Of a stretch of 64,000 bases of DNA, positions 1 through 64,000 are shown in pieces. Source of the DNA: a bacterium (lineage in GTDB: Bacteria; Electryoneota; Electryoneia; Electryoneales; Electryoneaceae); the NCBI GenBank assembly GCA_963669175.1, contig OY769902.1:4704001-4768000 (forward strand), given 5' to 3'. Position 1 is the first letter of the stretch. Every line of letters begins with the position of its first letter. Below the pieces are notes generated by a model. It did no database searches and was not told the DNA's origin. It saw only the letters and a program-made list of their open reading frames with translations. Made by a program: the position numbers and the translations under genes.

Positions 1-1095
1 CTGCATGCGGACAATCAACAACGCCGCATCCTTTTCCTGGTAGTCGGGACAGTCCAGGCATTCTTCGAAATCGATCTTGATCAGCGTATGTTTTTCCTGG
101 TCGGTAAATAGGGTGACACCACAGGTGTAGTACGTGTAGACATGATCACCATCAGCATTGGATGCCTTATCCCAGGATTGATAACGCAAAAATGGCTGTA
201 CAAATGGGATTGATTGCCAACCGGTAGTGAAGGTGTAACCGGCTTCAGCATACCACGCTCCCATTTCCAGGTCTTTGGACTCGATATACGTTGTCGTATC
301 CGAGTTGTTTTCATAATACGTGTTGCTGAAAGGATTGTTGTAAAAACCGGTCAAACCGTAGAATTCACTACGGAGATGCACGTTGAAGTCTTCATAATTG
401 AAGCCAATGCCCCAACGGTTGCCGCTATCCATCACCGGCTGAAAATCCGGGCCGGGACCGTAGCTCTTGCGAATACTGGCAAAAAAACCACCAATAGCGA
501 ATCCCTGCAACGGTGTTCTGAACTGAATCCCGATATTCGCGTCATGTTCATTGTCCAGATCTTCCGTAGCGCCACCGAGATACGCAACCTGCGCGCTGAT
601 ACCCATGTTTTCATCAAACGCATGCTCAATCTCAACCACTCCGCCCATGGGATGACATGGCGCCCAGGTCTTGGAAAAACGAGGCTTCTCCGCGGTTAAT
701 ACTTCCACACACTCTTCATGGAATTCGAAACCGCGCATGATTTCGCCCTTCTTGATCCCGAATTTCAGCCAGGGGAGGGCTGCGTATAACACAGAAGCAT
801 CCATCAGGGTGAACTGTCCCCCGGATAAGCAGGTGGCGGAACCAGCACGAAACTCAAACTCCATGTATTGCCCAACACCACCTGTCAATCCAATCGTGGC
901 ATGACGCAACGAGTACTTGCTGACAGGACCATCCGCATACCCACCAAACGTGTCAAAGGAATCACCATTGAATCGCTGCCCCTGGAGCGTAACATTCGCA
1001 TCCATTTTGGCATCATGCAACTCAAATGACGCTGCATCCCCGCATACCAGGAATAGTCCCACTACAAACAAACATGCTCCCCAAAATCTCAACAT
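1..1095 (-). CDS. Outer-membrane beta-barrel/porin-like protein, 3' end runs off the window
   Basis: Absent from the ORF track (no stop in window). Manual translation from ATG at 1095 (GGAGG RBS upstream) is open to base 1: signal peptide MLRFWGACLFVVGLFLVCGDAAS, amphipathic beta strands (WYAEAGYTF, QPFLRYQSWD, LIKIDF), ending ...LLIVRMQ. Confidence 0.7.
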   Translation of the reverse strand, partial: MLRFWGACLFVVGLFLVCGDAASFELHDAKMDANVTLQGQRFNGDSFDTFGGYADGPVSKYSLRHATIGLTGGVGQYMEFEFRAGSATCLSGGQFTLMDASVLYAALPWLKFGIKKGEIMRGFEFHEECVEVLTAEKPRFSKTWAPCHPMGGVVEIEHAFDENMGISAQVAYLGGATEDLDNEHDANIGIQFRTPLQGFAIGGFFASIRKSYGPGPDFQPVMDSGNRWGIGFNYEDFNVHLRSEFYGLTGFYNNPFSNTYYENNSDTTTYIESKDLEMGAWYAEAGYTFTTGWQSIPFVQPFLRYQSWDKASNADGDHVYTYYTCGVTLFTDQEKHTLIKIDFEECLDCPDYQEKDAALLIVRMQ

Positions 1096-1472
1096 CCACA
1101 CCTCCTGAAAGTTTACGCATCGGACAGACTTATGTACCGATGTGAAAGAATTGGTACACAAGCCCGCGAAATAGAACACAAAAGGGTCAACAAATACCAC
1201 TATCGAATACGCGATATTTGTTAGTAATAGCTATCGATAATAGTAATTCCTAACATTCAATTACAAGTCCCCGCTCGAGGAGTCCATAGAACAGTATCCC
1301 TTTGTATACCTGCGAATAGATATTAAAAATGAATGTCCTCCTTCCCCTGAATGGCTTTGCGTTACTTCAATTCGGCATTCTATTCTTTGGAAGATCACAC
1401 CTGATTTTGTATACTAACAGGGCGCTTCATTCGGATAGCCATACAAGTTCAAAGGACATCGATACAACTGTC

Positions 1473-2657
1473 ATGCGGATCGTTAAGACTGACACCCTCA
1501 AACCGGGCGACATGCTCGGAAAATCTCTGTTTAACCGGAAAGGCGAGTTGCTGCTTGCTACCGGGTACGAGCTCGATGCGGAGATGATCACACGAGTTCG
1601 TGAATCTGGATTCCGGCATGTATACTTGTGGGATGAGGCGACCAGGGATATCAAACCGGAAGAAGTGATCAGCGATACAACCAGGCAGTTGACGCATGTT
1701 GTCGTGGCCGACCTGGTGCATGAACTGGAAAACGCCGCGGAAGACTTGAAGAAATATGATCCGGTTGACATTCAACGTCAACTTGAGATGGACGACCGTT
1801 TCAAACGTATGATCAAACTTGATGCTGTCCGTAAACAGGTAGTCCAGATACTCGAAGAAATCATTGAGCAACAGATCACCATGTTCACCTCTTTGCCGAT
1901 GAAATCACAGAGTGGACATGAGTATGAACATGCGCTGGACGTTGCAATTTTATCAATCCTGGTGGCGCGTGAATTTAACTATGAGTATCGTGAACTGAAA
2001 GCCATCGCCCTTGCTGCCCTGGTGCATGACCTGGGTAAACAAATATTCACAGATTTGAAGAATAAGAAGGAAAATGAGCTGAATCCTGAAGAGAAGATGA
2101 TCCTGCGTGAACACCCGGTTTATTCCATGCTTTTGTTACAGAATGTCGCCCCGGGCGCTTACCAGGAACATACTGCGGTACTACAGCATCATGAGCAGAT
2201 CAACGGGCGTGGGTATCCCCAGGGGATGCGTGGAACCACCGGCAAACCGATTCAAACGGCCAATCATGATAAAGGCATGATCCACCGTTACGCCCTGATC
2301 CTGGGGCCGGTCAATGCGTATGACAACCTTCTTTCCGGCACGATAGACGGCAAGTACCTGTCCCCGGCGGAAGCTTTGACCAAAGTCCTGGATGGCAGCA
2401 CCGGCGCGTGGAATCCCTTTGTGATAAAGGCAATGTCACGCATCATTCAGTGTTACCCGGTTGGCGCAACGGTGCGTATCTTGAACAACTATACCAAGAC
2501 CTATATCGGGTACACCGGTGTCATTGCGGAGTGCAACACAAAGGAATACCAGAAACCGGTCGTCATCCTGACCAACAACGCCAGTGGTCGCGCCATCCCG
2601 CCACGACGGCACGATTTCAGTCGAGAACTGTTCATGGACCTGGAACTGGTCTTGTAA
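1473..2657 (+). CDS. HD-GYP domain protein (probable cyclic di-nucleotide phosphodiesterase)
   Basis: LVHDLGK (HD), EHPVYS and HHEQINGRGYPQG (HHExxxGxGYP) motifs; likely start ATG 1473 within ORF 1329..2657. Confidence 0.88.
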   Translation: MRIVKTDTLKPGDMLGKSLFNRKGELLLATGYELDAEMITRVRESGFRHVYLWDEATRDIKPEEVISDTTRQLTHVVVADLVHELENAAEDLKKYDPVDIQRQLEMDDRFKRMIKLDAVRKQVVQILEEIIEQQITMFTSLPMKSQSGHEYEHALDVAILSILVAREFNYEYRELKAIALAALVHDLGKQIFTDLKNKKENELNPEEKMILREHPVYSMLLLQNVAPGAYQEHTAVLQHHEQINGRGYPQGMRGTTGKPIQTANHDKGMIHRYALILGPVNAYDNLLSGTIDGKYLSPAEALTKVLDGSTGAWNPFVIKAMSRIIQCYPVGATVRILNNYTKTYIGYTGVIAECNTKEYQKPVVILTNNASGRAIPPRRHDFSRELFMDLELVL

Positions 2658-2660
2658 AAC

Positions 2661-5072
2661 CTACTCTTCCTTCAGCACTCGTGCCGGTTCCTGCCGTGCG
2701 GTATAGAATGTCTGTCCGCTGACCGCCACCAACCCAACCACCAGCATCATTACTGCCGTCAAGGGAAGCAGGTACCAGCCGAACGATACCCGGTAAGCAA
2801 AATCACTCAGCCATCGATCCATCAGGAAGAATCCCAACGGCCACGCCAGCAGGTTGGCGTACAGAACTAGCTTCAGGATATCATATACCATCATCCACCA
2901 GACACGTGAGGTGGTCGCGCCCAAAACCTTGCGAATCCCGATCTCCATGGTCCGTTGTTCCGAGGAGAACTGCGCCAGGGCAAACAGGCCAAGCACAGCG
3001 ATGAACATGGCCAGCAGGGTGAAAGCCTTGAAGATAGTACCAATGCGAACATCATGGTGGTACAGCGTATTAAAGAAACGATCCAGGAAATAGGCGTCAA
3101 TCGGGTTATCCGGAAGCAGTGTTGCCCATTTCTCCTTGATCGCATCAATTGTACCCGTCAAATCGTCCGATTGAATACGAATGAAAAGCCAGTTTGGCGG
3201 CACCTGCTGTATCATCAACGCCAATGGTTCAATTTCGTTGTGCAATGTGTTGAAGTTATAATCCTTTACCAGTCCGATAATATCAACAGTCACATTCTGA
3301 CCGCCGGGGCTGGTATCCAGGATTTCCAACTGCTTTCCGACAGGATCTTCCCATCCCAGTCTTTTCGCGGCAGTCTCGTTGATGATGATGGCGTTGGTAG
3401 AATCGGTAACACGTGCAGGATCGAACGGTCGTCCATCCAGGAGCTCAATATCAAACACATCCAGGTATTCATGCCCGACCCACTGATCCCAGATCATGAA
3501 CTGGCTTTCCTGCGGTGTGCCGGGGATATGGTAGGACTGCGCCCCAACCACCTCGAGGGGAAGTGAAATTCCCGTGGTAGCGTTCTTTACACCGGGTACA
3601 GTATCAAATTCATATTGCAGGCTGAGCATTCGGCTGCGTAGCTGATCTCCACGTAGTTGTACCAGCAGAACGTGCTCCGCTTCGTATCCGAGATCCTTCT
3701 TGCGGATGTAATCCATCTGTGACATCACCACCAGCGCACAGATCAGCAATGTCCCGGAAATGGCGAATTGCAATACAACCAGTGTTTTCCGCAGCATGGC
3801 GCCTTTGCGTCCGCTACGAAATTGGTTACGGATGACATCCATCGGGTTCACCGCACTCAGGTACAGCGAGGGATACAGTCCGGCCAGCAATCCAACCAGT
3901 ATAGCGAAGAACAAAACCAGTACAATCAACAATGGACGATCCAGGAACATGAATGGTATCTGAGCGCGAACCAACTGGCCGAATTGCGGAAGAACGTACC
4001 AGGTGATCACTAAGGCAGGAATCATGGCCATCAATGAGAAAAAGACGGATTCGGTGAGGAAAAAATTGACCATCCTGCGTCGTGACGCTCCAAGAATACG
4101 ACACATCCCGACCAGACGGGATTTCATTACACTGCGAGCTGTTGTCAGGTTGATAAAGTTCAAACAGGCGATGAGCAGAATGAACAGGCCGATTACAAGA
4201 AACTGGATGACCTGGGGACGTGAACCTGACCAGTAGCCATAATGGTCAAACGAACCGGAATCGAGGTATAGATCGCGCAACGGCATCAGCGAGAACTCAA
4301 TATTCCAGCCATTCTGATCCGCTACCTCACCGATATGCTGGTTGATGAGGTCGTTGATCTGCTTCTCTACTTCCGCCTTGTCGTACCCTTTCTGCATCTG
4401 CAAATAAGTGGACCAGCCGATCGATTCAGTCCAGTCAGTCTCATTGATTCCCTGGCTGGACCAGGAACAAAGCATATTAAACGGTGGAAAATGAGTTGGC
4501 TGAATGACATCTTCTACGATCCCGGTTACGGTATAAATCGTTTCCGGGTCGTTATTCATCATGAATTTCTGGCCGAGTGGGTCTTGATCCCCAAAGATCT
4601 TTTTCGCGCTGGATTCACATAGAACGGCGCTGAACGGACGTCGCAATGCATCTTTCGGATCACCTACAACCAGTTTGAAATCGAACACATCAAAAAAGGT
4701 AGAATCGGTGAACAGGACATATTTTTCCTTGTATGTCTGATCATCAACGGTAACCAGGCGGCTGATATTCCAGGGATTTACACGGACATAGTTCTCGACA
4801 GCAGCCAATTCGCGCACCATCGCCGGTCCCATCGCTGCGGAACTGAGCGGGGCAGTCATTTCCTGCCCTTCCCCAAGGGAACCCTTCAAAACAATGATAG
4901 CGGTATCATCGGCGTGTTTATGAAAAGCGTCTTTCATGCCTTCCGTATACACGTACAATCCGATCACAATAACGGAGCTAAAGCCAATGGTCAGGCCGAT
5001 GTAGTTGAGAATCGAGGAAAGCTTGTTCTTGCGCAGATTTCGCCAGAGCAGTTTCCACGTGTCGGGGCCCAT
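2661..5072 (-). CDS. ABC transporter permease, FtsX/MacB-like with duplicated periplasmic and TM modules
   Basis: LLIACLNFINLTTARS, ILGASRR and EIGIRKVLGA motifs; start ATG 5072 with GAGG RBS. Confidence 0.9.
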   Translation of the reverse strand: MGPDTWKLLWRNLRKNKLSSILNYIGLTIGFSSVIVIGLYVYTEGMKDAFHKHADDTAIIVLKGSLGEGQEMTAPLSSAAMGPAMVRELAAVENYVRVNPWNISRLVTVDDQTYKEKYVLFTDSTFFDVFDFKLVVGDPKDALRRPFSAVLCESSAKKIFGDQDPLGQKFMMNNDPETIYTVTGIVEDVIQPTHFPPFNMLCSWSSQGINETDWTESIGWSTYLQMQKGYDKAEVEKQINDLINQHIGEVADQNGWNIEFSLMPLRDLYLDSGSFDHYGYWSGSRPQVIQFLVIGLFILLIACLNFINLTTARSVMKSRLVGMCRILGASRRRMVNFFLTESVFFSLMAMIPALVITWYVLPQFGQLVRAQIPFMFLDRPLLIVLVLFFAILVGLLAGLYPSLYLSAVNPMDVIRNQFRSGRKGAMLRKTLVVLQFAISGTLLICALVVMSQMDYIRKKDLGYEAEHVLLVQLRGDQLRSRMLSLQYEFDTVPGVKNATTGISLPLEVVGAQSYHIPGTPQESQFMIWDQWVGHEYLDVFDIELLDGRPFDPARVTDSTNAIIINETAAKRLGWEDPVGKQLEILDTSPGGQNVTVDIIGLVKDYNFNTLHNEIEPLALMIQQVPPNWLFIRIQSDDLTGTIDAIKEKWATLLPDNPIDAYFLDRFFNTLYHHDVRIGTIFKAFTLLAMFIAVLGLFALAQFSSEQRTMEIGIRKVLGATTSRVWWMMVYDILKLVLYANLLAWPLGFFLMDRWLSDFAYRVSFGWYLLPLTAVMMLVVGLVAVSGQTFYTARQEPARVLKEE

Positions 5073-5418
5073 GATCACCTCTACGTTGCTGCTTGCCGGC
5101 TCACAAAGAAGATACACTTTCAGGAAGTTGAATCCTAGAGGATCAGCGGACTGCGGACTGCCCCTGTTTGCTTGTCAAACAGGGGACGGTTGGCCCGACC
5201 CGCACGTGATGTTGTTTCCTGTATTGTTTTGCTGGCGTACTCTTGAGAATTTGTCAATTCTGTTGCTGCATTTTTGAGCGCGTCGGGATATCACTTGTGC
5301 TGGAAGAATATCAAAAGGTGACACTCCAAATTCCAATTAGAGTAAACCCCGCCGGACAAGCCGGACGGGGCCAAAACTCAACTTCTTTTCTTTATATCAG
5401 GTTTATATCTCTACCACT

Positions 5419-6285
5419 TCAAATCTCTACTTTCCCTTCAAACACACGCACGGCATCACCTTCCAGTACCGCGGATTTCCAGTCCTGTCCGATGGTTACC
5501 CCAAGCAGCCCACCCGGCATGCGAATCATGATTTGTTCATCAAAGTCATAGCGTCCGGTTTTAACTCCCGCCGCCGCCGCTGCAATCGCTCCACTCCCAC
5601 AGGCCAGTGTCGGGCCGACACCACGTTCCCACACGACCAGCGACATCAGGTTATCCCCTTCCTTACGGGCAAATCCGACATTCACGCCATTGGGGAACAG
5701 GTCTTTATATATCGCCATCCGTGCGCCGATCTCATGCACCAGGTAGCCTTCCCACATCTCCGCGTTGTACAGCACGAAGTGGGGATTGCCAACACCTACA
5801 GCCGTGCCCATTAACGGATTCGGCCAACCGGGAATCTCCACCTCCGCATCAACCGCCTCCGTAGGGTAGTCAATCCCGGCATCACGCGGGTGAAAACTTG
5901 GAATGGGCATCCAGACACGAATCAGGTTGTCTTCTGTAAACGCCGCCTGAACCGGACCGGCCCCGGTCATGATGTTGATACGTTCCATTTCACGTACCGG
6001 CTCACCCAGATCATCAAGGAATCGAACCAGGCAACGCAGGCCATTCCCGCACATCTCCGCCGGGGTGCCGTCCGCGTTGAAATACCCCATGGTATAGGGC
6101 ATCTCCGGATTATCCGATTTGATCGCCAGGATCAGGCCGTCCGCGCCGATGCCATGATGACGGATGCAGAGCTGTTCGATCTTTTCCGGGGTCAGCGCGT
6201 TCCACAACCTGCGGTCATCGGCACGATTGTCCAGCATGATAAAATCGTTACCGGCGCCGTGATATTTATAAAAAGACAAATCCAT
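5419..6285 (-). CDS. dapF: Diaminopimelate epimerase
   Basis: KYHGAGNDF, GIGADG, NADG..EMCGNG, GNPH, ERGVGPTLACGSG motifs. Confidence 0.96.
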   Translation of the reverse strand: MDLSFYKYHGAGNDFIMLDNRADDRRLWNALTPEKIEQLCIRHHGIGADGLILAIKSDNPEMPYTMGYFNADGTPAEMCGNGLRCLVRFLDDLGEPVREMERINIMTGAGPVQAAFTEDNLIRVWMPIPSFHPRDAGIDYPTEAVDAEVEIPGWPNPLMGTAVGVGNPHFVLYNAEMWEGYLVHEIGARMAIYKDLFPNGVNVGFARKEGDNLMSLVVWERGVGPTLACGSGAIAAAAAGVKTGRYDFDEQIMIRMPGGLLGVTIGQDWKSAVLEGDAVRVFEGKVEI

Positions 6286-6572
6286 GTTCGTTGGTTTCCT
6301 TTGTAAAAATGGAAAAGTATTCTTCCTGTTGCGGCTTGCTATTTTCGGACGCCTGGCCCGACTGCTTGCTGTCGGGTTGCTGCCAATTCATGTATGAAAC
6401 CTGTTCATTCAGAACCCCGACAGCAAGCAGTCGGGCCAAACCTTCTCTTTGGTATTCAAGCTTCTGCAAACGGTTTTATCAACCTCGAAATTGCCTGTTG
6501 CAGATTCCGTCAGGTCTTGCGACTGCGCAGTTTGAAGCAGTTTGAAGACGTGTGACCTGACGGGCGAACTCG

Positions 6573-7343
6573 CTACCCTCTGAACTGCCAGTTATCCCCC
6601 ATCCAGCCCCCGGTAATTTCCAGCACAGTCCCGGTCACATGGCAGGCTTTCTCTGACAGAAGGTACAAAACTCCATCACCGATATCTTCGTATGATCCCG
6701 GGTGCCCCATGGGAAAAGATGGCCCTGCTTCTACTTTGCAGGCTTCTTCACGTGGAATTCCCTTTTTCGTGATATGTCCCGGCGCTACGACATTCACAGT
6801 CACCTGGAAAGGCGCTTCTTCCAGTGCGAGGGTACGCGCCAATGCAACCAGCCCCGCCTTTGCCGCCAGATGGGGGCCATGAAGACGCATGGGGTGGTTG
6901 TCACGCGCTCCAGCCATGCCGAACCCGATAATACGTCCGCTCCTGCGTTCCCGCATATCGGGCAACACTGCTCTTGCGGCTTCGAAAAATGTGGTCAGGT
7001 TCCCACGTAACATCCGGTCAAACTCTTCGGAAGTATGTGCGGTGATCCGTTTTACCACAATCGGTCCGGCAGCATGCACCAGGCCGTAAACCGGACCAAG
7101 TGTGTTACGAATTTCCCTGACACATTTCTCCGCGCTTCCCGGCTCAGCCAGTTCTCCGGCCGTAACGGTAACCTTCCCCCCATTCTCCTGAAGATGCTCC
7201 GCGACCTCTTCGGCACGGTCCCGGTTCGTATGAGCGTGCAAGGCAACTGAGTATCCGGCGTCAACCAGCATGGCCGCGATGCCCGGGCCAAGACCTCCCG
7301 ACGCCCCTGTCAGCCATACCACTCTTTGATTCGGTTGGACCAT
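6573..7343 (-). CDS. SDR-family oxidoreductase (FabG-like)
   Basis: TGASGGLG Rossmann motif, HLAAK in place of YxxxK, VNVVAPG, TG..LEITGG. Confidence 0.88.
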   Translation of the reverse strand: MVQPNQRVVWLTGASGGLGPGIAAMLVDAGYSVALHAHTNRDRAEEVAEHLQENGGKVTVTAGELAEPGSAEKCVREIRNTLGPVYGLVHAAGPIVVKRITAHTSEEFDRMLRGNLTTFFEAARAVLPDMRERRSGRIIGFGMAGARDNHPMRLHGPHLAAKAGLVALARTLALEEAPFQVTVNVVAPGHITKKGIPREEACKVEAGPSFPMGHPGSYEDIGDGVLYLLSEKACHVTGTVLEITGGWMGDNWQFRG

Positions 7344-7496
7344 AGGGAATCCTCCTCAACTTTTCCGCTCACAAGATAAGAACCCCGGAGCGGTTCTACT
7401 CCCTCCACTTGATCTCAAATGCGATGGAGAGCATATTTCCCTCCATCGAAGCTCGCCAACACAAGTCCTGAATTCTACATAGATTGCGAGAGACTT

Positions 7497-9512
7497 ATGC
7501 CTGCCAAAGCAAAGTTTCAGTTTTCCGATGTTGACTATAAGGCCGTCAACACGATTCGTGTCCTTGCAGCCGAAATGGTGCAAAAAGCCAACAGCGGTCA
7601 CCCTGGCATGCCCATGGGATTCGCCATGGTCGGTCATGTCCTGTGGACCCGCTTCCTGCAGTTTAACCCGGACCAACCGTTCTGGGCCGGACGTGACCGG
7701 TTCATCCTGTCCGGCGGTCACGGTTCAGCGTTCCTGTACTCGATGTTGCACCTGTCCGGGTACAACCTGAGCATGGACGACCTGAAAAACTTCCGTCAGT
7801 GGGAAAGCCGTACCCCTGGTCACCCTGAATTTGGCATGACTCCCGGCGTGGAAACAACCACCGGCCCCCTGGGGCAGGGGTTTTCCAACGCCATAGGCAT
7901 GGCTATGGCCCAACGGTATATCAAGGGTCGGTTTGCACTGCGGGGAACATCGGATTTCGACCCGCTGAATCATCACATTTTTGTTGAATTGGGTGATGGT
8001 GATCTTCAGGAAGGTGTCGCCAGCGAGACGGCGTCCATCGCGGGACATCTGAAGCTGGATAACCTGGTCGCCCTGTATGATGACAACCGGATCAGCATTG
8101 ATGGCGGCACGGACGTTTCCTGGTCGGAAGACGTAGCCAGGCGTTTAGAAGCGTATGGCTGGCGTACTATCAAAGCCGACGGCACAGACCCGGAAGCGAT
8201 TTTTGACGCTATCCAGAACGCGCTCGATTCCGATGGTCGTCCAACCATGATCCTTTTCCGCACCCATATCGGTTTCGGTAGTCCCAATAAGCAGGATTCC
8301 GAGAAATCCCACGGCGCGCCGTTGGGTGAAGAAGAAATTGAGCTGACCAAAAAGCAGCTCGGTTGGGACTATCCCCCCTTCACCGTTCCGGAAGAAGTGT
8401 ATGAGTTGTATACGGAAGTAGCGGATCGTGGACGTGAAGCCAACCGTGATTGGGAAGAAAAATTCGCTCAATGGCTGACGGATACCGGTAATCAGACCAT
8501 GTGGGCGCAGTTGATAGAAGGTGATATGCCGGAAGGTTGGGCGGATGGAATGCCCGAGTTTGAAGCGGGCACTCCGGTCGCCACTCGTGGCGCTTCCGGT
8601 AAAGCGCTCAACTTCTTCGCCAATAAACTTCACGCCATCTTCGGCGGTTGTGCGGACCTGGCGGGCTCGGTAAAGACGTATATCAACGGTGAACCGGATT
8701 TCCTGCCCGGGAATCCGTCCGGGAGAAACATTTATTACGGCATCCGTGAGCATGGCATGGGATCTATTGCCAACGGTATCGCGCTTTACGGAACCCTGCG
8801 TCCCTACACCGGCACATTCCTGATATTCAGCGATTACATGCGGCCCCCGATCCGTCTGGCGGCCATGATGGGATTGCCCGTGATCTACGCATTCAGTCAT
8901 GACAGCATCGGAGTAGGCGAAGATGGTCCAACCCACCAGCCGATTGAACAGTACGCCACCCTGCGTGCGGTTCCGAACCTGTGGGTATTCCGTCCCGGTG
9001 ACGCCAACGAGATGGTGCAGGCCTGGAAAATCGCGCTGGAACGTCTTGACGGTCCCTGCGCAATCCTGAGCACTCGCCAAGGCTTGCCCGTGTATAATCG
9101 CACTGTCTTCACGCCGGCCAGCGAAGTTGCCAAAGGCGGGTATATCCTGGCAGATGCGGAAGATGGTGATCCCGAACTGATCCTGATCGCGACCGGCAGC
9201 GAAGTTGGCCTTGCGATGGCAACACGTGAGAAACTGGTCGAAGAAGGCAGGAAAGTCCGTGTCGTCAGTCTCCCCTGCTGGGAGCTGTTTGATGAGCAGG
9301 ATGAAGAGTATCGTCAGAAAGTCCTTCCCCCCACAGTGACCAAGCGGGTTGTTATAGAATGCGGCATCTCGATGGGATGGGAAAACTACGCTGGCGATAA
9401 AGGCTTGATCCTGTCCAAGGAAACCTTCGGGGCATCGGCGCCGGGCAAGGTATTGTTCGAGAAATTCGGCTTCTCTGTGGAAGCTGTTCTGGAAGCGATT
9501 AAGATGATGTAA
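7497..9512 (+). CDS. tkt: Transketolase
   Basis: SGHPG, RDRFILSGGH, TTGPLGQG, GDGDLQEG, GIREHGM, HDSIGVGEDGPTHQP. Confidence 0.97.
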   Translation: MPAKAKFQFSDVDYKAVNTIRVLAAEMVQKANSGHPGMPMGFAMVGHVLWTRFLQFNPDQPFWAGRDRFILSGGHGSAFLYSMLHLSGYNLSMDDLKNFRQWESRTPGHPEFGMTPGVETTTGPLGQGFSNAIGMAMAQRYIKGRFALRGTSDFDPLNHHIFVELGDGDLQEGVASETASIAGHLKLDNLVALYDDNRISIDGGTDVSWSEDVARRLEAYGWRTIKADGTDPEAIFDAIQNALDSDGRPTMILFRTHIGFGSPNKQDSEKSHGAPLGEEEIELTKKQLGWDYPPFTVPEEVYELYTEVADRGREANRDWEEKFAQWLTDTGNQTMWAQLIEGDMPEGWADGMPEFEAGTPVATRGASGKALNFFANKLHAIFGGCADLAGSVKTYINGEPDFLPGNPSGRNIYYGIREHGMGSIANGIALYGTLRPYTGTFLIFSDYMRPPIRLAAMMGLPVIYAFSHDSIGVGEDGPTHQPIEQYATLRAVPNLWVFRPGDANEMVQAWKIALERLDGPCAILSTRQGLPVYNRTVFTPASEVAKGGYILADAEDGDPELILIATGSEVGLAMATREKLVEEGRKVRVVSLPCWELFDEQDEEYRQKVLPPTVTKRVVIECGISMGWENYAGDKGLILSKETFGASAPGKVLFEKFGFSVEAVLEAIKMM

Positions 9513-9592
9513 CGAGTTGTTCCGTTGTACTTGAGCATGGCACTTACGCCCTTTCTGTCGTAGTTTAGTGAAAACGGACAGAAAGGGTTTTT

Positions 9593-11752
9593 ATGTTCAG
9601 GCGGCTGGCACTTCTTGCAGGTTGGTTTCTGTTGTTTGCCTCACTGGCCCAGGCTGGTGAAATACTGCATCATTTTCCCCGGGAAGCGGTGCGGAAGATG
9701 ACCGGAACCTTACAGGTCCAGACACAGATGAAGCTTGATCTGCAATCGGGCAAACGTACTTTCTGCACACCGGCCCTGCTGCCACGTGGTAACAACTCCG
9801 AAGCCCTGTCTGATATGCTGGTCTTCGTGCATACTCCCACCTGTCCCGAACCGGCGCAATTGGCTGAATTGGAGAAGCTGAACATCCGGGCGATTCTGGC
9901 AGACTGGATTCCGCCGATGGAGAATCACCCTGACGGCTTTTTCCTGGCGCAGGTTCCGTTGGAGATGCTGGATGAGCTGGCCTTGCTGCCCTGGGTAAGC
10001 TGGCTGGGCAGTGGCGAGCAAGCGCTGTTTCCGCACAATGATCTTGCCGCCCAGGGTACCGGCGCTATCGTTCTACGTGACAGTTCGGATTTTGGCGTGA
10101 CCGGTGCGGGAGTGCGTGTTGGTGTGTTTGATTCCGGCCTGGATGTTACCCATGCGGATTTCCCCGAACCAGTTGTTGCTGTAGATTATTCAGCCTGGCC
10201 GGACAGTGATTTTGTTGTGACCAATACCGTTACCGGACATGGCACTCACACCGCAGGGACGGTGCTGGGACGTGGTGTTTTATCCGGCGGAAAATACTCC
10301 GGCATGGCGCCTGATGCTGAACTGGTGTTTATCAAAATCGGCGATGATGCCGAAGCATTGGAAACATCAGCGGGCGTAGCACATTCCTATATAGCCGCCA
10401 CTGACTATTATAACTGTGACATCACGTCCATGAGCTACGGCTTCTGGAACGATTTTCTCGATGGCAGCATGGAGATGGAACAAGCTGTAGACTATGCGTC
10501 TGAACAGGGCGTACTGGTGTTCTGTTCCGCGGGAAACAGCGCTCAGAATCATTATCACTTCAGTGACACACTTGCTGCTGATGCCAGTAGTGAGTTTATT
10601 CCGCTATCCATTCACAGCAATCCTGATTCCAACTTTGTCCTGATCAATCTGGTTTGTGTGGATGATGCCGATACATCTATTCATAGCCCGTTCAGCCTGA
10701 AATTGTATTATCAGAACATGGATTCCGTTTCATGTATGCTGACCGAACAGGTTCAGAGTCCACGAGGAACAGAATCACGAATCCTGATCAGTGACAACTA
10801 CCAGACATTCACCTGGGATACCTGGTATGTTCAGGTTACCAATGAATCCGGCAGCGATCTGACCTATCACCTGTACCTTAATCTCCAGGAATACATCGCC
10901 CCCGAAAACTGGTCAACCTACAGTTTTGTTAATGCTGATCCCATGTACACCGTCGGCGCTCCGGCTATAGCGGACCAGGCCATTGCAGTTGCTGCGTATA
11001 CCACTCGAACTGTGTACATGGATTATCTCGGGGAAGTTCATGACATGGGCGGATACCTTGAGGATCTCGCCTATTTCAGCAGTATGGGGCCACGCGTGGA
11101 TGGGGTGCAGAAACCCGAAGTCGCTGCACCGGGTCGCTATCTTGTTTCCTGCCGTGACCAGGATGTCGTGCAGATGAACACAAATTTCGACAGGTATATC
11201 TTAACCAACCCACCCGATTCTATAGGTGTTCCGGCTGATTATTACATTGCCCAGGGCACCTCGATGGCCTGCCCCGCGGCCGCCGGAACTGCCGCGCTCC
11301 TGCTGGAGAATGTCGATCCTGAATTCCATCAGGATATTCGTGGGCTGTTGTTAAGCCAGGCGCGTGAAGATGAATTCACCGGCACAACCCCAAATGACAC
11401 CTGGGGATATGGCAAACTGGATGGGGAAGCCGTATGGAATGCGTTCCATACTGATATTGGTGAGAGTGGAAACGACTTCAGCCCTCAACAGTTCCGGCTG
11501 GAGCGGCCCTATCCCAATCCCTTTAACAATAACGTCACTATCAGGTTCCAGATACCTTCTGCATCCACCCTGCTTGTCGAAGTGTATGATGTATTAGGCA
11601 GAAAAGTACAGACGGTATTTTCAGGACGCACATCCACCGGTTTCCATCAATACAATATTGATCTGAGCCAGCATGCCGGTGGAGTGTATTTTGTTCACGC
11701 ACGTACGAACACGGGTCATTTCGCGTCCAGAAGGATCGTTCATATTCCGTAA
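9593..11752 (+). CDS. Secreted S8 (subtilisin-like) peptidase with C-terminal T9SS-type sorting domain
   Basis: Signal peptide; triad FDSG / HGTHTAG / GTSMACP; SSMGPRVDG..KPE; C-terminal PYPNPFN...YDVLGRKV. Confidence 0.9.
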   Translation: MFRRLALLAGWFLLFASLAQAGEILHHFPREAVRKMTGTLQVQTQMKLDLQSGKRTFCTPALLPRGNNSEALSDMLVFVHTPTCPEPAQLAELEKLNIRAILADWIPPMENHPDGFFLAQVPLEMLDELALLPWVSWLGSGEQALFPHNDLAAQGTGAIVLRDSSDFGVTGAGVRVGVFDSGLDVTHADFPEPVVAVDYSAWPDSDFVVTNTVTGHGTHTAGTVLGRGVLSGGKYSGMAPDAELVFIKIGDDAEALETSAGVAHSYIAATDYYNCDITSMSYGFWNDFLDGSMEMEQAVDYASEQGVLVFCSAGNSAQNHYHFSDTLAADASSEFIPLSIHSNPDSNFVLINLVCVDDADTSIHSPFSLKLYYQNMDSVSCMLTEQVQSPRGTESRILISDNYQTFTWDTWYVQVTNESGSDLTYHLYLNLQEYIAPENWSTYSFVNADPMYTVGAPAIADQAIAVAAYTTRTVYMDYLGEVHDMGGYLEDLAYFSSMGPRVDGVQKPEVAAPGRYLVSCRDQDVVQMNTNFDRYILTNPPDSIGVPADYYIAQGTSMACPAAAGTAALLLENVDPEFHQDIRGLLLSQAREDEFTGTTPNDTWGYGKLDGEAVWNAFHTDIGESGNDFSPQQFRLERPYPNPFNNNVTIRFQIPSASTLLVEVYDVLGRKVQTVFSGRTSTGFHQYNIDLSQHAGGVYFVHARTNTGHFASRRIVHIP

Positions 11753-11830
11753 TAGTATTGCTATGCGTGAGAACAAACTGTCATGATATAATCCAACGAA
11801 CGGTTTTCTGGTGATTGGGAAGAAGGATAT

Positions 11831-12021
11831 GGAAAAAGAGGACTGCCTCCTTTCCCTTGGATCAAGTCGTCCCGTTGTGTTTAAAGATTGGGAAAGGTGG
11901 CTGTACCCTTTTTCTTGCGAACAGGCAGGAATCACACGGAAAAGGGGACAGTTTCCTTTTCCATGAATGCTTCATAAGTGTTCTGAATGAGCGCGCGGAA
12001 AAGGATCCCGTCCCCTTTTCC
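11831..12021. repeat. Four ~25-bp REP-like palindromes arranged as two inverted doublets
   Basis: Units 11831-11856, 11890-11914, 11938-11962, 11997-12021; e.g. GGAAAAGGGGACAGTTTCCTTTTCC and GGAAAAGGATCCCGTCCCCTTTTCC. Confidence 0.75.
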
Positions 12022-12097
12022 CGGCAATATCCATTATGACGGAAATAAATTGTGAACAACTGCAGAAAAGACGCAACCACACTCGTGTTTTGAAAAA

Positions 12098-12910
12098 GTG
12101 ATCAGGACAGGTCATTTGCTGGATAAACTGAAAAAACGATTCTGGAGATCAAGAGAAGAATACCCTGGCTTCTTCGCTTCCTGGGGAAATCATTCGCCGG
12201 GTTGGGTCATGGTTTCCCATCTTTTCGGCGGACGTCGCGGTCTCATTCGAATCCTGATCCTGTTGTTACTTATCTTTTTTGTCCGTTCCCAGTTGTTCTG
12301 GTTCTTCCGTGTTGATTCCCAATCCATGGAAAATACTTTACTTCCCGGCGACGTTTTTGTCGTGAACAAAATCGCTTATGGTTTCAGAACCCCGGACTGG
12401 ATTGGGATTGGAGGTACTCCAGTTGGCTTCCGTATGGCCAGCCACTGGCTGTTTCAGATAACCGGTCCCAAGCCTGGCGATATTATCATCTTTCGTCATC
12501 CGGATGATTTTAATGACATATTTGTCAAACGTATCATCGCCACCGGTGGTCAGACAATAGAGATTCGCAACCGTGTTCTCATGGTTGACGGGAAAGAGGT
12601 TCCACCTCCCCCGGAATCCCGTTTCTCCCGCAGTGAGCCACTTCCCGAGTGGGTTGAAGAACAGGATATTTTTCCAGCGGGGGCTGGCAATCGCGACAAC
12701 TACGGTCCTGTTCAGGTTCCTTTCGGGACTGTTTTCGTCATGGGTGACAACTGTGACAATTCCTACGACAGCCGTTTCTGGGGTTTCCTTCCTGAACACA
12801 GGATTCTCGGACGCGCCATGATGATTTTTATTTCCGGGGAGCCTGGAGTCTCTTGGCTGTCACTCTCTGAGAAGCTTCGTTTCTCACGTGTTTTCAGGTG
12901 GATATATTGA
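12098..12910 (+). CDS. lepB: Signal peptidase I
   Basis: SQSMENTLLPGD (catalytic Ser), FVKRII (Lys), MGDNCDNSYDSRFWG; start uncertain. Confidence 0.93.
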   Translation: MIRTGHLLDKLKKRFWRSREEYPGFFASWGNHSPGWVMVSHLFGGRRGLIRILILLLLIFFVRSQLFWFFRVDSQSMENTLLPGDVFVVNKIAYGFRTPDWIGIGGTPVGFRMASHWLFQITGPKPGDIIIFRHPDDFNDIFVKRIIATGGQTIEIRNRVLMVDGKEVPPPPESRFSRSEPLPEWVEEQDIFPAGAGNRDNYGPVQVPFGTVFVMGDNCDNSYDSRFWGFLPEHRILGRAMMIFISGEPGVSWLSLSEKLRFSRVFRWIY

Positions 12911-12925
12911 AATGATATTTTCTTG

Positions 12926-13016
12926 GAAACTAGGGACAGACGGTAGTTTTACAGGATGTAAATCACAATAATACAATACTATAGAATACTAAAAGCTACT
13001 GTCTATCCCTGGTTTC
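12926..13016. repeat. ~90-bp element with 25-bp imperfect inverted arms (REP/MITE-like)
   Basis: Left arm GAAACTAGGGACAGACGGTAGTTTT, right arm AAAAGCTACTGTCTATCCCTGGTTTC; left arm recurs exactly (reverse complement) at 37667-37691. Confidence 0.75.
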
Positions 13017-13046
13017 TGGAGAGTCTCTTTTCGGGTGTGTTTTGTC

Positions 13047-13075
13047 TTGACAGGGTACAAGTGGAAGACTAACTT
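13047..13075 (+). promoter_or_regulatory. Sigma70-type promoter for tRNA-Ala/SRP RNA
   Basis: TTGACA-17 bp-TAACTT, 30 bp upstream of the tRNA. Confidence 0.6.
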
Positions 13076-13105
13076 TGACGTTCGCCTCGGGAAGCGAGGT
13101 ACAGC

Positions 13106-13178
13106 GGGGCTGTAGCTCAGTTGGGAGAGCGATGCGTTCGCAACGCATAGGTCAGCGGTTCGATCCCGCTCAGCTCCA
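13106..13178 (+). tRNA. tRNA-Ala (CGC)
   Basis: GGGGCTG/CAGCTCC acceptor with G3:U70, anticodon arm ATGCG-TTCGCAA-CGCAT, GGTTCGATCC T-arm; full CCA not encoded. Confidence 0.97.
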
Positions 13179-13241
13179 CATGACAGCGTAACCCGGTCAG
13201 CTTTGGCGGACCGGGTTTAGCATGCAGTGGCCTACAGTTTG

Positions 13242-13511
13242 GACGGTGCTCAGGCGGGGAGGTAGCGGTGCCCTACACCTGCAATCCGCTATAGCAGGGC
13301 TGACATCCCCGGTGAGGCCTACCGCCTTTATCTGATCTTTGTCGTTTCCGTGTTGATGGCCGGGTCCCGTGCAAGGACGACTCACCCAACCCCGTCAGAT
13401 CCGAGAGGAAGCAGCGGTCAGTGAACTCGTGCTGTGCCGCGGGGTTGCCTGGCAGGAGCGGAGTGATAAAGTGACGATAGATGGTAGGAGGTCGATCCGG
13501 GGCGCACCGTC
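13242..13511 (+). ncRNA. ffs: Large (Alu-domain) bacterial SRP RNA
   Basis: 5' GCGGGGAGGTAGCGGTGCCCT..ACCTGCAATCCGCT.TAGCAGGGC matches Bacillus-type scRNA Alu domain; helix 8 TCAGATCC-GAGA-GGAAGCAGC; ends GACGGTGC/GCACCGTC pair and are followed by a T-run. Confidence 0.92.
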
Positions 13512-13736
13512 TCTTTTTTATCCCCTTCTTACTTCTCATCCTCGTTGTAATTCCTGAAGTTACAATTCCTCGCAAAGTGAGAAATTCTTGTAGAAAGAAC
13601 CAGAATCTTTCCCGGAGCCTTCTTGCTACCTTTGAGAAAAAAGTCTAATCGAATATTTCTAAGGACTTGACTTTTTCTCGTTGAAAAGCTACGTTTTAGG
13701 CAAAGTTTCTGTCGAAGACAGTGACCAGGGGAGATC

Positions 13737-14075
13737 ATGAACAACAATGTTGAGAATCTGCTCAAGGACATCCTCGAGAGCCAACGGGCGACACAGCGTT
13801 TGGTGCAGTTTCTCGCTCATCGTCAAGCACGCGAACTGATCATCCAACACCTTCCTAAAAGTGTTGAGAAGCGTGTCTATGAACTGTCTGATGGTGCGCG
13901 TTCTTCTCGGGACATCGAGCGGTTGATTGGCAAGGAAGTCACACAGCGTACGGTAGTTACCTGGTGGCAGAAGTGGAAGGAACTTGGGCTGGTTGAGAAC
14001 TCACCGACCTATTCCGGACGTGTGCGTCAATTGATTCCACTTGCCGATCTGGGCATCAACGCAGAAGACGAGTAG
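13737..14075 (+). CDS. Small hypothetical protein with probable winged-HTH domain
   Basis: GGAG RBS; VYELSDG..SSRDIERLIG..VTQRTVVTWWQKWKELGLVE resembles a wHTH. Confidence 0.65.
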   Translation: MNNNVENLLKDILESQRATQRLVQFLAHRQARELIIQHLPKSVEKRVYELSDGARSSRDIERLIGKEVTQRTVVTWWQKWKELGLVENSPTYSGRVRQLIPLADLGINAEDE

Positions 14076-14157
14076 TCTTTTCGTATTCCTCAAAAGCATA
14101 GATGATATGTGCTTCTTTTGAGTGAAGAACAAGAAGACTGTTTTGTTATGATTCTTA

Positions 14158-14180
14158 TCCCCGCCAATGGCGGGTTTTCT
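14158..14180 (+). terminator. Possible intrinsic terminator
   Basis: CCCGCC-AAT-GGCGGG hairpin followed by TTTTCT. Confidence 0.45.
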
Positions 14181-14202
14181 GCTCTATCCTTTTGAGGCGG
14201 GA

Positions 14203-15015
14203 ATGGACAAGCTCCAGGAATACTACGCAACTCACAGAGAATTATTTGCTTCCGTAGCCCATTCTTCAGGCTTTTACAACCTTGGCTGGGTTGGTCCCGC
14301 ATTCCATGGCGATTTTGAGGCTGCCCAGCGTTCCATGGTTCACCGCGTCCTCGAATCATTGCGCCTGTCCCCGAAACCACTCCTGATCGATATCGGTTGT
14401 GGTCAGGGCGCTCCAGCCCTGTTGGCAGCAGAGACATACCAGGCGCAGGTGCTCGGCGTTGATATGCTGAAAGAGCAGATTGCCGAAGCTGAGAACAAAC
14501 GAAAACAGAAGCCTTCCATCTCAGTCACTTTTCTTGTCGGCAGCGCTCAAGCCATACCCGTCACAACCGACAGTGCTGATGGCGCCTACAGTATTGAAAG
14601 CGCTTTCCATTACCCGGACAAGACTGCTTTCCTGCAGGAAGCGGCAAGAATCCTGAAACCGGGTGCGCGTCTGGCTGTTGCGGATATCCTGATAAATGAG
14701 GGATATGAAAAGCACTGGACGCATGGCGGTTTCAAACGTGCGCTTTCCGCGCCAGAGTTATGGACAACTGCTCGGTATCGTGAAGAAGCTGTAAAAGCTG
14801 GGTTTACGCCACTACACGCTTATGATCTCACACGGGGAGTTATGCGTTCGCTAAGGTTGGCAGGTAAGAAGTTGTTCCCAAGAATTCCACGCCTGGTGCG
14901 TGAAGGTCACCCCATTTTTCAGCTATTTTTATTGCAGGCCGGTTTCATTCACCTGCTTTGGACTCATCCGCTGGTTCCTGCGAAATATCGTCTCCTGGTG
15001 TTTCAGAAACGGTAG
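14203..15015 (+). CDS. Class I SAM-dependent methyltransferase (Methyltransf_11-like)
   Basis: LIDIGCGQG motif I, SIESAFHYPD, ARILKPGARL; N-terminal YNLGW. Confidence 0.88.
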   Translation: MDKLQEYYATHRELFASVAHSSGFYNLGWVGPAFHGDFEAAQRSMVHRVLESLRLSPKPLLIDIGCGQGAPALLAAETYQAQVLGVDMLKEQIAEAENKRKQKPSISVTFLVGSAQAIPVTTDSADGAYSIESAFHYPDKTAFLQEAARILKPGARLAVADILINEGYEKHWTHGGFKRALSAPELWTTARYREEAVKAGFTPLHAYDLTRGVMRSLRLAGKKLFPRIPRLVREGHPIFQLFLLQAGFIHLLWTHPLVPAKYRLLVFQKR

Positions 15016-16747
15016 ACTGCTTGTCGTCAATAACACGCCAGGCCATATGTAAACGGTCTTTCGCAATGATATCAAAGATCCCCGTGGCGGCGCTGAAATA
15101 ACGCACCGGGTGTGTCGCTACCGGGGCGATGATAGGTTCATACATCAAATCTACAGGCCGATCAAAGCGAACCTTCCAGGTCGGCCAGGGTCCACCAAGA
15201 AGCGTAATTTCACGCACCTTCTTGATCTGGAGCGGCTTTTCAGCAGACTGATCAATGGCGCCTGCCTGTATCGTTCCGAATATCCCACCCGGCCAGATAA
15301 CAGGAAGCCGATGCGTTACTCTGCCGGGGACAAAGGTCTCAATCGTCAACGCGCCATCCTTCATCTCGATTTCGCGTTTGTACGCCAGTTTCTCTGATGA
15401 TTTCGAAGCTTGAGACCGTGCTGGCGGGAAAAGGCGCGTCGCCGTATCATCGCGACGATCCAGCATTAGGGGATAGCCCGACAAAGCCGGTACAGGCGGT
15501 TCCAACGGAATAGGAACAGCGTTCATCTCACCTTCGCAACTCCACGGATCCCTTGTTGAAACGTGCAACATGGACGCCAGCGTGGGCTGAAACATGGTAT
15601 CCTTGCCAAGCGCCCACGGTCCTTCCATTGTGGAAAGGCTGGCAGCAGACCCGAACACACGAGCCGATCCGCTGGGGTGATGATACATCCAACCGATTCC
15701 TGCGCCGCTACTGAGATGAATGGTCCAGTTCGTTAAGGATAGGATTTGATCGGAAGGCTGTTCTGTCTTCAGTTCATGATATTCATTCTCACGGCGCTCT
15801 TCCCAATCACGACGGGCAGCCAGACCGAACTGCGTGAGATATACCAGTGGTGTCAGATTAGGAATACCAGTATCCAGCATGGCATCGTACCACTGGTTGT
15901 CCCACCCGGCATCCAGGCCTTGGACAAGCTCCATCGCTTCCGGCACATATTCAGCGACCATCTCAAACCCGGCAACCAGGGGCATACAGGCGATGCAGGC
16001 CTCCACTCCCCCGCCAAACATCCCGTTGGGAAGCAAGGATCGACGACAGCGAGCAACCATGCGCGCCCAGATTGCGATCTCTTCTTCTGATGGGTTCCGT
16101 GCTTCCATCACCAGGAAAGCCAACGTCAGCGCCAGAACTCCGGCGTCCAGGCTTCGATTCTGCTCATCATCCAAGGCTTTTTCGATTACCGCGAAAGCTT
16201 CTTTCCGCGCAGATTCAACCTTGGTTATTACTTTCTGATCGTTCGTCCATGTACCCAGCGCCGCAAGCGCGGCAAAATGAACCGACCATGTTTCCAGACC
16301 GGGTGGCGGGTTATGTGACGCCAGGAAACGTCCCACTTTCTTCAGCATTCTTCGGGCACGATCCCGTATCAGACCGGGAACAAGATCACCTAACAGGATG
16401 AGTGTGCGAGTAACAGCATAGGCCCCATAGGCCGTGGAGAGGATATCGTCTTTCTTCCCCGGTATCTGCCTCAGGGCGCCATTGCCTTCCAAGAGAGAAA
16501 ACCACCCGTTTATTGCCCGGGACGCTGAAGATTCGACATCAACTACTTTAGCATCTTTTGGTAACGCGACGCGTAACTTGGCAGCAACCGCAAGCGTCAG
16601 GCAGATCTCCTGATACCGTGGATTGGCAATACCACGCCGGGTATAACCGGTATCCAGAATGCCCTTCTGTCCAGCTTGCTTTGCTCGACTCAAAGCGTGC
16701 CGGATAGCTTGTTTCACCAGTTTTTCGCGTCGTTCGCTACCGTCCAT
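14945..16747 (-). CDS. Hypothetical protein, 600 aa
   Basis: Long ORF starting 4 bp after the murJ stop; no motif recognised. Confidence 0.75.
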   Translation of the reverse strand: MDGSERREKLVKQAIRHALSRAKQAGQKGILDTGYTRRGIANPRYQEICLTLAVAAKLRVALPKDAKVVDVESSASRAINGWFSLLEGNGALRQIPGKKDDILSTAYGAYAVTRTLILLGDLVPGLIRDRARRMLKKVGRFLASHNPPPGLETWSVHFAALAALGTWTNDQKVITKVESARKEAFAVIEKALDDEQNRSLDAGVLALTLAFLVMEARNPSEEEIAIWARMVARCRRSLLPNGMFGGGVEACIACMPLVAGFEMVAEYVPEAMELVQGLDAGWDNQWYDAMLDTGIPNLTPLVYLTQFGLAARRDWEERRENEYHELKTEQPSDQILSLTNWTIHLSSGAGIGWMYHHPSGSARVFGSAASLSTMEGPWALGKDTMFQPTLASMLHVSTRDPWSCEGEMNAVPIPLEPPVPALSGYPLMLDRRDDTATRLFPPARSQASKSSEKLAYKREIEMKDGALTIETFVPGRVTHRLPVIWPGGIFGTIQAGAIDQSAEKPLQIKKVREITLLGGPWPTWKVRFDRPVDLMYEPIIAPVATHPVRYFSAATGIFDIIAKDRLHMAWRVIDDKQSTVSETPGDDISQEPADESKAGE

Positions 16748-16751
16748 TTGC

Positions 16752-18311
16752 CTACCGTTCTGCGATTTTCTTCAATCGTTTTAAATGGTTCCGGCCTGCC
16801 GGAAGGATCAGGCTGATCAGGAACCAGGCGCCAACTGTCACGGCTACCAGGATTATACCATTCAAATAGGGACCAAATCCAAGGGGTAACGCTTTTAATC
16901 CAATAAACAGGATTAACGCCGATCCCCACCAGGTCAACAGGCTCTTCCAGCATTTCCAGGTCAGCTTCCCAGGCAGGAACGGCAGCAGGAACAGGATAGA
17001 GCCAAACTGCGCGAAAGCCTGTGCCAGACCAACACCCGCCAGACCAAAAACCTTTGATAAACCAAAAGCCAGTCCGATATTCAATAATGAAGCTGTTACA
17101 CTGACAAACAGCAACAGACGATTCCGTCCCTGGGCGTTGAATACCCTGAAAACAAGCGGCATGACCAGGCCGGTCCACAAGGCCGGACTCCAGCCGATCA
17201 ACGCTCCCCCGGTTTTTTGTATCGCTTCCGCATCAAATTTGCCATATCCGAATACAATATCTACCACGGTAAACGAGTGAGCCGCCAGCAGGGCGACCAT
17301 CGGTAATAAAATCCAGAGGGTCACATCCAGCATGGATGAAATTTCACGTCCCACATCCTGCATTCGTTTCAGCTCGATCATTTCACTGAATCGTGGCAAT
17401 ACCATTCGCAACAGGATCATCCCTAGTGTCATAGCCGGTGTTTCTACCAGGAAACGTGCGAAATACAACGCAGCAATTGATCCCGCGCCCAATTCCAAAT
17501 CGGAAACAATAGGCTTTTCCAGGAAAACACGAAGCTGTGTCAGAATAGACATCACCAGCAGTGGCCAGTAATCCCGGAAAAACGGCGTCAAAACTTTCCC
17601 GATTCTCCGCATGGTTGGCCGGGCTTTGCCGCGAATCCATTTTCGCGCATCCAGCCACATGGCTATCAGCGCTATCAACAACGAGACACAATAGCCGATA
17701 CTAAGCCATGTCACAGGAAGCCATTCGTTCCCGACAGCTACCGCGATGATGATCGTTCCTGAATTCAGGATAAATGACATCACGGAAAACAGGCGGAACC
17801 TGTGAACGCTCATCAGGATGTAGCCCGCCAGGAAGGTCGCAATCGTCAGGGGAATAGCCGGAGAAATCCAGCGAATCAGTGAGGATACTACCTTTGCCTC
17901 TTCCGGACGATAATTCGGAACCTGAAGAATTGCCATTATTTCCGAGAAGTAGCCCATGAAGAAGGCAACGACTATCCCGGATAAAATCCCTATCCATGCC
18001 AGGCTGCGTATCAGCAAAAGCGAATCATGTCGTAACCCTCGCACCCGCCAGCGTGACAACAGGGCAACCAGAGATACTTCAACATGATTTCCGAACAGGA
18101 CGGCATAGCTGTTTCGGGTCAACTCAAGCGCGACACGGTAGGCATCGGCGACAATTCCGGTGCCAAAGAAATAAGCCAGCAGCATTTCACGGACAAAACC
18201 GGTCGCTTTGCCCATCAGGGTCAGGAAGGTCAGGAACACTCCCTCCCGCAACCATCCGCCCGTGATCGGCCCACTCGCAGCGCTGCCGTTATTTTCCTTC
18301 CTGCTTGCCAT
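16752..18311 (-). CDS. murJ: Lipid II flippase MurJ/MviN family
   Basis: GKATGFVREMLLAYFFGTG..ADAY, many TM segments, FGYGKFD; ATG overlaps the waaF TGA. Confidence 0.85.
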   Translation of the reverse strand: MASRKENNGSAASGPITGGWLREGVFLTFLTLMGKATGFVREMLLAYFFGTGIVADAYRVALELTRNSYAVLFGNHVEVSLVALLSRWRVRGLRHDSLLLIRSLAWIGILSGIVVAFFMGYFSEIMAILQVPNYRPEEAKVVSSLIRWISPAIPLTIATFLAGYILMSVHRFRLFSVMSFILNSGTIIIAVAVGNEWLPVTWLSIGYCVSLLIALIAMWLDARKWIRGKARPTMRRIGKVLTPFFRDYWPLLVMSILTQLRVFLEKPIVSDLELGAGSIAALYFARFLVETPAMTLGMILLRMVLPRFSEMIELKRMQDVGREISSMLDVTLWILLPMVALLAAHSFTVVDIVFGYGKFDAEAIQKTGGALIGWSPALWTGLVMPLVFRVFNAQGRNRLLLFVSVTASLLNIGLAFGLSKVFGLAGVGLAQAFAQFGSILFLLPFLPGKLTWKCWKSLLTWWGSALILFIGLKALPLGFGPYLNGIILVAVTVGAWFLISLILPAGRNHLKRLKKIAER

Positions 18312-19354
18312 CAATTCTCCTGCACCATCTGCATTGCGGCTCGAGCGACCATCTCCGGTGCAAGCTTTTTCATACAATCATGATGTCCAAGCGGACATTT
18401 CTTTGATCCGTGAATCCGACAGGGACGACAGGATAAATCAAGCCCGATCACTCGATCTTTATCGCCAATGGGCGCGAACCCGAATTCAGGCACTGTCGGT
18501 CCGAAAATGGTTAATACCGGGGTATCAACAGCGACAGCCAGGTGAACCGGAGCCGTATCCCCGCTGACCAACAAGCTGCATCGTTTCAACAATGCCGCTG
18601 AACCAGCTATGCTCAGTTTTCCGGCCGCATTACGACTTGCACCTGTACTGTTCTTCAGGATTCTATCTCCAAGCGCCGCATCTTCCGGACCGCCGACGAT
18701 AATACATGATTTCCCTTGCGCTTCAAGCTGCTTCAGCAGTTCAATCCAGTATTGTTCCGGCCATCGTTTTGTCGGCCAGACGCTGCCCGGTGCAAGTGCA
18801 ATCCACTGTTCTTGATCAGATGCTTCAACCAATCTGGCAGCTTCTTCTACTGCTTTATCGGGCAGGATTAACGAAGGGATTGGGGAAAAATCCTGGGATA
18901 CGATTGGTTGCAACAGATCCAGGTTTCGTGCGCCCTCATATTTATTCCAGTCACGGTCCACCTTCTTCGTATACAACCAAGCGCCGGGTGTTTTCGCATA
19001 TCCTATCAGGACAGGTATTCCGGTCATCCTGGCCAATAGCGCGCTACGAAATGAACGGTGCGGAATCAACGCAAGATCACACTTCAGTTGCCTGATCTTG
19101 CCTGCAAGCCTGAACAAGCCGGGCAATCCACGATTTGCGCCATGCTTTTCAAATACGAATAGCTTGTCCACGTTTGGATGGTTTTCCAAAAGTTGAGCTG
19201 CACCGGGACGCGCAATAACGGCAAGTTTTGCGGATGTGTTGATCTGCTTTACGGCATCGATTAACGGTAAGCTTAAAACCAGGTCACCAAGGAAGGCCGT
19301 CTGGATAATCGCTACCCTGCGAAATGGCACATCATCGCCTGGTGTTTCATTCAC
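18311..19354 (-). CDS. waaF: LPS heptosyltransferase (GT9, WaaF-like)
   Basis: QTAFLGDLVL, APGSVWPTKRWP, GDTAPVHLA, FGPT, CRPC..HG..CPLGHHDCM. Confidence 0.85.
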   Translation of the reverse strand: MNETPGDDVPFRRVAIIQTAFLGDLVLSLPLIDAVKQINTSAKLAVIARPGAAQLLENHPNVDKLFVFEKHGANRGLPGLFRLAGKIRQLKCDLALIPHRSFRSALLARMTGIPVLIGYAKTPGAWLYTKKVDRDWNKYEGARNLDLLQPIVSQDFSPIPSLILPDKAVEEAARLVEASDQEQWIALAPGSVWPTKRWPEQYWIELLKQLEAQGKSCIIVGGPEDAALGDRILKNSTGASRNAAGKLSIAGSAALLKRCSLLVSGDTAPVHLAVAVDTPVLTIFGPTVPEFGFAPIGDKDRVIGLDLSCRPCRIHGSKKCPLGHHDCMKKLAPEMVARAAMQMVQEN

Positions 19355-20447
19355 TCCCCGGGCCTCCGACACGATCCAGTAATGGTGGGGTTATCCGGTC
19401 AATATGTTCCATGATCATTTTGGCTACACGTTCGTAGGCTTCCTTCGACTGACCGTAAGGATCCTCTACCCCCGGGTCTTCCGATGGATCTTCCGGGAAT
19501 CGGGTGAAAAGAAACATTTTCTCCGAGTATTCCGGGAAAGAAGCATGCAAATCGCCAAGGTTGTCCGGACTCATGGCCAGCACAATATCAGCCCATTCCA
19601 GCAGGTTCCGTGAGACTGGACGACTGAAATGGTTGTTCAGGTTAATCCCCTGTTCCCGCATGACATCAACAGCAAAGAGTGAAGCTTTCAAACCACTGTT
19701 GGCGATGGTGCCGGCGCTGCGAACCACGAATTTCTTCGGAGCTTTCTCGTTCAGGATTTCTGTGAGCATGGCTTCTGCCATGGGACTGCGACAGATATTT
19801 CCGCTGCATACAACGAGAATATTCGCATGATCACCAAGTAATGGTTCATCCGTTGTACGCGCGCGCAGAACGACAGGTCCGGACGGTGTCCATTGCTTTA
19901 CTTCACTGGCTTTGCCGGTTAGAGGCTCCAACTCAAATACAGCGCCGTCAACTTCTTCATACAAGTCGACCGGGAAATTGTCACGGCTGGTTGCAGGTGG
20001 CTGACCATGACGATTGGCCGATGTGGATACAATCAGGGAATCCATTGCTGCCGTTACGGCTCGCAATAGCGGATGCTTGGGAACACGTATGCCTAATGTC
20101 CGATCTTCACCGAGCAAATGGTTCGGCACTTCCTTCTTTGCCGGCAGCACCCATGTTACCGGACCGGGCCAGCTATCCAGAACAGTCCTGCGGTCTCGGC
20201 CCTCGGGAATAACAACATGACGCCCGATATCCACCACTGTAGCACACAGCGTAGTCAAAGGCCGGTTAGTATCCAGCCCCTTGATCTCACGAATACGTCG
20301 CACCGCATGCGAGTTACGCGCATCTGCATGAATCCCGTAAATCGTATCTGTCGGAAGAATCAGGATTTCACCCGCTTCAAGGCGACGCACCACTTCCAAC
20401 ACGACATCGGTCGATACCGACCCTCTTGCCAGTTCTGCGATTACCAC
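19347..20447 (-). CDS. Fusion of TsaC/YrdC threonylcarbamoyl-AMP synthase domain and LMW protein-tyrosine phosphatase domain
   Basis: PTDTIYG, WPGPVT, GIRVP, STSAN followed in frame by VCSGNICRSPMAE and DPYG. Confidence 0.9.
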   Translation of the reverse strand: MVIAELARGSVSTDVVLEVVRRLEAGEILILPTDTIYGIHADARNSHAVRRIREIKGLDTNRPLTTLCATVVDIGRHVVIPEGRDRRTVLDSWPGPVTWVLPAKKEVPNHLLGEDRTLGIRVPKHPLLRAVTAAMDSLIVSTSANRHGQPPATSRDNFPVDLYEEVDGAVFELEPLTGKASEVKQWTPSGPVVLRARTTDEPLLGDHANILVVCSGNICRSPMAEAMLTEILNEKAPKKFVVRSAGTIANSGLKASLFAVDVMREQGINLNNHFSRPVSRNLLEWADIVLAMSPDNLGDLHASFPEYSEKMFLFTRFPEDPSEDPGVEDPYGQSKEAYERVAKMIMEHIDRITPPLLDRVGGPGSE

Positions 20448-20971
20448 CCGGACACCGTCTTGTTAAGGATATCTTCCGCCAATTTCCCTACGGCCTCTTC
20501 CAATCCTTCATCACGTTCTGCACTGGCTCCGCTGGAAAAAGGATACATCCCATAATTGGATAATCTCTCTTCCCAAACCACCTTGTCCAGTATCCTGTCA
20601 TAAAACTCGACTGCTACCGTTACAGTGATTTTATACTCGTCAACCACAGCGTCCGAAGAAAACGTAGCCGGTTGATCATCTATGTTGACAATAACACCAC
20701 GGATCACACTATCCGCTTCATCCAGATCACGTATTTTCAACGAGTTGTCATTCCTGAAAGCATCCAACAGTTCATCGGTCAGCATCTCCTCAACGCCGTA
20801 TTCCGCGGTCTGATTCTCAAAGTCAGGAATTGCAACCGACTTCAGGTGACCGGGCACATTGCCGCTGAACGTATAGATTCCACAGCCGTTTCCGGCAATG
20901 AGAGTAGCCAGGAAACAACATAAGAATATGAACTGAGGTTTTCCAACTCTTGTTTTTACAGAATCATGCAT
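20441..20971 (-). CDS. lptE: LptE-like LPS assembly lipoprotein
   Basis: Lipobox-like ..NGCGIYTFSG, SVAIPDFENQT, C-terminal DILNKTVSGW typical of FCB LptE. Confidence 0.75.
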   Translation of the reverse strand: MHDSVKTRVGKPQFIFLCCFLATLIAGNGCGIYTFSGNVPGHLKSVAIPDFENQTAEYGVEEMLTDELLDAFRNDNSLKIRDLDEADSVIRGVIVNIDDQPATFSSDAVVDEYKITVTVAVEFYDRILDKVVWEERLSNYGMYPFSSGASAERDEGLEEAVGKLAEDILNKTVSGW

Positions 20972-20999
20972 CCTATTTCACCTGAAAAATCACCTAAGG

Positions 21000-22151
21000 T
21001 TATAAGTTGTATTCTTTTATCTTCCGATACAAGGTCCGTTCTCCGATTCCAAGCGCTTTTGCTGTCTTTCTCCTGTTGCCACCAAATTCAGATAGCGAAT
21101 TCTTGATCTGCTCTTTCTCCATATCCTGTAAAGTGAGCCGGATTTCGTTATCCATCTCTTCGCGGTACGCCACTTTTTCAGGCAACGCCGCAGGGTAACT
21201 ATGTAATATCAGCGCTCTTGCAACCAGATCTTTCACTTCCTGTATTTCGCGCCGCATATCAATCAATAATTGTAATACCAGTTCAGAATCCAGGTTCTGA
21301 CGACTTTGTACCGGCGCTAAGACAGGAAGGTTCGGACTGCTGCTCCTGGCCCCCGGGAGATGCATCCGAATCGCTGATGCGTCGATAGGGCTTTCGCGTT
21401 CCAATGTGAGCAACGTACCGATAAAATGCTTCAATTCGCGAACATTGCCCCGCCATTCATGATTACGCAGAATTTCCATGGCCTGGGGAAGAATACGCGG
21501 CCGGTCAATATGATTTTCCTTGCAGAACTCATCCGCGAAACGCTCGACCAACGGTTGTACATCTTCAGGACGGTCGCGCAGTGGCGGGAGTTGAATCTCG
21601 ATAGCCCTCAACCGGAAATACAGGTCTTCGCGGAAATTACCACGCTCCACTTCTCTTGCCAAGTCACGGTTGGTAGCAGCGAGGATACGCACATCCGCAG
21701 TGCGAGCACGTGTTCCGCCTACCCGGAAATACTCTCCGCTTTCCAGGGCGCGAAGTACTTTCACCTGCATTTGCAAGGGCATTTCGCCGACTTCATCAAG
21801 CAGGAGTGTACCACCATCAGCCTCTTCGAAATAACCTTTACGCTGACGATCCGCCCCGGTAAAACTGCCCTTTTCATGCCCGAACATCTCGCTTTCGAAC
21901 AATCCTTCCGGAATCGCGCCGCAGTTGACCGGAATGAATGCCTTTTCTCGCCGGGGTGAAAGATCATGGATCAGCCGCGCCACAACATCCTTGCCCGTAC
22001 CGCTTTCACCACTGATCAGTACGGATATTCTTGTTCCGGCAACACGTCTGGCCAGTGTGCGCACTTCACTGATAGCATCACTGTTACCCACCAAACGGTC
22101 AAACACAGCCAGGTTCTGTGTTGATCCGGATATGTTACTGTCATGCGCCAT
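21000..22151 (-). CDS. Sigma54-interacting AAA+ transcriptional regulator with Fis HTH and no N-terminal sensor
   Basis: GESGTGKD, GHEKGSFTGA, LLLDEVGE, WRGNVREL, LGIGERTLYRK. Confidence 0.92.
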   Translation of the reverse strand: MAHDSNISGSTQNLAVFDRLVGNSDAISEVRTLARRVAGTRISVLISGESGTGKDVVARLIHDLSPRREKAFIPVNCGAIPEGLFESEMFGHEKGSFTGADRQRKGYFEEADGGTLLLDEVGEMPLQMQVKVLRALESGEYFRVGGTRARTADVRILAATNRDLAREVERGNFREDLYFRLRAIEIQLPPLRDRPEDVQPLVERFADEFCKENHIDRPRILPQAMEILRNHEWRGNVRELKHFIGTLLTLERESPIDASAIRMHLPGARSSSPNLPVLAPVQSRQNLDSELVLQLLIDMRREIQEVKDLVARALILHSYPAALPEKVAYREEMDNEIRLTLQDMEKEQIKNSLSEFGGNRRKTAKALGIGERTLYRKIKEYNL

Positions 22152-22166
22152 AATTGTATACCGCGT

Positions 22167-22871
22167 TTACCCTTCTACAATCAAATCATCTTCTGCCCAA
22201 ATCGCGCCTTCCACGTTGTCCGGGACTTTCTCCGAAGCGATATGGGTTAATAGAACAGTGGACACTCCTGCGCCCTTTGCCAGTTCTACACCGGTGCAAT
22301 AATCAACATGAGTGGTTTCAAGTATCAACCCATGCAGGCCATGCAGATGCCCCTCAAGCGCTTTCAGGTCTACCAGGTCCGAACTGTACAACCATTTTCG
22401 GTTCTTCCACTCAACGATTAAGCTGAAGCTTCCACCTTCAGCAGCAGGAATGTGCCCGTTTTCCCATATTGTAATCTTATGCCCGGTTGGCAGTTCCAAT
22501 ATCTCCTCGCGTAATGTACGAAAATTTATAGGGAATGGTAACTTTTCAGGGTCAAGTCTACAAACACTCAGCCATTTTGGCAGAGCCTCAGTAAATGGGG
22601 CAGGTGCGAGAATGGTCAGCGGATTGGTGCGTTGTTGAATCTTCCAGCCCTGCAGTAACATGGGCAGGCCGCTGAGATGATCGGCGTGCAGGTGAGTTAT
22701 AACAAGTACGCCGATTTCCTGTTTCCAGACAACCGGCCTTTTCAGAGCGCTTGCTGAACCTTCTCCCACATCTACCAGCAGCGCGGCAGAATCCCCTTCG
22801 AATAGAACGCTGCTGTTATTGCGATCAGGTGAAGGTTCTCCGTCCCCTGTACCTATAAACCGAATCTTCAT
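22167..22871 (-). CDS. Metallo-beta-lactamase-fold hydrolase, RNase Z-like
   Basis: FIGTG, LLVDVGEG, THLHADH, LLTH. Confidence 0.8.
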   Translation of the reverse strand: MKIRFIGTGDGEPSPDRNNSSVLFEGDSAALLVDVGEGSASALKRPVVWKQEIGVLVITHLHADHLSGLPMLLQGWKIQQRTNPLTILAPAPFTEALPKWLSVCRLDPEKLPFPINFRTLREEILELPTGHKITIWENGHIPAAEGGSFSLIVEWKNRKWLYSSDLVDLKALEGHLHGLHGLILETTHVDYCTGVELAKGAGVSTVLLTHIASEKVPDNVEGAIWAEDDLIVEG

Positions 22872-23006
22872 CGCTCCCCCTCTTGTGGATCAATCCATGA
22901 GAATCGGTCCCCTGGAGCAGCAACGGGGCATAAATGCCCCGTTTCCCCTCAAGCTACTGAATCCTGTAATCCTTGCGGACTGCAAGTCAGTATTTGTATG
23001 CGAAAA

Positions 23007-23492
23007 CTATTGTGTAATATTCTTTCCCAGTACTTTCATGGAAACTTCCATCAGGAAAGTATGTTCATTCAATTTGAATGGAATCGCCACAACAGGAATA
23101 TCGAGCTTGTGGCTGATCAGGTGGTCCTTGCCTACAATAACGGACGGGATAGAAATATGGAATGACAAACCATCCTCGGCAAGGGCTGTCTTCGCCCCAC
23201 CTGCAACAATATTGGTCAACTCACCGATAGAATCCTGTACTTCACGGGAGAGCTTGTCTTTGGCGTCTCCTGTCATGAGCTCATAAATCCATAATGCGGC
23301 TTCCCGGGTAAAGCTCAAGGCAACGGAACCGGTGACATTCTTTTCAGCAAAGCCGATGAGACCGGTAATATCACCCTTGGTCAACTTGTCTTTTTTCAGG
23401 TAGGGCGCCTGCCGTTCGGGGTTTATCCCCAACATCATCTCCATCGTATTCATGACCGACGTCATGAAAGGATTGATGTATTTCACTTCCAT
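23007..23492 (-). CDS. cheX: Chemotaxis phosphatase CheX
   Basis: YINPF, DITGLIG, DSIGELTNIVAG (ExxN). Confidence 0.9.
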   Translation of the reverse strand: MEVKYINPFMTSVMNTMEMMLGINPERQAPYLKKDKLTKGDITGLIGFAEKNVTGSVALSFTREAALWIYELMTGDAKDKLSREVQDSIGELTNIVAGGAKTALAEDGLSFHISIPSVIVGKDHLISHKLDIPVVAIPFKLNEHTFLMEVSMKVLGKNITQ

Positions 23493-23523
23493 GCGAATCT
23501 CCTGGTCCGGAATCAAACCTGCA

Positions 23524-23877
23524 TTATGTCAGCGCTTCAACCTTTTCTACTAGAACAGATTTGGTAAACGGCTTCACGATATAATCGTTTACACCCTCTT
23601 TCAATGCTGTAAGCACCTCATCTTTCGCACCTTCAGTGGTGATCATGATGATCGGCACACTTCCGAAAGTCGGATTGGATCGGATCTCTTTAACCAGCGT
23701 GAGCCCGTCCATCACAGGCATATTCCAGTCGGTAAGAACGAGATCAACTCCGTTCATCAGGGATAATGCTTCGACACCGTTTCCGGCCTCAGCAAGATCT
23801 GAATACCCTGAAGCTTTCAAGTTATTGAGAATGATCCTGCGCATGGTGATAGAGTCATCTACTACCAGGATTTTCAT
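23524..23877 (-). CDS. cheY: CheY-like response regulator
   Basis: VVDDS, TDWNMP, ITTE, VKPF. Confidence 0.9.
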   Translation of the reverse strand: MKILVVDDSITMRRIILNNLKASGYSDLAEAGNGVEALSLMNGVDLVLTDWNMPVMDGLTLVKEIRSNPTFGSVPIIMITTEGAKDEVLTALKEGVNDYIVKPFTKSVLVEKVEALT

Positions 23878-23892
23878 GCGCCCCTCCTAAGC

Positions 23893-24375
23893 TTACTTGG
23901 TTTCGTTTACCAAGCTTTTAAACCCTGCGCCAGTAACTGTAACAACCAGTTTATACTCGTCAATCTGGAAAACGCCAGAATAGGCAACATCTCCCTGGGC
24001 CTGAGCATCGCTGCGTCCTGTCTGAGGAAGCCCCAGCTTGAAGCTCACATCATCCGGGACCAGCTCACTCATAAAACGTCCGCCAAGGGTGTTTATCAAT
24101 TCTGCAAAGGTATCAAAAAGTATCTCCGGAGGCAGGCCTTCATCCTCTGGAGGTCCATGCACCAGCTCTACCAGCATATTCGCACCGGTCTTGCATGTAA
24201 TAAATGAAACCCCACCATAATAAGGTTCCAGAATAGGCAAATTTGCCCAATACATCTCTTCTTCACACTCTAAAGGGCCGTCAACAGGAATAGCCTGTTC
24301 AAATGCCATTGTTTCCAACGTGGTGCCAAGCGCTCTTTCTACTGCCTCTGCAATTGTCGCTTTTGTAGCAGACAT
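23893..24375 (-). CDS. Second CheX/CheC-like phosphatase
   Basis: TLETMAF, DTFAELINTLGG (ExxN), LGLP. Confidence 0.7.
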   Translation of the reverse strand: MSATKATIAEAVERALGTTLETMAFEQAIPVDGPLECEEEMYWANLPILEPYYGGVSFITCKTGANMLVELVHGPPEDEGLPPEILFDTFAELINTLGGRFMSELVPDDVSFKLGLPQTGRSDAQAQGDVAYSGVFQIDEYKLVVTVTGAGFKSLVNETK

Positions 24376-24387
24376 ATCGACTCCTGA

Positions 24388-24768
24388 CTATTGCTCCTGC
24401 TCCAGTTCCTTCAGCAGGTCAGCGATACTTGCGGGAGTAACCGGTTTGCTGATTACCCGGAAAGCGCCCACATCTACCAGTTCATCTACCAGCGCTTCGT
24501 TTTGTGAACTGGTGATAATAACCACCGGAACTGCCCTGAGTTCACTATCCGCCTTTAATTCCATAAGCAAGCTGGCCCCATCCATGATCGGCATATTCAG
24601 ATCACTCAGGATGAGCTCCGGCTTATGCTGACGTGCCAGCTCAAGCGCTTCTTTGCCATCACGCCCTTCCAGGAAAGTCGTATCATACAATCCCGCAATC
24701 TCCAGACAGCGTTTGATTACCATCCGCGCCGTCGCAGAATCGTCTACCAGCAAGACTGTATTCAACAT
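24388..24768 (-). CDS. Single-domain response regulator (CheY-like)
   Basis: LVDDS, SDLNMP, ITS, SKP. Confidence 0.88.
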   Translation of the reverse strand: MLNTVLLVDDSATARMVIKRCLEIAGLYDTTFLEGRDGKEALELARQHKPELILSDLNMPIMDGASLLMELKADSELRAVPVVIITSSQNEALVDELVDVGAFRVISKPVTPASIADLLKELEQEQ

Positions 24769-24770
24769 CT

Positions 24771-25637
24771 TCAGTCCTCGTCTTCTGTCAATCCGATGAC
24801 ATCTTTTACCGCATCGAATTCCGTTTGAATATTTAACAAGATGCGGTCCACATCCTTGATGGTCAAGGTAAAATAGTTTATGTAGTTCGGATTTACCCGG
24901 TACGCAAAAGCGTCAATCCCGGTATCCGTACCGCCTATCATGGACAACAAATCACCGAGATGCGTGGTGTATACAAGGGTACGATATTTTTCTTCCGCAT
25001 CGTCCGGCGCGTGATGAAACCGAATGGCCTCACTCAAGCTTTCCGGCAATCCCCAGCGATTGGCCAGCGCAAAACCAACTTCGGGGTGAGTTGTACCCAG
25101 TAACGCTTGTTCGGCACCAAGAAACTCATCTTCGACCTTATTGTCAAGCTTATAGAGGATTTTATCAGTAGAACCCTTCAGAAATTCCGAAATAACGGCT
25201 TTCCCGATATCATGAAGCAAGCCTGCTGTAAAAGCTTCATCCGGAGATATTTTATCCTTTGCAACCGTAGCCATTTCCCTTGCTGCAATTGCAGTGCGGA
25301 TGGAATGCTTCCAGAGCGCCGATTCTGCCGCATAGCCATCAAGCTTCTTTGCATAGACCTCAGAATTGCTGATCCCAAGTACTATGCCCATAACCAACCT
25401 GTCGCCAAGCATGGTTACAGCACGTTGCACAGATGTCACTTCGCCGCCACGGGCAAAATACGCTGAATTGGCCAGCCGTAACAACTTGGAAGTTAAAATT
25501 GCGTCGCTGGAAATCACACGCACCATATCCGCAACATTGTGTTTCTCATCATTGACAATCTGTACCAATCGCATCGCCACAGAAGAAAGTGTGGGGAGCG
25601 AATGGACTTTTTGAGCGATTTCTTCCGGTAAACTCAT
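24771..25637 (-). CDS. HDOD domain protein
   Basis: LPTL, KLLRLANSAYF, LWKHS, AGLLHDIGK, W.LP..L.EAIRFHH. Confidence 0.9.
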   Translation of the reverse strand: MSLPEEIAQKVHSLPTLSSVAMRLVQIVNDEKHNVADMVRVISSDAILTSKLLRLANSAYFARGGEVTSVQRAVTMLGDRLVMGIVLGISNSEVYAKKLDGYAAESALWKHSIRTAIAAREMATVAKDKISPDEAFTAGLLHDIGKAVISEFLKGSTDKILYKLDNKVEDEFLGAEQALLGTTHPEVGFALANRWGLPESLSEAIRFHHAPDDAEEKYRTLVYTTHLGDLLSMIGGTDTGIDAFAYRVNPNYINYFTLTIKDVDRILLNIQTEFDAVKDVIGLTEDED

Positions 25638-26119
25638 AGCTCCCACTCCCCTCTGGCAGGTGAACTCAACAACACTCTGCCCGTATCAACATCAACCGTA
25701 ACAGTACGACTGATATTCCCCCCTACTTCTTCGTTTAGTGCGCCCAGACGGTACTTCCAGAGGATTTTCCTCGCCGCAAGGATATTACGTTTTCCAATGT
25801 TAAAGATATTATTGGAATCCATAATCGCGGCTCCACCTGCCAGCTTTACCGCCAAATCCCTGCTGCTTGTTACGCCGAGTTTCTTCATCTCCTTCAAGAT
25901 AGCAGGAATACCTGTGTCTGCAAAGGTTCCTGGCTTGTCTTGCGCACGTTTCAGGTTAATGGATGAATCCGGGAGAGCAATATGCAGTAATCCCACGGCC
26001 CGTTGTCGTGGCGCAAGGAGAATAACACCTACACACGATCCCAATCCGATAGTACGGATGATATCGCCGGGGTTGTTCGATGCTGCAAAATCGCCAACAC
26101 CTACATAGATCGTGCCCAT
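25634..26119 (-). CDS. cheD: Chemoreceptor glutamine deamidase CheD
   Basis: GLGSCVGV, LLHIALP, FADTG, KLAGGA, IGKRN. Confidence 0.9.
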   Translation of the reverse strand: MGTIYVGVGDFAASNNPGDIIRTIGLGSCVGVILLAPRQRAVGLLHIALPDSSINLKRAQDKPGTFADTGIPAILKEMKKLGVTSSRDLAVKLAGGAAIMDSNNIFNIGKRNILAARKILWKYRLGALNEEVGGNISRTVTVDVDTGRVLLSSPARGEWEL

Positions 26120-26124
26120 GTAAA

Positions 26125-27186
26125 TCAGTTCTCCGTAAACAACTTAATCAAAGACGAGGGTATTGATTCCAATGGCATCTGCTTTTCTACTGCTCCAAGC
26201 TCATACGCTTCTTTGGGCATTCCATATACGACACAACTGGCCTGATCCTGTCCCAGTGTTCTGGCCCCGGCCTTTCGCATTTCAACCATCGCTTCAGCGC
26301 CATCCTTACCCATACCGGTCAGAATCACACCCACTGCATTTGAGCCAACATGCTCAGCAACAGAACGGAACAGCACATCAACTGAAGGCATATGTCCGCA
26401 AACACGTTCTTCCTGCTGGCAATTCACTCTATATTCACCGCCACTGCGCCTGACCCTCATATGGTAATCACCAGGCGCTATCAATACCTGCCCGGGCATC
26501 ACACGATCACCCGTCTGGGCTTCTTTCACGTTCATCTGGCTCTGCTCATCCAGCCTGTCGGCAAACATCTTGGTAAATCCGGCCGGCATGTGCTGTACAA
26601 TCACTACACCTGGCATGGAAGAAGGCAATTGAGTGATTATGTAGCGAATGGCTTCCGTCCCACCCGTTGACGCGCCAATCGCAATAACCTTATCCGTAGA
26701 TTCGGCCAACGCTTTTGATGCCAGGGTGCTCGGACGAGGCGCCGGTTGCTTGCCGTCGCGTTTCCAATGGCTGACGTTTGCCTTGCTTACCGCTTTCACT
26801 TTGGCACGTAATTCCGCCAGCATGGAATTCAGGTTACGACTGACATCAGTCGCGGGTTTCGTCACAAAATCGACTGCGCCTGCTTCAAGCGCCTCCATGG
26901 TAATTCGTTTGCCACGCTGCGTAAGCGCGGAGACCATCAAAACCGGCAAGGGATATTGCGGCATTAAACGTCGAAGAAATTCCACCCCATCCATGCGTGG
27001 CATTTCCACATCAAGTGTCAACACATCCGGGCGAAGCCGAACGATCTTGTCACGAGCGATGTATGGATCAGAAGCTGTTCCGACAACCTCAATCCCTGGG
27101 TCCAGGGCAAGCCCCTGCGCCAGGATCTGACGTACCAGCGCTGAATCATCGACTACCAGTACCTTGACCCTGCTACCGGTCATCAA
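26125..27186 (-). CDS. cheB: Chemotaxis methylesterase CheB (REC + esterase)
   Basis: TLDVEMP, GASTGG, VQHMP, PSVD, LTGMGKDG. Confidence 0.96.
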   Translation of the reverse strand: MMTGSRVKVLVVDDSALVRQILAQGLALDPGIEVVGTASDPYIARDKIVRLRPDVLTLDVEMPRMDGVEFLRRLMPQYPLPVLMVSALTQRGKRITMEALEAGAVDFVTKPATDVSRNLNSMLAELRAKVKAVSKANVSHWKRDGKQPAPRPSTLASKALAESTDKVIAIGASTGGTEAIRYIITQLPSSMPGVVIVQHMPAGFTKMFADRLDEQSQMNVKEAQTGDRVMPGQVLIAPGDYHMRVRRSGGEYRVNCQQEERVCGHMPSVDVLFRSVAEHVGSNAVGVILTGMGKDGAEAMVEMRKAGARTLGQDQASCVVYGMPKEAYELGAVEKQMPLESIPSSLIKLFTEN

Positions 27187-28028
27187 ACATCTCCCTTCCT
27201 GTAAACTGCAGGCATCAGGTAATTAAACGGATGCCCTGTGCGTCCCAATGTTTCGGAATGACCAATAAACAGGTATCCCCGAGGATGCATATAACGGTGA
27301 AAACGTGCTACCAACCCCTGTCGGGTCGGAATATCAAAATAAATCATCACGTTACGACAGAAGATGATGTGGAATTTCCCCTTGAATGGATAGGTCTCCT
27401 GCATGAGATTCAGCCTGCGATAGAGAACCATATCCTTCAATTTCTGATCAATCATCCACATGCCGTCATTCTGTTTCTTGAAATACTTGCTGAGCAGGTT
27501 CTTCGGAAGCTTGGATACATTCTCATCGGTATACAGACCTGTAACAGCTTTTTGCAAGGAAGAAGTAGAAATGTCTGTTGCCAATATGCCAACATCCCAT
27601 GAAGAAATCTGGTTTCCGAAATACTCGCGCAACAACATGGCCAGCATATAAGGCTCTTCGCCAGATGAGCTCCCGGCGACCCAGATCTTTAGCGTCTTGC
27701 CCAAACCACCCAACGGTCGCGCTTCAAGTTCAGGCAAAGTTGTCTTTACAAAATAGTCAAAATGGTCTTTTTCACGGTTAAAAAAGGTATGGTTGGTCGA
27801 TATTTTGTCAATCAATTCTGATATCAATGCGCCGGATGAATCTGACATTACTTTTTCATAATAGTCTTTGAAGCTCTCTATATTCTTGCGCCTGAGAAGA
27901 CTGTTCAGCCGTCCCACGACAAGTGATCGCTTCTGCTCGGTCAAGTTGATCCCGAACCTTGAATAAACCAAGTCTCGAATCAACTGAAACTCTTTGTCGG
28001 ACAGGCTCATCAATCCTTGCATGCTCAT
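27183..28028 (-). CDS. cheR: Chemotaxis methyltransferase CheR
   Basis: STNHTFFNRE, AGSSSGEEPY, ATDIS, IFCRNVMIYF, GHSE. Confidence 0.95.
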   Translation of the reverse strand: MSMQGLMSLSDKEFQLIRDLVYSRFGINLTEQKRSLVVGRLNSLLRRKNIESFKDYYEKVMSDSSGALISELIDKISTNHTFFNREKDHFDYFVKTTLPELEARPLGGLGKTLKIWVAGSSSGEEPYMLAMLLREYFGNQISSWDVGILATDISTSSLQKAVTGLYTDENVSKLPKNLLSKYFKKQNDGMWMIDQKLKDMVLYRRLNLMQETYPFKGKFHIIFCRNVMIYFDIPTRQGLVARFHRYMHPRGYLFIGHSETLGRTGHPFNYLMPAVYRKGDV

Positions 28029-28093
28029 CCTTACGGTTTACCACCCAACTTGTTATCACCGGTATAAAACTCTTGCGCCAAGTTCAAACGAGT

Positions 28094-28588
28094 CTACGTC
28101 ACTGTCCAACCGGGGTTAAAAAACCAGTCACTTTCACGAATCCGGTTCACCTTGGCAATGATCACTTCTCCGGTAGCCGTATTAAACGCTACCTTACGTC
28201 CCCAGGTGCCGCCAGTATCTCGCCCCACAACAGGAATCGAATACTGCTGAAGCAATGCTTCCGCCTCACGAAGATTGCTGCGACCTATTTCCCGTAAGGA
28301 TTCATCTGCACCTTCGGGCGCTGCTCCGCCAAATATCTGCGCTTCAAGATGACCAGGTTCAAACCCGTGCTTGCGAAACATCCTTACGAGTTGAACAGTT
28401 GCCGGCTTTGCATAAAGAGCCGTTGGCGGAATACTCGCTTCCAGTTGCGAATGAACAAAATGATTCATTCCCCCAATCTGATTCTTCCTGTGATACAGGG
28501 TAATAGCGACACTGGACCCCAGGATCGACATTATCACAGAAGGATCCATGGAGAAAAAAATGTATCCAGGTTTTAACATGTACTGCAT
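28094..28588 (-). CDS. Second CheD-like protein, catalytic Cys replaced by Ser
   Basis: LKPG, SILGSSVA (GSC expected), GGMNHF, IFGGA, DTGG..GRKV. Confidence 0.82.
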   Translation of the reverse strand: MQYMLKPGYIFFSMDPSVIMSILGSSVAITLYHRKNQIGGMNHFVHSQLEASIPPTALYAKPATVQLVRMFRKHGFEPGHLEAQIFGGAAPEGADESLREIGRSNLREAEALLQQYSIPVVGRDTGGTWGRKVAFNTATGEVIIAKVNRIRESDWFFNPGWTVT

Positions 28589-28627
28589 CGTTACTGTCCC
28601 TGATCAGGTACCGAAATCCTGAAGCGC

Positions 28628-29131
28628 CTATAATGCGTCGGCAATCTGATCATATTCCTCGTCAAACAGCAGCTTGCGGACATCGAGCAGGATTTTCACA
28701 TCATCATTCATCTTGCCCAATCCCTGAACATACCTGCTACCTGCTCCCATGCTGGCTCGTGGCGGAGGTTCAATATCCTTTTCACCAATATCCAACACTT
28801 CTGAAACCGAATCTACAATCAGACCAACCGTCATCTGGCTGAGATTCACGACGATAATACAAGTGCGTTCGTCATACTCACGTTCTTTTATACCAAAACG
28901 CAACCGTACATCGATCACGGGAATTACCTTGCCACGCAGATTGATTACCCCTTTGACAAAATGGGGAACATCCGGCAGATCCGTGATGTTCTGAATACCG
29001 TTGATCTCCTGAACGAACCTGATCTCGATGCCGTATTCCTCTTTCCCGACGACAAAGGTCAGATACTTATCCTTTTGAGTATCTTCGGCATCACCGTTTT
29101 CTGTTACCATTCCTTCTAATTCATCAGACAT
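28628..29131 (-). CDS. cheW: CheW coupling protein
   Basis: YLTF, EYGI, GVINLRGKVIPV, GLIVDSVSEV. Confidence 0.95.
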   Translation of the reverse strand: MSDELEGMVTENGDAEDTQKDKYLTFVVGKEEYGIEIRFVQEINGIQNITDLPDVPHFVKGVINLRGKVIPVIDVRLRFGIKEREYDERTCIIVVNLSQMTVGLIVDSVSEVLDIGEKDIEPPPRASMGAGSRYVQGLGKMNDDVKILLDVRKLLFDEEYDQIADAL

Positions 29132-29160
29132 TTTCTTCCTCCCGGTTACTGCAAGGCCGA

Positions 29161-31593
29161 CTACATATCCGCAAATTCATGTTGAACATTACGGATTAAC
29201 CCTTCAATATCAATAATAAGGCTTATCGTACCATCCCCCAATATGGTACAGCCTGAAATGTTGTTAAGGCGGGTCAGTCGCGTGATATAATCGGACAGCC
29301 CCTTAATAACAATCTGCTGTTGCCCGATCATCTCGTCCACCAACAGGCAGACTCTGTCGTTGTTGTTCTCTACAACGATCAAGATGCCATCTTCAAGTGC
29401 ATCACTGTCCGCAGGCATGCCAAATAAAGGCCCCAACCTGATTACAGGCAATAATTCATTGCGAATCTTTACGATTTCGCTGCCATCCGGCGTATACGTA
29501 ACATCCTTCAAATGAGGTTGCAATGATTCCTTGATCGTTACCAGCGGTATGGTGTATTTCGCTTTTCCTACCCGCACAATCATACCATCAATAATCGCCA
29601 GGGTTAATGGAATTCGCAGGATAACCGTTGTCCCAACACCCGTCTCGCTGTTCACATCGACTCGACCACGAATCGCTTCAATATTCCTGCGGACAACATC
29701 CATCCCGACACCACGACCGGAGATATCGGTTACTTTCTCCGCTGTAGAGAAACCAGGATGAAAAATGAACGCCCAGACCTCTTCGTCGCGCAGCTCACTC
29801 CCGTCATCCGGGATCAGACCACGATCCTGCGCCCTGGATAGAATCTTCTCTCTATTTAAACCTTTACCATCATCCTTGATCAGAATCCAGACTTCACCGC
29901 CAACGTATTTCGCTTCAAGAACAACAGTGCCAGTTTCTACTTTACCGGCTTTCTTTCGTTCAGCAGGAGTTTCAAGCCCATGATCAATCGAATTCCTGAT
30001 CACATGCACCAGTGGATCAGCGATCTGCTCAATAACCGTCTTGTCAACTTCAGTTTCTTCGCCGATAATATCCAGGGTTACCTTCTTCCCGGATTTCTTC
30101 GATAAATCCCGTACCAGGCGAAGCATCCTGCGAAACACACCGGCAAGCGGAATCATTCGCATGGATGTGGAAATATCCTGAAGATCCCTGGTGATTTTTT
30201 CAAGTTGACGTGCGGATTTTTCAAACTGTTCCAAGGGAATATCAAGCGCCTGAATGTCCGGACTCTGCCCAACCATCGCCTCTGTTATTACCAGCTCACC
30301 AACCAGGTCCAGTAACTGGTCAAGCTTTTCGACATCAACACGCACTGTCTGATGTTGTTGCGCAACAGGCACTTTCTTCGAAGCCACGCTTTCCGGCTCT
30401 TTCTTCCCTTTAATGCTTTGTATCTGTTCCTGTACTTCCCGGATTGAATTAGCCGACGTATCGACTGCCGGTTCAGGTTCTTCATCTACCGGTTCTTCTT
30501 TCACCTTGGGTGCGGTTTCTTTCTTTGGAGCCGGCTTGCTTTCTTCTTTCACCGGTTCTTTGGAAGGTTCTGCAACAGGCGCCGCTGGCGCTGGCTTGGA
30601 AGATTTTGGTGTTTCAATATCCTCAAAAGATAGTTCAGGATTCTGTTCTTTCACCAGCATCTTCATATAGTTGACCAGGCCGGGCGCTGCGTGAATTGTG
30701 CCAGCACCACCAGTTGCAACATTGTTCAGAGCGCTACGCAAAATATCAATCATTTCCAACAGCATCGTCAGAATCTTATCAATAGGTTCCAACTTGCCTT
30801 CACGAATGAAATCCAATACCGTTTCAGCATAATGACCGATCTTGACCAGGTCGGGATAGCCGAGGAAAGCAGCGTTCCCTTTAAAACTATGATAAGCTCT
30901 GAATGCAGTATCTACCGTGTCACGGTTGCCAGGGTCTCCTTCAAGCGCCAGCAACGCTTCTTCGCCGGTCTCGAGCAGTTCCTGCGCCTCTGCAACAAAA
31001 GCCTCGACCATTTCCGGCGTAATTGTCAACTTGAGCGCGTCATCGATTTCCGGTTCTTCATTTGAGCTTGTTTCTTCTACTGTAACTTCATCCGGCGACT
31101 CTACCTGGGATGGTTCCGGATTCGCAACTTCTGCTGTTTTCGATTCTGTTTTTGCCTGCCCCATCCCCTCAATGGCTTCGTTCAATTGTTTGATCAGCTC
31201 CTCCGCCTCGCTGTCGTGGCCCTTGTCATGCAACTCTTCTTCAATCTGCGCAAGAAGAGTTCTGATGAAGTCGCAGGTCTTGGTTAACAGATCGATATGA
31301 TCTGTTTGCAACCTGGCACGACCTTTACGGATATGATCAAGGAGGGTCTCTGCAACGTGGGTTACACCATTTACAGTATTCAGGTCGAGAAAACCAGCGC
31401 CACCTTTGAGTGAGTGGAAAAGGCGAAACACTGTGTTGACAACCTCAAGATCGAGCTCACCGGAATTCATCGCATATTCTTCTAATTCAATTAGAAGAGG
31501 TTCGACTTCATCCAGCATTTCTACGCCTTCTTCGACAAAGCCCAGCAGGATTTCCCGCTGTTCATCACCGCCAAACCCCAGCTCGGTCACCAC
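29161..31593 (-). CDS. cheA: CheA histidine kinase with two Hpt domains
   Basis: FRLFHSLKG and FRAYHSFKG, VGELVI, RNSIDHG, DDGKG, GFSTA..SGRGVGMDVV, C-terminal CheW domain. Confidence 0.95.
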   Translation of the reverse strand: MVTELGFGGDEQREILLGFVEEGVEMLDEVEPLLIELEEYAMNSGELDLEVVNTVFRLFHSLKGGAGFLDLNTVNGVTHVAETLLDHIRKGRARLQTDHIDLLTKTCDFIRTLLAQIEEELHDKGHDSEAEELIKQLNEAIEGMGQAKTESKTAEVANPEPSQVESPDEVTVEETSSNEEPEIDDALKLTITPEMVEAFVAEAQELLETGEEALLALEGDPGNRDTVDTAFRAYHSFKGNAAFLGYPDLVKIGHYAETVLDFIREGKLEPIDKILTMLLEMIDILRSALNNVATGGAGTIHAAPGLVNYMKMLVKEQNPELSFEDIETPKSSKPAPAAPVAEPSKEPVKEESKPAPKKETAPKVKEEPVDEEPEPAVDTSANSIREVQEQIQSIKGKKEPESVASKKVPVAQQHQTVRVDVEKLDQLLDLVGELVITEAMVGQSPDIQALDIPLEQFEKSARQLEKITRDLQDISTSMRMIPLAGVFRRMLRLVRDLSKKSGKKVTLDIIGEETEVDKTVIEQIADPLVHVIRNSIDHGLETPAERKKAGKVETGTVVLEAKYVGGEVWILIKDDGKGLNREKILSRAQDRGLIPDDGSELRDEEVWAFIFHPGFSTAEKVTDISGRGVGMDVVRRNIEAIRGRVDVNSETGVGTTVILRIPLTLAIIDGMIVRVGKAKYTIPLVTIKESLQPHLKDVTYTPDGSEIVKIRNELLPVIRLGPLFGMPADSDALEDGILIVVENNNDRVCLLVDEMIGQQQIVIKGLSDYITRLTRLNNISGCTILGDGTISLIIDIEGLIRNVQHEFADM

Positions 31594-31900
31594 AGGCTTA
31601 CCTCCTCGCCTAACCCGTACACGATTACCAATTTAACGAACTAATGGGAGTGAAAAAAATTATAACTCCACCATAAAACCCTTGTCAGAGATACTTACCA
31701 CCTCTCACTGCCCTGCCCCTGACAAGCACTGATATGGGGAAAAACTACTATTCAGATTCAACAAGTTTTCCCTGAGAACAGATTACAATTCTACCTCTCC
31801 ATAGAGTTGCATTATTTTCTATTAAATTTCACCAGACATTTTAAATACTGGTTTAACATTATACAAAATTTCTTCTCAAAAATCTCTATTCAATCCAAAA

Positions 31901-33022
31901 TTACAAGGTCTCTCCGGCGCCCACATATACCATAAATCCAAAATCTCTCGAATACCCCACATCAAAGCGAAATACCAGCTCCGGCGGGAAGACAACTCGC
32001 AACCCGGTGCCATACCCAAGCCTGGTGCGTTGCCATCCGATTGCAGGATCACCTACGGCTCCAATATCATGGAAGCCAACAACTTCCAGATCAAAGCGAT
32101 CTGCCGGCGTGGGAAATCCAGACCAGATAGAATGAACCAGGTCTATTGGCCAGGAAACATTTTGAAACATCACCCAATGGAGTTGTAAACGACCAGCAAG
32201 CTGACGTCTTCCCCAATCTCGTTGATCCGCCTGGCCACGTAGTGTCGATTCTCCGCCAAGAAACAGTTGAACCGGCTCGGGCGACTCGAGCTGAAATCCG
32301 GACTGAACCCGACCGTATACTCGAAAATGCGATAGAAACGGCGTAACACCGGCTAGACTGAGATCGCCATGAATATCGGTTCGTGCCCGGTCCAATTGTT
32401 CTCCATAGGCCGTTCCGAAATACAGACCGCCTTTCAGAATCCATCCTTTCACAGGACGTAGAGAACTGGTCGTGATATAGCGGGTCTGGAAACCACCCAG
32501 CGCATAACCGCCCTGGCCGAAACGCCCCGGCAACACAGGCAGAGGATCATCTTCCGGCGAACGTACATCATTTACCCAGGTATGGTTCATTTTAACTGCT
32601 GGACCAACCTGGAGCGCAGATTCTTCCCTGATCGGTTTCAGGTAAGCAAGGTTCAACAGCACTCGTCCCATATAGGCGCGTGCATATTCTTCCGGATCGC
32701 TGCCCTCGGTGTACAGTTTGCGCAAGACATATCGAAGCGCTATATCGCTGGTAAGAATACCATTTCCAAAGCCTTGTTCGCCATTAGTTTTCAGGACATA
32801 CCGGCCTGCAGTCGCATAATAGCCTGTCAGGTACAACGTGGAACCTTCACCACGTGAAAAACCTGACATTATCCCCATAACGACTTGTTCATCGGTGCTG
32901 TACCCAAGTACCGGCAATGCCAGCACACCAATATCGCCAGCCGCATTTCCCTGCACGGGAACGCTGCAAAACAGGCATACCGCGACCAGGAAAGCGCTGA
33001 TTAGACCAGTATTACGCTTCAT
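31901..33022 (-). CDS. Omp85/BamA-TamA-like outer-membrane beta-barrel protein
   Basis: Signal peptide, LPVLGYS, LGGESTLRG (VRG-like loop), GYGTGLR, FRFDVG, C-terminal GETL. Confidence 0.7.
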   Translation of the reverse strand: MKRNTGLISAFLVAVCLFCSVPVQGNAAGDIGVLALPVLGYSTDEQVVMGIMSGFSRGEGSTLYLTGYYATAGRYVLKTNGEQGFGNGILTSDIALRYVLRKLYTEGSDPEEYARAYMGRVLLNLAYLKPIREESALQVGPAVKMNHTWVNDVRSPEDDPLPVLPGRFGQGGYALGGFQTRYITTSSLRPVKGWILKGGLYFGTAYGEQLDRARTDIHGDLSLAGVTPFLSHFRVYGRVQSGFQLESPEPVQLFLGGESTLRGQADQRDWGRRQLAGRLQLHWVMFQNVSWPIDLVHSIWSGFPTPADRFDLEVVGFHDIGAVGDPAIGWQRTRLGYGTGLRVVFPPELVFRFDVGYSRDFGFMVYVGAGETL

Positions 33023-33064
33023 GAAAGGAAATATTTCCGGTTGTCTTCAAATCTGTTTTACAAA

Positions 33065-36000
33065 CTACTTGATGAAATGAACTTTACGCAGATCCTGATG
33101 ACCATGTCCATCTTCAATCCGCAGAAAATACATTCCCGATGGCCCCCTGGCTTCCCAGTTCAGGCGATGAAAACCAGCAGCCAGAGAACCAGGACGCAAA
33201 ACATCCACCCTTCGACCAAGAGCGTCAAAGATTGTCACGGTTACATTGCTGGTTTCAGGCAAACCAACCACGACAGACAGTACAGGGTTGAATGGATTGG
33301 GATAGACTGCCGCAATCTCAAACTTTTCCGGCACACCGGAGAAGGGTTTGTCTTCCACATCCAGGGGCGGGATCAGGGTGAACTCAAAAGGAGACACACA
33401 TTGTACAAAATGCTGCTCTGAAACTGCACCCACCCACCACATGACATCAAGATCGTAAACCCAATCAGGCAGGTAATTCAATGAATCAGGCAGGTTTACG
33501 ACAATAGAAGTATCTTCAAGTCCTGCATAAGTAATCAGGGTATCCGCAGCGTCATCACGCGAGACAAGCAGGAACAGGTTGTAGGTAACCTCATCACCCG
33601 GATCAGGATCAACTGAACGCTGCCACACCAGGTTTATTTCCCAGGGATCTGTCAGATGAATAATTGAATTGGGCGCAGGTTGATAAAGGATAAACTCACC
33701 TGGCTCCTCTTCCATTGATGTAAAGAACGACCAACTTTGCGTGGAAAGCACTTCGTTACCAGTCTGATCTTCCGCAATCACGCGCCACCAGTACTGCATA
33801 TCGTCATCGAGATAATTGACAGAATAGAAGGGCTGGCTACCTGCTTCTTCTCGAACGGGGCTGGTAAACTCGCTGTCTTCCGCCAACTCAAGCGTGTATT
33901 CGACCACATCATCAGGATCAGGATCAATACTTGGCGCCCAGACAAACATCATATCCAGTGAACCTGACACCGCGCTGTCAGAGGGCGCTATCAGGTTGAA
34001 CGCAGCGGGCGGAGTACTATAAGACACTGCGAAGAACCATCCGGCTTCCGGTGTTGCCCACAAGCTTCCGGCCTGTTCAGAATAAGCTCGAACACGCCAG
34101 TAGACAACATCGCCACTTTCAAATCCTTCACCGGTGAATGTGTAGGACGTATCTGTCAAGCCGGCGACCGAATCAGGATCAGTAAAGGTTGGATCACCGA
34201 TGCCGTAGTATAAAACATACGAGACCGGATCATTCTGAAACGCGCTGGCAGTCTGGCCCCACACCAGCGTTGGCAGTGTATCGCCAGATGCGAGCCCGGA
34301 ATCAGGAGATAGCAATGCAAATGGGACCAGGCCATCTGTTACGGTCAGCAGGAAAGAAAGCGTGTCTGTTGCCATACGAATATTGTCATGGCTATCAATC
34401 GCCTCGACTGTCCAGAATAATGTCTCATCTTCCGCGCTGTCGTAGGTATATGTCGCTCCCGACAACCCTGTGGTCACAGGATCGCCAAGATCATCTGCCT
34501 GGTTCGACACAAAAACGCTGTACCAGATCTCATCCAGGGGATCAGGATCCACCGAAGCATCCCAGGTCAACACCACCTGTGTATCATGCTGAACAAGATG
34601 ACCGGATGGGGAGAGAAGAGTAAATTCCGCGGGAGTTGATATAATTTCCAGTGCGACTTCAGCCTCTTCGCCACTGCCGAATGTGCCGTCACCAGCAGAA
34701 TAGGTCGGATCGCCATAGGACAGGTAATTGCCTGACTGACGATACACCCGGTAAATGATGTTGTTACCTACAGTAAAACCGGGCCTTCCGACGTCGGGAT
34801 TATTCTGCCAGGCAGCCACACGTCTCGGCCAGTTTTGTTCCATGGGCGCGACAACAGCCCCAACACAGGTTCCACCATCGTATATCCCGATTTCATCGCC
34901 AGCCGAAAGGAATTCTCCGTCGATTCGTACAGAATCAATGGTGATTTCATAAGCGATTCCACTCGGGGCCAATGGCGTAAAATAGTTGGTTCCGGGGCTG
35001 CTCCAGTTTGCTGGCGCCGGGCCAAGGGCCGGAGATTCGCCTTCCGTATAATAAGCCGTCACTGTGTACGAGTTATTTCCGTAATCCAGGAGCTGGTCAT
35101 CATATGTCGTCTCGGTTGTACTCCCGATCAGGGTCAGATTACGATACACACGGTATTCTTCCAGCGTGCCGCTTTGCCCCGATACAGCAGTCCAGCCTAC
35201 AGTTACTGCGCCTGTGACATTGTCCATGAAACAACTGATGTTGGTCGGCGCTTCAAGGTCAGGCGCATCATCCGAAAGCCCGGTGATTACCAGGCTGAAA
35301 AATTGTGGGCCATCTGAAATTGCACCTTCATGATTTATCCGGACACGGTATTCACCAGCAACCGGGTTTTCTATGACAATCTTTTCCACATTGTCGATAT
35401 CGTTGTCACCCACAGTCGCTGCGTCTTCCGGATTTTCCGGATCCAGCACATAAGGCAGGAAGATAGAATCCGCCTCAATTCCCTCTATAGACAAGTCCAG
35501 ATCATTCACCAGGATAACATTGTCAGGATCAAGGCTTGGCGGGAAAGGCACCGAACCTTCGGGGTCGGTCCATACCAGGGTCACGGTAATCGGTTCGTTT
35601 CCCTGAGAATAGTATGTAAACTCTCCATCGCCACCATTGACAATGAAGGATTCCTGAATGGTGTAAGCTATTGTTTCATCCTGTGCAATCAGGTCGGCTG
35701 CCTTCTCCGTATTCATCAATCCCCAGCCGAACATATAGTCCGGTCCATCATCAGGACCGCATTCGTCAGCCGTATGAATCAGGATGGCTTTCATTGTCGA
35801 TGCCAGCGGTTCAGTATCGTTGTGCAGCTCCTCGTACATGCCAATCAGCAGGTTCACAGACCCGGACAGGTTCGGTGTGGACATGGAAGTACCGCTTTTG
35901 GCTACGTAGTCCGCATCACCACTGGATGAAGAGGAGGTGAGTTGAATGCCGTTAGCGCAGATATCCGGTTTGATACGTCCGTCATCTGTCGGTCCCCAGC

Positions 36001-37009
36001 CAGAGAAATCCGCCATTACGACTCCGTCAGCATTCTGATACCCATTCGTCAGGTCGCCAACAGCGCCTACGGTAATAATATTCTTCGCGTTCCCGGTCCA
36101 GCCGATGCAGTCATACCCATCATCACCGCCATCGGGATCACGTGTGGTTGTGCTCAATGTCCAGCCGCCGTTATCCCACACATAGTGTTCGCCACCATCT
36201 CCCGGGCCTGTATCGTTTCTGTCATTTCCCGCTGATTTACAGATTACGTAGTTCGGCGCTTCGCAGACGATCTGGTCATAAATCCGCGCCTCGCTGCCAT
36301 AATAACCGAAACCGTAGTCCTCCGTCTGGGAGACACTGGGATCACCATACCAGTACCAGTCGTCGCCATCGAAATACCAGCCGGTTACCAGGCCGTACGA
36401 GTGGTTTGAGACCTGCAATCCTGCTGCCGCGGCGTCGGCCATCTCATCAGCATCATTGTTCCATTCATAGCAGGACAATTCCGCCTCGTAGCTCCCCCCC
36501 TTCGCATCATTACTGATGCCTGCCGCGATCATGGTCCCCGCCACATGAGTGGAGTGATCTGAATAGGAACCGGGATTATCTATCTGGGTTGCACGATTTT
36601 CGAATTCCTGGTGCGTAGTGCGTACTCCGCCGCCATCCCACACCGCAAGCTCGGAGCTGCTGGTTCCATCGCCGGTGAGATCGTACCCTGCATCGCCTCC
36701 GGGCCAGACATTATCCGTACTGATAGTTCGTGCGGCATTCAGGTTGTGCGTATGGAAATAACGTGGCATGCCGGATTCATCCACATACATCAGTTCGATA
36801 TCTGGAAGCAGATTCAATCGACCCGCAGGCCCGGTTGAAAGCGCCTTCAACTGCTGGTATACAGGGCCACGCAACCCTTGCAATCTCAAGCGATATTCAT
36901 CACTTAGCCTGTGCAGACGCTGTTGCTGCTGAAGCGTTTGACCAAAACTTGCACTGGAGAGTAAAAACAGGAATACGACTGCGAGCGCCGAGCGAATGGG
37001 ATATTTCAT
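33065..37009 (-). CDS. Secreted S8 peptidase with FN3-like repeats and T9SS-type C-terminal domain
   Basis: WDGG / HSTHVAGT / SGTSMS triad; GPTDDGRIKPD; repeated W..S.DPDP.D modules; YPNPFN tail. Confidence 0.9.
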   Translation of the reverse strand: MKYPIRSALAVVFLFLLSSASFGQTLQQQQRLHRLSDEYRLRLQGLRGPVYQQLKALSTGPAGRLNLLPDIELMYVDESGMPRYFHTHNLNAARTISTDNVWPGGDAGYDLTGDGTSSSELAVWDGGGVRTTHQEFENRATQIDNPGSYSDHSTHVAGTMIAAGISNDAKGGSYEAELSCYEWNNDADEMADAAAAGLQVSNHSYGLVTGWYFDGDDWYWYGDPSVSQTEDYGFGYYGSEARIYDQIVCEAPNYVICKSAGNDRNDTGPGDGGEHYVWDNGGWTLSTTTRDPDGGDDGYDCIGWTGNAKNIITVGAVGDLTNGYQNADGVVMADFSGWGPTDDGRIKPDICANGIQLTSSSSSGDADYVAKSGTSMSTPNLSGSVNLLIGMYEELHNDTEPLASTMKAILIHTADECGPDDGPDYMFGWGLMNTEKAADLIAQDETIAYTIQESFIVNGGDGEFTYYSQGNEPITVTLVWTDPEGSVPFPPSLDPDNVILVNDLDLSIEGIEADSIFLPYVLDPENPEDAATVGDNDIDNVEKIVIENPVAGEYRVRINHEGAISDGPQFFSLVITGLSDDAPDLEAPTNISCFMDNVTGAVTVGWTAVSGQSGTLEEYRVYRNLTLIGSTTETTYDDQLLDYGNNSYTVTAYYTEGESPALGPAPANWSSPGTNYFTPLAPSGIAYEITIDSVRIDGEFLSAGDEIGIYDGGTCVGAVVAPMEQNWPRRVAAWQNNPDVGRPGFTVGNNIIYRVYRQSGNYLSYGDPTYSAGDGTFGSGEEAEVALEIISTPAEFTLLSPSGHLVQHDTQVVLTWDASVDPDPLDEIWYSVFVSNQADDLGDPVTTGLSGATYTYDSAEDETLFWTVEAIDSHDNIRMATDTLSFLLTVTDGLVPFALLSPDSGLASGDTLPTLVWGQTASAFQNDPVSYVLYYGIGDPTFTDPDSVAGLTDTSYTFTGEGFESGDVVYWRVRAYSEQAGSLWATPEAGWFFAVSYSTPPAAFNLIAPSDSAVSGSLDMMFVWAPSIDPDPDDVVEYTLELAEDSEFTSPVREEAGSQPFYSVNYLDDDMQYWWRVIAEDQTGNEVLSTQSWSFFTSMEEEPGEFILYQPAPNSIIHLTDPWEINLVWQRSVDPDPGDEVTYNLFLLVSRDDAADTLITYAGLEDTSIVVNLPDSLNYLPDWVYDLDVMWWVGAVSEQHFVQCVSPFEFTLIPPLDVEDKPFSGVPEKFEIAAVYPNPFNPVLSVVVGLPETSNVTVTIFDALGRRVDVLRPGSLAAGFHRLNWEARGPSGMYFLRIEDGHGHQDLRKVHFIK

Positions 37010-37322
37010 GGCATCACCTTCTGTTGCATCACAAGTTTAGTAATGTAGCTTAAAACACTACACTTATACAATGGTCAGCAAGCATTGGGTGCAAAATGGC
37101 AGCAATACAGGGGAATCGGGTGACCGCTTTCACGGCCACCCGTTGGATTTGTGTGAATAGTATATGACCCTGATCAAGCAAACCAGTGGATAAATTCACG
37201 TGATCGATCAACTGGCTCTTGTGAACATGATACAATCCCTATAACATCATCACTTTCTTTGCCTTTTCTACTTTTTATCCCATTTTCTTAGCTTTTTTAC
37301 CTTCTTTACCTTTTTCACCTTC

Positions 37323-37563
37323 CTACTTCACCATAACCATCCGCTTCATCTCGGTGAATGAACCTGCCTCGATCCGGTAGAAATACATCCCGCTGGCAAG
37401 TTGACTGGCATCGAATGTCACACTATGCGTACCCGCCTGCATCGGACGATCCACCAGCTTAGCCACTTCCTGCCCCATGATGTTGTACACCGACAGTTTC
37501 ACCGTCTCCGGACGCACCAGGTCAAAGCTCAGAGTCGTGGTTGGGTTGAACGGGTTGGGGTAG
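37323..37563 (-). pseudogene. Orphan T9SS-type C-terminal domain fragment
   Basis: HYPNPFNPTT...YNIMGQEV...SGMYFYRI...KRMVMVK with no upstream body or signal peptide. Confidence 0.75.
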
Positions 37564-37642
37564 TGTTTGAAGCAAGGCAAAAAAGAGAAGGGTAAAAATT
37601 TCAGAAAATCCAGGGGATGATGGTGACTATTTTCAACAAAAG

Positions 37643-38332
37643 CTAATACAATATGTTACAAGGACAAAAACTACCGTCTGTCCCTAGTTTCTCTAGATTA
37701 TTCTCATCGCCCAGATCAGGTGCCTGATCTGCACTCAGAATTCCTGATTGACAGTTATAAATCTCGCAATCTCGGACATCAAATGTGTTATGATGCGGCT
37801 GGTGCCCGATTTCGATGGCAGCCGTCGCGCTGCTGTGGAATACACAGGTATCAACTGAGATATCTGCATAGCCGCCAGCATGCAGCATTCCCCAATCATC
37901 CTGTGCGACTGGATCTGTTGTCGCACCACCGCCATATTCAAATAGGCAATGGCTGAAAGTGCCAGTTGCGGTATCATCATTCGCAGCGGTATTTCCTATT
38001 CTTACCATTCCCCACGCACCTGCCGAAGGAGTTTCTTCATTGCTGGTGAAAGTAATCCAGTTTTCGCTATTACCGATTGCAGTTAATGTGGCAATGCTGT
38101 CAACGATAAGTGAGTTATCCTCAGCGAACTTGACAGTTGTGCCCGCTTGGATGGTTAAGGTTCCTGAAGTCAAATGCACTACGTCATTGGCGTTGTTGAT
38201 GATCCAGGTTCGGTTGTTACCCCAAGTCGCTGGGCCGCTGAAATCATTGCTAACCAAGCTGTCGGGTTGGGCGAACGCAATGGCATTGACCGTGAAGAGC
38301 ACGATCAACAGGAGGAAGGTTTTCCTCAACAT
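37643..38332 (-). pseudogene. Truncated secreted beta-helix protein (N-terminal part)
   Basis: AGGAG RBS, signal peptide, LTIQAGTTVKF..ITFTS..WG..HCLFEYGG; reads into the repeat arm at 37691 (EKLGTDGSF) and stops. Confidence 0.72.
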
Positions 38333-38433
38333 AATAAACTCCTATCTTCTTGTAGATCAACACTTCGGTGTTGATCGGTTTGGACACCGTGCGGGACTGG
38401 TTGGCGAACTGGGAACCGCGCGGTGTTTATTCG

Positions 38434-41400
38434 TTACTTGATCAGCAAGACTCGTGTAGTTCTGACTTCCTTTTCTGTTTCGAGTTGGATAAAATAGACA
38501 CCCGAGGCAAGCCCCGAGGCATTGTACGATTTCCGATGAATACCAGGTTGAAGTTGTGGCCAATCTATTGCGAACACGGGTTGTCCGAGGATGTTGAATA
38601 GCGTAAGCTGTACTCTGGCTTGATGCGGAAGGGCGAATACTACCGTCTGCGTCGAGTTGAAGGGATTCGGGTACACGCAATGTATCTCGAAAATGGATGG
38701 GATGACTGCCTCGTTCTCTCTAACAGTCAAAGGGTAGGTATAGGATAGCCCATACGGCCCGCCCCACAGGCCGATGTCGTTGCGAGTGCTGTCACAATCG
38801 AAATAGACGCTATCAGGGTGTCCGGCATTGATCAGCGGTGATTCATCAGTGAGGCGATAGTGAATAGTATCCTCAAGCAAAGGACTTATTGTGATGTTCA
38901 GGATATTCCAGGGGATATTGATGTTGTTCGTGTCATTTTCACAAAAACAATTGTATTGATACAAGATCGGTGTATCATCAACAGCTCTGTTGAAAATTGC
39001 GATTGAGTCATGCATGAATAGATTGCTAAAAAACTGCACACTGTTCTCGCCTTCGGATGATCCGAATATGTCCACTCCACATTCGAAACCTGTAAAGACA
39101 TTATTTGCAAAAAGAACTTCCAGGTCAGGGGTGATCCATACTCCATCTGCTTCTCCCCAGTCGTGATTTTCGAAAAGATTATTAGCTACATAGCCTGAAG
39201 AAGAGTTTGTAAAACACATACCAAGTGGAACATTGAAAAACCTGTTTCGAAAAACCTCTCCATGGCTTGACTCGTCAAATCGTATCCCCTCGCAATTAAA
39301 GAATTCGTTGCCTTGAATCAGCGCGGTAGAATTCAGGACACATCGGATGGCCGAAGGAGCGGGAGAACTTTCATATTGGTTCCAGAAAACGGAATTGGTG
39401 ATTTCAATATCTGATGCGTTCAGGAAAACATACATTATGAACTCAGGAACCTGCGAAACGAACAGGCAGGAGTCAATCTGGACTTGTGAAGAACTGAGCA
39501 GGTAAACGCTCATGTAATTGTCAAATAATCTTGTATACTTCAGGTTCAATATACTGGCTGAATCAAGTTCGACAGCTATTCCAGCTTTCTCGATGACTGA
39601 ATAACTTATTCTGCTCATCAATTGGCTATCAAGAAGAGCAATTCCCTTCCACAGGGAGTGGTTACTTTCTTCAAGCTCACTAGTGAAGCGAATCGAGTCC
39701 TCGACTGTCCCTTCGGCAATTAACTGTCCATACACATCAATTCCAATTTGGTATTCTTCATCTTCCACATACCTGAACTGCAATTCACATCCCGGTTCGA
39801 TGATCAGGCTGTCGCCTTCGGAGACAATGATATCCTCCACCACGTAGAACGGGCTGTCTTCTACATGAAGAATCCCGGTGATCTCACCGGACAGCAGGGT
39901 TCGCAGGTCGGTGTTGACAAATACTTCAGCCGTATCCGTCTGCCCCAGGCCGTCCTGCACAATCACCCTGAAGGTGAAGTCACGGGTGGAGTCCGGTACA
40001 GTCCCGGACACAATCGTCGTATCCCCCACCCAGTCCAGTTCGTCTTCTTCACTCAACCATTCGGGCAGGTCCGTGAAGCTGAAGGCAAGGGGACCGTTGT
40101 CATCCGTTGCGGTCACGATGATACTCACAGGCTGGCCGACCTGCGCCTGCACCTGGCTGGGCACAGTCACTACCGGGGGATTGTCCAGGGACTGGTCATA
40201 GTAGTAACACCCGATATCGGCAGGAGTGCCGTCGGGATCGTCAGGGCTGTCCGGATCACCGGCGTCGATGCACGGACTGTTGGCTTGCAACGTGTAGTCA
40301 AACGGTTCACCGCCGGCAAAAATAGGATTGGTCAGCAGGTTGGTGTCATCCAAGTCCAGACCATCCGCCACTTCCGATACGGCATAGATGCAATTGTAGC
40401 TGATCTCGAGGGGAACCGGGTTGGATATGAACACGATTCCGGTGCAGTTGACATCATCGCCAAGTAGAATATTCTCAACTATTTCACCCTCATTATCCGA
40501 CAGGTTCCGCAGCTCGAGTCCCGTATCACGGAAATAGACTGTATTGCCCTCAATCCGGCTGACCGGGGAAGTGTGTACCACGATCCCGGTTTGAAAGTTG
40601 ATGATCAGGTTGTCAATGACATCGACCGGGCCGCATTGGCTGATCTCAATGCCGACACGGTTCTGCCCGATGGCGCCGGTTTCGATGACATGGTTGTTCC
40701 GGATGGTTCCTGTAGCCATCCACATGTCGAGATAGAGAAACGTGCTGTTCTCGATCAGCATATCGGCCCAACCACTCACGGCGAAACAACCGCTTTCATT
40801 GTGATGCCAGTACATCTCACCTGCACTCAAATCAGCCCTGGCGAGATGATTGTATCTGATTTCAACAGCTTCGCCACCGTACCTGGCAAGGTCCACATAC
40901 AGGCTGAAGAACGAATTATTTTCAATGGAAGCGAGATTCTGCCCCGTATTCGGACATAGCCTCACCCAGACATCCGGACCGTCATTGTACCGGAGTACCC
41001 CGTTGTACAAGTGCAAATAAAGCAGTTGGCCCGGAATCAACGGAGCATGCTGGAAGATGTTGTATTCCACCGTATCCATTTGTACGCCAAAACTGGAAAA
41101 GATGACGGCGTTCAGCGCACGGATACGGCTCTGCCGGATCACATTCTCGCCACGGTCGGACTCGATGCCGTTCAGGACGGAATCCATGACACAATAGTTG
41201 AATGCGATACGTGAATCTTCGTATTCGAAGGGTGAGACAAATCCCCGGAAGGCAGCTCCCGCAGTGTGGAAGTATACCGAATCGCCTTCCTCCCCAGCCG
41301 CTTCCAGTGTGCCGAAGACGTACACCGGTGTACGTGTGGAGTCGGTCTGATCCTGAAAAATCACTTCTACTCCCGGTTCAATCAGGAGGGTTTCGCCTTC

Positions 41401-41676
41401 CGGGACGATCAGGGTGTCTGTGACGAGGTAAGGGGAGCCGTCCACATCCCACACGCCGGAGACTTCGCCGGAGACGAATGTTTCAGCGTGAATGGCTTGG
41501 GGAACTACAAGGGGTACAAAGGCCAGGGACAGGAGCAGCAGGAAGAAGCATAGAGCATCCACTTTGAACCATTGCGGGGAAAATGGCGTGTGGCGTTGGT
41601 AAACCGTGTGTCCAGCCTTACGCAACACGACTGCGGGGAGTGTGTCGCGCTGTAAAGGAAAGTTCATAAGTGTCAT
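38434..41676 (-). CDS. Secreted right-handed beta-helix repeat protein with Ig-like domain and T9SS-type C-terminal domain
   Basis: SGVW...SPY.V...L.IEPG motif twice, NN-rich helix repeats, SPCIDAGDP...DIG, YPNPFN tail; AAGGAG RBS. Confidence 0.85.
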   Translation of the reverse strand: MTLMNFPLQRDTLPAVVLRKAGHTVYQRHTPFSPQWFKVDALCFFLLLLSLAFVPLVVPQAIHAETFVSGEVSGVWDVDGSPYLVTDTLIVPEGETLLIEPGVEVIFQDQTDSTRTPVYVFGTLEAAGEEGDSVYFHTAGAAFRGFVSPFEYEDSRIAFNYCVMDSVLNGIESDRGENVIRQSRIRALNAVIFSSFGVQMDTVEYNIFQHAPLIPGQLLYLHLYNGVLRYNDGPDVWVRLCPNTGQNLASIENNSFFSLYVDLARYGGEAVEIRYNHLARADLSAGEMYWHHNESGCFAVSGWADMLIENSTFLYLDMWMATGTIRNNHVIETGAIGQNRVGIEISQCGPVDVIDNLIINFQTGIVVHTSPVSRIEGNTVYFRDTGLELRNLSDNEGEIVENILLGDDVNCTGIVFISNPVPLEISYNCIYAVSEVADGLDLDDTNLLTNPIFAGGEPFDYTLQANSPCIDAGDPDSPDDPDGTPADIGCYYYDQSLDNPPVVTVPSQVQAQVGQPVSIIVTATDDNGPLAFSFTDLPEWLSEEDELDWVGDTTIVSGTVPDSTRDFTFRVIVQDGLGQTDTAEVFVNTDLRTLLSGEITGILHVEDSPFYVVEDIIVSEGDSLIIEPGCELQFRYVEDEEYQIGIDVYGQLIAEGTVEDSIRFTSELEESNHSLWKGIALLDSQLMSRISYSVIEKAGIAVELDSASILNLKYTRLFDNYMSVYLLSSSQVQIDSCLFVSQVPEFIMYVFLNASDIEITNSVFWNQYESSPAPSAIRCVLNSTALIQGNEFFNCEGIRFDESSHGEVFRNRFFNVPLGMCFTNSSSGYVANNLFENHDWGEADGVWITPDLEVLFANNVFTGFECGVDIFGSSEGENSVQFFSNLFMHDSIAIFNRAVDDTPILYQYNCFCENDTNNINIPWNILNITISPLLEDTIHYRLTDESPLINAGHPDSVYFDCDSTRNDIGLWGGPYGLSYTYPLTVRENEAVIPSIFEIHCVYPNPFNSTQTVVFALPHQARVQLTLFNILGQPVFAIDWPQLQPGIHRKSYNASGLASGVYFIQLETEKEVRTTRVLLIK

Positions 41677-41895
41677 AGGTACTCCTTTGCGCTACGATGA
41701 AAGAAACATACTACTGCAACAGAATGGATGCAATATGGAGCTATCTCTAAAAAAAAAAATATTTACAACTGGCTCAAAGGGGAAAATAAAAAGTCCGATA
41801 CGAGTCTGATCAGGCTTCTCATCATTCTTAACAAACCTGAGACCTGATCGTAACATTACAAATGTTGAAAAGTTGTTGTCTTTCGATTCAAGTTA

Positions 41896-42226
41896 GGTTC
41901 CTCACAAGAATTTGTGCATATTATCGACGAGCACGTTTCGTCAGGTCTTGACGTGATGCCTTTTCTTGTTCTTCTCCGTAATTTCAGACATCTGTCCGAC
42001 TTCACACCTGCTATTTCACATGATAGATCATCATCAGGCATCATGTTGTGACCTGACGGCAGTGAGAGTACCGATACCGGTGGCAGGTCACAACGCGACA
42101 ATAACAGGACGAGAGGTGGTTTCAGTATCATATGCATTCAGAAATACATAGCGAAAGCCGAAAACGGAAAGTCGCGTCAAGACCTGCTACAAATTTGCCC
42201 GGATGCACAAATTCTTGTGAGGAACC
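41896..42226. mobile_element. MITE copy 1 (331 bp)
   Basis: Perfect 24-bp terminal inverted repeats GGTTCCTCACAAGAATTTGTGCAT; homologous inverted copy at 60163-60494. Confidence 0.85.
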
Positions 42227-42293
42227 GTTATTTTATAGAATTAATCTCAATATATATACTATTGATAGTACTTAAATACCAGACATTCAATTC

Positions 42294-42321
42294 CTAATTA
42301 CTAATTACTAATTACTAATTA
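42294..42321. repeat. (CTAATTA)4 heptamer tandem repeat
   Basis: Direct reading of the sequence. Confidence 0.85.
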
Positions 42322-42353
42322 CCAATTCCCCATCCTGTACATCCCGTAAATAG

Positions 42354-42386
42354 AAAAAGCGGGTGACTGCTTTCACAGTCACCCGC
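42354..42386 (-). terminator. Intrinsic terminator of the 2590-aa gene
   Basis: GCGGGTGACTG/CAGTCACCCGC stem followed by TTTTT on the minus strand. Confidence 0.8.
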
Positions 42387-42434
42387 AGGGTTTGCTTGAT
42401 CAGCTTCGACGAATCGAAGCCTGTAATCAGCCGA

Positions 42435-45400
42435 CTATTTCACCAGAACCATCTTCTTCATGGAGGTAAACGGTCCGGCTTCGATCCGGTAGAAGTACAC
42501 GCCGGAGGCCATCGCACGCGCATCAAAGCTCACGGTATGATAACCGGCTTCCATACGGTTGTTGACCAAATGCATGACTTCCTGACCCAGAACATTGTAC
42601 ACGGCCAGTTTCACATCCTGCGCTTCAACCAGGGCAAACCGAATATTTGTCGTCGGGTTGAAGGGGTTCGGGTAGTTCTGATGCAGCGCGTATTCGACTG
42701 GAAGCTGTTCAGTCTCTTCGATGCTGTTGTACAGTTCGACGTTGATATCGACTGACGGTGCATCATCCCAGTACGGACCGTGGAAGAAGGCATGGAAGAC
42801 GAATTCATCGCCGACTCCATAACCTTCACGTTCGTCTTCAGGGATAAAGAAGCTGACGCCAATGTTGACTTCTTCTTCCGGTTCAAGTACGCCTTCACTC
42901 GGGTCGAGGACCAGCCACGGAATCGGCTTGGCGTAACCTTCCCAGATATCAACCTGGGAGCCTTCTGCCGCGATCAGGACAGTAGTAATGTCCATGCTGC
43001 CGGAATCATAACCGTCAGAAATTGACATACCGCCGGCCTTGCCTTCTTCCGGATCGTACACCATGACCGGTTCCATATCGAAGATGTTGGTTTCAGGGTT
43101 GTAGCGATACATGTAACCACCCTGATTGTCTTCGTTACGGGACAGGGTCCAGATGTTATAGCCGGAATCATCCATCGACATGTAAGCCATACCAACGGCC
43201 TGACCGGTCTGCCACAGGCTGTCCGTGGTCAGGTCAAAGAGGCTGTCCGTAGTCAGGTCTACCATCACAAAGAAGGTATCCCAGTTACGGAAGAATATGT
43301 TGTCGTTGTCGTAGTCGTACGCTACAGCGGTCGGACGGAAGCCGATGTTCCCCATGTTCTCATACGAGCTGAAGTCGCAGGAGAAGACGAAGATTTCACC
43401 GTCGCCGTTACCGCCGAGGAACATGTTCGACGCCGGATCGTAGGTGATGTCGTAGAAACCACGACCGTCGCTGCCAACCATCTCTTCCGGATACGGATAG
43501 GCTTCTTCAAGGTTGCCATCGTGGTCAAACATGTACAGCATGTTGTCGCCACGGACCGGGTCAATGTAGGTAGCGTTGACAACCAGGCCGGCCTCTGTGA
43601 ATACGGCCGAGAAGATACCGTAGTTGTCGGTGGCTTCTGTTACAGAATAAGAATCCAGCCAATCCCACAGTTCATCCAGTTCGTTTCCGATGGCAATCGG
43701 ACCACGCGGGAACGGGTTGGAGATAGCGTCAACGTCGCCGTTGACCTTGCGCATCATGCGACCATTGCGGCGTGTCTGCGGTCCTGCCAGTACACCACGC
43801 TCGCCGAAGCTCCAGTCACGGCCCTTGCCGCTGTAGACCTGGCCTTCTTCATCCTGTGTTACGTAGCTGTCCCACTCAAGCGTACCGCCACCAACACTTT
43901 CAAGGGAGAATTCACCAGCGCCTTCCCAACCGGAATGCAGATCGACACGGATTTCAATCGCATCTTCGGAAACTGCCCCTTCCGGATCGTACATGATGGC
44001 GTCTACTGTGATGACGTCATCTTCTACCGGCTGGACATCTTCAACAGAAGTCGGCCAGAAGTTGTCATGTTCGTACCAGAGGGTGTAGGCGAAGTTGGCA
44101 TCGATGTCGCTGAAGGAATATTCACCTTCCGCGTTCGTGTAGGTAAAGGTCATCGGATCGTTTTCGAAGTAAACCATGACGCCCTGTACGGCTTCTTCGT
44201 TTACATCGGTCACGGTACCTTCGATATCACCGACAGCTTCAGGCGGAGTGCCGTAAAGCTCCAGGTCATCAATGGCAACGCCGAAGTATTCATGGGTGAC
44301 TTCATCAGCAGCATGCTGAATCCTGAATTGCAGGTAGGTCACTTCATCTTCGTTGTAGTAATCGCCGAGGAAGAAAATAACCTGTTCCCACGTTTCCGGT
44401 TCTTCCGAGAAGCCCGGCTTCTTGACATCAAAGGGTTCAACAAATGCTGTCAGTGAATGGAGACTGTCAACAGGATAACCGCCAATCGGCTCGATGATCT
44501 CCCAGGTTTCGCCAAAGTCCGGTGAAACCATGACGTTGTAGCCATCCCACGGATCACCTGCGGCTTCGTATTCAACCCAGTGGTAGTACGAGAGTGCTGC
44601 TGTCGGGGAAAAGATCGCAAAAGGATCTGTCACCATCGCGTCAGCATATGAATCGTACAGGTAGTCTGTTGCCAGACCAGTTGCGTAAACATTGTCGCCT
44701 GTATACGCGGCCAGCGGACCGGCAGTCGGCGCTCCGACTTCCCAGATGGTTGAATCCTGCCATGCAGGCATGTTGAACGGATCCAGGTCACCTTCTTCGA
44801 AGCTGGTGGCGAAGGACGGTGTGCCAAGCAGACCTGTTGACAGGGTTATCGCGACACCGGATTCAAGCGGAACTTCGTCAACCGCTGTTACCCAATAGAT
44901 CAGGATACCACTGACATCTTCGCCAAGTTCATCATTGTAGGTGACGACATCGGCGGCAACTTCATCGAGTACCACACCATTACGATAGACAACGTACCCT
45001 GCCAGGTCGGTAAGTTCCGAGCCATCCTCATTGGTGGTCGGCGCAGTCCAGTTCAGGGTGATTGTGTTACCATCAATCGAACCTTCCAGATCCGGGACCG
45101 GGGAAGGCGCAACGCCGAACATGGTTGTGTAGGTTTCGGAAGGATCGGATTCAACGCCATCATCACTGACTGAGGTGGCGTAATAATCAACATCCATACC
45201 TTCGAATTCGCTGCCTACGTCGATGAAGTTTACCCAGATCGTTGTGGGTTCTTCAAAAGCGGAGACGAATGTTTCGCCATCCGTCGAATAGTAAATGTTG
45301 AAGCCGTAGAACTCATCGAGTTCGTTTGCAATACCGGCATACGCAGTGCTGGTCAGATGCGGCTGCGTGTAGGCGCCATCAATAAACTCGCCAAGCTCGA

Positions 45401-48400
45401 AGGACGCACGGAGCTGGCCAGTCTGAACACCCATGCCATGAACCGGTTCTTCAACCTGGGATTCCGGCATACCGAGCGTAACCATCTCACCACCGCTGGT
45501 AACCATGGTCGCGCGAATCAGCGGGTCACCGCTGCTAGAGCCGGTCCAGGACTCACCACCATTGGTAGTATAGGCAAGCGCGTAGTAGTTGTTCACGCCA
45601 TCTACATACAGCGGTTCAAAGTATTCGCTGTCGTAGGTGTAGTACGCTACCCAGAAACCATCTGCCGGAACAGTGATCATCGGGTTCGCATGGTTCCAGG
45701 GATCGTCAGCCGAGTTGACTGTCGGATCGGATTCATACAGCAATGCGCCCGGAAGTCCGCCATCGTCCGCAAAGACACGAATCACGATATCCCAGTATTC
45801 ACCGGCCAGGTTTGGATAGTTCGGGTAATCCCAGGCCCAATCGCCTTCAGCGTTGTTACGAATATCGGCCTGGACCAGGACACCTTCACATTCCGGATAG
45901 AAGGGAACGGCAAACATCATGTCTTCACTGGGGGCGCCATTCAACCAGGTAATCGACCCCATGTTGACACCATCATCATACTGCATGGTGACCAGCTCAT
46001 CCATATAGATGCCAGGAGGAGTTGTAACAAGGTCAAAACCTGTATCATGAGCGTTGAAAGTGCTGCCAACATTCGGCGGTGTGCTGTCATCAATCATGCC
46101 AAGCACGACATCCGCCTGGACAACATACTGATCTTCAGCAAATGTGACACCATCATTGCTACCGGGCAGATAGCCGGTTGCCATCACATCCACATCGAAG
46201 GTTAGAGCACGGTCAAACATGTTGGTGAATTCGTAGTAGCCAACTTCGTTGGTCATGGTGGTGTATGATTCACCATCATCAACGCAAGTTACTACGACGA
46301 CAGCGCCACTTACGAACTGACCTGGAGCATAGGAAACAAGACCCCAGATTGTGCCGCCCGGCTCGAGCCCCATATCCTGTTCCATGATATACTGCTCTTC
46401 GCCGAAGTTCATGTTGTAGTGGTTGCCTTCGAGGTAACCGTCCGCCATGACAGCCATGGCGTAAGGACCGGCATCCCGACCGAACATGCGTTCGAACATG
46501 TAATACCCATCCTCATCGGTATAGGTCATCCATGTATCGTCGAGATCGTTGTTGCTGATCATCACAACAGCGTTGGCAATCGGGTCGCCGGAGTTCATGT
46601 CGGTAATGATACCGGTCATGGATCCAAGCGGCTCCATTTCGATATCGGTTACAGCTTCGAATTCCTCTTCATCCCAGGTAACGCTGTCGGCATAGGCTGT
46701 AAGGTAGCCTTCCGCATTAACGACCAGATCGTAGTCACCGAGATCAAAGTCGACCAGGATACGGTAGAAACCGTCCCCATTACTGGTTCCCATGAAGGAA
46801 TCATCCAGTTCCGGGGAAGATGCAACAACTTCAGCGTCGGCAACAGGCTCACCTGTGATCATGTCTGTCAGTGTACCCGTCAGGGCAGCCCACTGACCAA
46901 TCGGCGGCTGCTGGTAGAAGAGAAGCGACATCTCATTTACCAGATCGTTCATGTCAAAGATAAGCGCTTCGGTGCCATCCGTGTTCTCTATACCACCCAA
47001 CGCGTTTGCACGGAAGTAATAGATCCAGTCATCAGCAGCCTGGAAGTTGAACAAAATCGTGTTGTTTTCACAATCCAGTACGATTTCGTAGTCGAAACGG
47101 TAATCTGTGTTACCACCATAGGGACGGAGGCGATACTGGATGATGACTTGTTCGTTATCTTCATCAACATAGTACCAGATACCGCAGTCGTCACCGGCTA
47201 CACCGGCATGATAGTCACCGTTACACGGAACCAGCGTTGCATTCGGTTCGCTTGTGCTCGGTAATGTCACACCGATTGTATTGCTTGTGAAGTTGGTAAA
47301 ACTGAACCAACCATTACTGCAAGCGCCAAAGCTTGAATAAGTTACACCGTAGTATTCAAACTCGAGCGGTGAGAAGGAGACTTCACCCGAGTTTGAATCG
47401 TCGCCAGACTCAAGGGCAATCGAACCAAGTCCGTCATTGGCCGGATTAATTTCAATCCAGTCATATTCCGCTGCATCCATGACGTAACCTGATTCAGTTG
47501 AAGGCAACGGCCGGGTTGTGGCTTCTTCAGACCAGACATAAACACCGTAACCGTAGTCGGCAGCGACACGGAATGTACTTTCCTGTCCCCAAGCTAAACC
47601 GGAAACTGTGAATTCGTTGGTTCCCGCAGGAACGATTGTATTTGCCAGCATTCCGTTGACTTCAATCACTGTGCCCATGAAGTCATCAATTGAATCAAGT
47701 TCGTCACCAACCGCGAGACGACGTTCCAGGCGGGCGGCGTTACGAATCAGGATGTCCAGCGCTTCCTGTTCCTGAGCCAGCTTGGCAGGAGCCGTTGCCT
47801 CATTGCTGTTTTCCAGCATGGCAATATTGGCTCTGTGTTCTGCGATCTGGTCGTCAAGAATCTGGAGAAGTTCCGGAACCACGTGGTTTGCCGGATCAGT
47901 CCAATAAAGGGTGACATCCGGAGAATCTGTGGTCCAGTTGGTGGTCAAGTCCTGCGGCGCCATGATTTCTTCAAGTGTAAAGGTGAATTCATTGTCACCT
48001 TCCACAACACTTTCGTAGAAGTAATCATCGTGGAAAAGGACATCACCTTCAAAGACACCATCAACATGGAAGGTATACGGGCCAATACGGAAATCATCAT
48101 CTCCGATATCATCGCCGAAGAAGAATTCACCGTCTTCATCCGTAACCGCCGTCATGCCAGTCAACATCTCAGTAATGGTGACACCGGCAATAGCTCCACC
48201 ATCAACATCTTCCACGACACCGTAAACAGCGCCCCAGATGTTGATCAGGGTCAGGGTAACATCAACGGTTGTAACAACGCCAGATTCGACATCGACGTCT
48301 TCTACCGAATCATCGTTATATCCGTATGCAGGTTCAAAAACGACGTCATACATGCCTGGCTGTAACCCAGTAAAGGTGTAGTAACCGTCGTCACCAGTTA

Positions 48401-50207
48401 TGTAGGAAGCCAGGACGTCAACGCCATCAGCTTCATACAGGCTAACCTGGCAGTTGGTGTTGGTGCCGCCATCTTCTGCATATACAGTACCTTCGATTGT
48501 TCCCGGAGGAGGTGTACCGTAGATGCAGATATCATCAATCGCTGTGCCGAAATAGCTTGTAGCGTAAGATGAATAATAGTAGTCGTATATATGGCGGAAC
48601 TGGATGTAAATGTTCTGGCCATAGTATGCACTCAAATTGGCTACATATTCTGTCCAAGGGCCATTATTCGAAGCCCTGGTGTCTTCGTAGTTAGTATAGG
48701 AGTTGTTGTTGTTGTAGGGAGGATTGATCGGGACCATGGTCCAGTTTACGCCATCGGTAGAAGCACGAACCTGGAAACCACCATAGTACCTGTCGTAGTA
48801 GCTGTAGTAATAGTGGTCGTCCCATGCCCAGAAAGTCATCAGGGCGTTGGGGTCCGTGATCTCAAACGTCCGGGTGCTTGTCATCATGGTGAAGGAATCA
48901 TACCCGTAGGAGAATCCTGCATCCAGATCCGTTGCCCAGACATTATTGCCACTATGTGCTTCGGTTGGCCCCATGTATGATGTGGGAACGCCCCATTCCC
49001 AATCAAACATTGTGCCGTTCGGATCCAAAGTCCAATCGCCGGGGTCGGATTCGAAATCTTCCGAGTAGCCAAGCGGTGGCATGGCGTACAGGTCAAAGCT
49101 GGCATAGTTGTTACCAGCGGAAACAACGATACCATCTTCAGCGTAAGAAACGTAGTTTTCTGCCGAAACCGTTGCATTGTAAATGTTCGAATAGATGCCC
49201 ATCATGGCATAGGCGCCACCGTCACCGGTCACCGCAGTGAACCCGCCAAGTCGAACAACCGCCCCGGAAACCGGGTTGCCCGTTTCGGCATCCATCACAA
49301 AGCCGAAAACATTGGCGTCTGGTTGAGGCGCGACATACAGGACTGTGTATTCTTCACCGGTTACCGGCAAGTCGCCAGTGCCATTGTAGAACCACTGTGT
49401 ACCCATCGTTCCATCGGAATTCTCAATCCCAAGGGTCACAGAGGTGCTCATGGTGGTGCCGATATCCTGATACTGTACCACGATGTTGCCATTTTCCAGC
49501 AGGATAAGTTCGGCATCGACCGAACGTGCATCCGAACCGGATGATCCGTATTCGGAAATGTGCTGAACTTCCACAACAAGTGCAGACATTCCATCTATTT
49601 CAACGACATCATAGTAGGCCGCGCTGGCACGCGTACCACCAGTGTACCCCATGTGCATGTCACGCTGCCAGAAGGCGATATAATCGTCCGGGGACCCCGC
49701 AGAAGGGATGGCATAATGGCCAGTGCTTGTATACGGGGTGCTGAAATAAATCGAACCGTTCGAACCGAAGGAGAAGGAGGTCTTTCCTTCGCCATAGAAC
49801 GGGAAGCTGAAGTTATCGGGGAAATCGAACGGGCCCGCATAACCGTCATCCAGACTGGTATAACCATCGATCAATGTACCGCCATTATTCTCAAGATCGA
49901 TCCAGTTGAATGCCCAGCCTTCTTCCTCTTCCATGTTGTAGGCATAGTAACCGAAACCATCTGGACCCATATACTCGTCCAGTTCATCCGGCTGGTTACC
50001 AATGTGCAAAATGAACCCTGTATCATGCAGCAATTGCATCTCGTGCGGCATCAGTTCCTGACCTGCCTGATAACGCTGATACAGCTCTTCCGCATGAGCA
50101 TACATATGCTCTTTTGACATGTCGTCAAAGAGGGAAGTATCCGCAAAAGCGCCACCACACAAGACAAGAAGAAGCAACAGGGCAAACACCCATGAAACAT
50201 TCTTCAT
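42435..50207 (-). CDS. Giant acidic secreted multidomain protein (carboxypeptidase-regulatory-like, MAM/adhesin-like, FN3 modules, T9SS-type CTD)
   Basis: AAGGAG RBS, signal peptide, repeated G.V.D..TG.P...A.V units, two WE.G.PT..GP..A..G.NV.AT.L units, NYPNPFNPTT tail; no catalytic motif recognised. Confidence 0.88.
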   Translation of the reverse strand: MKNVSWVFALLLLLVLCGGAFADTSLFDDMSKEHMYAHAEELYQRYQAGQELMPHEMQLLHDTGFILHIGNQPDELDEYMGPDGFGYYAYNMEEEEGWAFNWIDLENNGGTLIDGYTSLDDGYAGPFDFPDNFSFPFYGEGKTSFSFGSNGSIYFSTPYTSTGHYAIPSAGSPDDYIAFWQRDMHMGYTGGTRASAAYYDVVEIDGMSALVVEVQHISEYGSSGSDARSVDAELILLENGNIVVQYQDIGTTMSTSVTLGIENSDGTMGTQWFYNGTGDLPVTGEEYTVLYVAPQPDANVFGFVMDAETGNPVSGAVVRLGGFTAVTGDGGAYAMMGIYSNIYNATVSAENYVSYAEDGIVVSAGNNYASFDLYAMPPLGYSEDFESDPGDWTLDPNGTMFDWEWGVPTSYMGPTEAHSGNNVWATDLDAGFSYGYDSFTMMTSTRTFEITDPNALMTFWAWDDHYYYSYYDRYYGGFQVRASTDGVNWTMVPINPPYNNNNSYTNYEDTRASNNGPWTEYVANLSAYYGQNIYIQFRHIYDYYYSSYATSYFGTAIDDICIYGTPPPGTIEGTVYAEDGGTNTNCQVSLYEADGVDVLASYITGDDGYYTFTGLQPGMYDVVFEPAYGYNDDSVEDVDVESGVVTTVDVTLTLINIWGAVYGVVEDVDGGAIAGVTITEMLTGMTAVTDEDGEFFFGDDIGDDDFRIGPYTFHVDGVFEGDVLFHDDYFYESVVEGDNEFTFTLEEIMAPQDLTTNWTTDSPDVTLYWTDPANHVVPELLQILDDQIAEHRANIAMLENSNEATAPAKLAQEQEALDILIRNAARLERRLAVGDELDSIDDFMGTVIEVNGMLANTIVPAGTNEFTVSGLAWGQESTFRVAADYGYGVYVWSEEATTRPLPSTESGYVMDAAEYDWIEINPANDGLGSIALESGDDSNSGEVSFSPLEFEYYGVTYSSFGACSNGWFSFTNFTSNTIGVTLPSTSEPNATLVPCNGDYHAGVAGDDCGIWYYVDEDNEQVIIQYRLRPYGGNTDYRFDYEIVLDCENNTILFNFQAADDWIYYFRANALGGIENTDGTEALIFDMNDLVNEMSLLFYQQPPIGQWAALTGTLTDMITGEPVADAEVVASSPELDDSFMGTSNGDGFYRILVDFDLGDYDLVVNAEGYLTAYADSVTWDEEEFEAVTDIEMEPLGSMTGIITDMNSGDPIANAVVMISNNDLDDTWMTYTDEDGYYMFERMFGRDAGPYAMAVMADGYLEGNHYNMNFGEEQYIMEQDMGLEPGGTIWGLVSYAPGQFVSGAVVVVTCVDDGESYTTMTNEVGYYEFTNMFDRALTFDVDVMATGYLPGSNDGVTFAEDQYVVQADVVLGMIDDSTPPNVGSTFNAHDTGFDLVTTPPGIYMDELVTMQYDDGVNMGSITWLNGAPSEDMMFAVPFYPECEGVLVQADIRNNAEGDWAWDYPNYPNLAGEYWDIVIRVFADDGGLPGALLYESDPTVNSADDPWNHANPMITVPADGFWVAYYTYDSEYFEPLYVDGVNNYYALAYTTNGGESWTGSSSGDPLIRATMVTSGGEMVTLGMPESQVEEPVHGMGVQTGQLRASFELGEFIDGAYTQPHLTSTAYAGIANELDEFYGFNIYYSTDGETFVSAFEEPTTIWVNFIDVGSEFEGMDVDYYATSVSDDGVESDPSETYTTMFGVAPSPVPDLEGSIDGNTITLNWTAPTTNEDGSELTDLAGYVVYRNGVVLDEVAADVVTYNDELGEDVSGILIYWVTAVDEVPLESGVAITLSTGLLGTPSFATSFEEGDLDPFNMPAWQDSTIWEVGAPTAGPLAAYTGDNVYATGLATDYLYDSYADAMVTDPFAIFSPTAALSYYHWVEYEAAGDPWDGYNVMVSPDFGETWEIIEPIGGYPVDSLHSLTAFVEPFDVKKPGFSEEPETWEQVIFFLGDYYNEDEVTYLQFRIQHAADEVTHEYFGVAIDDLELYGTPPEAVGDIEGTVTDVNEEAVQGVMVYFENDPMTFTYTNAEGEYSFSDIDANFAYTLWYEHDNFWPTSVEDVQPVEDDVITVDAIMYDPEGAVSEDAIEIRVDLHSGWEGAGEFSLESVGGGTLEWDSYVTQDEEGQVYSGKGRDWSFGERGVLAGPQTRRNGRMMRKVNGDVDAISNPFPRGPIAIGNELDELWDWLDSYSVTEATDNYGIFSAVFTEAGLVVNATYIDPVRGDNMLYMFDHDGNLEEAYPYPEEMVGSDGRGFYDITYDPASNMFLGGNGDGEIFVFSCDFSSYENMGNIGFRPTAVAYDYDNDNIFFRNWDTFFVMVDLTTDSLFDLTTDSLWQTGQAVGMAYMSMDDSGYNIWTLSRNEDNQGGYMYRYNPETNIFDMEPVMVYDPEEGKAGGMSISDGYDSGSMDITTVLIAAEGSQVDIWEGYAKPIPWLVLDPSEGVLEPEEEVNIGVSFFIPEDEREGYGVGDEFVFHAFFHGPYWDDAPSVDINVELYNSIEETEQLPVEYALHQNYPNPFNPTTNIRFALVEAQDVKLAVYNVLGQEVMHLVNNRMEAGYHTVSFDARAMASGVYFYRIEAGPFTSMKKMVLVK

Positions 50208-50876
50208 GTGGTTACTCCTTTTAACAATTTTACCCGACGTAGGAAACTTGTTCTGGACGAACCGTAGGAAGAAGTATGGTAAGCTGTGCGAAATGTATGA
50301 TGCGGGTTAGCAGATCAGTCGTCCACCCAATGCAGCAATCAGTATAGCTGTGTCGCCAAAGACCTCCCGGGTTACCCCTAAGTTTGGTTAACTATCATCA
50401 ATCTATAATCCCTTCCGAAGGTCTCCCGTCGAACGGAAGACTCGCTTGCCTCCTGATTCTTGGGCGGGTCAAAGCTGGCAGTGTTCTTTTACCCTGTACT
50501 GGACAAGGCTTTTCCTAGTTTTATAATTTCGCGTTCAAGCTACGCAATGTCAAGACTTCCAGAAATCAGACAGCAATTTCGAAATTTACCAAAAATTGTA
50601 AGTTATTTTTTAACTCTTGAGGTAATTTTTTATTTCTTAAACTTTTACGTTTTTATTGTTGGATGAATACCTATGTCCCGTTTTTTAAAAGCCGGAGTAG
50701 CTATAAAGGTTCGTGGAGGTTAACATGGATAGCATGATTCACTGGCATCAACAACGAGATACTCAATGCCTCATAACAGGGAAAAGACAATGATGCCGAA
50801 ATCCCCTGCCAACAATATGATTTTTACGCGGAATCAGGATAGCCGACCAGCGGACCGATTTACATGGATTGATCCA

Positions 50877-51437
50877 CTATACTTCCATAATTTCTTCTGT
50901 CTTCGACTCGAGACGTTTGTCAATATCAGCAACATGATCATCCGTCAGTTTCTGAATATCGTCCAGAAGCTTGTACATGTTGTCTTCAGGAATTTCACCG
51001 TCTTTCTGAGCTTTTTTCAACTGCTCATTGGCATCTCTGCGCACGGCTCGAACGGATTGCCGGGCCTCTTCAGCCATCTTGTTGACCATTTTACTCATGT
51101 CTTTTCTGCGTTCTTCAGTCAACTGGGGGATGTTGATGCGAATGACGGTACCGTCATTCACGGGATTGACACCCAGATCAGAAGTGAGAATGGTTTTCTC
51201 GATATTGGGAATAGCGTTTTTGTCGTAGGGCTGGATGATAACAAGTCGTGCTTCAGGGGTCAGAATGTTGGCAACCTGCTTCAGGGGCATTTCTGAACCG
51301 TAAAGCTTCACGACCAAACCGTCGAACATGGCTGTACTGGCTTTTCCCGTACGCACCTTCGAGTATTGTTCCATCAGGTGCTGCACCGATTTGTCCATCC
51401 GGTCTTCGGTTTCAAGCATCAACTCATCGACATCCAT
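50877..51437 (-). CDS. frr: Ribosome recycling factor
   Basis: VRTGKAS, PLKQVANI, LGVNP.NDG, PQLTEERRK, RAVRRDAN. Confidence 0.97.
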   Translation of the reverse strand: MDVDELMLETEDRMDKSVQHLMEQYSKVRTGKASTAMFDGLVVKLYGSEMPLKQVANILTPEARLVIIQPYDKNAIPNIEKTILTSDLGVNPVNDGTVIRINIPQLTEERRKDMSKMVNKMAEEARQSVRAVRRDANEQLKKAQKDGEIPEDNMYKLLDDIQKLTDDHVADIDKRLESKTEEIMEV

Positions 51438-51532
51438 GACTTACTCCGTGTTGTCCGTAATGAATGGGGAAATATGCGATGAAGAGTTGCGGAAAACAAG
51501 GGCGCTGACCGTTGAGTACATGTTTTCAAACG

Positions 51533-52975
51533 TCAAGGCAGCTCATTTTCTCCAGTATCCCCTTCCGACGACAGTACATTTTCCGCAGTAATACTATCGC
51601 GCTGTGCAAGCGCGTCCTGTACACGTTGATACATGAAATCAGGCAAACGTGACTGCATGGCCGACTGAATGGTATTACCTATGATTTTCACACCTTTCAT
51701 GCTGGCCGGGTTCTCCAACCGCTTGCGCCATAGTCGATAAGGACCGCTGGTAAACTCGCTGATCTGCGATTGGGTCAGCTTGACAATAGGACTGCCCTTT
51801 ACACTTAACGGGTTCAGGTGGCGTCCATCTTTCCGAACTTCATAATGCAGGTGCGGTCCTGTCGCCATTCCTGTCGCGCCAACGTATCCTATAACCTGCC
51901 CCTGTTTGACCCACTGACCACGACGCAGACCACGCGCATGGCTGGAGAAATGGCCATACCTGGTAACGTAACCGGAATTCCCATGCGTAATCTCAACCCA
52001 GTTGCCATAACCGGGATCGTTCCGTTCCAGGCGGGTAATTGTCCCAGATCCGGAAGCGACAACAGGTGTACCCCGTGGCGCGCCAAAATCAACCCCACGG
52101 TGCATCTTCCTGTCACCGGTAATTGGGTGTGTGCGCATCCCATAGGTACTGGTTACCCTGGAAGCAGGGAAAGGAGCGCGTAACAGGTCGCGTCTGAATG
52201 AAATACCTTCCGTATCGAAATAATCACCACCAAACTCAGCCTTCGGATCCGAACGCCAGACTGCGGTCATGGTGTCGCCATCCGCCTTCCAATATTGAGC
52301 AACCGGCACATGACCGTAGCCGATCACTTCATCATTGATACTGATCTCTTCCACCAGGAAGCGATAGCCATCTCCCACACGGGTTTCGGATGAGAAGTAT
52401 AACACGAACTGGAATATCTCGATGTACTTCACCGCCATGGCCGGGGTGCCGCCACTGCCCATGAAAGCATCCCAGAATGTGTTCTCTATCGCGCCTTCAG
52501 CGTACACCAGCACAGTGTCAGCAGCCAGTGTATCCACTTGTATCTGGAATTGCCCTTGCTCATTTTCACTGTTGCTACGGCGAATGTGGTAGGATACTGT
52601 TGACTTCGGTCGATGTATCTCAAGATGAACCAGCCCCGAGTCCGTGGTAAGCGCATTTACTTCCGTGCCAATTGGAATGCGGCGCAAATCAGTAGCGTGG
52701 CCGAGAAGTGTCGTAACCGTGTTGTAGTCATTACCAACCAACCCCAGATCCATCAGGGTATTTCCAAGCGTCTCCCCCGACCTGATGGCATGGCTGAAAT
52801 TATATTGCTCTTCCTCTACTGCAATGGATTGCGTCGCGGATTCAGACACGGCCTGTGGCGCAGTGTTGCCGCCAGGAAGGAAGAAACGGAGAATGAACAG
52901 GGAAAAGAGAAAAATGAACAGGGCAGCCGACAATATCACAAGATACCGACCACCCAGTGAAAGGCGATTCCACAT
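51533..52975 (-). CDS. M23 metallopeptidase (MepM-like)
   Basis: N-terminal TM, RTHPITG, HRGVD, YGH, TGPHLHYEV. Confidence 0.92.
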   Translation of the reverse strand: MWNRLSLGGRYLVILSAALFIFLFSLFILRFFLPGGNTAPQAVSESATQSIAVEEEQYNFSHAIRSGETLGNTLMDLGLVGNDYNTVTTLLGHATDLRRIPIGTEVNALTTDSGLVHLEIHRPKSTVSYHIRRSNSENEQGQFQIQVDTLAADTVLVYAEGAIENTFWDAFMGSGGTPAMAVKYIEIFQFVLYFSSETRVGDGYRFLVEEISINDEVIGYGHVPVAQYWKADGDTMTAVWRSDPKAEFGGDYFDTEGISFRRDLLRAPFPASRVTSTYGMRTHPITGDRKMHRGVDFGAPRGTPVVASGSGTITRLERNDPGYGNWVEITHGNSGYVTRYGHFSSHARGLRRGQWVKQGQVIGYVGATGMATGPHLHYEVRKDGRHLNPLSVKGSPIVKLTQSQISEFTSGPYRLWRKRLENPASMKGVKIIGNTIQSAMQSRLPDFMYQRVQDALAQRDSITAENVLSSEGDTGENELP

Positions 52976-53023
52976 TTGTAACCAGCTTCCCGAACTCAGT
53001 TGACAGTTATCGCGTGTTCCTGA

Positions 53024-53386
53024 TCAGCTACTCATCTGAGCTTTTATCACTTCCGTGCGCTGTTCATGGGTCAGGTAGCCCAATTCGATAAGGAGGTCAC
53101 CGAGAACGCCTTTGGAAGTGGTCTGGTAACGTACCGCTTCGTCCAATTTGCCCTTGCTGATCAACCCCATTTCCAGAGCGCATTCACCAAACCGTTTCCC
53201 AGCGCCTTTTTCTGAACTCTGGAACGCCAGCACCTGTTCAACCTGGTCACTGGTCAGGATCATCATATGAATCATTAATTGACCAAGACGCGCGCGCCCC
53301 TTCTTTTGCAGCGAAATGGCCTCATCCAATTGCTCTTCCGTGAGAAATCCCAAATCAACAACAAGTTCACCAAACATGGCTGACAT
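53024..53386 (-). CDS. Stand-alone protein of four MshEN-like motifs
   Basis: Four xxGxx(L/V)xxxGxxxxxxLxxxxxxQ units; GGAGG RBS. Confidence 0.75.
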   Translation of the reverse strand: MSAMFGELVVDLGFLTEEQLDEAISLQKKGRARLGQLMIHMMILTSDQVEQVLAFQSSEKGAGKRFGECALEMGLISKGKLDEAVRYQTTSKGVLGDLLIELGYLTHEQRTEVIKAQMSS

Positions 53387-53467
53387 CGGTGTTTCCTCCC
53401 TTATCCGACGGTAGGTAGCGAACAGGCTCTTACGAATTTATGATTGTAACGCATCCATGAACGGGAA

Positions 53468-54142
53468 TCAACGGGGAACGAGGATTTTCGACGGCACAAC
53501 CCACGCCTCACGGAACCCGGCAGACCGTGCGGAATCTGCGGCGGCATCCGCCTGTGAACGCTGCCTGAAATTCCCGATGCGTACCTTATAGTTAGGGCTC
53601 AGGTACTCCACATACACATCTCTAAACAGTTCTCGCGCCTTCAGGGCAATTTCATCCGCCTTTTCCTGGCTGGTCACATTTGCCAGTTGAACCCGGAATC
53701 CGCGAGCTTCACGAAGCGCTACCGCGACAGCTTCGCCGGACTCGTCTTGTACCTTGCTCCTGGCTTCACGGATCGCCGGCAATTTTTCACCGGCATAGTT
53801 TAACGTATACGAACGATTGATCTTTAGTCGGCGGTTCGGCGTCCAATCGTCACCGCCACTGGAATACACATTGACATAACGCTGCTGTACTGTGGACACT
53901 TCAACAGTATTGTTCAGATTGTCAACCTGAACCGGCGCTGTATAAGGTGACGCAAATTCAGCCCCATCCTGCTCCGCTTCCTGGATATACCGCTCACGTG
54001 GACGCACCGGCTCATCTTCAAATGCAGATCGCGGTGGCGCCGCACATCCTGCAATCAGGAAGAGAAACAGCCCTGTAAAAAATCCAATTTTGCCTGTATT
54101 TCTTCTCTGCACAATCAAAACCTTGTAGAATTCAAGAAACAT
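53468..54142 (-). CDS. SPOR-domain lipoprotein
   Basis: Lipobox IAGC; C-terminal GFRVQL...YKVRIGNF...A...GF..AWVV. Confidence 0.85.
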   Translation of the reverse strand: MFLEFYKVLIVQRRNTGKIGFFTGLFLFLIAGCAAPPRSAFEDEPVRPRERYIQEAEQDGAEFASPYTAPVQVDNLNNTVEVSTVQQRYVNVYSSGGDDWTPNRRLKINRSYTLNYAGEKLPAIREARSKVQDESGEAVAVALREARGFRVQLANVTSQEKADEIALKARELFRDVYVEYLSPNYKVRIGNFRQRSQADAAADSARSAGFREAWVVPSKILVPR

Positions 54143-54230
54143 CCTGCCTTACATCTGGATTTCTTTGCAGAAGATCTGTGTTTTTCATTTCATATGCAAC
54201 GGTAAACCGCTATAACATAATCGAGCTGAA

Positions 54231-55775
54231 TTACGGCGCTGATTGCACCCGGACAAACTTTTTACCAGCCATTTTTGACCCGGATTTCAATCGGACAAAA
54301 TATGTGCCGTTCGGCATGCGTATCCCGTTATTACTTTTTCCATCCCAGTTTATTGCATAGGGGCCGCTGTCATTAAAAACCCGATATTCCCGCCAGACCA
54401 GTTGCCCCAGGATATTGAAAATGGATATTTCCACCTCATCGCTCGGGTCTACATCAAATTCAATCGACATGGCACCGGCGGAAGGATTGGGATATAGCCC
54501 TTTAAAAACAATATCATCACCCGGATCATTGTTTGCAGCTATTGCCTCAACAGTATATGTTTTTGCATTGGGGTAAATACTGGTGAATGCGACGAAGCAA
54601 GGTTGACCAATTATTGGATTGGTTATGTCCAGATCCCAGATAAAGGTCCATTCACCACTGTGCGTTTTTGCACCGGCGCCCATGCCCAGGTAATCGATTC
54701 CATGCCCGTCCCCAATGTTGATAAAATCATTTACGCCATTGGGGATATGGATGAGTTTCATCCCCCAGGGACCAAGCGTTCCCTGCCAACTGATATCGGT
54801 CGAGGATACTGTCATGGCAACAGCTTCAGGATAGTATTCAGCATCTTCGAAGCCAAACCCATCTATCGAACGTGATCCGGTGGCATAAAACCACATGCCG
54901 TAACGCGCTGCATACTGGTTCAAGAATTGATACTGGTCCGGATACCTTTCTCTGACAGATTCGATCCCAACCAATGCTGCATCGTAAACCGTGCTTTCGC
55001 TGTTTGCCTCCATTTCTTCCCAGGCAATACGAATCGCCTCAATCCCAAGCGTCTGGTGAATGAAATGCACAAATACACAGGCAGCGTATTCACGATTGTC
55101 GCCACTACGCAACAATGAAGATTGAGGCTCTGCGAAATAGCCGTCAAGGTACCAGATATAATCATCGATCAATGGGTAGGCCACATCCTCCATCCAGGTG
55201 CTGTACCATTCATAAAATTGAACTTGGAACAAATTGACCCTATACCCGAACTGGATAACGTGGAAAAACTCATGAGCCAGGGTCACCCGCAATCCATTCA
55301 TCCCCCTGGTAGGATAGTAGCTTTCCGCAAAATCATTGTCACATTGAATGTATGACGGGACATCGGTACCAATGCTTCCCAGGGGGTGAGTGCTGCCGTA
55401 GTAACCATCCAGGTCCAGCAGGTAGACATGATAGTACCCGTCGTCCTCTGTCGGCGGGCTCTTGAACCCCAGCGATTCGACTTCCAGGGCGTACATCTGA
55501 TCCATGATGGACAATGTGCTGTCCACAAACCCGGCTGCGGGTACATCCACACCGGAAGTTGCGAAGTGGACTTTGAATCTGCCTGACGGGGAAACACGTT
55601 CTTCAGACAACACCGGACGCATGGCCATGGCGCTGCGAGCGGCCTGAAGCGCTTCAACGGTGCCACAGCGATTACGTAATCCTGAGGCGTTTAAATCCAA
55701 AGGGTGAGCAATCCAGATACCAAGCAGGAGAATGAACCAGGGCAGGCAAGTTCTTTTCAGGTTAGCAACGATCAT
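54231..55775 (-). CDS. Secreted zinc metalloprotease-like protein (HExxH) with FlgD-Ig/T9SS-type C-terminus
   Basis: RCGT, SPSGRFKVHF, TLAHEFFHVIQFGY, YPNP, WDGK..G..M.NGTYF. Confidence 0.78.
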   Translation of the reverse strand: MIVANLKRTCLPWFILLLGIWIAHPLDLNASGLRNRCGTVEALQAARSAMAMRPVLSEERVSPSGRFKVHFATSGVDVPAAGFVDSTLSIMDQMYALEVESLGFKSPPTEDDGYYHVYLLDLDGYYGSTHPLGSIGTDVPSYIQCDNDFAESYYPTRGMNGLRVTLAHEFFHVIQFGYRVNLFQVQFYEWYSTWMEDVAYPLIDDYIWYLDGYFAEPQSSLLRSGDNREYAACVFVHFIHQTLGIEAIRIAWEEMEANSESTVYDAALVGIESVRERYPDQYQFLNQYAARYGMWFYATGSRSIDGFGFEDAEYYPEAVAMTVSSTDISWQGTLGPWGMKLIHIPNGVNDFINIGDGHGIDYLGMGAGAKTHSGEWTFIWDLDITNPIIGQPCFVAFTSIYPNAKTYTVEAIAANNDPGDDIVFKGLYPNPSAGAMSIEFDVDPSDEVEISIFNILGQLVWREYRVFNDSGPYAINWDGKSNNGIRMPNGTYFVRLKSGSKMAGKKFVRVQSAP

Positions 55776-55870
55776 GTCCGGTTCCTTGTCTTCGCTTTTG
55801 ATAAAATAAGTTCAGCGTAGTATCAGCTCAAGAACCGGGTGTTTTCCGCATTGATGCCAATCAGCTACTT

Positions 55871-56104
55871 TTACTCACGGTTCAATGTCCGGAAGAACTG
55901 GTCCGGACGATCCTGGCTGGTTTGAAGGTGGCGAACGGTCAGATAAAAATCGCTTTTACACTTCCCGCAATGAAACGGGAACAGGCCGGCCCAGAGCAGC
56001 CATTTCTTCTGCATATAGGTATGCCGTTCCTGACGACGAATGCGATGGGAACCACACTTGGGGCAGACTGGCTTGCTCCAGGTCCAGAATCTAAAACTGA
56101 TCAT
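55871..56104 (-). CDS. Small zinc-ribbon protein
   Basis: CPKC...CGKC; starts 18 bp after the hpnD stop. Confidence 0.55.
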   Translation of the reverse strand: MISFRFWTWSKPVCPKCGSHRIRRQERHTYMQKKWLLWAGLFPFHCGKCKSDFYLTVRHLQTSQDRPDQFFRTLNRE

Positions 56105-56122
56105 TGTATACCAGTGTTTTGT

Positions 56123-56974
56123 TTAAAAGGCTGTCACAGCGGCAAGCACTTCACCCGCCTTACGCCACGGTGGCAAACTTACACGATGATCCAGGATCTG
56201 GCAGGGATCCTGCTCTATCTTGTACAGCAACGCACGGTATACTCTGCGCATGGCTTCCGACGTCATCAAACGCGCCGCTGCTGATTTCGGACGGTATTTT
56301 TCTGCTTCGTTATAGGCCAGTTTCGCCATGCTGATCAGGCTGCGGATCAGGGCTTCCATCCGTTTGCCACGGCGTCCACGTGCAATATCATCCGCGGTGA
56401 CACCATGCTGATCCAGCAATTCACGGGGTACATACACCCTGCCATTGAGCGCATCGGTACGCAGATCACGAATGACATTGGTCAACTGCATGGCGCGTCC
56501 CAGCGCCATACCATATTTCTTCGCCTGTTCACCGGCAACGCCGAACACTTCCAGGCACAACAGGCCGACAGTTCCCGCCGCACGGTAGCAGTATTCATCC
56601 AATTCGTCTTTGGTGCTGAGCGCTACGGGTTTGATGTCCCCTTCCATGCCGACCAGCAAATCATCGAAATACTGTTTCGAAAGGCGGTATTTACCGACCG
56701 TATCGGCCAGAGCCAGTTCCATCGGGGATTCCGGGGTTCCGGTGTATACACGCTCCAATCCGCACTGAACTACTTCCAGCGCAGCACGACGCAATGACTC
56801 GTCAGGAAGTTCATCAACAGCATCATCTGCGGCACGACAGAACGCGTAGACCGCGTAAATCGCGTATCGTTTGGTACGAGGTAACAACTGGAACGCCATG
56901 AAGAAGTTGCCCGCAGAACGCTTGACCACTTCCTTGCAATACTGGTATGCACTCCCCAGGTGCTGGACTTTCAT
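56123..56974 (-). CDS. hpnD: Presqualene diphosphate synthase HpnD (squalene/phytoene synthase family)
   Basis: NFFMAF, YAFCRAADDAVD, YCYRAAGTVG, QLTNVIRD; coupled to hpnC. Confidence 0.82.
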   Translation of the reverse strand: MKVQHLGSAYQYCKEVVKRSAGNFFMAFQLLPRTKRYAIYAVYAFCRAADDAVDELPDESLRRAALEVVQCGLERVYTGTPESPMELALADTVGKYRLSKQYFDDLLVGMEGDIKPVALSTKDELDEYCYRAAGTVGLLCLEVFGVAGEQAKKYGMALGRAMQLTNVIRDLRTDALNGRVYVPRELLDQHGVTADDIARGRRGKRMEALIRSLISMAKLAYNEAEKYRPKSAAARLMTSEAMRRVYRALLYKIEQDPCQILDHRVSLPPWRKAGEVLAAVTAF

Positions 56975-57855
56975 CAGATCGGCCTATGAGTAAGCGCCCG
57001 CATGAGCAGGGCGACTTTTTGAAGTTTCGAAACCTCTACATGTCCACTGGACACGGAATAACCGGCTTTGCGCATGGCGTACAACGCTGTCCGTCCCCCG
57101 CCATGAAACAAGATCAACTGGGTTTTCAACGACGCACGAACCCGGTACAATAACGGGCGGCCTCTTTGAAAATACCGTTCCGCTCGAATCGCCTCAAATG
57201 CCAGCAATTCACGCAACGGTTGCGGAGTCGGCTGCTCCGCGAACATCTCTTCGGTCACACTGAAACGCTCCAGATCCTCGAGCGGGAGATAAATCCGGTC
57301 CCGTTCGAGGTAATCCTCGCGAACGTCCTGCATGAAGTTGACCAGTTGCAGCCCGGTGCAGATCGCATCCGACATACGGTCCAGCTCCGGGTCACGATAG
57401 CCGTAAAACCTCAGCACCAACCGTCCCACAGGATCAGCAGAACCGACCGTGTACCCGCGAACGTCACGCCAAGTTTGGTATCGTCCAACCTCCTGGTCCT
57501 GACGAAAGGCGATCAGGAGACGGTCAAAGATGCTTTGCTCCAGACGTCGCGCCTGCACCACCGGTTCCAGCGCTATAAAGGCCGGGTGATCCGGTGGCTC
57601 ACCACGATACAACGAGTCCAGCTTCTCCTGCCATACGTCGAGCGCCGACAGCCGCTTCTGCTTCAGGGCCTCCAACTCGCTGGAAGTCCCTGTCCCCTCG
57701 AGATCGGCACAATCGTCGGCGCCCCGCGCAAAGGCATAGAGCGCGAAGTACTCGTTCTGTTTTTCCGGCGGCAGGAACCACCCGGCGACGGTAAAATTCT
57801 CGTAATGAGTCGTCGCCAGCTCCCGGCACCATTGCTGTGCTTCAGCCAACGTCAT
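56974..57855 (-). CDS. hpnC: Squalene synthase HpnC
   Basis: THYENFTV, YAFAR.ADD, AFRQDQ, SADPVGRLVL, SDAICTGLQL.NF.QD. Confidence 0.9.
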   Translation of the reverse strand: MTLAEAQQWCRELATTHYENFTVAGWFLPPEKQNEYFALYAFARGADDCADLEGTGTSSELEALKQKRLSALDVWQEKLDSLYRGEPPDHPAFIALEPVVQARRLEQSIFDRLLIAFRQDQEVGRYQTWRDVRGYTVGSADPVGRLVLRFYGYRDPELDRMSDAICTGLQLVNFMQDVREDYLERDRIYLPLEDLERFSVTEEMFAEQPTPQPLRELLAFEAIRAERYFQRGRPLLYRVRASLKTQLILFHGGGRTALYAMRKAGYSVSSGHVEVSKLQKVALLMRALTHRPI

Positions 57856-57962
57856 GTTTCTGCCAACCAGAAATATACAAAAAACAGCGAATGACTAACA
57901 AGTTTCAGGACATACTACCTGGCACTTCATTTTCATCGACACCACTCGGCTTTTGACCACGT

Positions 57963-58010
57963 CAGTCCATTGGCCCCGCCAGTCCATTGGCCCCGCCAGC
58001 TTGCTGGCGG
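57963..58010. repeat. 17-bp tandem duplication joined to a hairpin
   Basis: (CAGTCCATTGGCCCCGC)x2 then CCGCCAG-CTTG-CTGGCGG. Confidence 0.7.
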
Positions 58011-58106
58011 TGGTCTACTCTAATTCAATAAAGGATATCTACCATATTCCCCGGCCAGGCATGGCCGGGCTACTTTTTTCACTGCCTACTTTTTTCACTT
58101 CCCAAC

Positions 58107-59465
58107 TTACTTCTCCAGCCTGCCCCGCACCGAAGCAACCACATCTTCCACGATCTTCTTGTATTCCAGCATCCGTTCTTCGGTATCGGCCTCAAAACGC
58201 AGCACCAGCACCGGTTGCGTATTGCTGGGACGGCACAGCCCCCACCCATGATCAAAATTGACCCGTACACCATCAATATCGACCACGTCATAACGCGCCT
58301 TCAGCTCGGTCGCCACTTCCGCAACGACGTCAAACTTGATCTCGTCGGGGCAATCGACACGCATTTCCGGTGTGGACGGATAATTCGGCAGATCCGACAG
58401 CAGCTCGGACAACGGTTTGTCTTCCATCGCTACGATTTCCGCCAACCGTACGGACGCGTAAATCGCATCATCGAAGCCGAACCAGCGATCATTGAAGAAC
58501 ATGTGCCCGCTCATTTCACCCGCCATCTTCGCGCCGGTTTCCTTCAACTTGGCTTTCAGGAACGAATGTCCGGTCCGCCACATGATCGGGTCGCCGCCGT
58601 GTTTGGCGATATCATCGTACAGCGCCTTGGAGCACTTGACCTCACCGATAATCTGCGCACCGGGATTGTCTTTCAGCACATAACGTGAGAACAGGGCCAG
58701 CAGACGATCGCCCCAGAGAATATTGCCCTTGTCATCGATCACGCCGATACGGTCCGCATCGCCATCATAGGCCACGCCGAACTCGAGCTTGTTGTCCAGC
58801 ACGCACTTCCGCACGTCCACCAGGTTCTTTTCCACCGTGGGATCGGGATGATGATTCGGGAAGGCGCCGTCAACCTCGCTGAACAGCTCCAGCGGTTCAC
58901 AGCCAAACGCACGGAACAGGTCCGGCGCAACCAGCCCGCCGACACCGTTGCCACTGTCCAGTACCGTCTGCACCGTACGCTTCAGGGTAATGTTCCCGAC
59001 GATATAATCGATATAGTCCTGCTTGATGTTCTTTTCCTTGATCCAACCTTCGCCGCTGTCGAACTTTTCCGCCACAATGCGACGATAGATTTCCTGGATG
59101 GTGTCACCATACAGGGTTTCCTTCTGGATCAGCATCTTGAAGCCGTTAAACTCGGGCGGGTTGTGCGAGCCGGTGATTTGTACTGCAGCGTCCACGTCCA
59201 TATGGAACTGCGCGAAATACAGAACTGGAGTCGGGACCATGCCCACATCCACGATATCCGCGCCTACGCTGTTCACGCCTTCCGAGAACGCCTGCACCAG
59301 CATCGGGCCGCTGGTCCGCCCGTCACGTCCCACCGCAACCGTCTTGCCGCCGCGTTCCTTCACCCACGTGCCAAACGCCTTCCCGATCAGGTTGGCGACC
59401 TCTTCCGTCAGGTCTTCCCCAATCACACCACGAATATCATACTGCCTGAAAATATGAGGGTTCAT
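58107..59465 (-). CDS. Phosphomannomutase/phosphoglucomutase (AlgC-like)
   Basis: FRQYDIRG, TGSHNP, DGDADR, GEMSGH, RPSNTQP. Confidence 0.95.
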   Translation of the reverse strand: MNPHIFRQYDIRGVIGEDLTEEVANLIGKAFGTWVKERGGKTVAVGRDGRTSGPMLVQAFSEGVNSVGADIVDVGMVPTPVLYFAQFHMDVDAAVQITGSHNPPEFNGFKMLIQKETLYGDTIQEIYRRIVAEKFDSGEGWIKEKNIKQDYIDYIVGNITLKRTVQTVLDSGNGVGGLVAPDLFRAFGCEPLELFSEVDGAFPNHHPDPTVEKNLVDVRKCVLDNKLEFGVAYDGDADRIGVIDDKGNILWGDRLLALFSRYVLKDNPGAQIIGEVKCSKALYDDIAKHGGDPIMWRTGHSFLKAKLKETGAKMAGEMSGHMFFNDRWFGFDDAIYASVRLAEIVAMEDKPLSELLSDLPNYPSTPEMRVDCPDEIKFDVVAEVATELKARYDVVDIDGVRVNFDHGWGLCRPSNTQPVLVLRFEADTEERMLEYKKIVEDVVASVRGRLEK

Positions 59466-59644
59466 CTTGTAATCCTCCCGTTTGTCTTAATGCCTTTGAC
59501 CGGGAATCTAACCACCACACCACGTAAATGAAACTCCATCCCGTCCGAAATAATAGACAGCAGGGATTTGAGAATGGTGAACACGGTCACTTCCGGCTCT
59601 CCCCGCCCCCTATGTCATCCCCAGGTCAGAGCCTGTCCTCGAAT

Positions 59645-59875
59645 GGAGTTGTCGGGGATCAATCGGGGACTTGTGCGCCGAGGCGTATCTCGCAGTTCGA
59701 TGTGAGTAATCATGTGGCCCCGACGGCTTGAAACACGCTGAAGCGAAGTGGAAGCGGCTGCCCGGACGGGACGGGTGGCCCTATTCGCACGTGAGAGTGT
59801 TGACGCTCCTTTTGTTGGATGGATACTGTGATGCAGAAACAGTCCATGACGCCAATTCAGAGTGAATAGGGACGG
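59645..59875 (+). ncRNA. Unassigned structured RNA candidate
   Basis: Several stems with G-U pairs on the + strand and GNRA-type loops; no family recognised. Confidence 0.3.
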
Positions 59876-59926
59876 TGTCAGATCGGAAGCTCTTCGAATG
59901 GAACACAACACTTTATCCCGATGCTC

Positions 59927-61085
59927 TCATGAGGATTGGATGAGGAGAAGGATACAGTGAGAGTTTTTCTGCTGTACTGCAAGTAGAAGCTGTATCACTT
60001 GGGCATCGGCCACCCGTCCGTCAATATATATCCCCATGCCGCTAAATGCTCCTGATATATCACTGCTTTCTATTGTCATTCCTAAAATCGTATTGTTTTT
60101 GATTTCTATGACACTGGAATCATGTTCTGCAATTTTAATCCCGGTGTTACATTGATAAATCTGGTTCCTCACAAGAATTTGTGCATCCGGGCAATGTTTT
60201 GGCAGGTCTTGACGCGACATTCTGTCTTCGGCTTTAGCAATGTTTTCCTGAATAACGATGATGCAGAAACCGCCTCTCGCCCTGTTTTTGTCGCGTTGTG
60301 ACCTGCCACCGATATCAGCATTCTCGCAGTCGTCAGGTCACAACACGATGCCTGACGACGAACTATCATGTAAAATTGCATGCGTAAAGTCGGACAGGTA
60401 TCTGAAATTGCGGTAAAAAACAAGAAAAAGGCATCGTGTCAAGACCTGACGAAACGTGCTCGTCGATTGTATGTACAAATTCTTGTGAGCAGCCATAAAT
60501 CTGATTGTGATTAAAATATACACTATCAGGATTTGGGTTTCCGACATAATGCGCTCCCAATCCAGTTCCGTCACAGTAGCGAATGGTCGAATTCTCCACT
60601 CGCAAAGTGGCATACCCGTATGCTAATATTGCTGCACCATCAGGATATGAGCTTGAATCCGGGTCGCCGCCATACTCAACAGTACAGTATTGAAAGTTCC
60701 CAACAGCACGAGTAGCAGCGTTATCCCCTTCAAAAATGATTTGGCCCCAAGCGCCGGGTATGTGTGTTGAGCTAGTGAAGGTGATTGAATCGGATACTGT
60801 ACCTTCAGCGGTAAGCGTCGCACCACCGTCTATGATGAGAGAATATTCACCTGTGAATCGAACTTCAACACCTGGATAAATCTCAAGGTCAACTCCATTA
60901 AGAACACTGATTGTCGTTGCGCCACCATCAGGGCTGATGTAAACGATGTCCTCTCCAGCTTGGTCACCCCATGTTGTGAGGTTAGCATTTGTGCCATCAA
61001 TGTCTTCTGTGATATCAAGTGCCCACCCAGGGATACTGAAGGCAAGAAGAGTTACTATAACCACTAAGTACTTTCGCCAGTGCAT
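59927..61085 (-). pseudogene. Secreted beta-helix protein interrupted by MITE copy 2 and truncated downstream
   Basis: GGAGG RBS and signal peptide; removing the MITE plus one TSD restores ...NHNQIYQCNTGIKI...; ends at 59927 with no CTD. Confidence 0.8.
60163..60494. mobile_element. MITE copy 2 (332 bp) with 8-bp target-site duplication
   Basis: TIRs GGTTCCTCACAAGAATTTGTGCAT and ATGTACAAATTCTTGTGAGCAGCC; ATAAATCT at 60155-60162 and 60495-60502. Confidence 0.9.
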
Positions 61086-61200
61086 CTTAACCTCCTACAT
61101 TGAAAAATGGATCGAGACTCCATGTCTCGACTGTTTAGGGCCGTGCGGGACGAGCTGTCAACTTGAGCCCGCACGGCCGTCCTTTTCGACTTCAATTAAA

Positions 61201-63999
61201 CTACTTGAGTAGTACTACGCGTTTACGTTCAACCTCCTTCCCCGCGCGGATTTCAAGGAAATACATACCAGAAGCGAGTTCGCTCGCTGTATACGTGATA
61301 TGATGATATCCGGCGGCCAGGATGGAGAAATCCCATATGAAAACTAGCTGACCGAGGATATTGTACAGCTTTAAGGTCAATTCGCTTTTCTCAGGTAGAG
61401 CTATGTGAATGTTTTGTGTGGAGTTGAACGGATTGGGATAAGGAGCATCTACCATGAACTTGTTTGGTAATCCAATGGGTCTCTCTCGAATCCAGAGAGG
61501 GTATTCATAGGACCTTCCATACGGTCCACCCCAGATACCGATATCATTGCGGGTGCTATCAACATCATATAATTCGATCGAAGGAGGACCTGCATCAATT
61601 AATGGTGAGGTGTTATAAAGGTAAAACAGGCTGTCTGCAAATTCGGGGGCAATCAGGAGATTGGTTTCATCAAGAACCAAGTCAGAATCAATGGAGTCAT
61701 TCTCAAAAAACACGTTGTATTGGATGGTAAGCAGGCCATCGTCCGGATCATCGAGTATAGATGATCCGCAGTTTATAAAAACGTTTCCTTCAATTCGGCT
61801 GGCACTTGGACCACCACTATAATTCTCTACGACATGTATAGCGTTGTTTAATCCATAGAAAACATTGTTACGTATAGTATCCGCTGGTGATCTTGTCCAG
61901 ATGCCTCCACCAGATAAACTGTCAGAACCAATAAACAAATTATTACAAATTTTAGCAGTAGCATTGTTGGCATCAGAAATGCTATAGTACCCGTAGGACC
62001 TGTTGAATATGTTGTTTCGAATTTGAACTGAACTTTCCAAGTCAGCACTAATCCATTTAGTATCTTCAAAAACACAATTCGTAATAATGGCTGTTGAACC
62101 AGCGATACGAATCGGTGACAATTCTGAGGGTGAACTTCTATCAATGAAACAACAGGAATCTATTTCAAGCTGCGATGACTGGCTTATACTAACCGCAGTA
62201 TAGCCTCTGACAGAATCGCTACTAAAAAATCTTGATGTACGAACCAAAATAGTGCTTCCATTCCAACCGACTATTCCAACTCCCAAATCAGATAGATTTG
62301 CATTGCTTATCACTACGAAGCTGGATGAGTCAGCATGAATTGCCCAGTCGGCAAAATGAATGTTAGTATATGAAAATCGTGTCGTGTCACTTGGTCCTAA
62401 TAGTTGAATTCCCTGCCACCCTTCAAATACAGCTTCTTCGTTTGCCATAGTAAAATTGATTGAATCCTGAACGGTTCCTTCTGCGATCACAGTACCATAG
62501 ATTGTAATACTACTTCGCTGTTCTTCGTCTTCCACATACCTGAACTGCAATTCGCACCCCGGTTCAATGATAAGGCTATCACCTTCGGGGACGATAATGT
62601 CTTCCACTACGTAGAACGGGCTGTCTTCCACATGCAGAATTCCGCTGATTTCACCCTGCAGGATTGTTCTAACGTCTACGGTTACCATGACAATTGACGA
62701 GTCCGTCTGTCCTTCACCATCCTCAACAACAACCGTGAAGCTGAAGTCCTCCGCATCTTCGGGGACAGTTCCCGATACGGCCGTCGTGTCGCTGACCCAG
62801 TCCAGCTCGTCTTCTTCACTGAGCCATTCAGGCAAGTCCGGGAAGGTGAAGTCAAACGGGCCGTTATCATCTGTCGCCGTGATCTCGATGCGGAGCGCAT
62901 GGCCTGTCCGCGCGAAAACATTTTCCGGGATGGTCTGGACAGGCGGATTGTCGATGGACTGGTCATAGTAGCGCCCCCCGATATCCGCTCGGGTCCCGTC
63001 CGGGTCATTCGGGCTGGCCGGATCACCGGCGTCAATGCACGGGCTGTTCGCCTGCAAGGTATAATCGAAGGGAACACCTGCTCCGAGGAAAGGATTGGTG
63101 ATCATGGACGTGCTGTCAAGTTCCACATTGTCCACTGCTTCAGAGAAGTTATACAGGCAGTTATAGGCTGCTTGAACAGACTGCGCTCCTACTGCGGCGT
63201 CAATACCGATACAATCAACTCCGTCACCCTGGAGCACATTATTCCGTATCGATACCTCTTCCGTATTGGCGATGTAAATGCCACGCGATTGCCCAAGCAG
63301 AGTATTGTTCCGGATGTCCACAGCTTCTGATACGGACATGCTGATCGCGGTCGCGGTAGAATCAATCACATTGTTGTAGATCTCAACACCCGCACACGTA
63401 TTCAGATGAATCGTGCCCATGAAGTAGTTTGCCGCATGCCCGAACAGCTCATTGTGACGAATCACACCACTGGACGCCATCATGTATATGGTCTTCAACA
63501 GACTGTTTTCGATGAGCAGGCTGGACTGATCAGCCGTGATATCGGTTTCATGGCTGACACAACCGCTTGCCAGATCATGAACGTGATAGTCACCGCTGTT
63601 CAGATAATAGATATCAACTGCGCAATCGTAAATCTCTGTGGTGCAATTCAGAAGACGCAACTGATAACCGGTCACACGATAAATGGAATCGATTTGGGGC
63701 GCTGAAAAACCGAGGGTAACATTGGGCGCATAGTTATCATGGAATTCATAAGGACCGCCATCAGACATGTGTGTACTGCTGGCGGTTGGCGTGCCGCCTT
63801 CATTCTTCAGCAGGGTGCAATGGGTGATTTCACCACTGTCAAAATCCATGCAAACCTGGTTTCGCAGGGCAACAATGCGACTATGCCGGACGATGGTTGT
63901 GCCGTTTTGCGATTCGATACCTATATAGGCTGAGTCGATGACAACATACTCGCAATGGATCAGGGTGCCTTCAGTCTCAGCAGTAGAAATGATCCGGTC
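61201..63999 (-). CDS. Paralog of the 38434-41676 beta-helix/CTD protein, 5' end outside the window
   Basis: Frame open to the window edge; shared core DYTLQANSPCIDAGDP...EEDELDW...CELQFRYVEDEE; PYPNPFNSTQ tail. Confidence 0.85.
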   Translation of the reverse strand, partial: DRIISTAETEGTLIHCEYVVIDSAYIGIESQNGTTIVRHSRIVALRNQVCMDFDSGEITHCTLLKNEGGTPTASSTHMSDGGPYEFHDNYAPNVTLGFSAPQIDSIYRVTGYQLRLLNCTTEIYDCAVDIYYLNSGDYHVHDLASGCVSHETDITADQSSLLIENSLLKTIYMMASSGVIRHNELFGHAANYFMGTIHLNTCAGVEIYNNVIDSTATAISMSVSEAVDIRNNTLLGQSRGIYIANTEEVSIRNNVLQGDGVDCIGIDAAVGAQSVQAAYNCLYNFSEAVDNVELDSTSMITNPFLGAGVPFDYTLQANSPCIDAGDPASPNDPDGTRADIGGRYYDQSIDNPPVQTIPENVFARTGHALRIEITATDDNGPFDFTFPDLPEWLSEEDELDWVSDTTAVSGTVPEDAEDFSFTVVVEDGEGQTDSSIVMVTVDVRTILQGEISGILHVEDSPFYVVEDIIVPEGDSLIIEPGCELQFRYVEDEEQRSSITIYGTVIAEGTVQDSINFTMANEEAVFEGWQGIQLLGPSDTTRFSYTNIHFADWAIHADSSSFVVISNANLSDLGVGIVGWNGSTILVRTSRFFSSDSVRGYTAVSISQSSQLEIDSCCFIDRSSPSELSPIRIAGSTAIITNCVFEDTKWISADLESSVQIRNNIFNRSYGYYSISDANNATAKICNNLFIGSDSLSGGGIWTRSPADTIRNNVFYGLNNAIHVVENYSGGPSASRIEGNVFINCGSSILDDPDDGLLTIQYNVFFENDSIDSDLVLDETNLLIAPEFADSLFYLYNTSPLIDAGPPSIELYDVDSTRNDIGIWGGPYGRSYEYPLWIRERPIGLPNKFMVDAPYPNPFNSTQNIHIALPEKSELTLKLYNILGQLVFIWDFSILAAGYHHITYTASELASGMYFLEIRAGKEVERKRVVLLK

Positions 64000-64000
64000 G

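Follow-up and report, generated by a model that had tools for sequence, protein, structure and literature searches.

In kexin and furin, one motif serves both self-activation and substrates, and DELD is a caspase-3-type site. Two groups of subtilases follow a comparable logic. In the parts of PMC3378952 that describe Plasmodium SUB1, an S8A enzyme of the secretory pathway with a role in SERA/MSP maturation, the self-cleavage motif in the propeptide equals the motif in the substrates, recognition is mainly of P4-P1, and the motif can be used for substrate prediction. According to PMC6043521, subtilases that process themselves show their specificity at the prodomain junction; in phytaspases, which are Asp-specific plant subtilases, an acidic residue at the autocatalytic prodomain junction is diagnostic of specificity, and a basic S1 residue (His331/Lys) is proposed to bind the acidic residue. 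Gingipain (C25) maturation in Porphyromonas gingivalis involves type IX secretion system (T9SS) cargo with N-terminal prodomains and multi-module polyproteins, and the autoprocessing sites of RgpB given in part of PMC4357240 are Arg126 and Arg229.

The tetrapeptide described here, ELDE, recurs in T9SS cargo of a bacterial genome and can be compared with each of these systems. As in SUB1, candidate enzymes carry the motif of their putative substrates in their own propeptide; unlike SUB1, the ELDE system is bacterial and T9SS-exported, has an acidic motif and an Arg at the position of Gly166 of subtilisin BPN', and is known here from sequence. It differs from the phytaspases in clade and architecture, in the basic S1 position, and in the P1 residue, which is Asp there and likelier Glu here. 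Like the gingipains, its carriers are T9SS cargo with N-terminal prodomains and many modules, and C25 paralogues in this genome have ELDE at places matching Arg126 and Arg229 of RgpB. In contrast to the gingipains, the motif is a tetrapeptide rather than a single basic residue, and most C25 homologues lack the catalytic His. The motif shares with caspase (C14A) sites an acidic tetrapeptide including Asp, but it has a constrained Glu at what would be P1', and no T9SS-tailed caspase-like enzyme was found in the genome. Our literature search returned no description of an ELDE maturation code and no matching T9SS propeptide cleavage motif, and the Electryonea literature searched did not mention T9SS or gingipains; the peptidase tables of PMC9324843, which concern related MAGs, may list the genes.

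The ELDE word in T9SS cargo

The window, that is, the whole 64,000-nucleotide stretch of DNA analyzed here, encodes the T9SS cargo proteins P0001, P0002, and P0003, all of which matched Por_Secre_tail (PF18962) (Table 1). P0001 consists of a signal peptide and NIDO-like, MAM-like, CarboxypepD_reg (six Pfam matches), FN3-like, beta-propeller, and Por_Secre_tail modules, and the Foldseek matches of its AF2 model (aa 1560-2520) are FN3/propeller proteins. The original prediction had reported four copies of [D/N]ELD in this protein. All four were found on the minus strand at the coordinates claimed. The composition of the protein predicts 0.16 copies, and none of 5000 shuffles reached 4. Their codons vary as had been stated, with CTG, CTT, and CTC, GAT and GAC, and GAA and GAG all seen.

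Table 1. Features of the window, with positions in nucleotides
Feature	Position	Strand	Context or basis
P0001, 2590-aa T9SS cargo	42435..50207	-	ORF and translation
T9SS C-terminal sorting domain of P0001	42447..42674	-	Pfam PF18962, E 1.9e-10, aa 2512-2587
Site 1, DELDE, aa 74-78	49974..49988	-	N-terminal pro-like segment / first NIDO-like domain (xGPDGFGYY)
Site 2, DELDS, aa 835-839	47691..47705	-	end of helical insert in FN3-like module, then DFxG(Y/T)
Site 3, NELDE, aa 1628-1632	45312..45326	-	end of 72-residue low-confidence linker, at Asp1631
Site 4, NELDE, aa 2175-2179	43671..43685	-	end of 59-residue low-confidence basic/Gly-rich linker, at Asp2178; then beta-propeller module
P0002, beta-helix (NosD-like) T9SS cargo	38434..41676	-
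EEDELDW of P0002	40030-40044	-	inside He_PIG
P0003, beta-helix T9SS cargo	61201..63849	-
EEDELDW of P0003	62797-62811	-

The ELDE-xGGPD arrangement of site 1 is common to 14 sequences (paralogues in G000 and fetched relatives) and reads DDLDEM in the same-genus orthologue. By sequence comparison, site 2 is a degenerate form with Ser replacing Glu; its counterparts are ELDE or ELDD in paralogues and GDELDAL in the orthologue. When sites 3 and 4 were mapped on the predicted structure, as had been suggested, a disordered linker stopped precisely at the Asp of each. At site 3, pLDDT is below 50 over model residues 1-72 (aa 1560-1631) and a strand spans residues 74-82, so that the ordered strand of the model begins two residues past Asp1631; E70, L71, D72, and E73 (model numbering) are unchanged in 13 homologues. 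At site 4, a segment with pLDDT below 50 (residues 561-619) stops at aa 2178 and is followed by a strand at 624-629, with E617 and D619 (model numbering) invariant. The ELDE-xWD start of this module is also found on C25 paralogues.

EEDELDW is present in both beta-helix paralogues, as the original prediction had it, but it sits within the Ig-like Pfam domain He_PIG in P0002 (aa 500-585, motif at aa 545) and in P0003 (aa 306-391, motif at aa 347; the frame continues past the window end in the genome, 1162 aa), and it is part of a genome-wide set of about 20 paralogous copies that are nearly identical. These copies probably represent a paralogous Ig-domain loop, a different thing from the ELDE signal.

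Counts across the whole genome were made on a self-made ORF set of 4010 proteins, of which an iterated HMM for the T9SS C-terminal domain classed 337 as tail-bearing; these contain 334,913 of the approximately 1.61 million residues of the proteome. The ORF set and the tail HMM are both crude, and raw ELDE counts are inflated by paralogy. The tail-bearing proteins contain 158 ELDE sites, spread over 86 proteins, against 8.1 expected from composition and 10.6 under a first-order Markov model. The other proteins of the ORF set have 61 against 36.4 expected, which bears out the predicted secretome-specific enrichment beyond composition. ELDE ranks 15th among all 4-mers, with only tail-domain words and words in 23 or fewer proteins above it, and collapsing the sites by flank similarity leaves 59 to 86 independent clusters.

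Enrichment in the tail-bearing set is 19.5-fold for ELDE, 2.9-fold for ELDS, 2.3-fold for ELDD, and 1.2-fold for ELDQ. Every single-residue variant is enriched 5.9-fold at most, the value of ELDW, which comes from 18 sites in 18 proteins. EIDE and EVDE stay at 1.0-fold, so Leu is not replaceable by Ile or Val, and the variant counts likewise show that Asp is not replaceable by Glu or Asn. The motif as first proposed, [D/N]ELD, is enriched (115 observed versus 18.7 expected in tail-bearing proteins; 67 versus 49.7 in nontail proteins), but the residue ahead of ELD is D or N in only 43% of sites, and the residue after the Asp is constrained like the rest. The constrained core of the signal is ELDE, not [D/N]ELD. 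The scrambled and conservative controls DLED, [DN]LED, [DN]EID, [DN]EVD, and [DN]DLD are all at about 1-fold, and the claim of a signal at the protein level is supported.

Position of the motif and candidate subtilases

ELDE sites sit at the borders between variable linkers rich in Gly and Pro and folded modules that are conserved. Their upstream flanks contain fewer hydrophobic residues and more G, P, S, and N, and their downstream flanks more hydrophobic and aromatic residues (Mann-Whitney p 5e-7 for the flank contrast relative to control acidic tetrapeptides, calculated on nonindependent sites). Flank composition and the linker ends in the AF2 model support the linker/domain junctions that had been proposed. 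The first ELDE falls at aa 26-100 in 36 of the 86 proteins. More than 10 unrelated folds are preceded by the motif, among them S8, C1, C25, NIDO-like, MAM-like, FN3-like, propellers, and repeat domains, and modules made up of ELDE, propeller, and tail are common to unrelated proteins. Two placements argue against a cleavage signal. Loops of FN3-like domains or of repeat domains contain many of the ELDE sites (ELDELPDDxxxYWRV, ELDEFxGYNVYR), and a cut there would nick domains and not separate them, and one copy stands directly after the signal peptide (aa 26), where there would be nothing useful to remove.

The two S8 enzymes in the window lack the motif, as had been noted, but elsewhere in the genome four S8 genes have ELDE and one has ELDD at the propeptide junction. 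L012, L013, and L014 are S8 genes of about 1040 aa that belong to one S8 clade (Peptidase_S8 Pfam matches with E of 2e-51 to 5e-46), and the catalytic motifs VIDxG, HGTH, and GTSMA (Asp/His/Ser) are present in the S8 alignments. In these three proteins ELD|E is located 20 aa ahead of the Pfam S8 start, and in a fourth S8 gene, L021, 28 aa ahead of it. In L012 the motif is 2 to 3 residues from the mature N terminus of subtilisin BPN' (W172 = BPN' Y6), the register of the alignments to BPN' and to RgpB being uncertain by 1 to 3 residues. A C1 peptidase has ELDE about 4 residues from position 1 of the Pfam profile. In line with the original prediction, the motif positions coincide with known zymogen activation sites in S8, papain-like C1, and C25 proteins, with ELDE no more than about 3 to 4 residues away from the junction of propeptide and mature protein.

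Among 120 homologues of L012, ELDE is found at the S8 junction in 25, all of them among the closest relatives. The column of the last motif Glu holds Glu in 103 and Asp in 8 of the 120, and the column after it is I, L, or V in 116. In the L012 alignment, an Arg stands at the position of Gly166 of subtilisin BPN', which in the part of PMC3378952 dealing with these residues is the bottom of S1 and, with position 156, sets the P1 preference. Arg or Lys occurs at the BPN' 156, 157, or 166 position in 112 of the 120 homologues, and Arg at 166 in 92. For the S8 family, we rejected covariation between S1 and junction. The Arg aligned with Gly166 is family-wide, occurring also in homologues labelled WOR-3 and Bacteroidales whose junction lacks ELD, and therefore does not track ELD; only the P4-P2 part is lineage specific.

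We infer cleavage, the bond, and the enzyme from sequence, and cleavage from position only. On this basis we would give slightly less than an even chance to ELDE being a proteolytic maturation signal of T9SS cargo in this lineage. It would act as a short linear recognition signal, placed where flexible pro-segments and linkers reach their C-terminal end, just before folded modules. The likeliest readers would be the T9SS-secreted subtilases L012, L013, and L014, perhaps joined by a fourth, which has ELDD. Each enzyme would process its own propeptide at ELDE first; cleavage of this tetrapeptide in trans would follow, with ELDE read as P4-P1 and the Glu held in a basic S1 pocket. Because the residue after the Asp is as constrained as the rest, a P4-P1 cut after Glu fits better than xELD followed by a small residue, and such a cut by secreted subtilases appears more likely than one by a caspase-like Asp-specific enzyme.

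Gingipain-like proteins and other readings of the motif

Besides the subtilases, the genome has 23 C25 matches, and in 20 of these 23 homologues ELD stands 9 to 28 aa ahead of the Pfam C25 start, in the form ELDE in 17 of the 20. In profile alignments the junction ELDE aligns with Arg229/Tyr230 of RgpB, and a second ELDE in the 1680-aa paralogues falls in the loop holding Arg126. The catalytic His (RgpB His211) is missing in 20 of 22 aligned homologues, in which RG[FYW] replaces TGH, and is kept in a PorU-like one and in L022; the Cys is kept in 20 of 22. L022 is the only complete non-PorU gingipain-like enzyme in the genome. The putative S1 stretch of its family, WGGDYKDE, is conserved whatever the junction type; S1 residues of the C25 proteins do not covary with junction type, and no sign of acidic specificity was found for L022. 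Covariation of S1 and junction in this family (120 homologues) yielded column associations confounded by clade. The C25 junction motif is part of a 25-residue conserved block and is modelled as a short helix with pLDDT of about 80; it looks structural as well, a point against the cleavage reading.

Such proteins could be readers that bind without cutting. ELDE would then be a docking motif for His-less gingipain-fold domains or another receptor in a noncovalent enzyme-adhesin surface network, like cohesin-dockerin pairs or gingipain-adhesin complexes. We regard this as unlikely. It would accommodate a large, conserved, His-less and Cys-keeping C25 subfamily that keeps its cleft and has ELDE in its own pseudo-substrate positions, the many intradomain loops in which cutting looks wasteful, and the presence of ELDE in 9 of 9 tail proteins above 2500 aa. 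However, it offers no obvious reason for the coincidence with the S8 and C1 activation junctions, and in the model of P0001 the motif is predicted at the boundary of disordered and ordered segments and not within long exposed loops.

Decidedly unlikely, in our judgment, is the enzyme of the original prediction, a clan CD (caspase- or gingipain-like) Asp-specific cysteine peptidase cutting after xELD, with the expanded C25 family responsible for its own activation and for that of the secretome, in the manner of gingipains at Arg/Lys. The size of the C25 family and the presence of ELDE at both RgpB autoprocessing positions speak for it, as does a sister C25 family labelled Cloacimonadota, which has an Arg (N[FY]DDYR) where ELD stands here. 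The 1680-aa paralogues further have an Arg at the RgpB Thr209 position and, in many cases, a Lys beside the Asp163 position. This Lys, however, is confined to a subset of the ELD-junction sequences and was therefore rejected as a specificity marker, and the sister family with the Arg junction has the same Thr as the remaining C25 sequences. The loss of His211 in most homologues and the constancy of WGGDYKDE across junction types also weigh against such an enzyme, the ELDE in the middle of the prodomain lacks conservation beyond the lineage of this genome, and a strong Glu constraint after the Asp is atypical for P1'. The proposed search for a secreted peptidase of the C25, C13, C14, or C11 family pointed the same way. 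C11 and C13 (PF03415 and PF01650) had no match in the genome, which is 95.9% complete, and neither of the two C14 homologues (PF00656) has a T9SS tail. The Astacin profile gave 0 matches in the genome, and the control for this profile was also without a match. Two proteins of about 420 to 450 aa in the genome matched Trypsin_2.

It is very improbable that ELDE has no dedicated reader and serves as an N-cap, structural or metal binding, in the form of a short amphipathic acidic turn preferred by this lineage where beta-rich modules begin and propagated through convergence and the shuffling of domains. When extended to L-x-E-L-D-E-[LFY], the pattern does form a period-3 hydrophobic stripe, the C25 junction copy is modelled as a confident short helix, and the copy immediately behind the signal peptide and the ELDE, propeller, and tail modules on unrelated proteins would suit a cap. 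Yet over 10 unrelated folds follow the motif, the sharp constraint at all four residues is hard to square with capping or Ca binding, the E-L-D of P0001 would lie in a low-confidence linker outside the fold according to the model, and ELDE is missing from homologous domains in the phylum's other families. That the signal is an artefact of composition and paralogy is scarcely credible. The tail-bearing proteins are indeed acidic (D 8-9%, E 5-8%) and paralogous copies account for many ELDE sites, but the observed count far exceeds the 8 to 11 of composition-matched and Markov expectations, scrambled words are only at about 1-fold, and the flank clusters survive collapsing.

Lineage distribution and possible meaning of the signal

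ELDE enrichment is confined to this genome's taxonomic family, in agreement with the lineage specificity first suggested. Samples of 400 kb from other genomes of this family (f1) contain 3 ELDE versus 0.5 expected and 6 versus 0.7 in tail-bearing proteins, and samples from three other families of the phylum contain 0 versus 0.4 expected in 69 tail proteins. The S8 clade is present in 13 of 15 f1 genomes, in 8 of 9 genomes of family f5, and in none of the 36 genomes from six further families. The two parsable f5 S8 junctions read TDE and SDE, not ELDE. As a point against the subtilase reading, the one f5 sample (G005) shows no ELDE enrichment, although the matches of G005 itself to this S8 are only partial. 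Within the family of this genome, genus g3 has neither the S8 clade nor the C25 expansion, and a 380-kb sample of it contains one tail-bearing protein.

A fuller scenario built on proteolytic maturation, that of a bacterial "proprotein convertase" code, is possible, if rather doubtful. Within a single family of an FCB-group phylum that is uncultured, subtilases specific for Glu, their S1 pocket lined with Arg, would self-activate at ELDE and would go on to mature or nick over 80 cargo proteins of the T9SS, including C1, C25, and S8 zymogens and giant adhesins, and a His-less, Cys-keeping gingipain-fold family with ELDE at both autoprocessing positions would be a regulated substrate or a receptor of the motif.

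If ELDE is a processing code, it would provide a sequence rule predicting the mature boundaries for a fifth of the proteome by residues. It would also extend the convertase principle, in which one motif serves self-activation and substrates, to bacterial type IX secretion, and it would draw attention to acid-specific subtilases, enzymes that are rare and have uses as reagents. A widespread His-less subfamily of the gingipain fold would, if this holds true, be functionally tied to a defined peptide motif.

ELDE in the tail-bearing proteins

The host genome is one contig of 5.45 Mb, in which a crude longest-ORF caller gave 4010 proteins covering 88.5% of the DNA. An HMM grown from the window's three tails assigned 337 of them as tail-bearing, that is, with a T9SS C-terminal sorting domain; these make up 334,913 of about 1.61 million residues, a very large T9SS secretome. 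The original prediction held that [D/N]ELD recurs in secreted proteins, and the enrichment was found: tail-bearing proteins have 115 copies (18.7 expected) and the remaining proteins 67 (49.7 expected), with DLED, [DN]LED, [DN]EID, [DN]EVD, and [DN]DLD all near 1-fold. When all 4-mers were scanned without bias, the actual unit proved to be Glu-Leu-Asp-Glu (ELDE), observed 158 times in 86 tail-bearing proteins versus 8.1 expected (10.6 under a first-order Markov model). It ranks 15th, and only tail-domain words and words limited to at most 23 proteins stand above it. Its single-residue variants are all weak: ELDW (5.9-fold, in He_PIG paralogues), EEDE (3.4-fold), ELDS (2.9-fold), ELGE (2.5-fold), ELDD (2.3-fold), and EIDE and EVDE (1.0-fold each). 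Merging sites with 8 (or 10) of 30 flanking residues in common left 59 (or 86) clusters. Tail-less proteins have 61 copies versus 36.4 expected. By length, ELDE occurs in 9/9 tail proteins of more than 2500 aa, 21/25 of 1500 to 2500 aa, 27/86 of 1000 to 1500 aa, 27/150 of 600 to 1000 aa, and 2/67 shorter ones.

All four [DN]ELD copies reported for the 2590-aa protein P0001 were found in its ORF at precisely the positions stated, with the codon variation described, versus 0.16 expected from composition; at least four occurred in 0 of 5000 shuffles. Pfam matches six CarboxypepD_reg stretches and Por_Secre_tail in P0001, which is therefore a T9SS cargo. EEDELDW is likewise present in both beta-helix paralogues, P0002 and P0003, where it sits within a He_PIG Ig-like domain (Pfam). 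It is repeated in about 20 near-identical paralogous contexts of the genome and is probably a separate case, unrelated to the ELDE junction signal.

Coordinates of the motif copies and associated loci (window positions unless a contig is named)
Feature	Location	Strand	Detail
P0001	42435-50207	-	2590-aa T9SS cargo
Motif copy 1	P0001 aa 74	-	DELDE, translated ORF
Motif copy 2	P0001 aa 835	-	DELDS, translated ORF
Motif copy 3	P0001 aa 1628	-	NELDE, translated ORF
Motif copy 4	P0001 aa 2175	-	NELDE, translated ORF
ELDE/propeller/tail cassette	42648-43683		also C25 paralogues, aa ~1275-1690
P0002	38434-41676	-	beta-helix T9SS cargo
P0003	61201-63849	-	beta-helix T9SS cargo; ORF continues beyond window end, 1162 aa in genome vs 882 aa from window's first ATG (61201-64000)
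Other genes listed with T9SS secretome	33065-37009; 9593-11752		
C25 loci	G000:C1		22 loci, e.g., L011, L020, L023, L024; none in window
L012	G000:C1:2117820-2120939		S8 subtilase
Tandem ELDELDELDE	G000:C1:1023382-1038915; 5406689-5415358		overlapping, upstream of YWRV strand
Glutaminyl cyclase homologue	G000:C1:1797269-1797967		PF05096, E 3e-91

Domain boundaries and zymogen junctions

The ELDE logo is [D/N/G/S]-E-L-D-E-[L/F/Y], G/P/A-rich upstream and aromatic and strand-like downstream. Hydrophobicity rises across the site by 0.111, compared with 0.014 for control acidic tetrapeptides (P = 5e-7, the sites not being independent). In 36 of the 86 proteins the first copy lies at aa 26 to 100, beyond the signal peptide and a brief stretch of variable sequence. 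ELDE is found at the starts of NIDO-like (ELDE-xGGPD) and MAM-like (ELDE-xxxEDFE) domains, in propeller-like domains (ELDE-xWD, ELDE-FLGDT), in FN3-like module loops (ELDE-FxGYNVYR), and in three peptidase families (S8, C1, C25). It also recurs as ELDE-LPDDxxxYWRV within repeated domains of tail-bearing giants of 11,593 and 10,354 aa; the tandem copies are suggestive of slippage-like motif expansion.

An AF2 model of P0001 aa 1560 to 2520 (13 homologues, mean pLDDT 73) covers sites 3 and 4. Its pLDDT falls below 50 in two long segments, model residues 1 to 72 and 561 to 619, whose last residues are Asp1631 of site 3 and Asp2178 of site 4, with a strand beginning 2 and 5 residues on, respectively; the module downstream of site 4 is a beta-propeller. 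A C-terminal cassette of ELDE, this type of ~330-aa propeller, and the T9SS tail is common to the P0001 and 1680-aa C25 families. A same-genus orthologue with 57% identity keeps all four sites (DDLDEM, GDELDAL, ADELDEF, GELDEM), and the linkers upstream of them diverge. Sites 2, 3, and 4 are kept in paralogues and orthologues from five genera of the family, and E-L-D-E of site 3 is invariant across a 13-sequence alignment. Column information is about 1.0 to 1.7 bits upstream and 1.7 to 3.1 downstream, a partly circular comparison as the sites were gathered by pattern.

In members of these three peptidase families the motif lies at or near the zymogen junction. Shortly upstream of the catalytic domain, ELDE occurs in 4 and ELDD in 1 of 19 S8 genes; the window's two S8 enzymes lack the motif, as originally stated. 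The Pfam S8 start of the ~1040-aa subtilases L012, L013, and L014 is 20 aa downstream of the bond that follows Asp, and alignment of L012 W172 with BPN' Tyr6 (HMMER) puts ELDE (aa 166 to 169) at BPN' -1 to 3. The C1 peptidase L015 has NELD at aa 51 to 54, with Peptidase_C1 profile position 14 at aa 63. ELD precedes the Pfam C25 start by 9 to 28 aa in 20 of 23 C25 matches, as ELDE in 17 of these, and a 10-sequence alignment (~20% identity) shows little or no variation in L, D, and E of the motif. By profile alignment this junction is within ~3 residues of Arg229-Tyr230 of the gingipain RgpB, and the 1680-aa C25 paralogues have a second ELDE in a loop aligned to RgpB S-R126-A-E-N-P (Arg126 was numbered by adding 19 to its chain index of 107, given that residue 229 is the last of the chain's 210 residues). 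Arg126 and Arg229 are described as the RgpB autoprocessing sites, and Asp163 as binding the P1 Arg (PMC4357240). In an AF2 model of aa 1 to 620 of the C25 paralogue L020 (14 paralogues, mean pLDDT 65), with RgpB pro and mature folds confirmed by Foldseek, the first ELDE is in a coil (residues 127 to 133, pLDDT below 50) and the junction ELDE in a short helix (223 to 228, pLDDT ~80) just upstream of the first catalytic-domain strand.

Candidate readers of the motif

If ELDE is read by a protease, a subtilase is somewhat more likely than a clan CD enzyme. Among 120 L012 homologues, the position matching the final Glu of the motif holds Glu in 103 and Asp in 8, and the next is I/L/V in 116; the mature domain starts with a conserved Glu-(Ile/Leu/Val)-x-Trp. 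Arg stands at the BPN' Gly166 position in 92, a further 15 combine Ser at 166 with Arg at 156/157, and 112 overall have a basic residue at these S1 positions. Gly166 is described as the S1 floor, with positions 166 and 156 setting P1 preference (PMC3378952, citing Wells 1987). Together, the basic S1 residues, the conserved Glu column, and the role of Gly166 suggest that the L012 family cuts after Glu, and the Arg arrangements combined with Glu-(Ile/Leu/Val)-x-Trp suggest a Glu-specific subtilase family, which is widespread in FCB-group MAGs. Occupancy of P4-P1 is usual for subtilases; if cleavage follows Glu, ELDE would occupy these subsites, and the lineage-specific part of recognition would be E-L-D at P4-P2. 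Since Arg at S1 is family-wide, it does not alone tie the subtilase to ELDE, which 25 of the 120 carry at the junction, every one of them among the closest relatives. There is precedent in SUB1, whose self-cleavage motif is its substrate motif (PMC3378952), and in phytaspases, whose junction residue is described as diagnostic of specificity (PMC6043521).

The prediction of an Asp-specific clan CD protease cutting after xELD found no evidence, and such a reader is unlikely. No C11 or C13 peptidase was found in the genome search, and the two C14 homologues are tail-less. Among 22 aligned C25 homologues, 20 keep the catalytic Cys and 20 have R-G-[F/Y/W] at RgpB 209 to 211 instead of the catalytic Thr-Gly-His; Gly-His is kept only in a PorU-like protein without ELDE and in L022, a complete gingipain-like enzyme. 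The R-G-aromatic family has 160 matches (E <= 1e-10) in 5.8 billion proteins, R-G-aromatic being kept throughout, as it is in a Cloacimonadota-labelled sister family annotated "gingipain R," so this is a conserved subfamily and not random decay. Its junction is ELD in 78 of 87 sequences (P0244-P0330; exceptions ELN in six, EVD, SLD, and ALD), and that of the sister family is N[FY]DDYR, with Arg in place of ELD. The L022 family spans many FCB-group phyla, with His and Cys motifs in all 120 members listed; the junction is ELDE in 11 of the 12 closest (ELNE in the other) and in 0 of the other 108, which have [LVT]DE or Arg. Its putative S1 stretch, WGGDYKDE, is conserved throughout, whatever the junction. 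A Lys adjoining the RgpB Asp163 position was rejected as a specificity marker, being found in a subset only. In some R-G-aromatic homologues a loop close to the S1 lid has a conserved THT[RK]. Were the cut after Asp, the exposed N-terminal Glu might, as speculation, be cyclised by the glutaminyl cyclase homologue.

Distribution and function

Named homologues are labelled Candidatus Electryonea clarkiae and Calditrichota MAGs. According to PMC9324843, the phylum Ca. Electryoneota is proteolytic and has many secreted S8 enzymes. Within 400-kb genome samples, tail-bearing proteins of G025 and G051, from the host's family f1, have 3 and 6 ELDE (0.5 and 0.7 expected), and those of G007 (f2), G006 (f6), and G005 (f5) have none (0.0, 0.1, and 0.3 expected). 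At host-genome density, the 53,000 residues from these three outside families should contain about 25. L012-type S8 enzymes (E <= 1e-40) were found in 13/15 genomes of f1, 8/9 of f5, and 0/36 of six other families. The junction was parsed by pattern at 17 of 28 loci: the 15 from f1 are ELDE in 10, ELDS in 2, and neither in 3, and the 2 from f5 are TDE/SDE. G009 and G054 (f1, genus g3) have one C25 match each, and L012-type S8 was not found in them; with only 1 tail-bearing protein in the 380-kb G009 sample, the genus seems to be a lineage whose T9SS secretome is much reduced.

A literature search found no published description of the motif. A docking role for ELDE is unlikely, and a structural one is the least probable of the roles considered. 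ELDE is real, sharply defined, and under selection; it is a feature specific to T9SS-secreted proteins in a single bacterial family, where it sits at linker-to-module boundaries and zymogen junctions. The most economical reading, a tentative one, is that it may be a proteolytic maturation signal.
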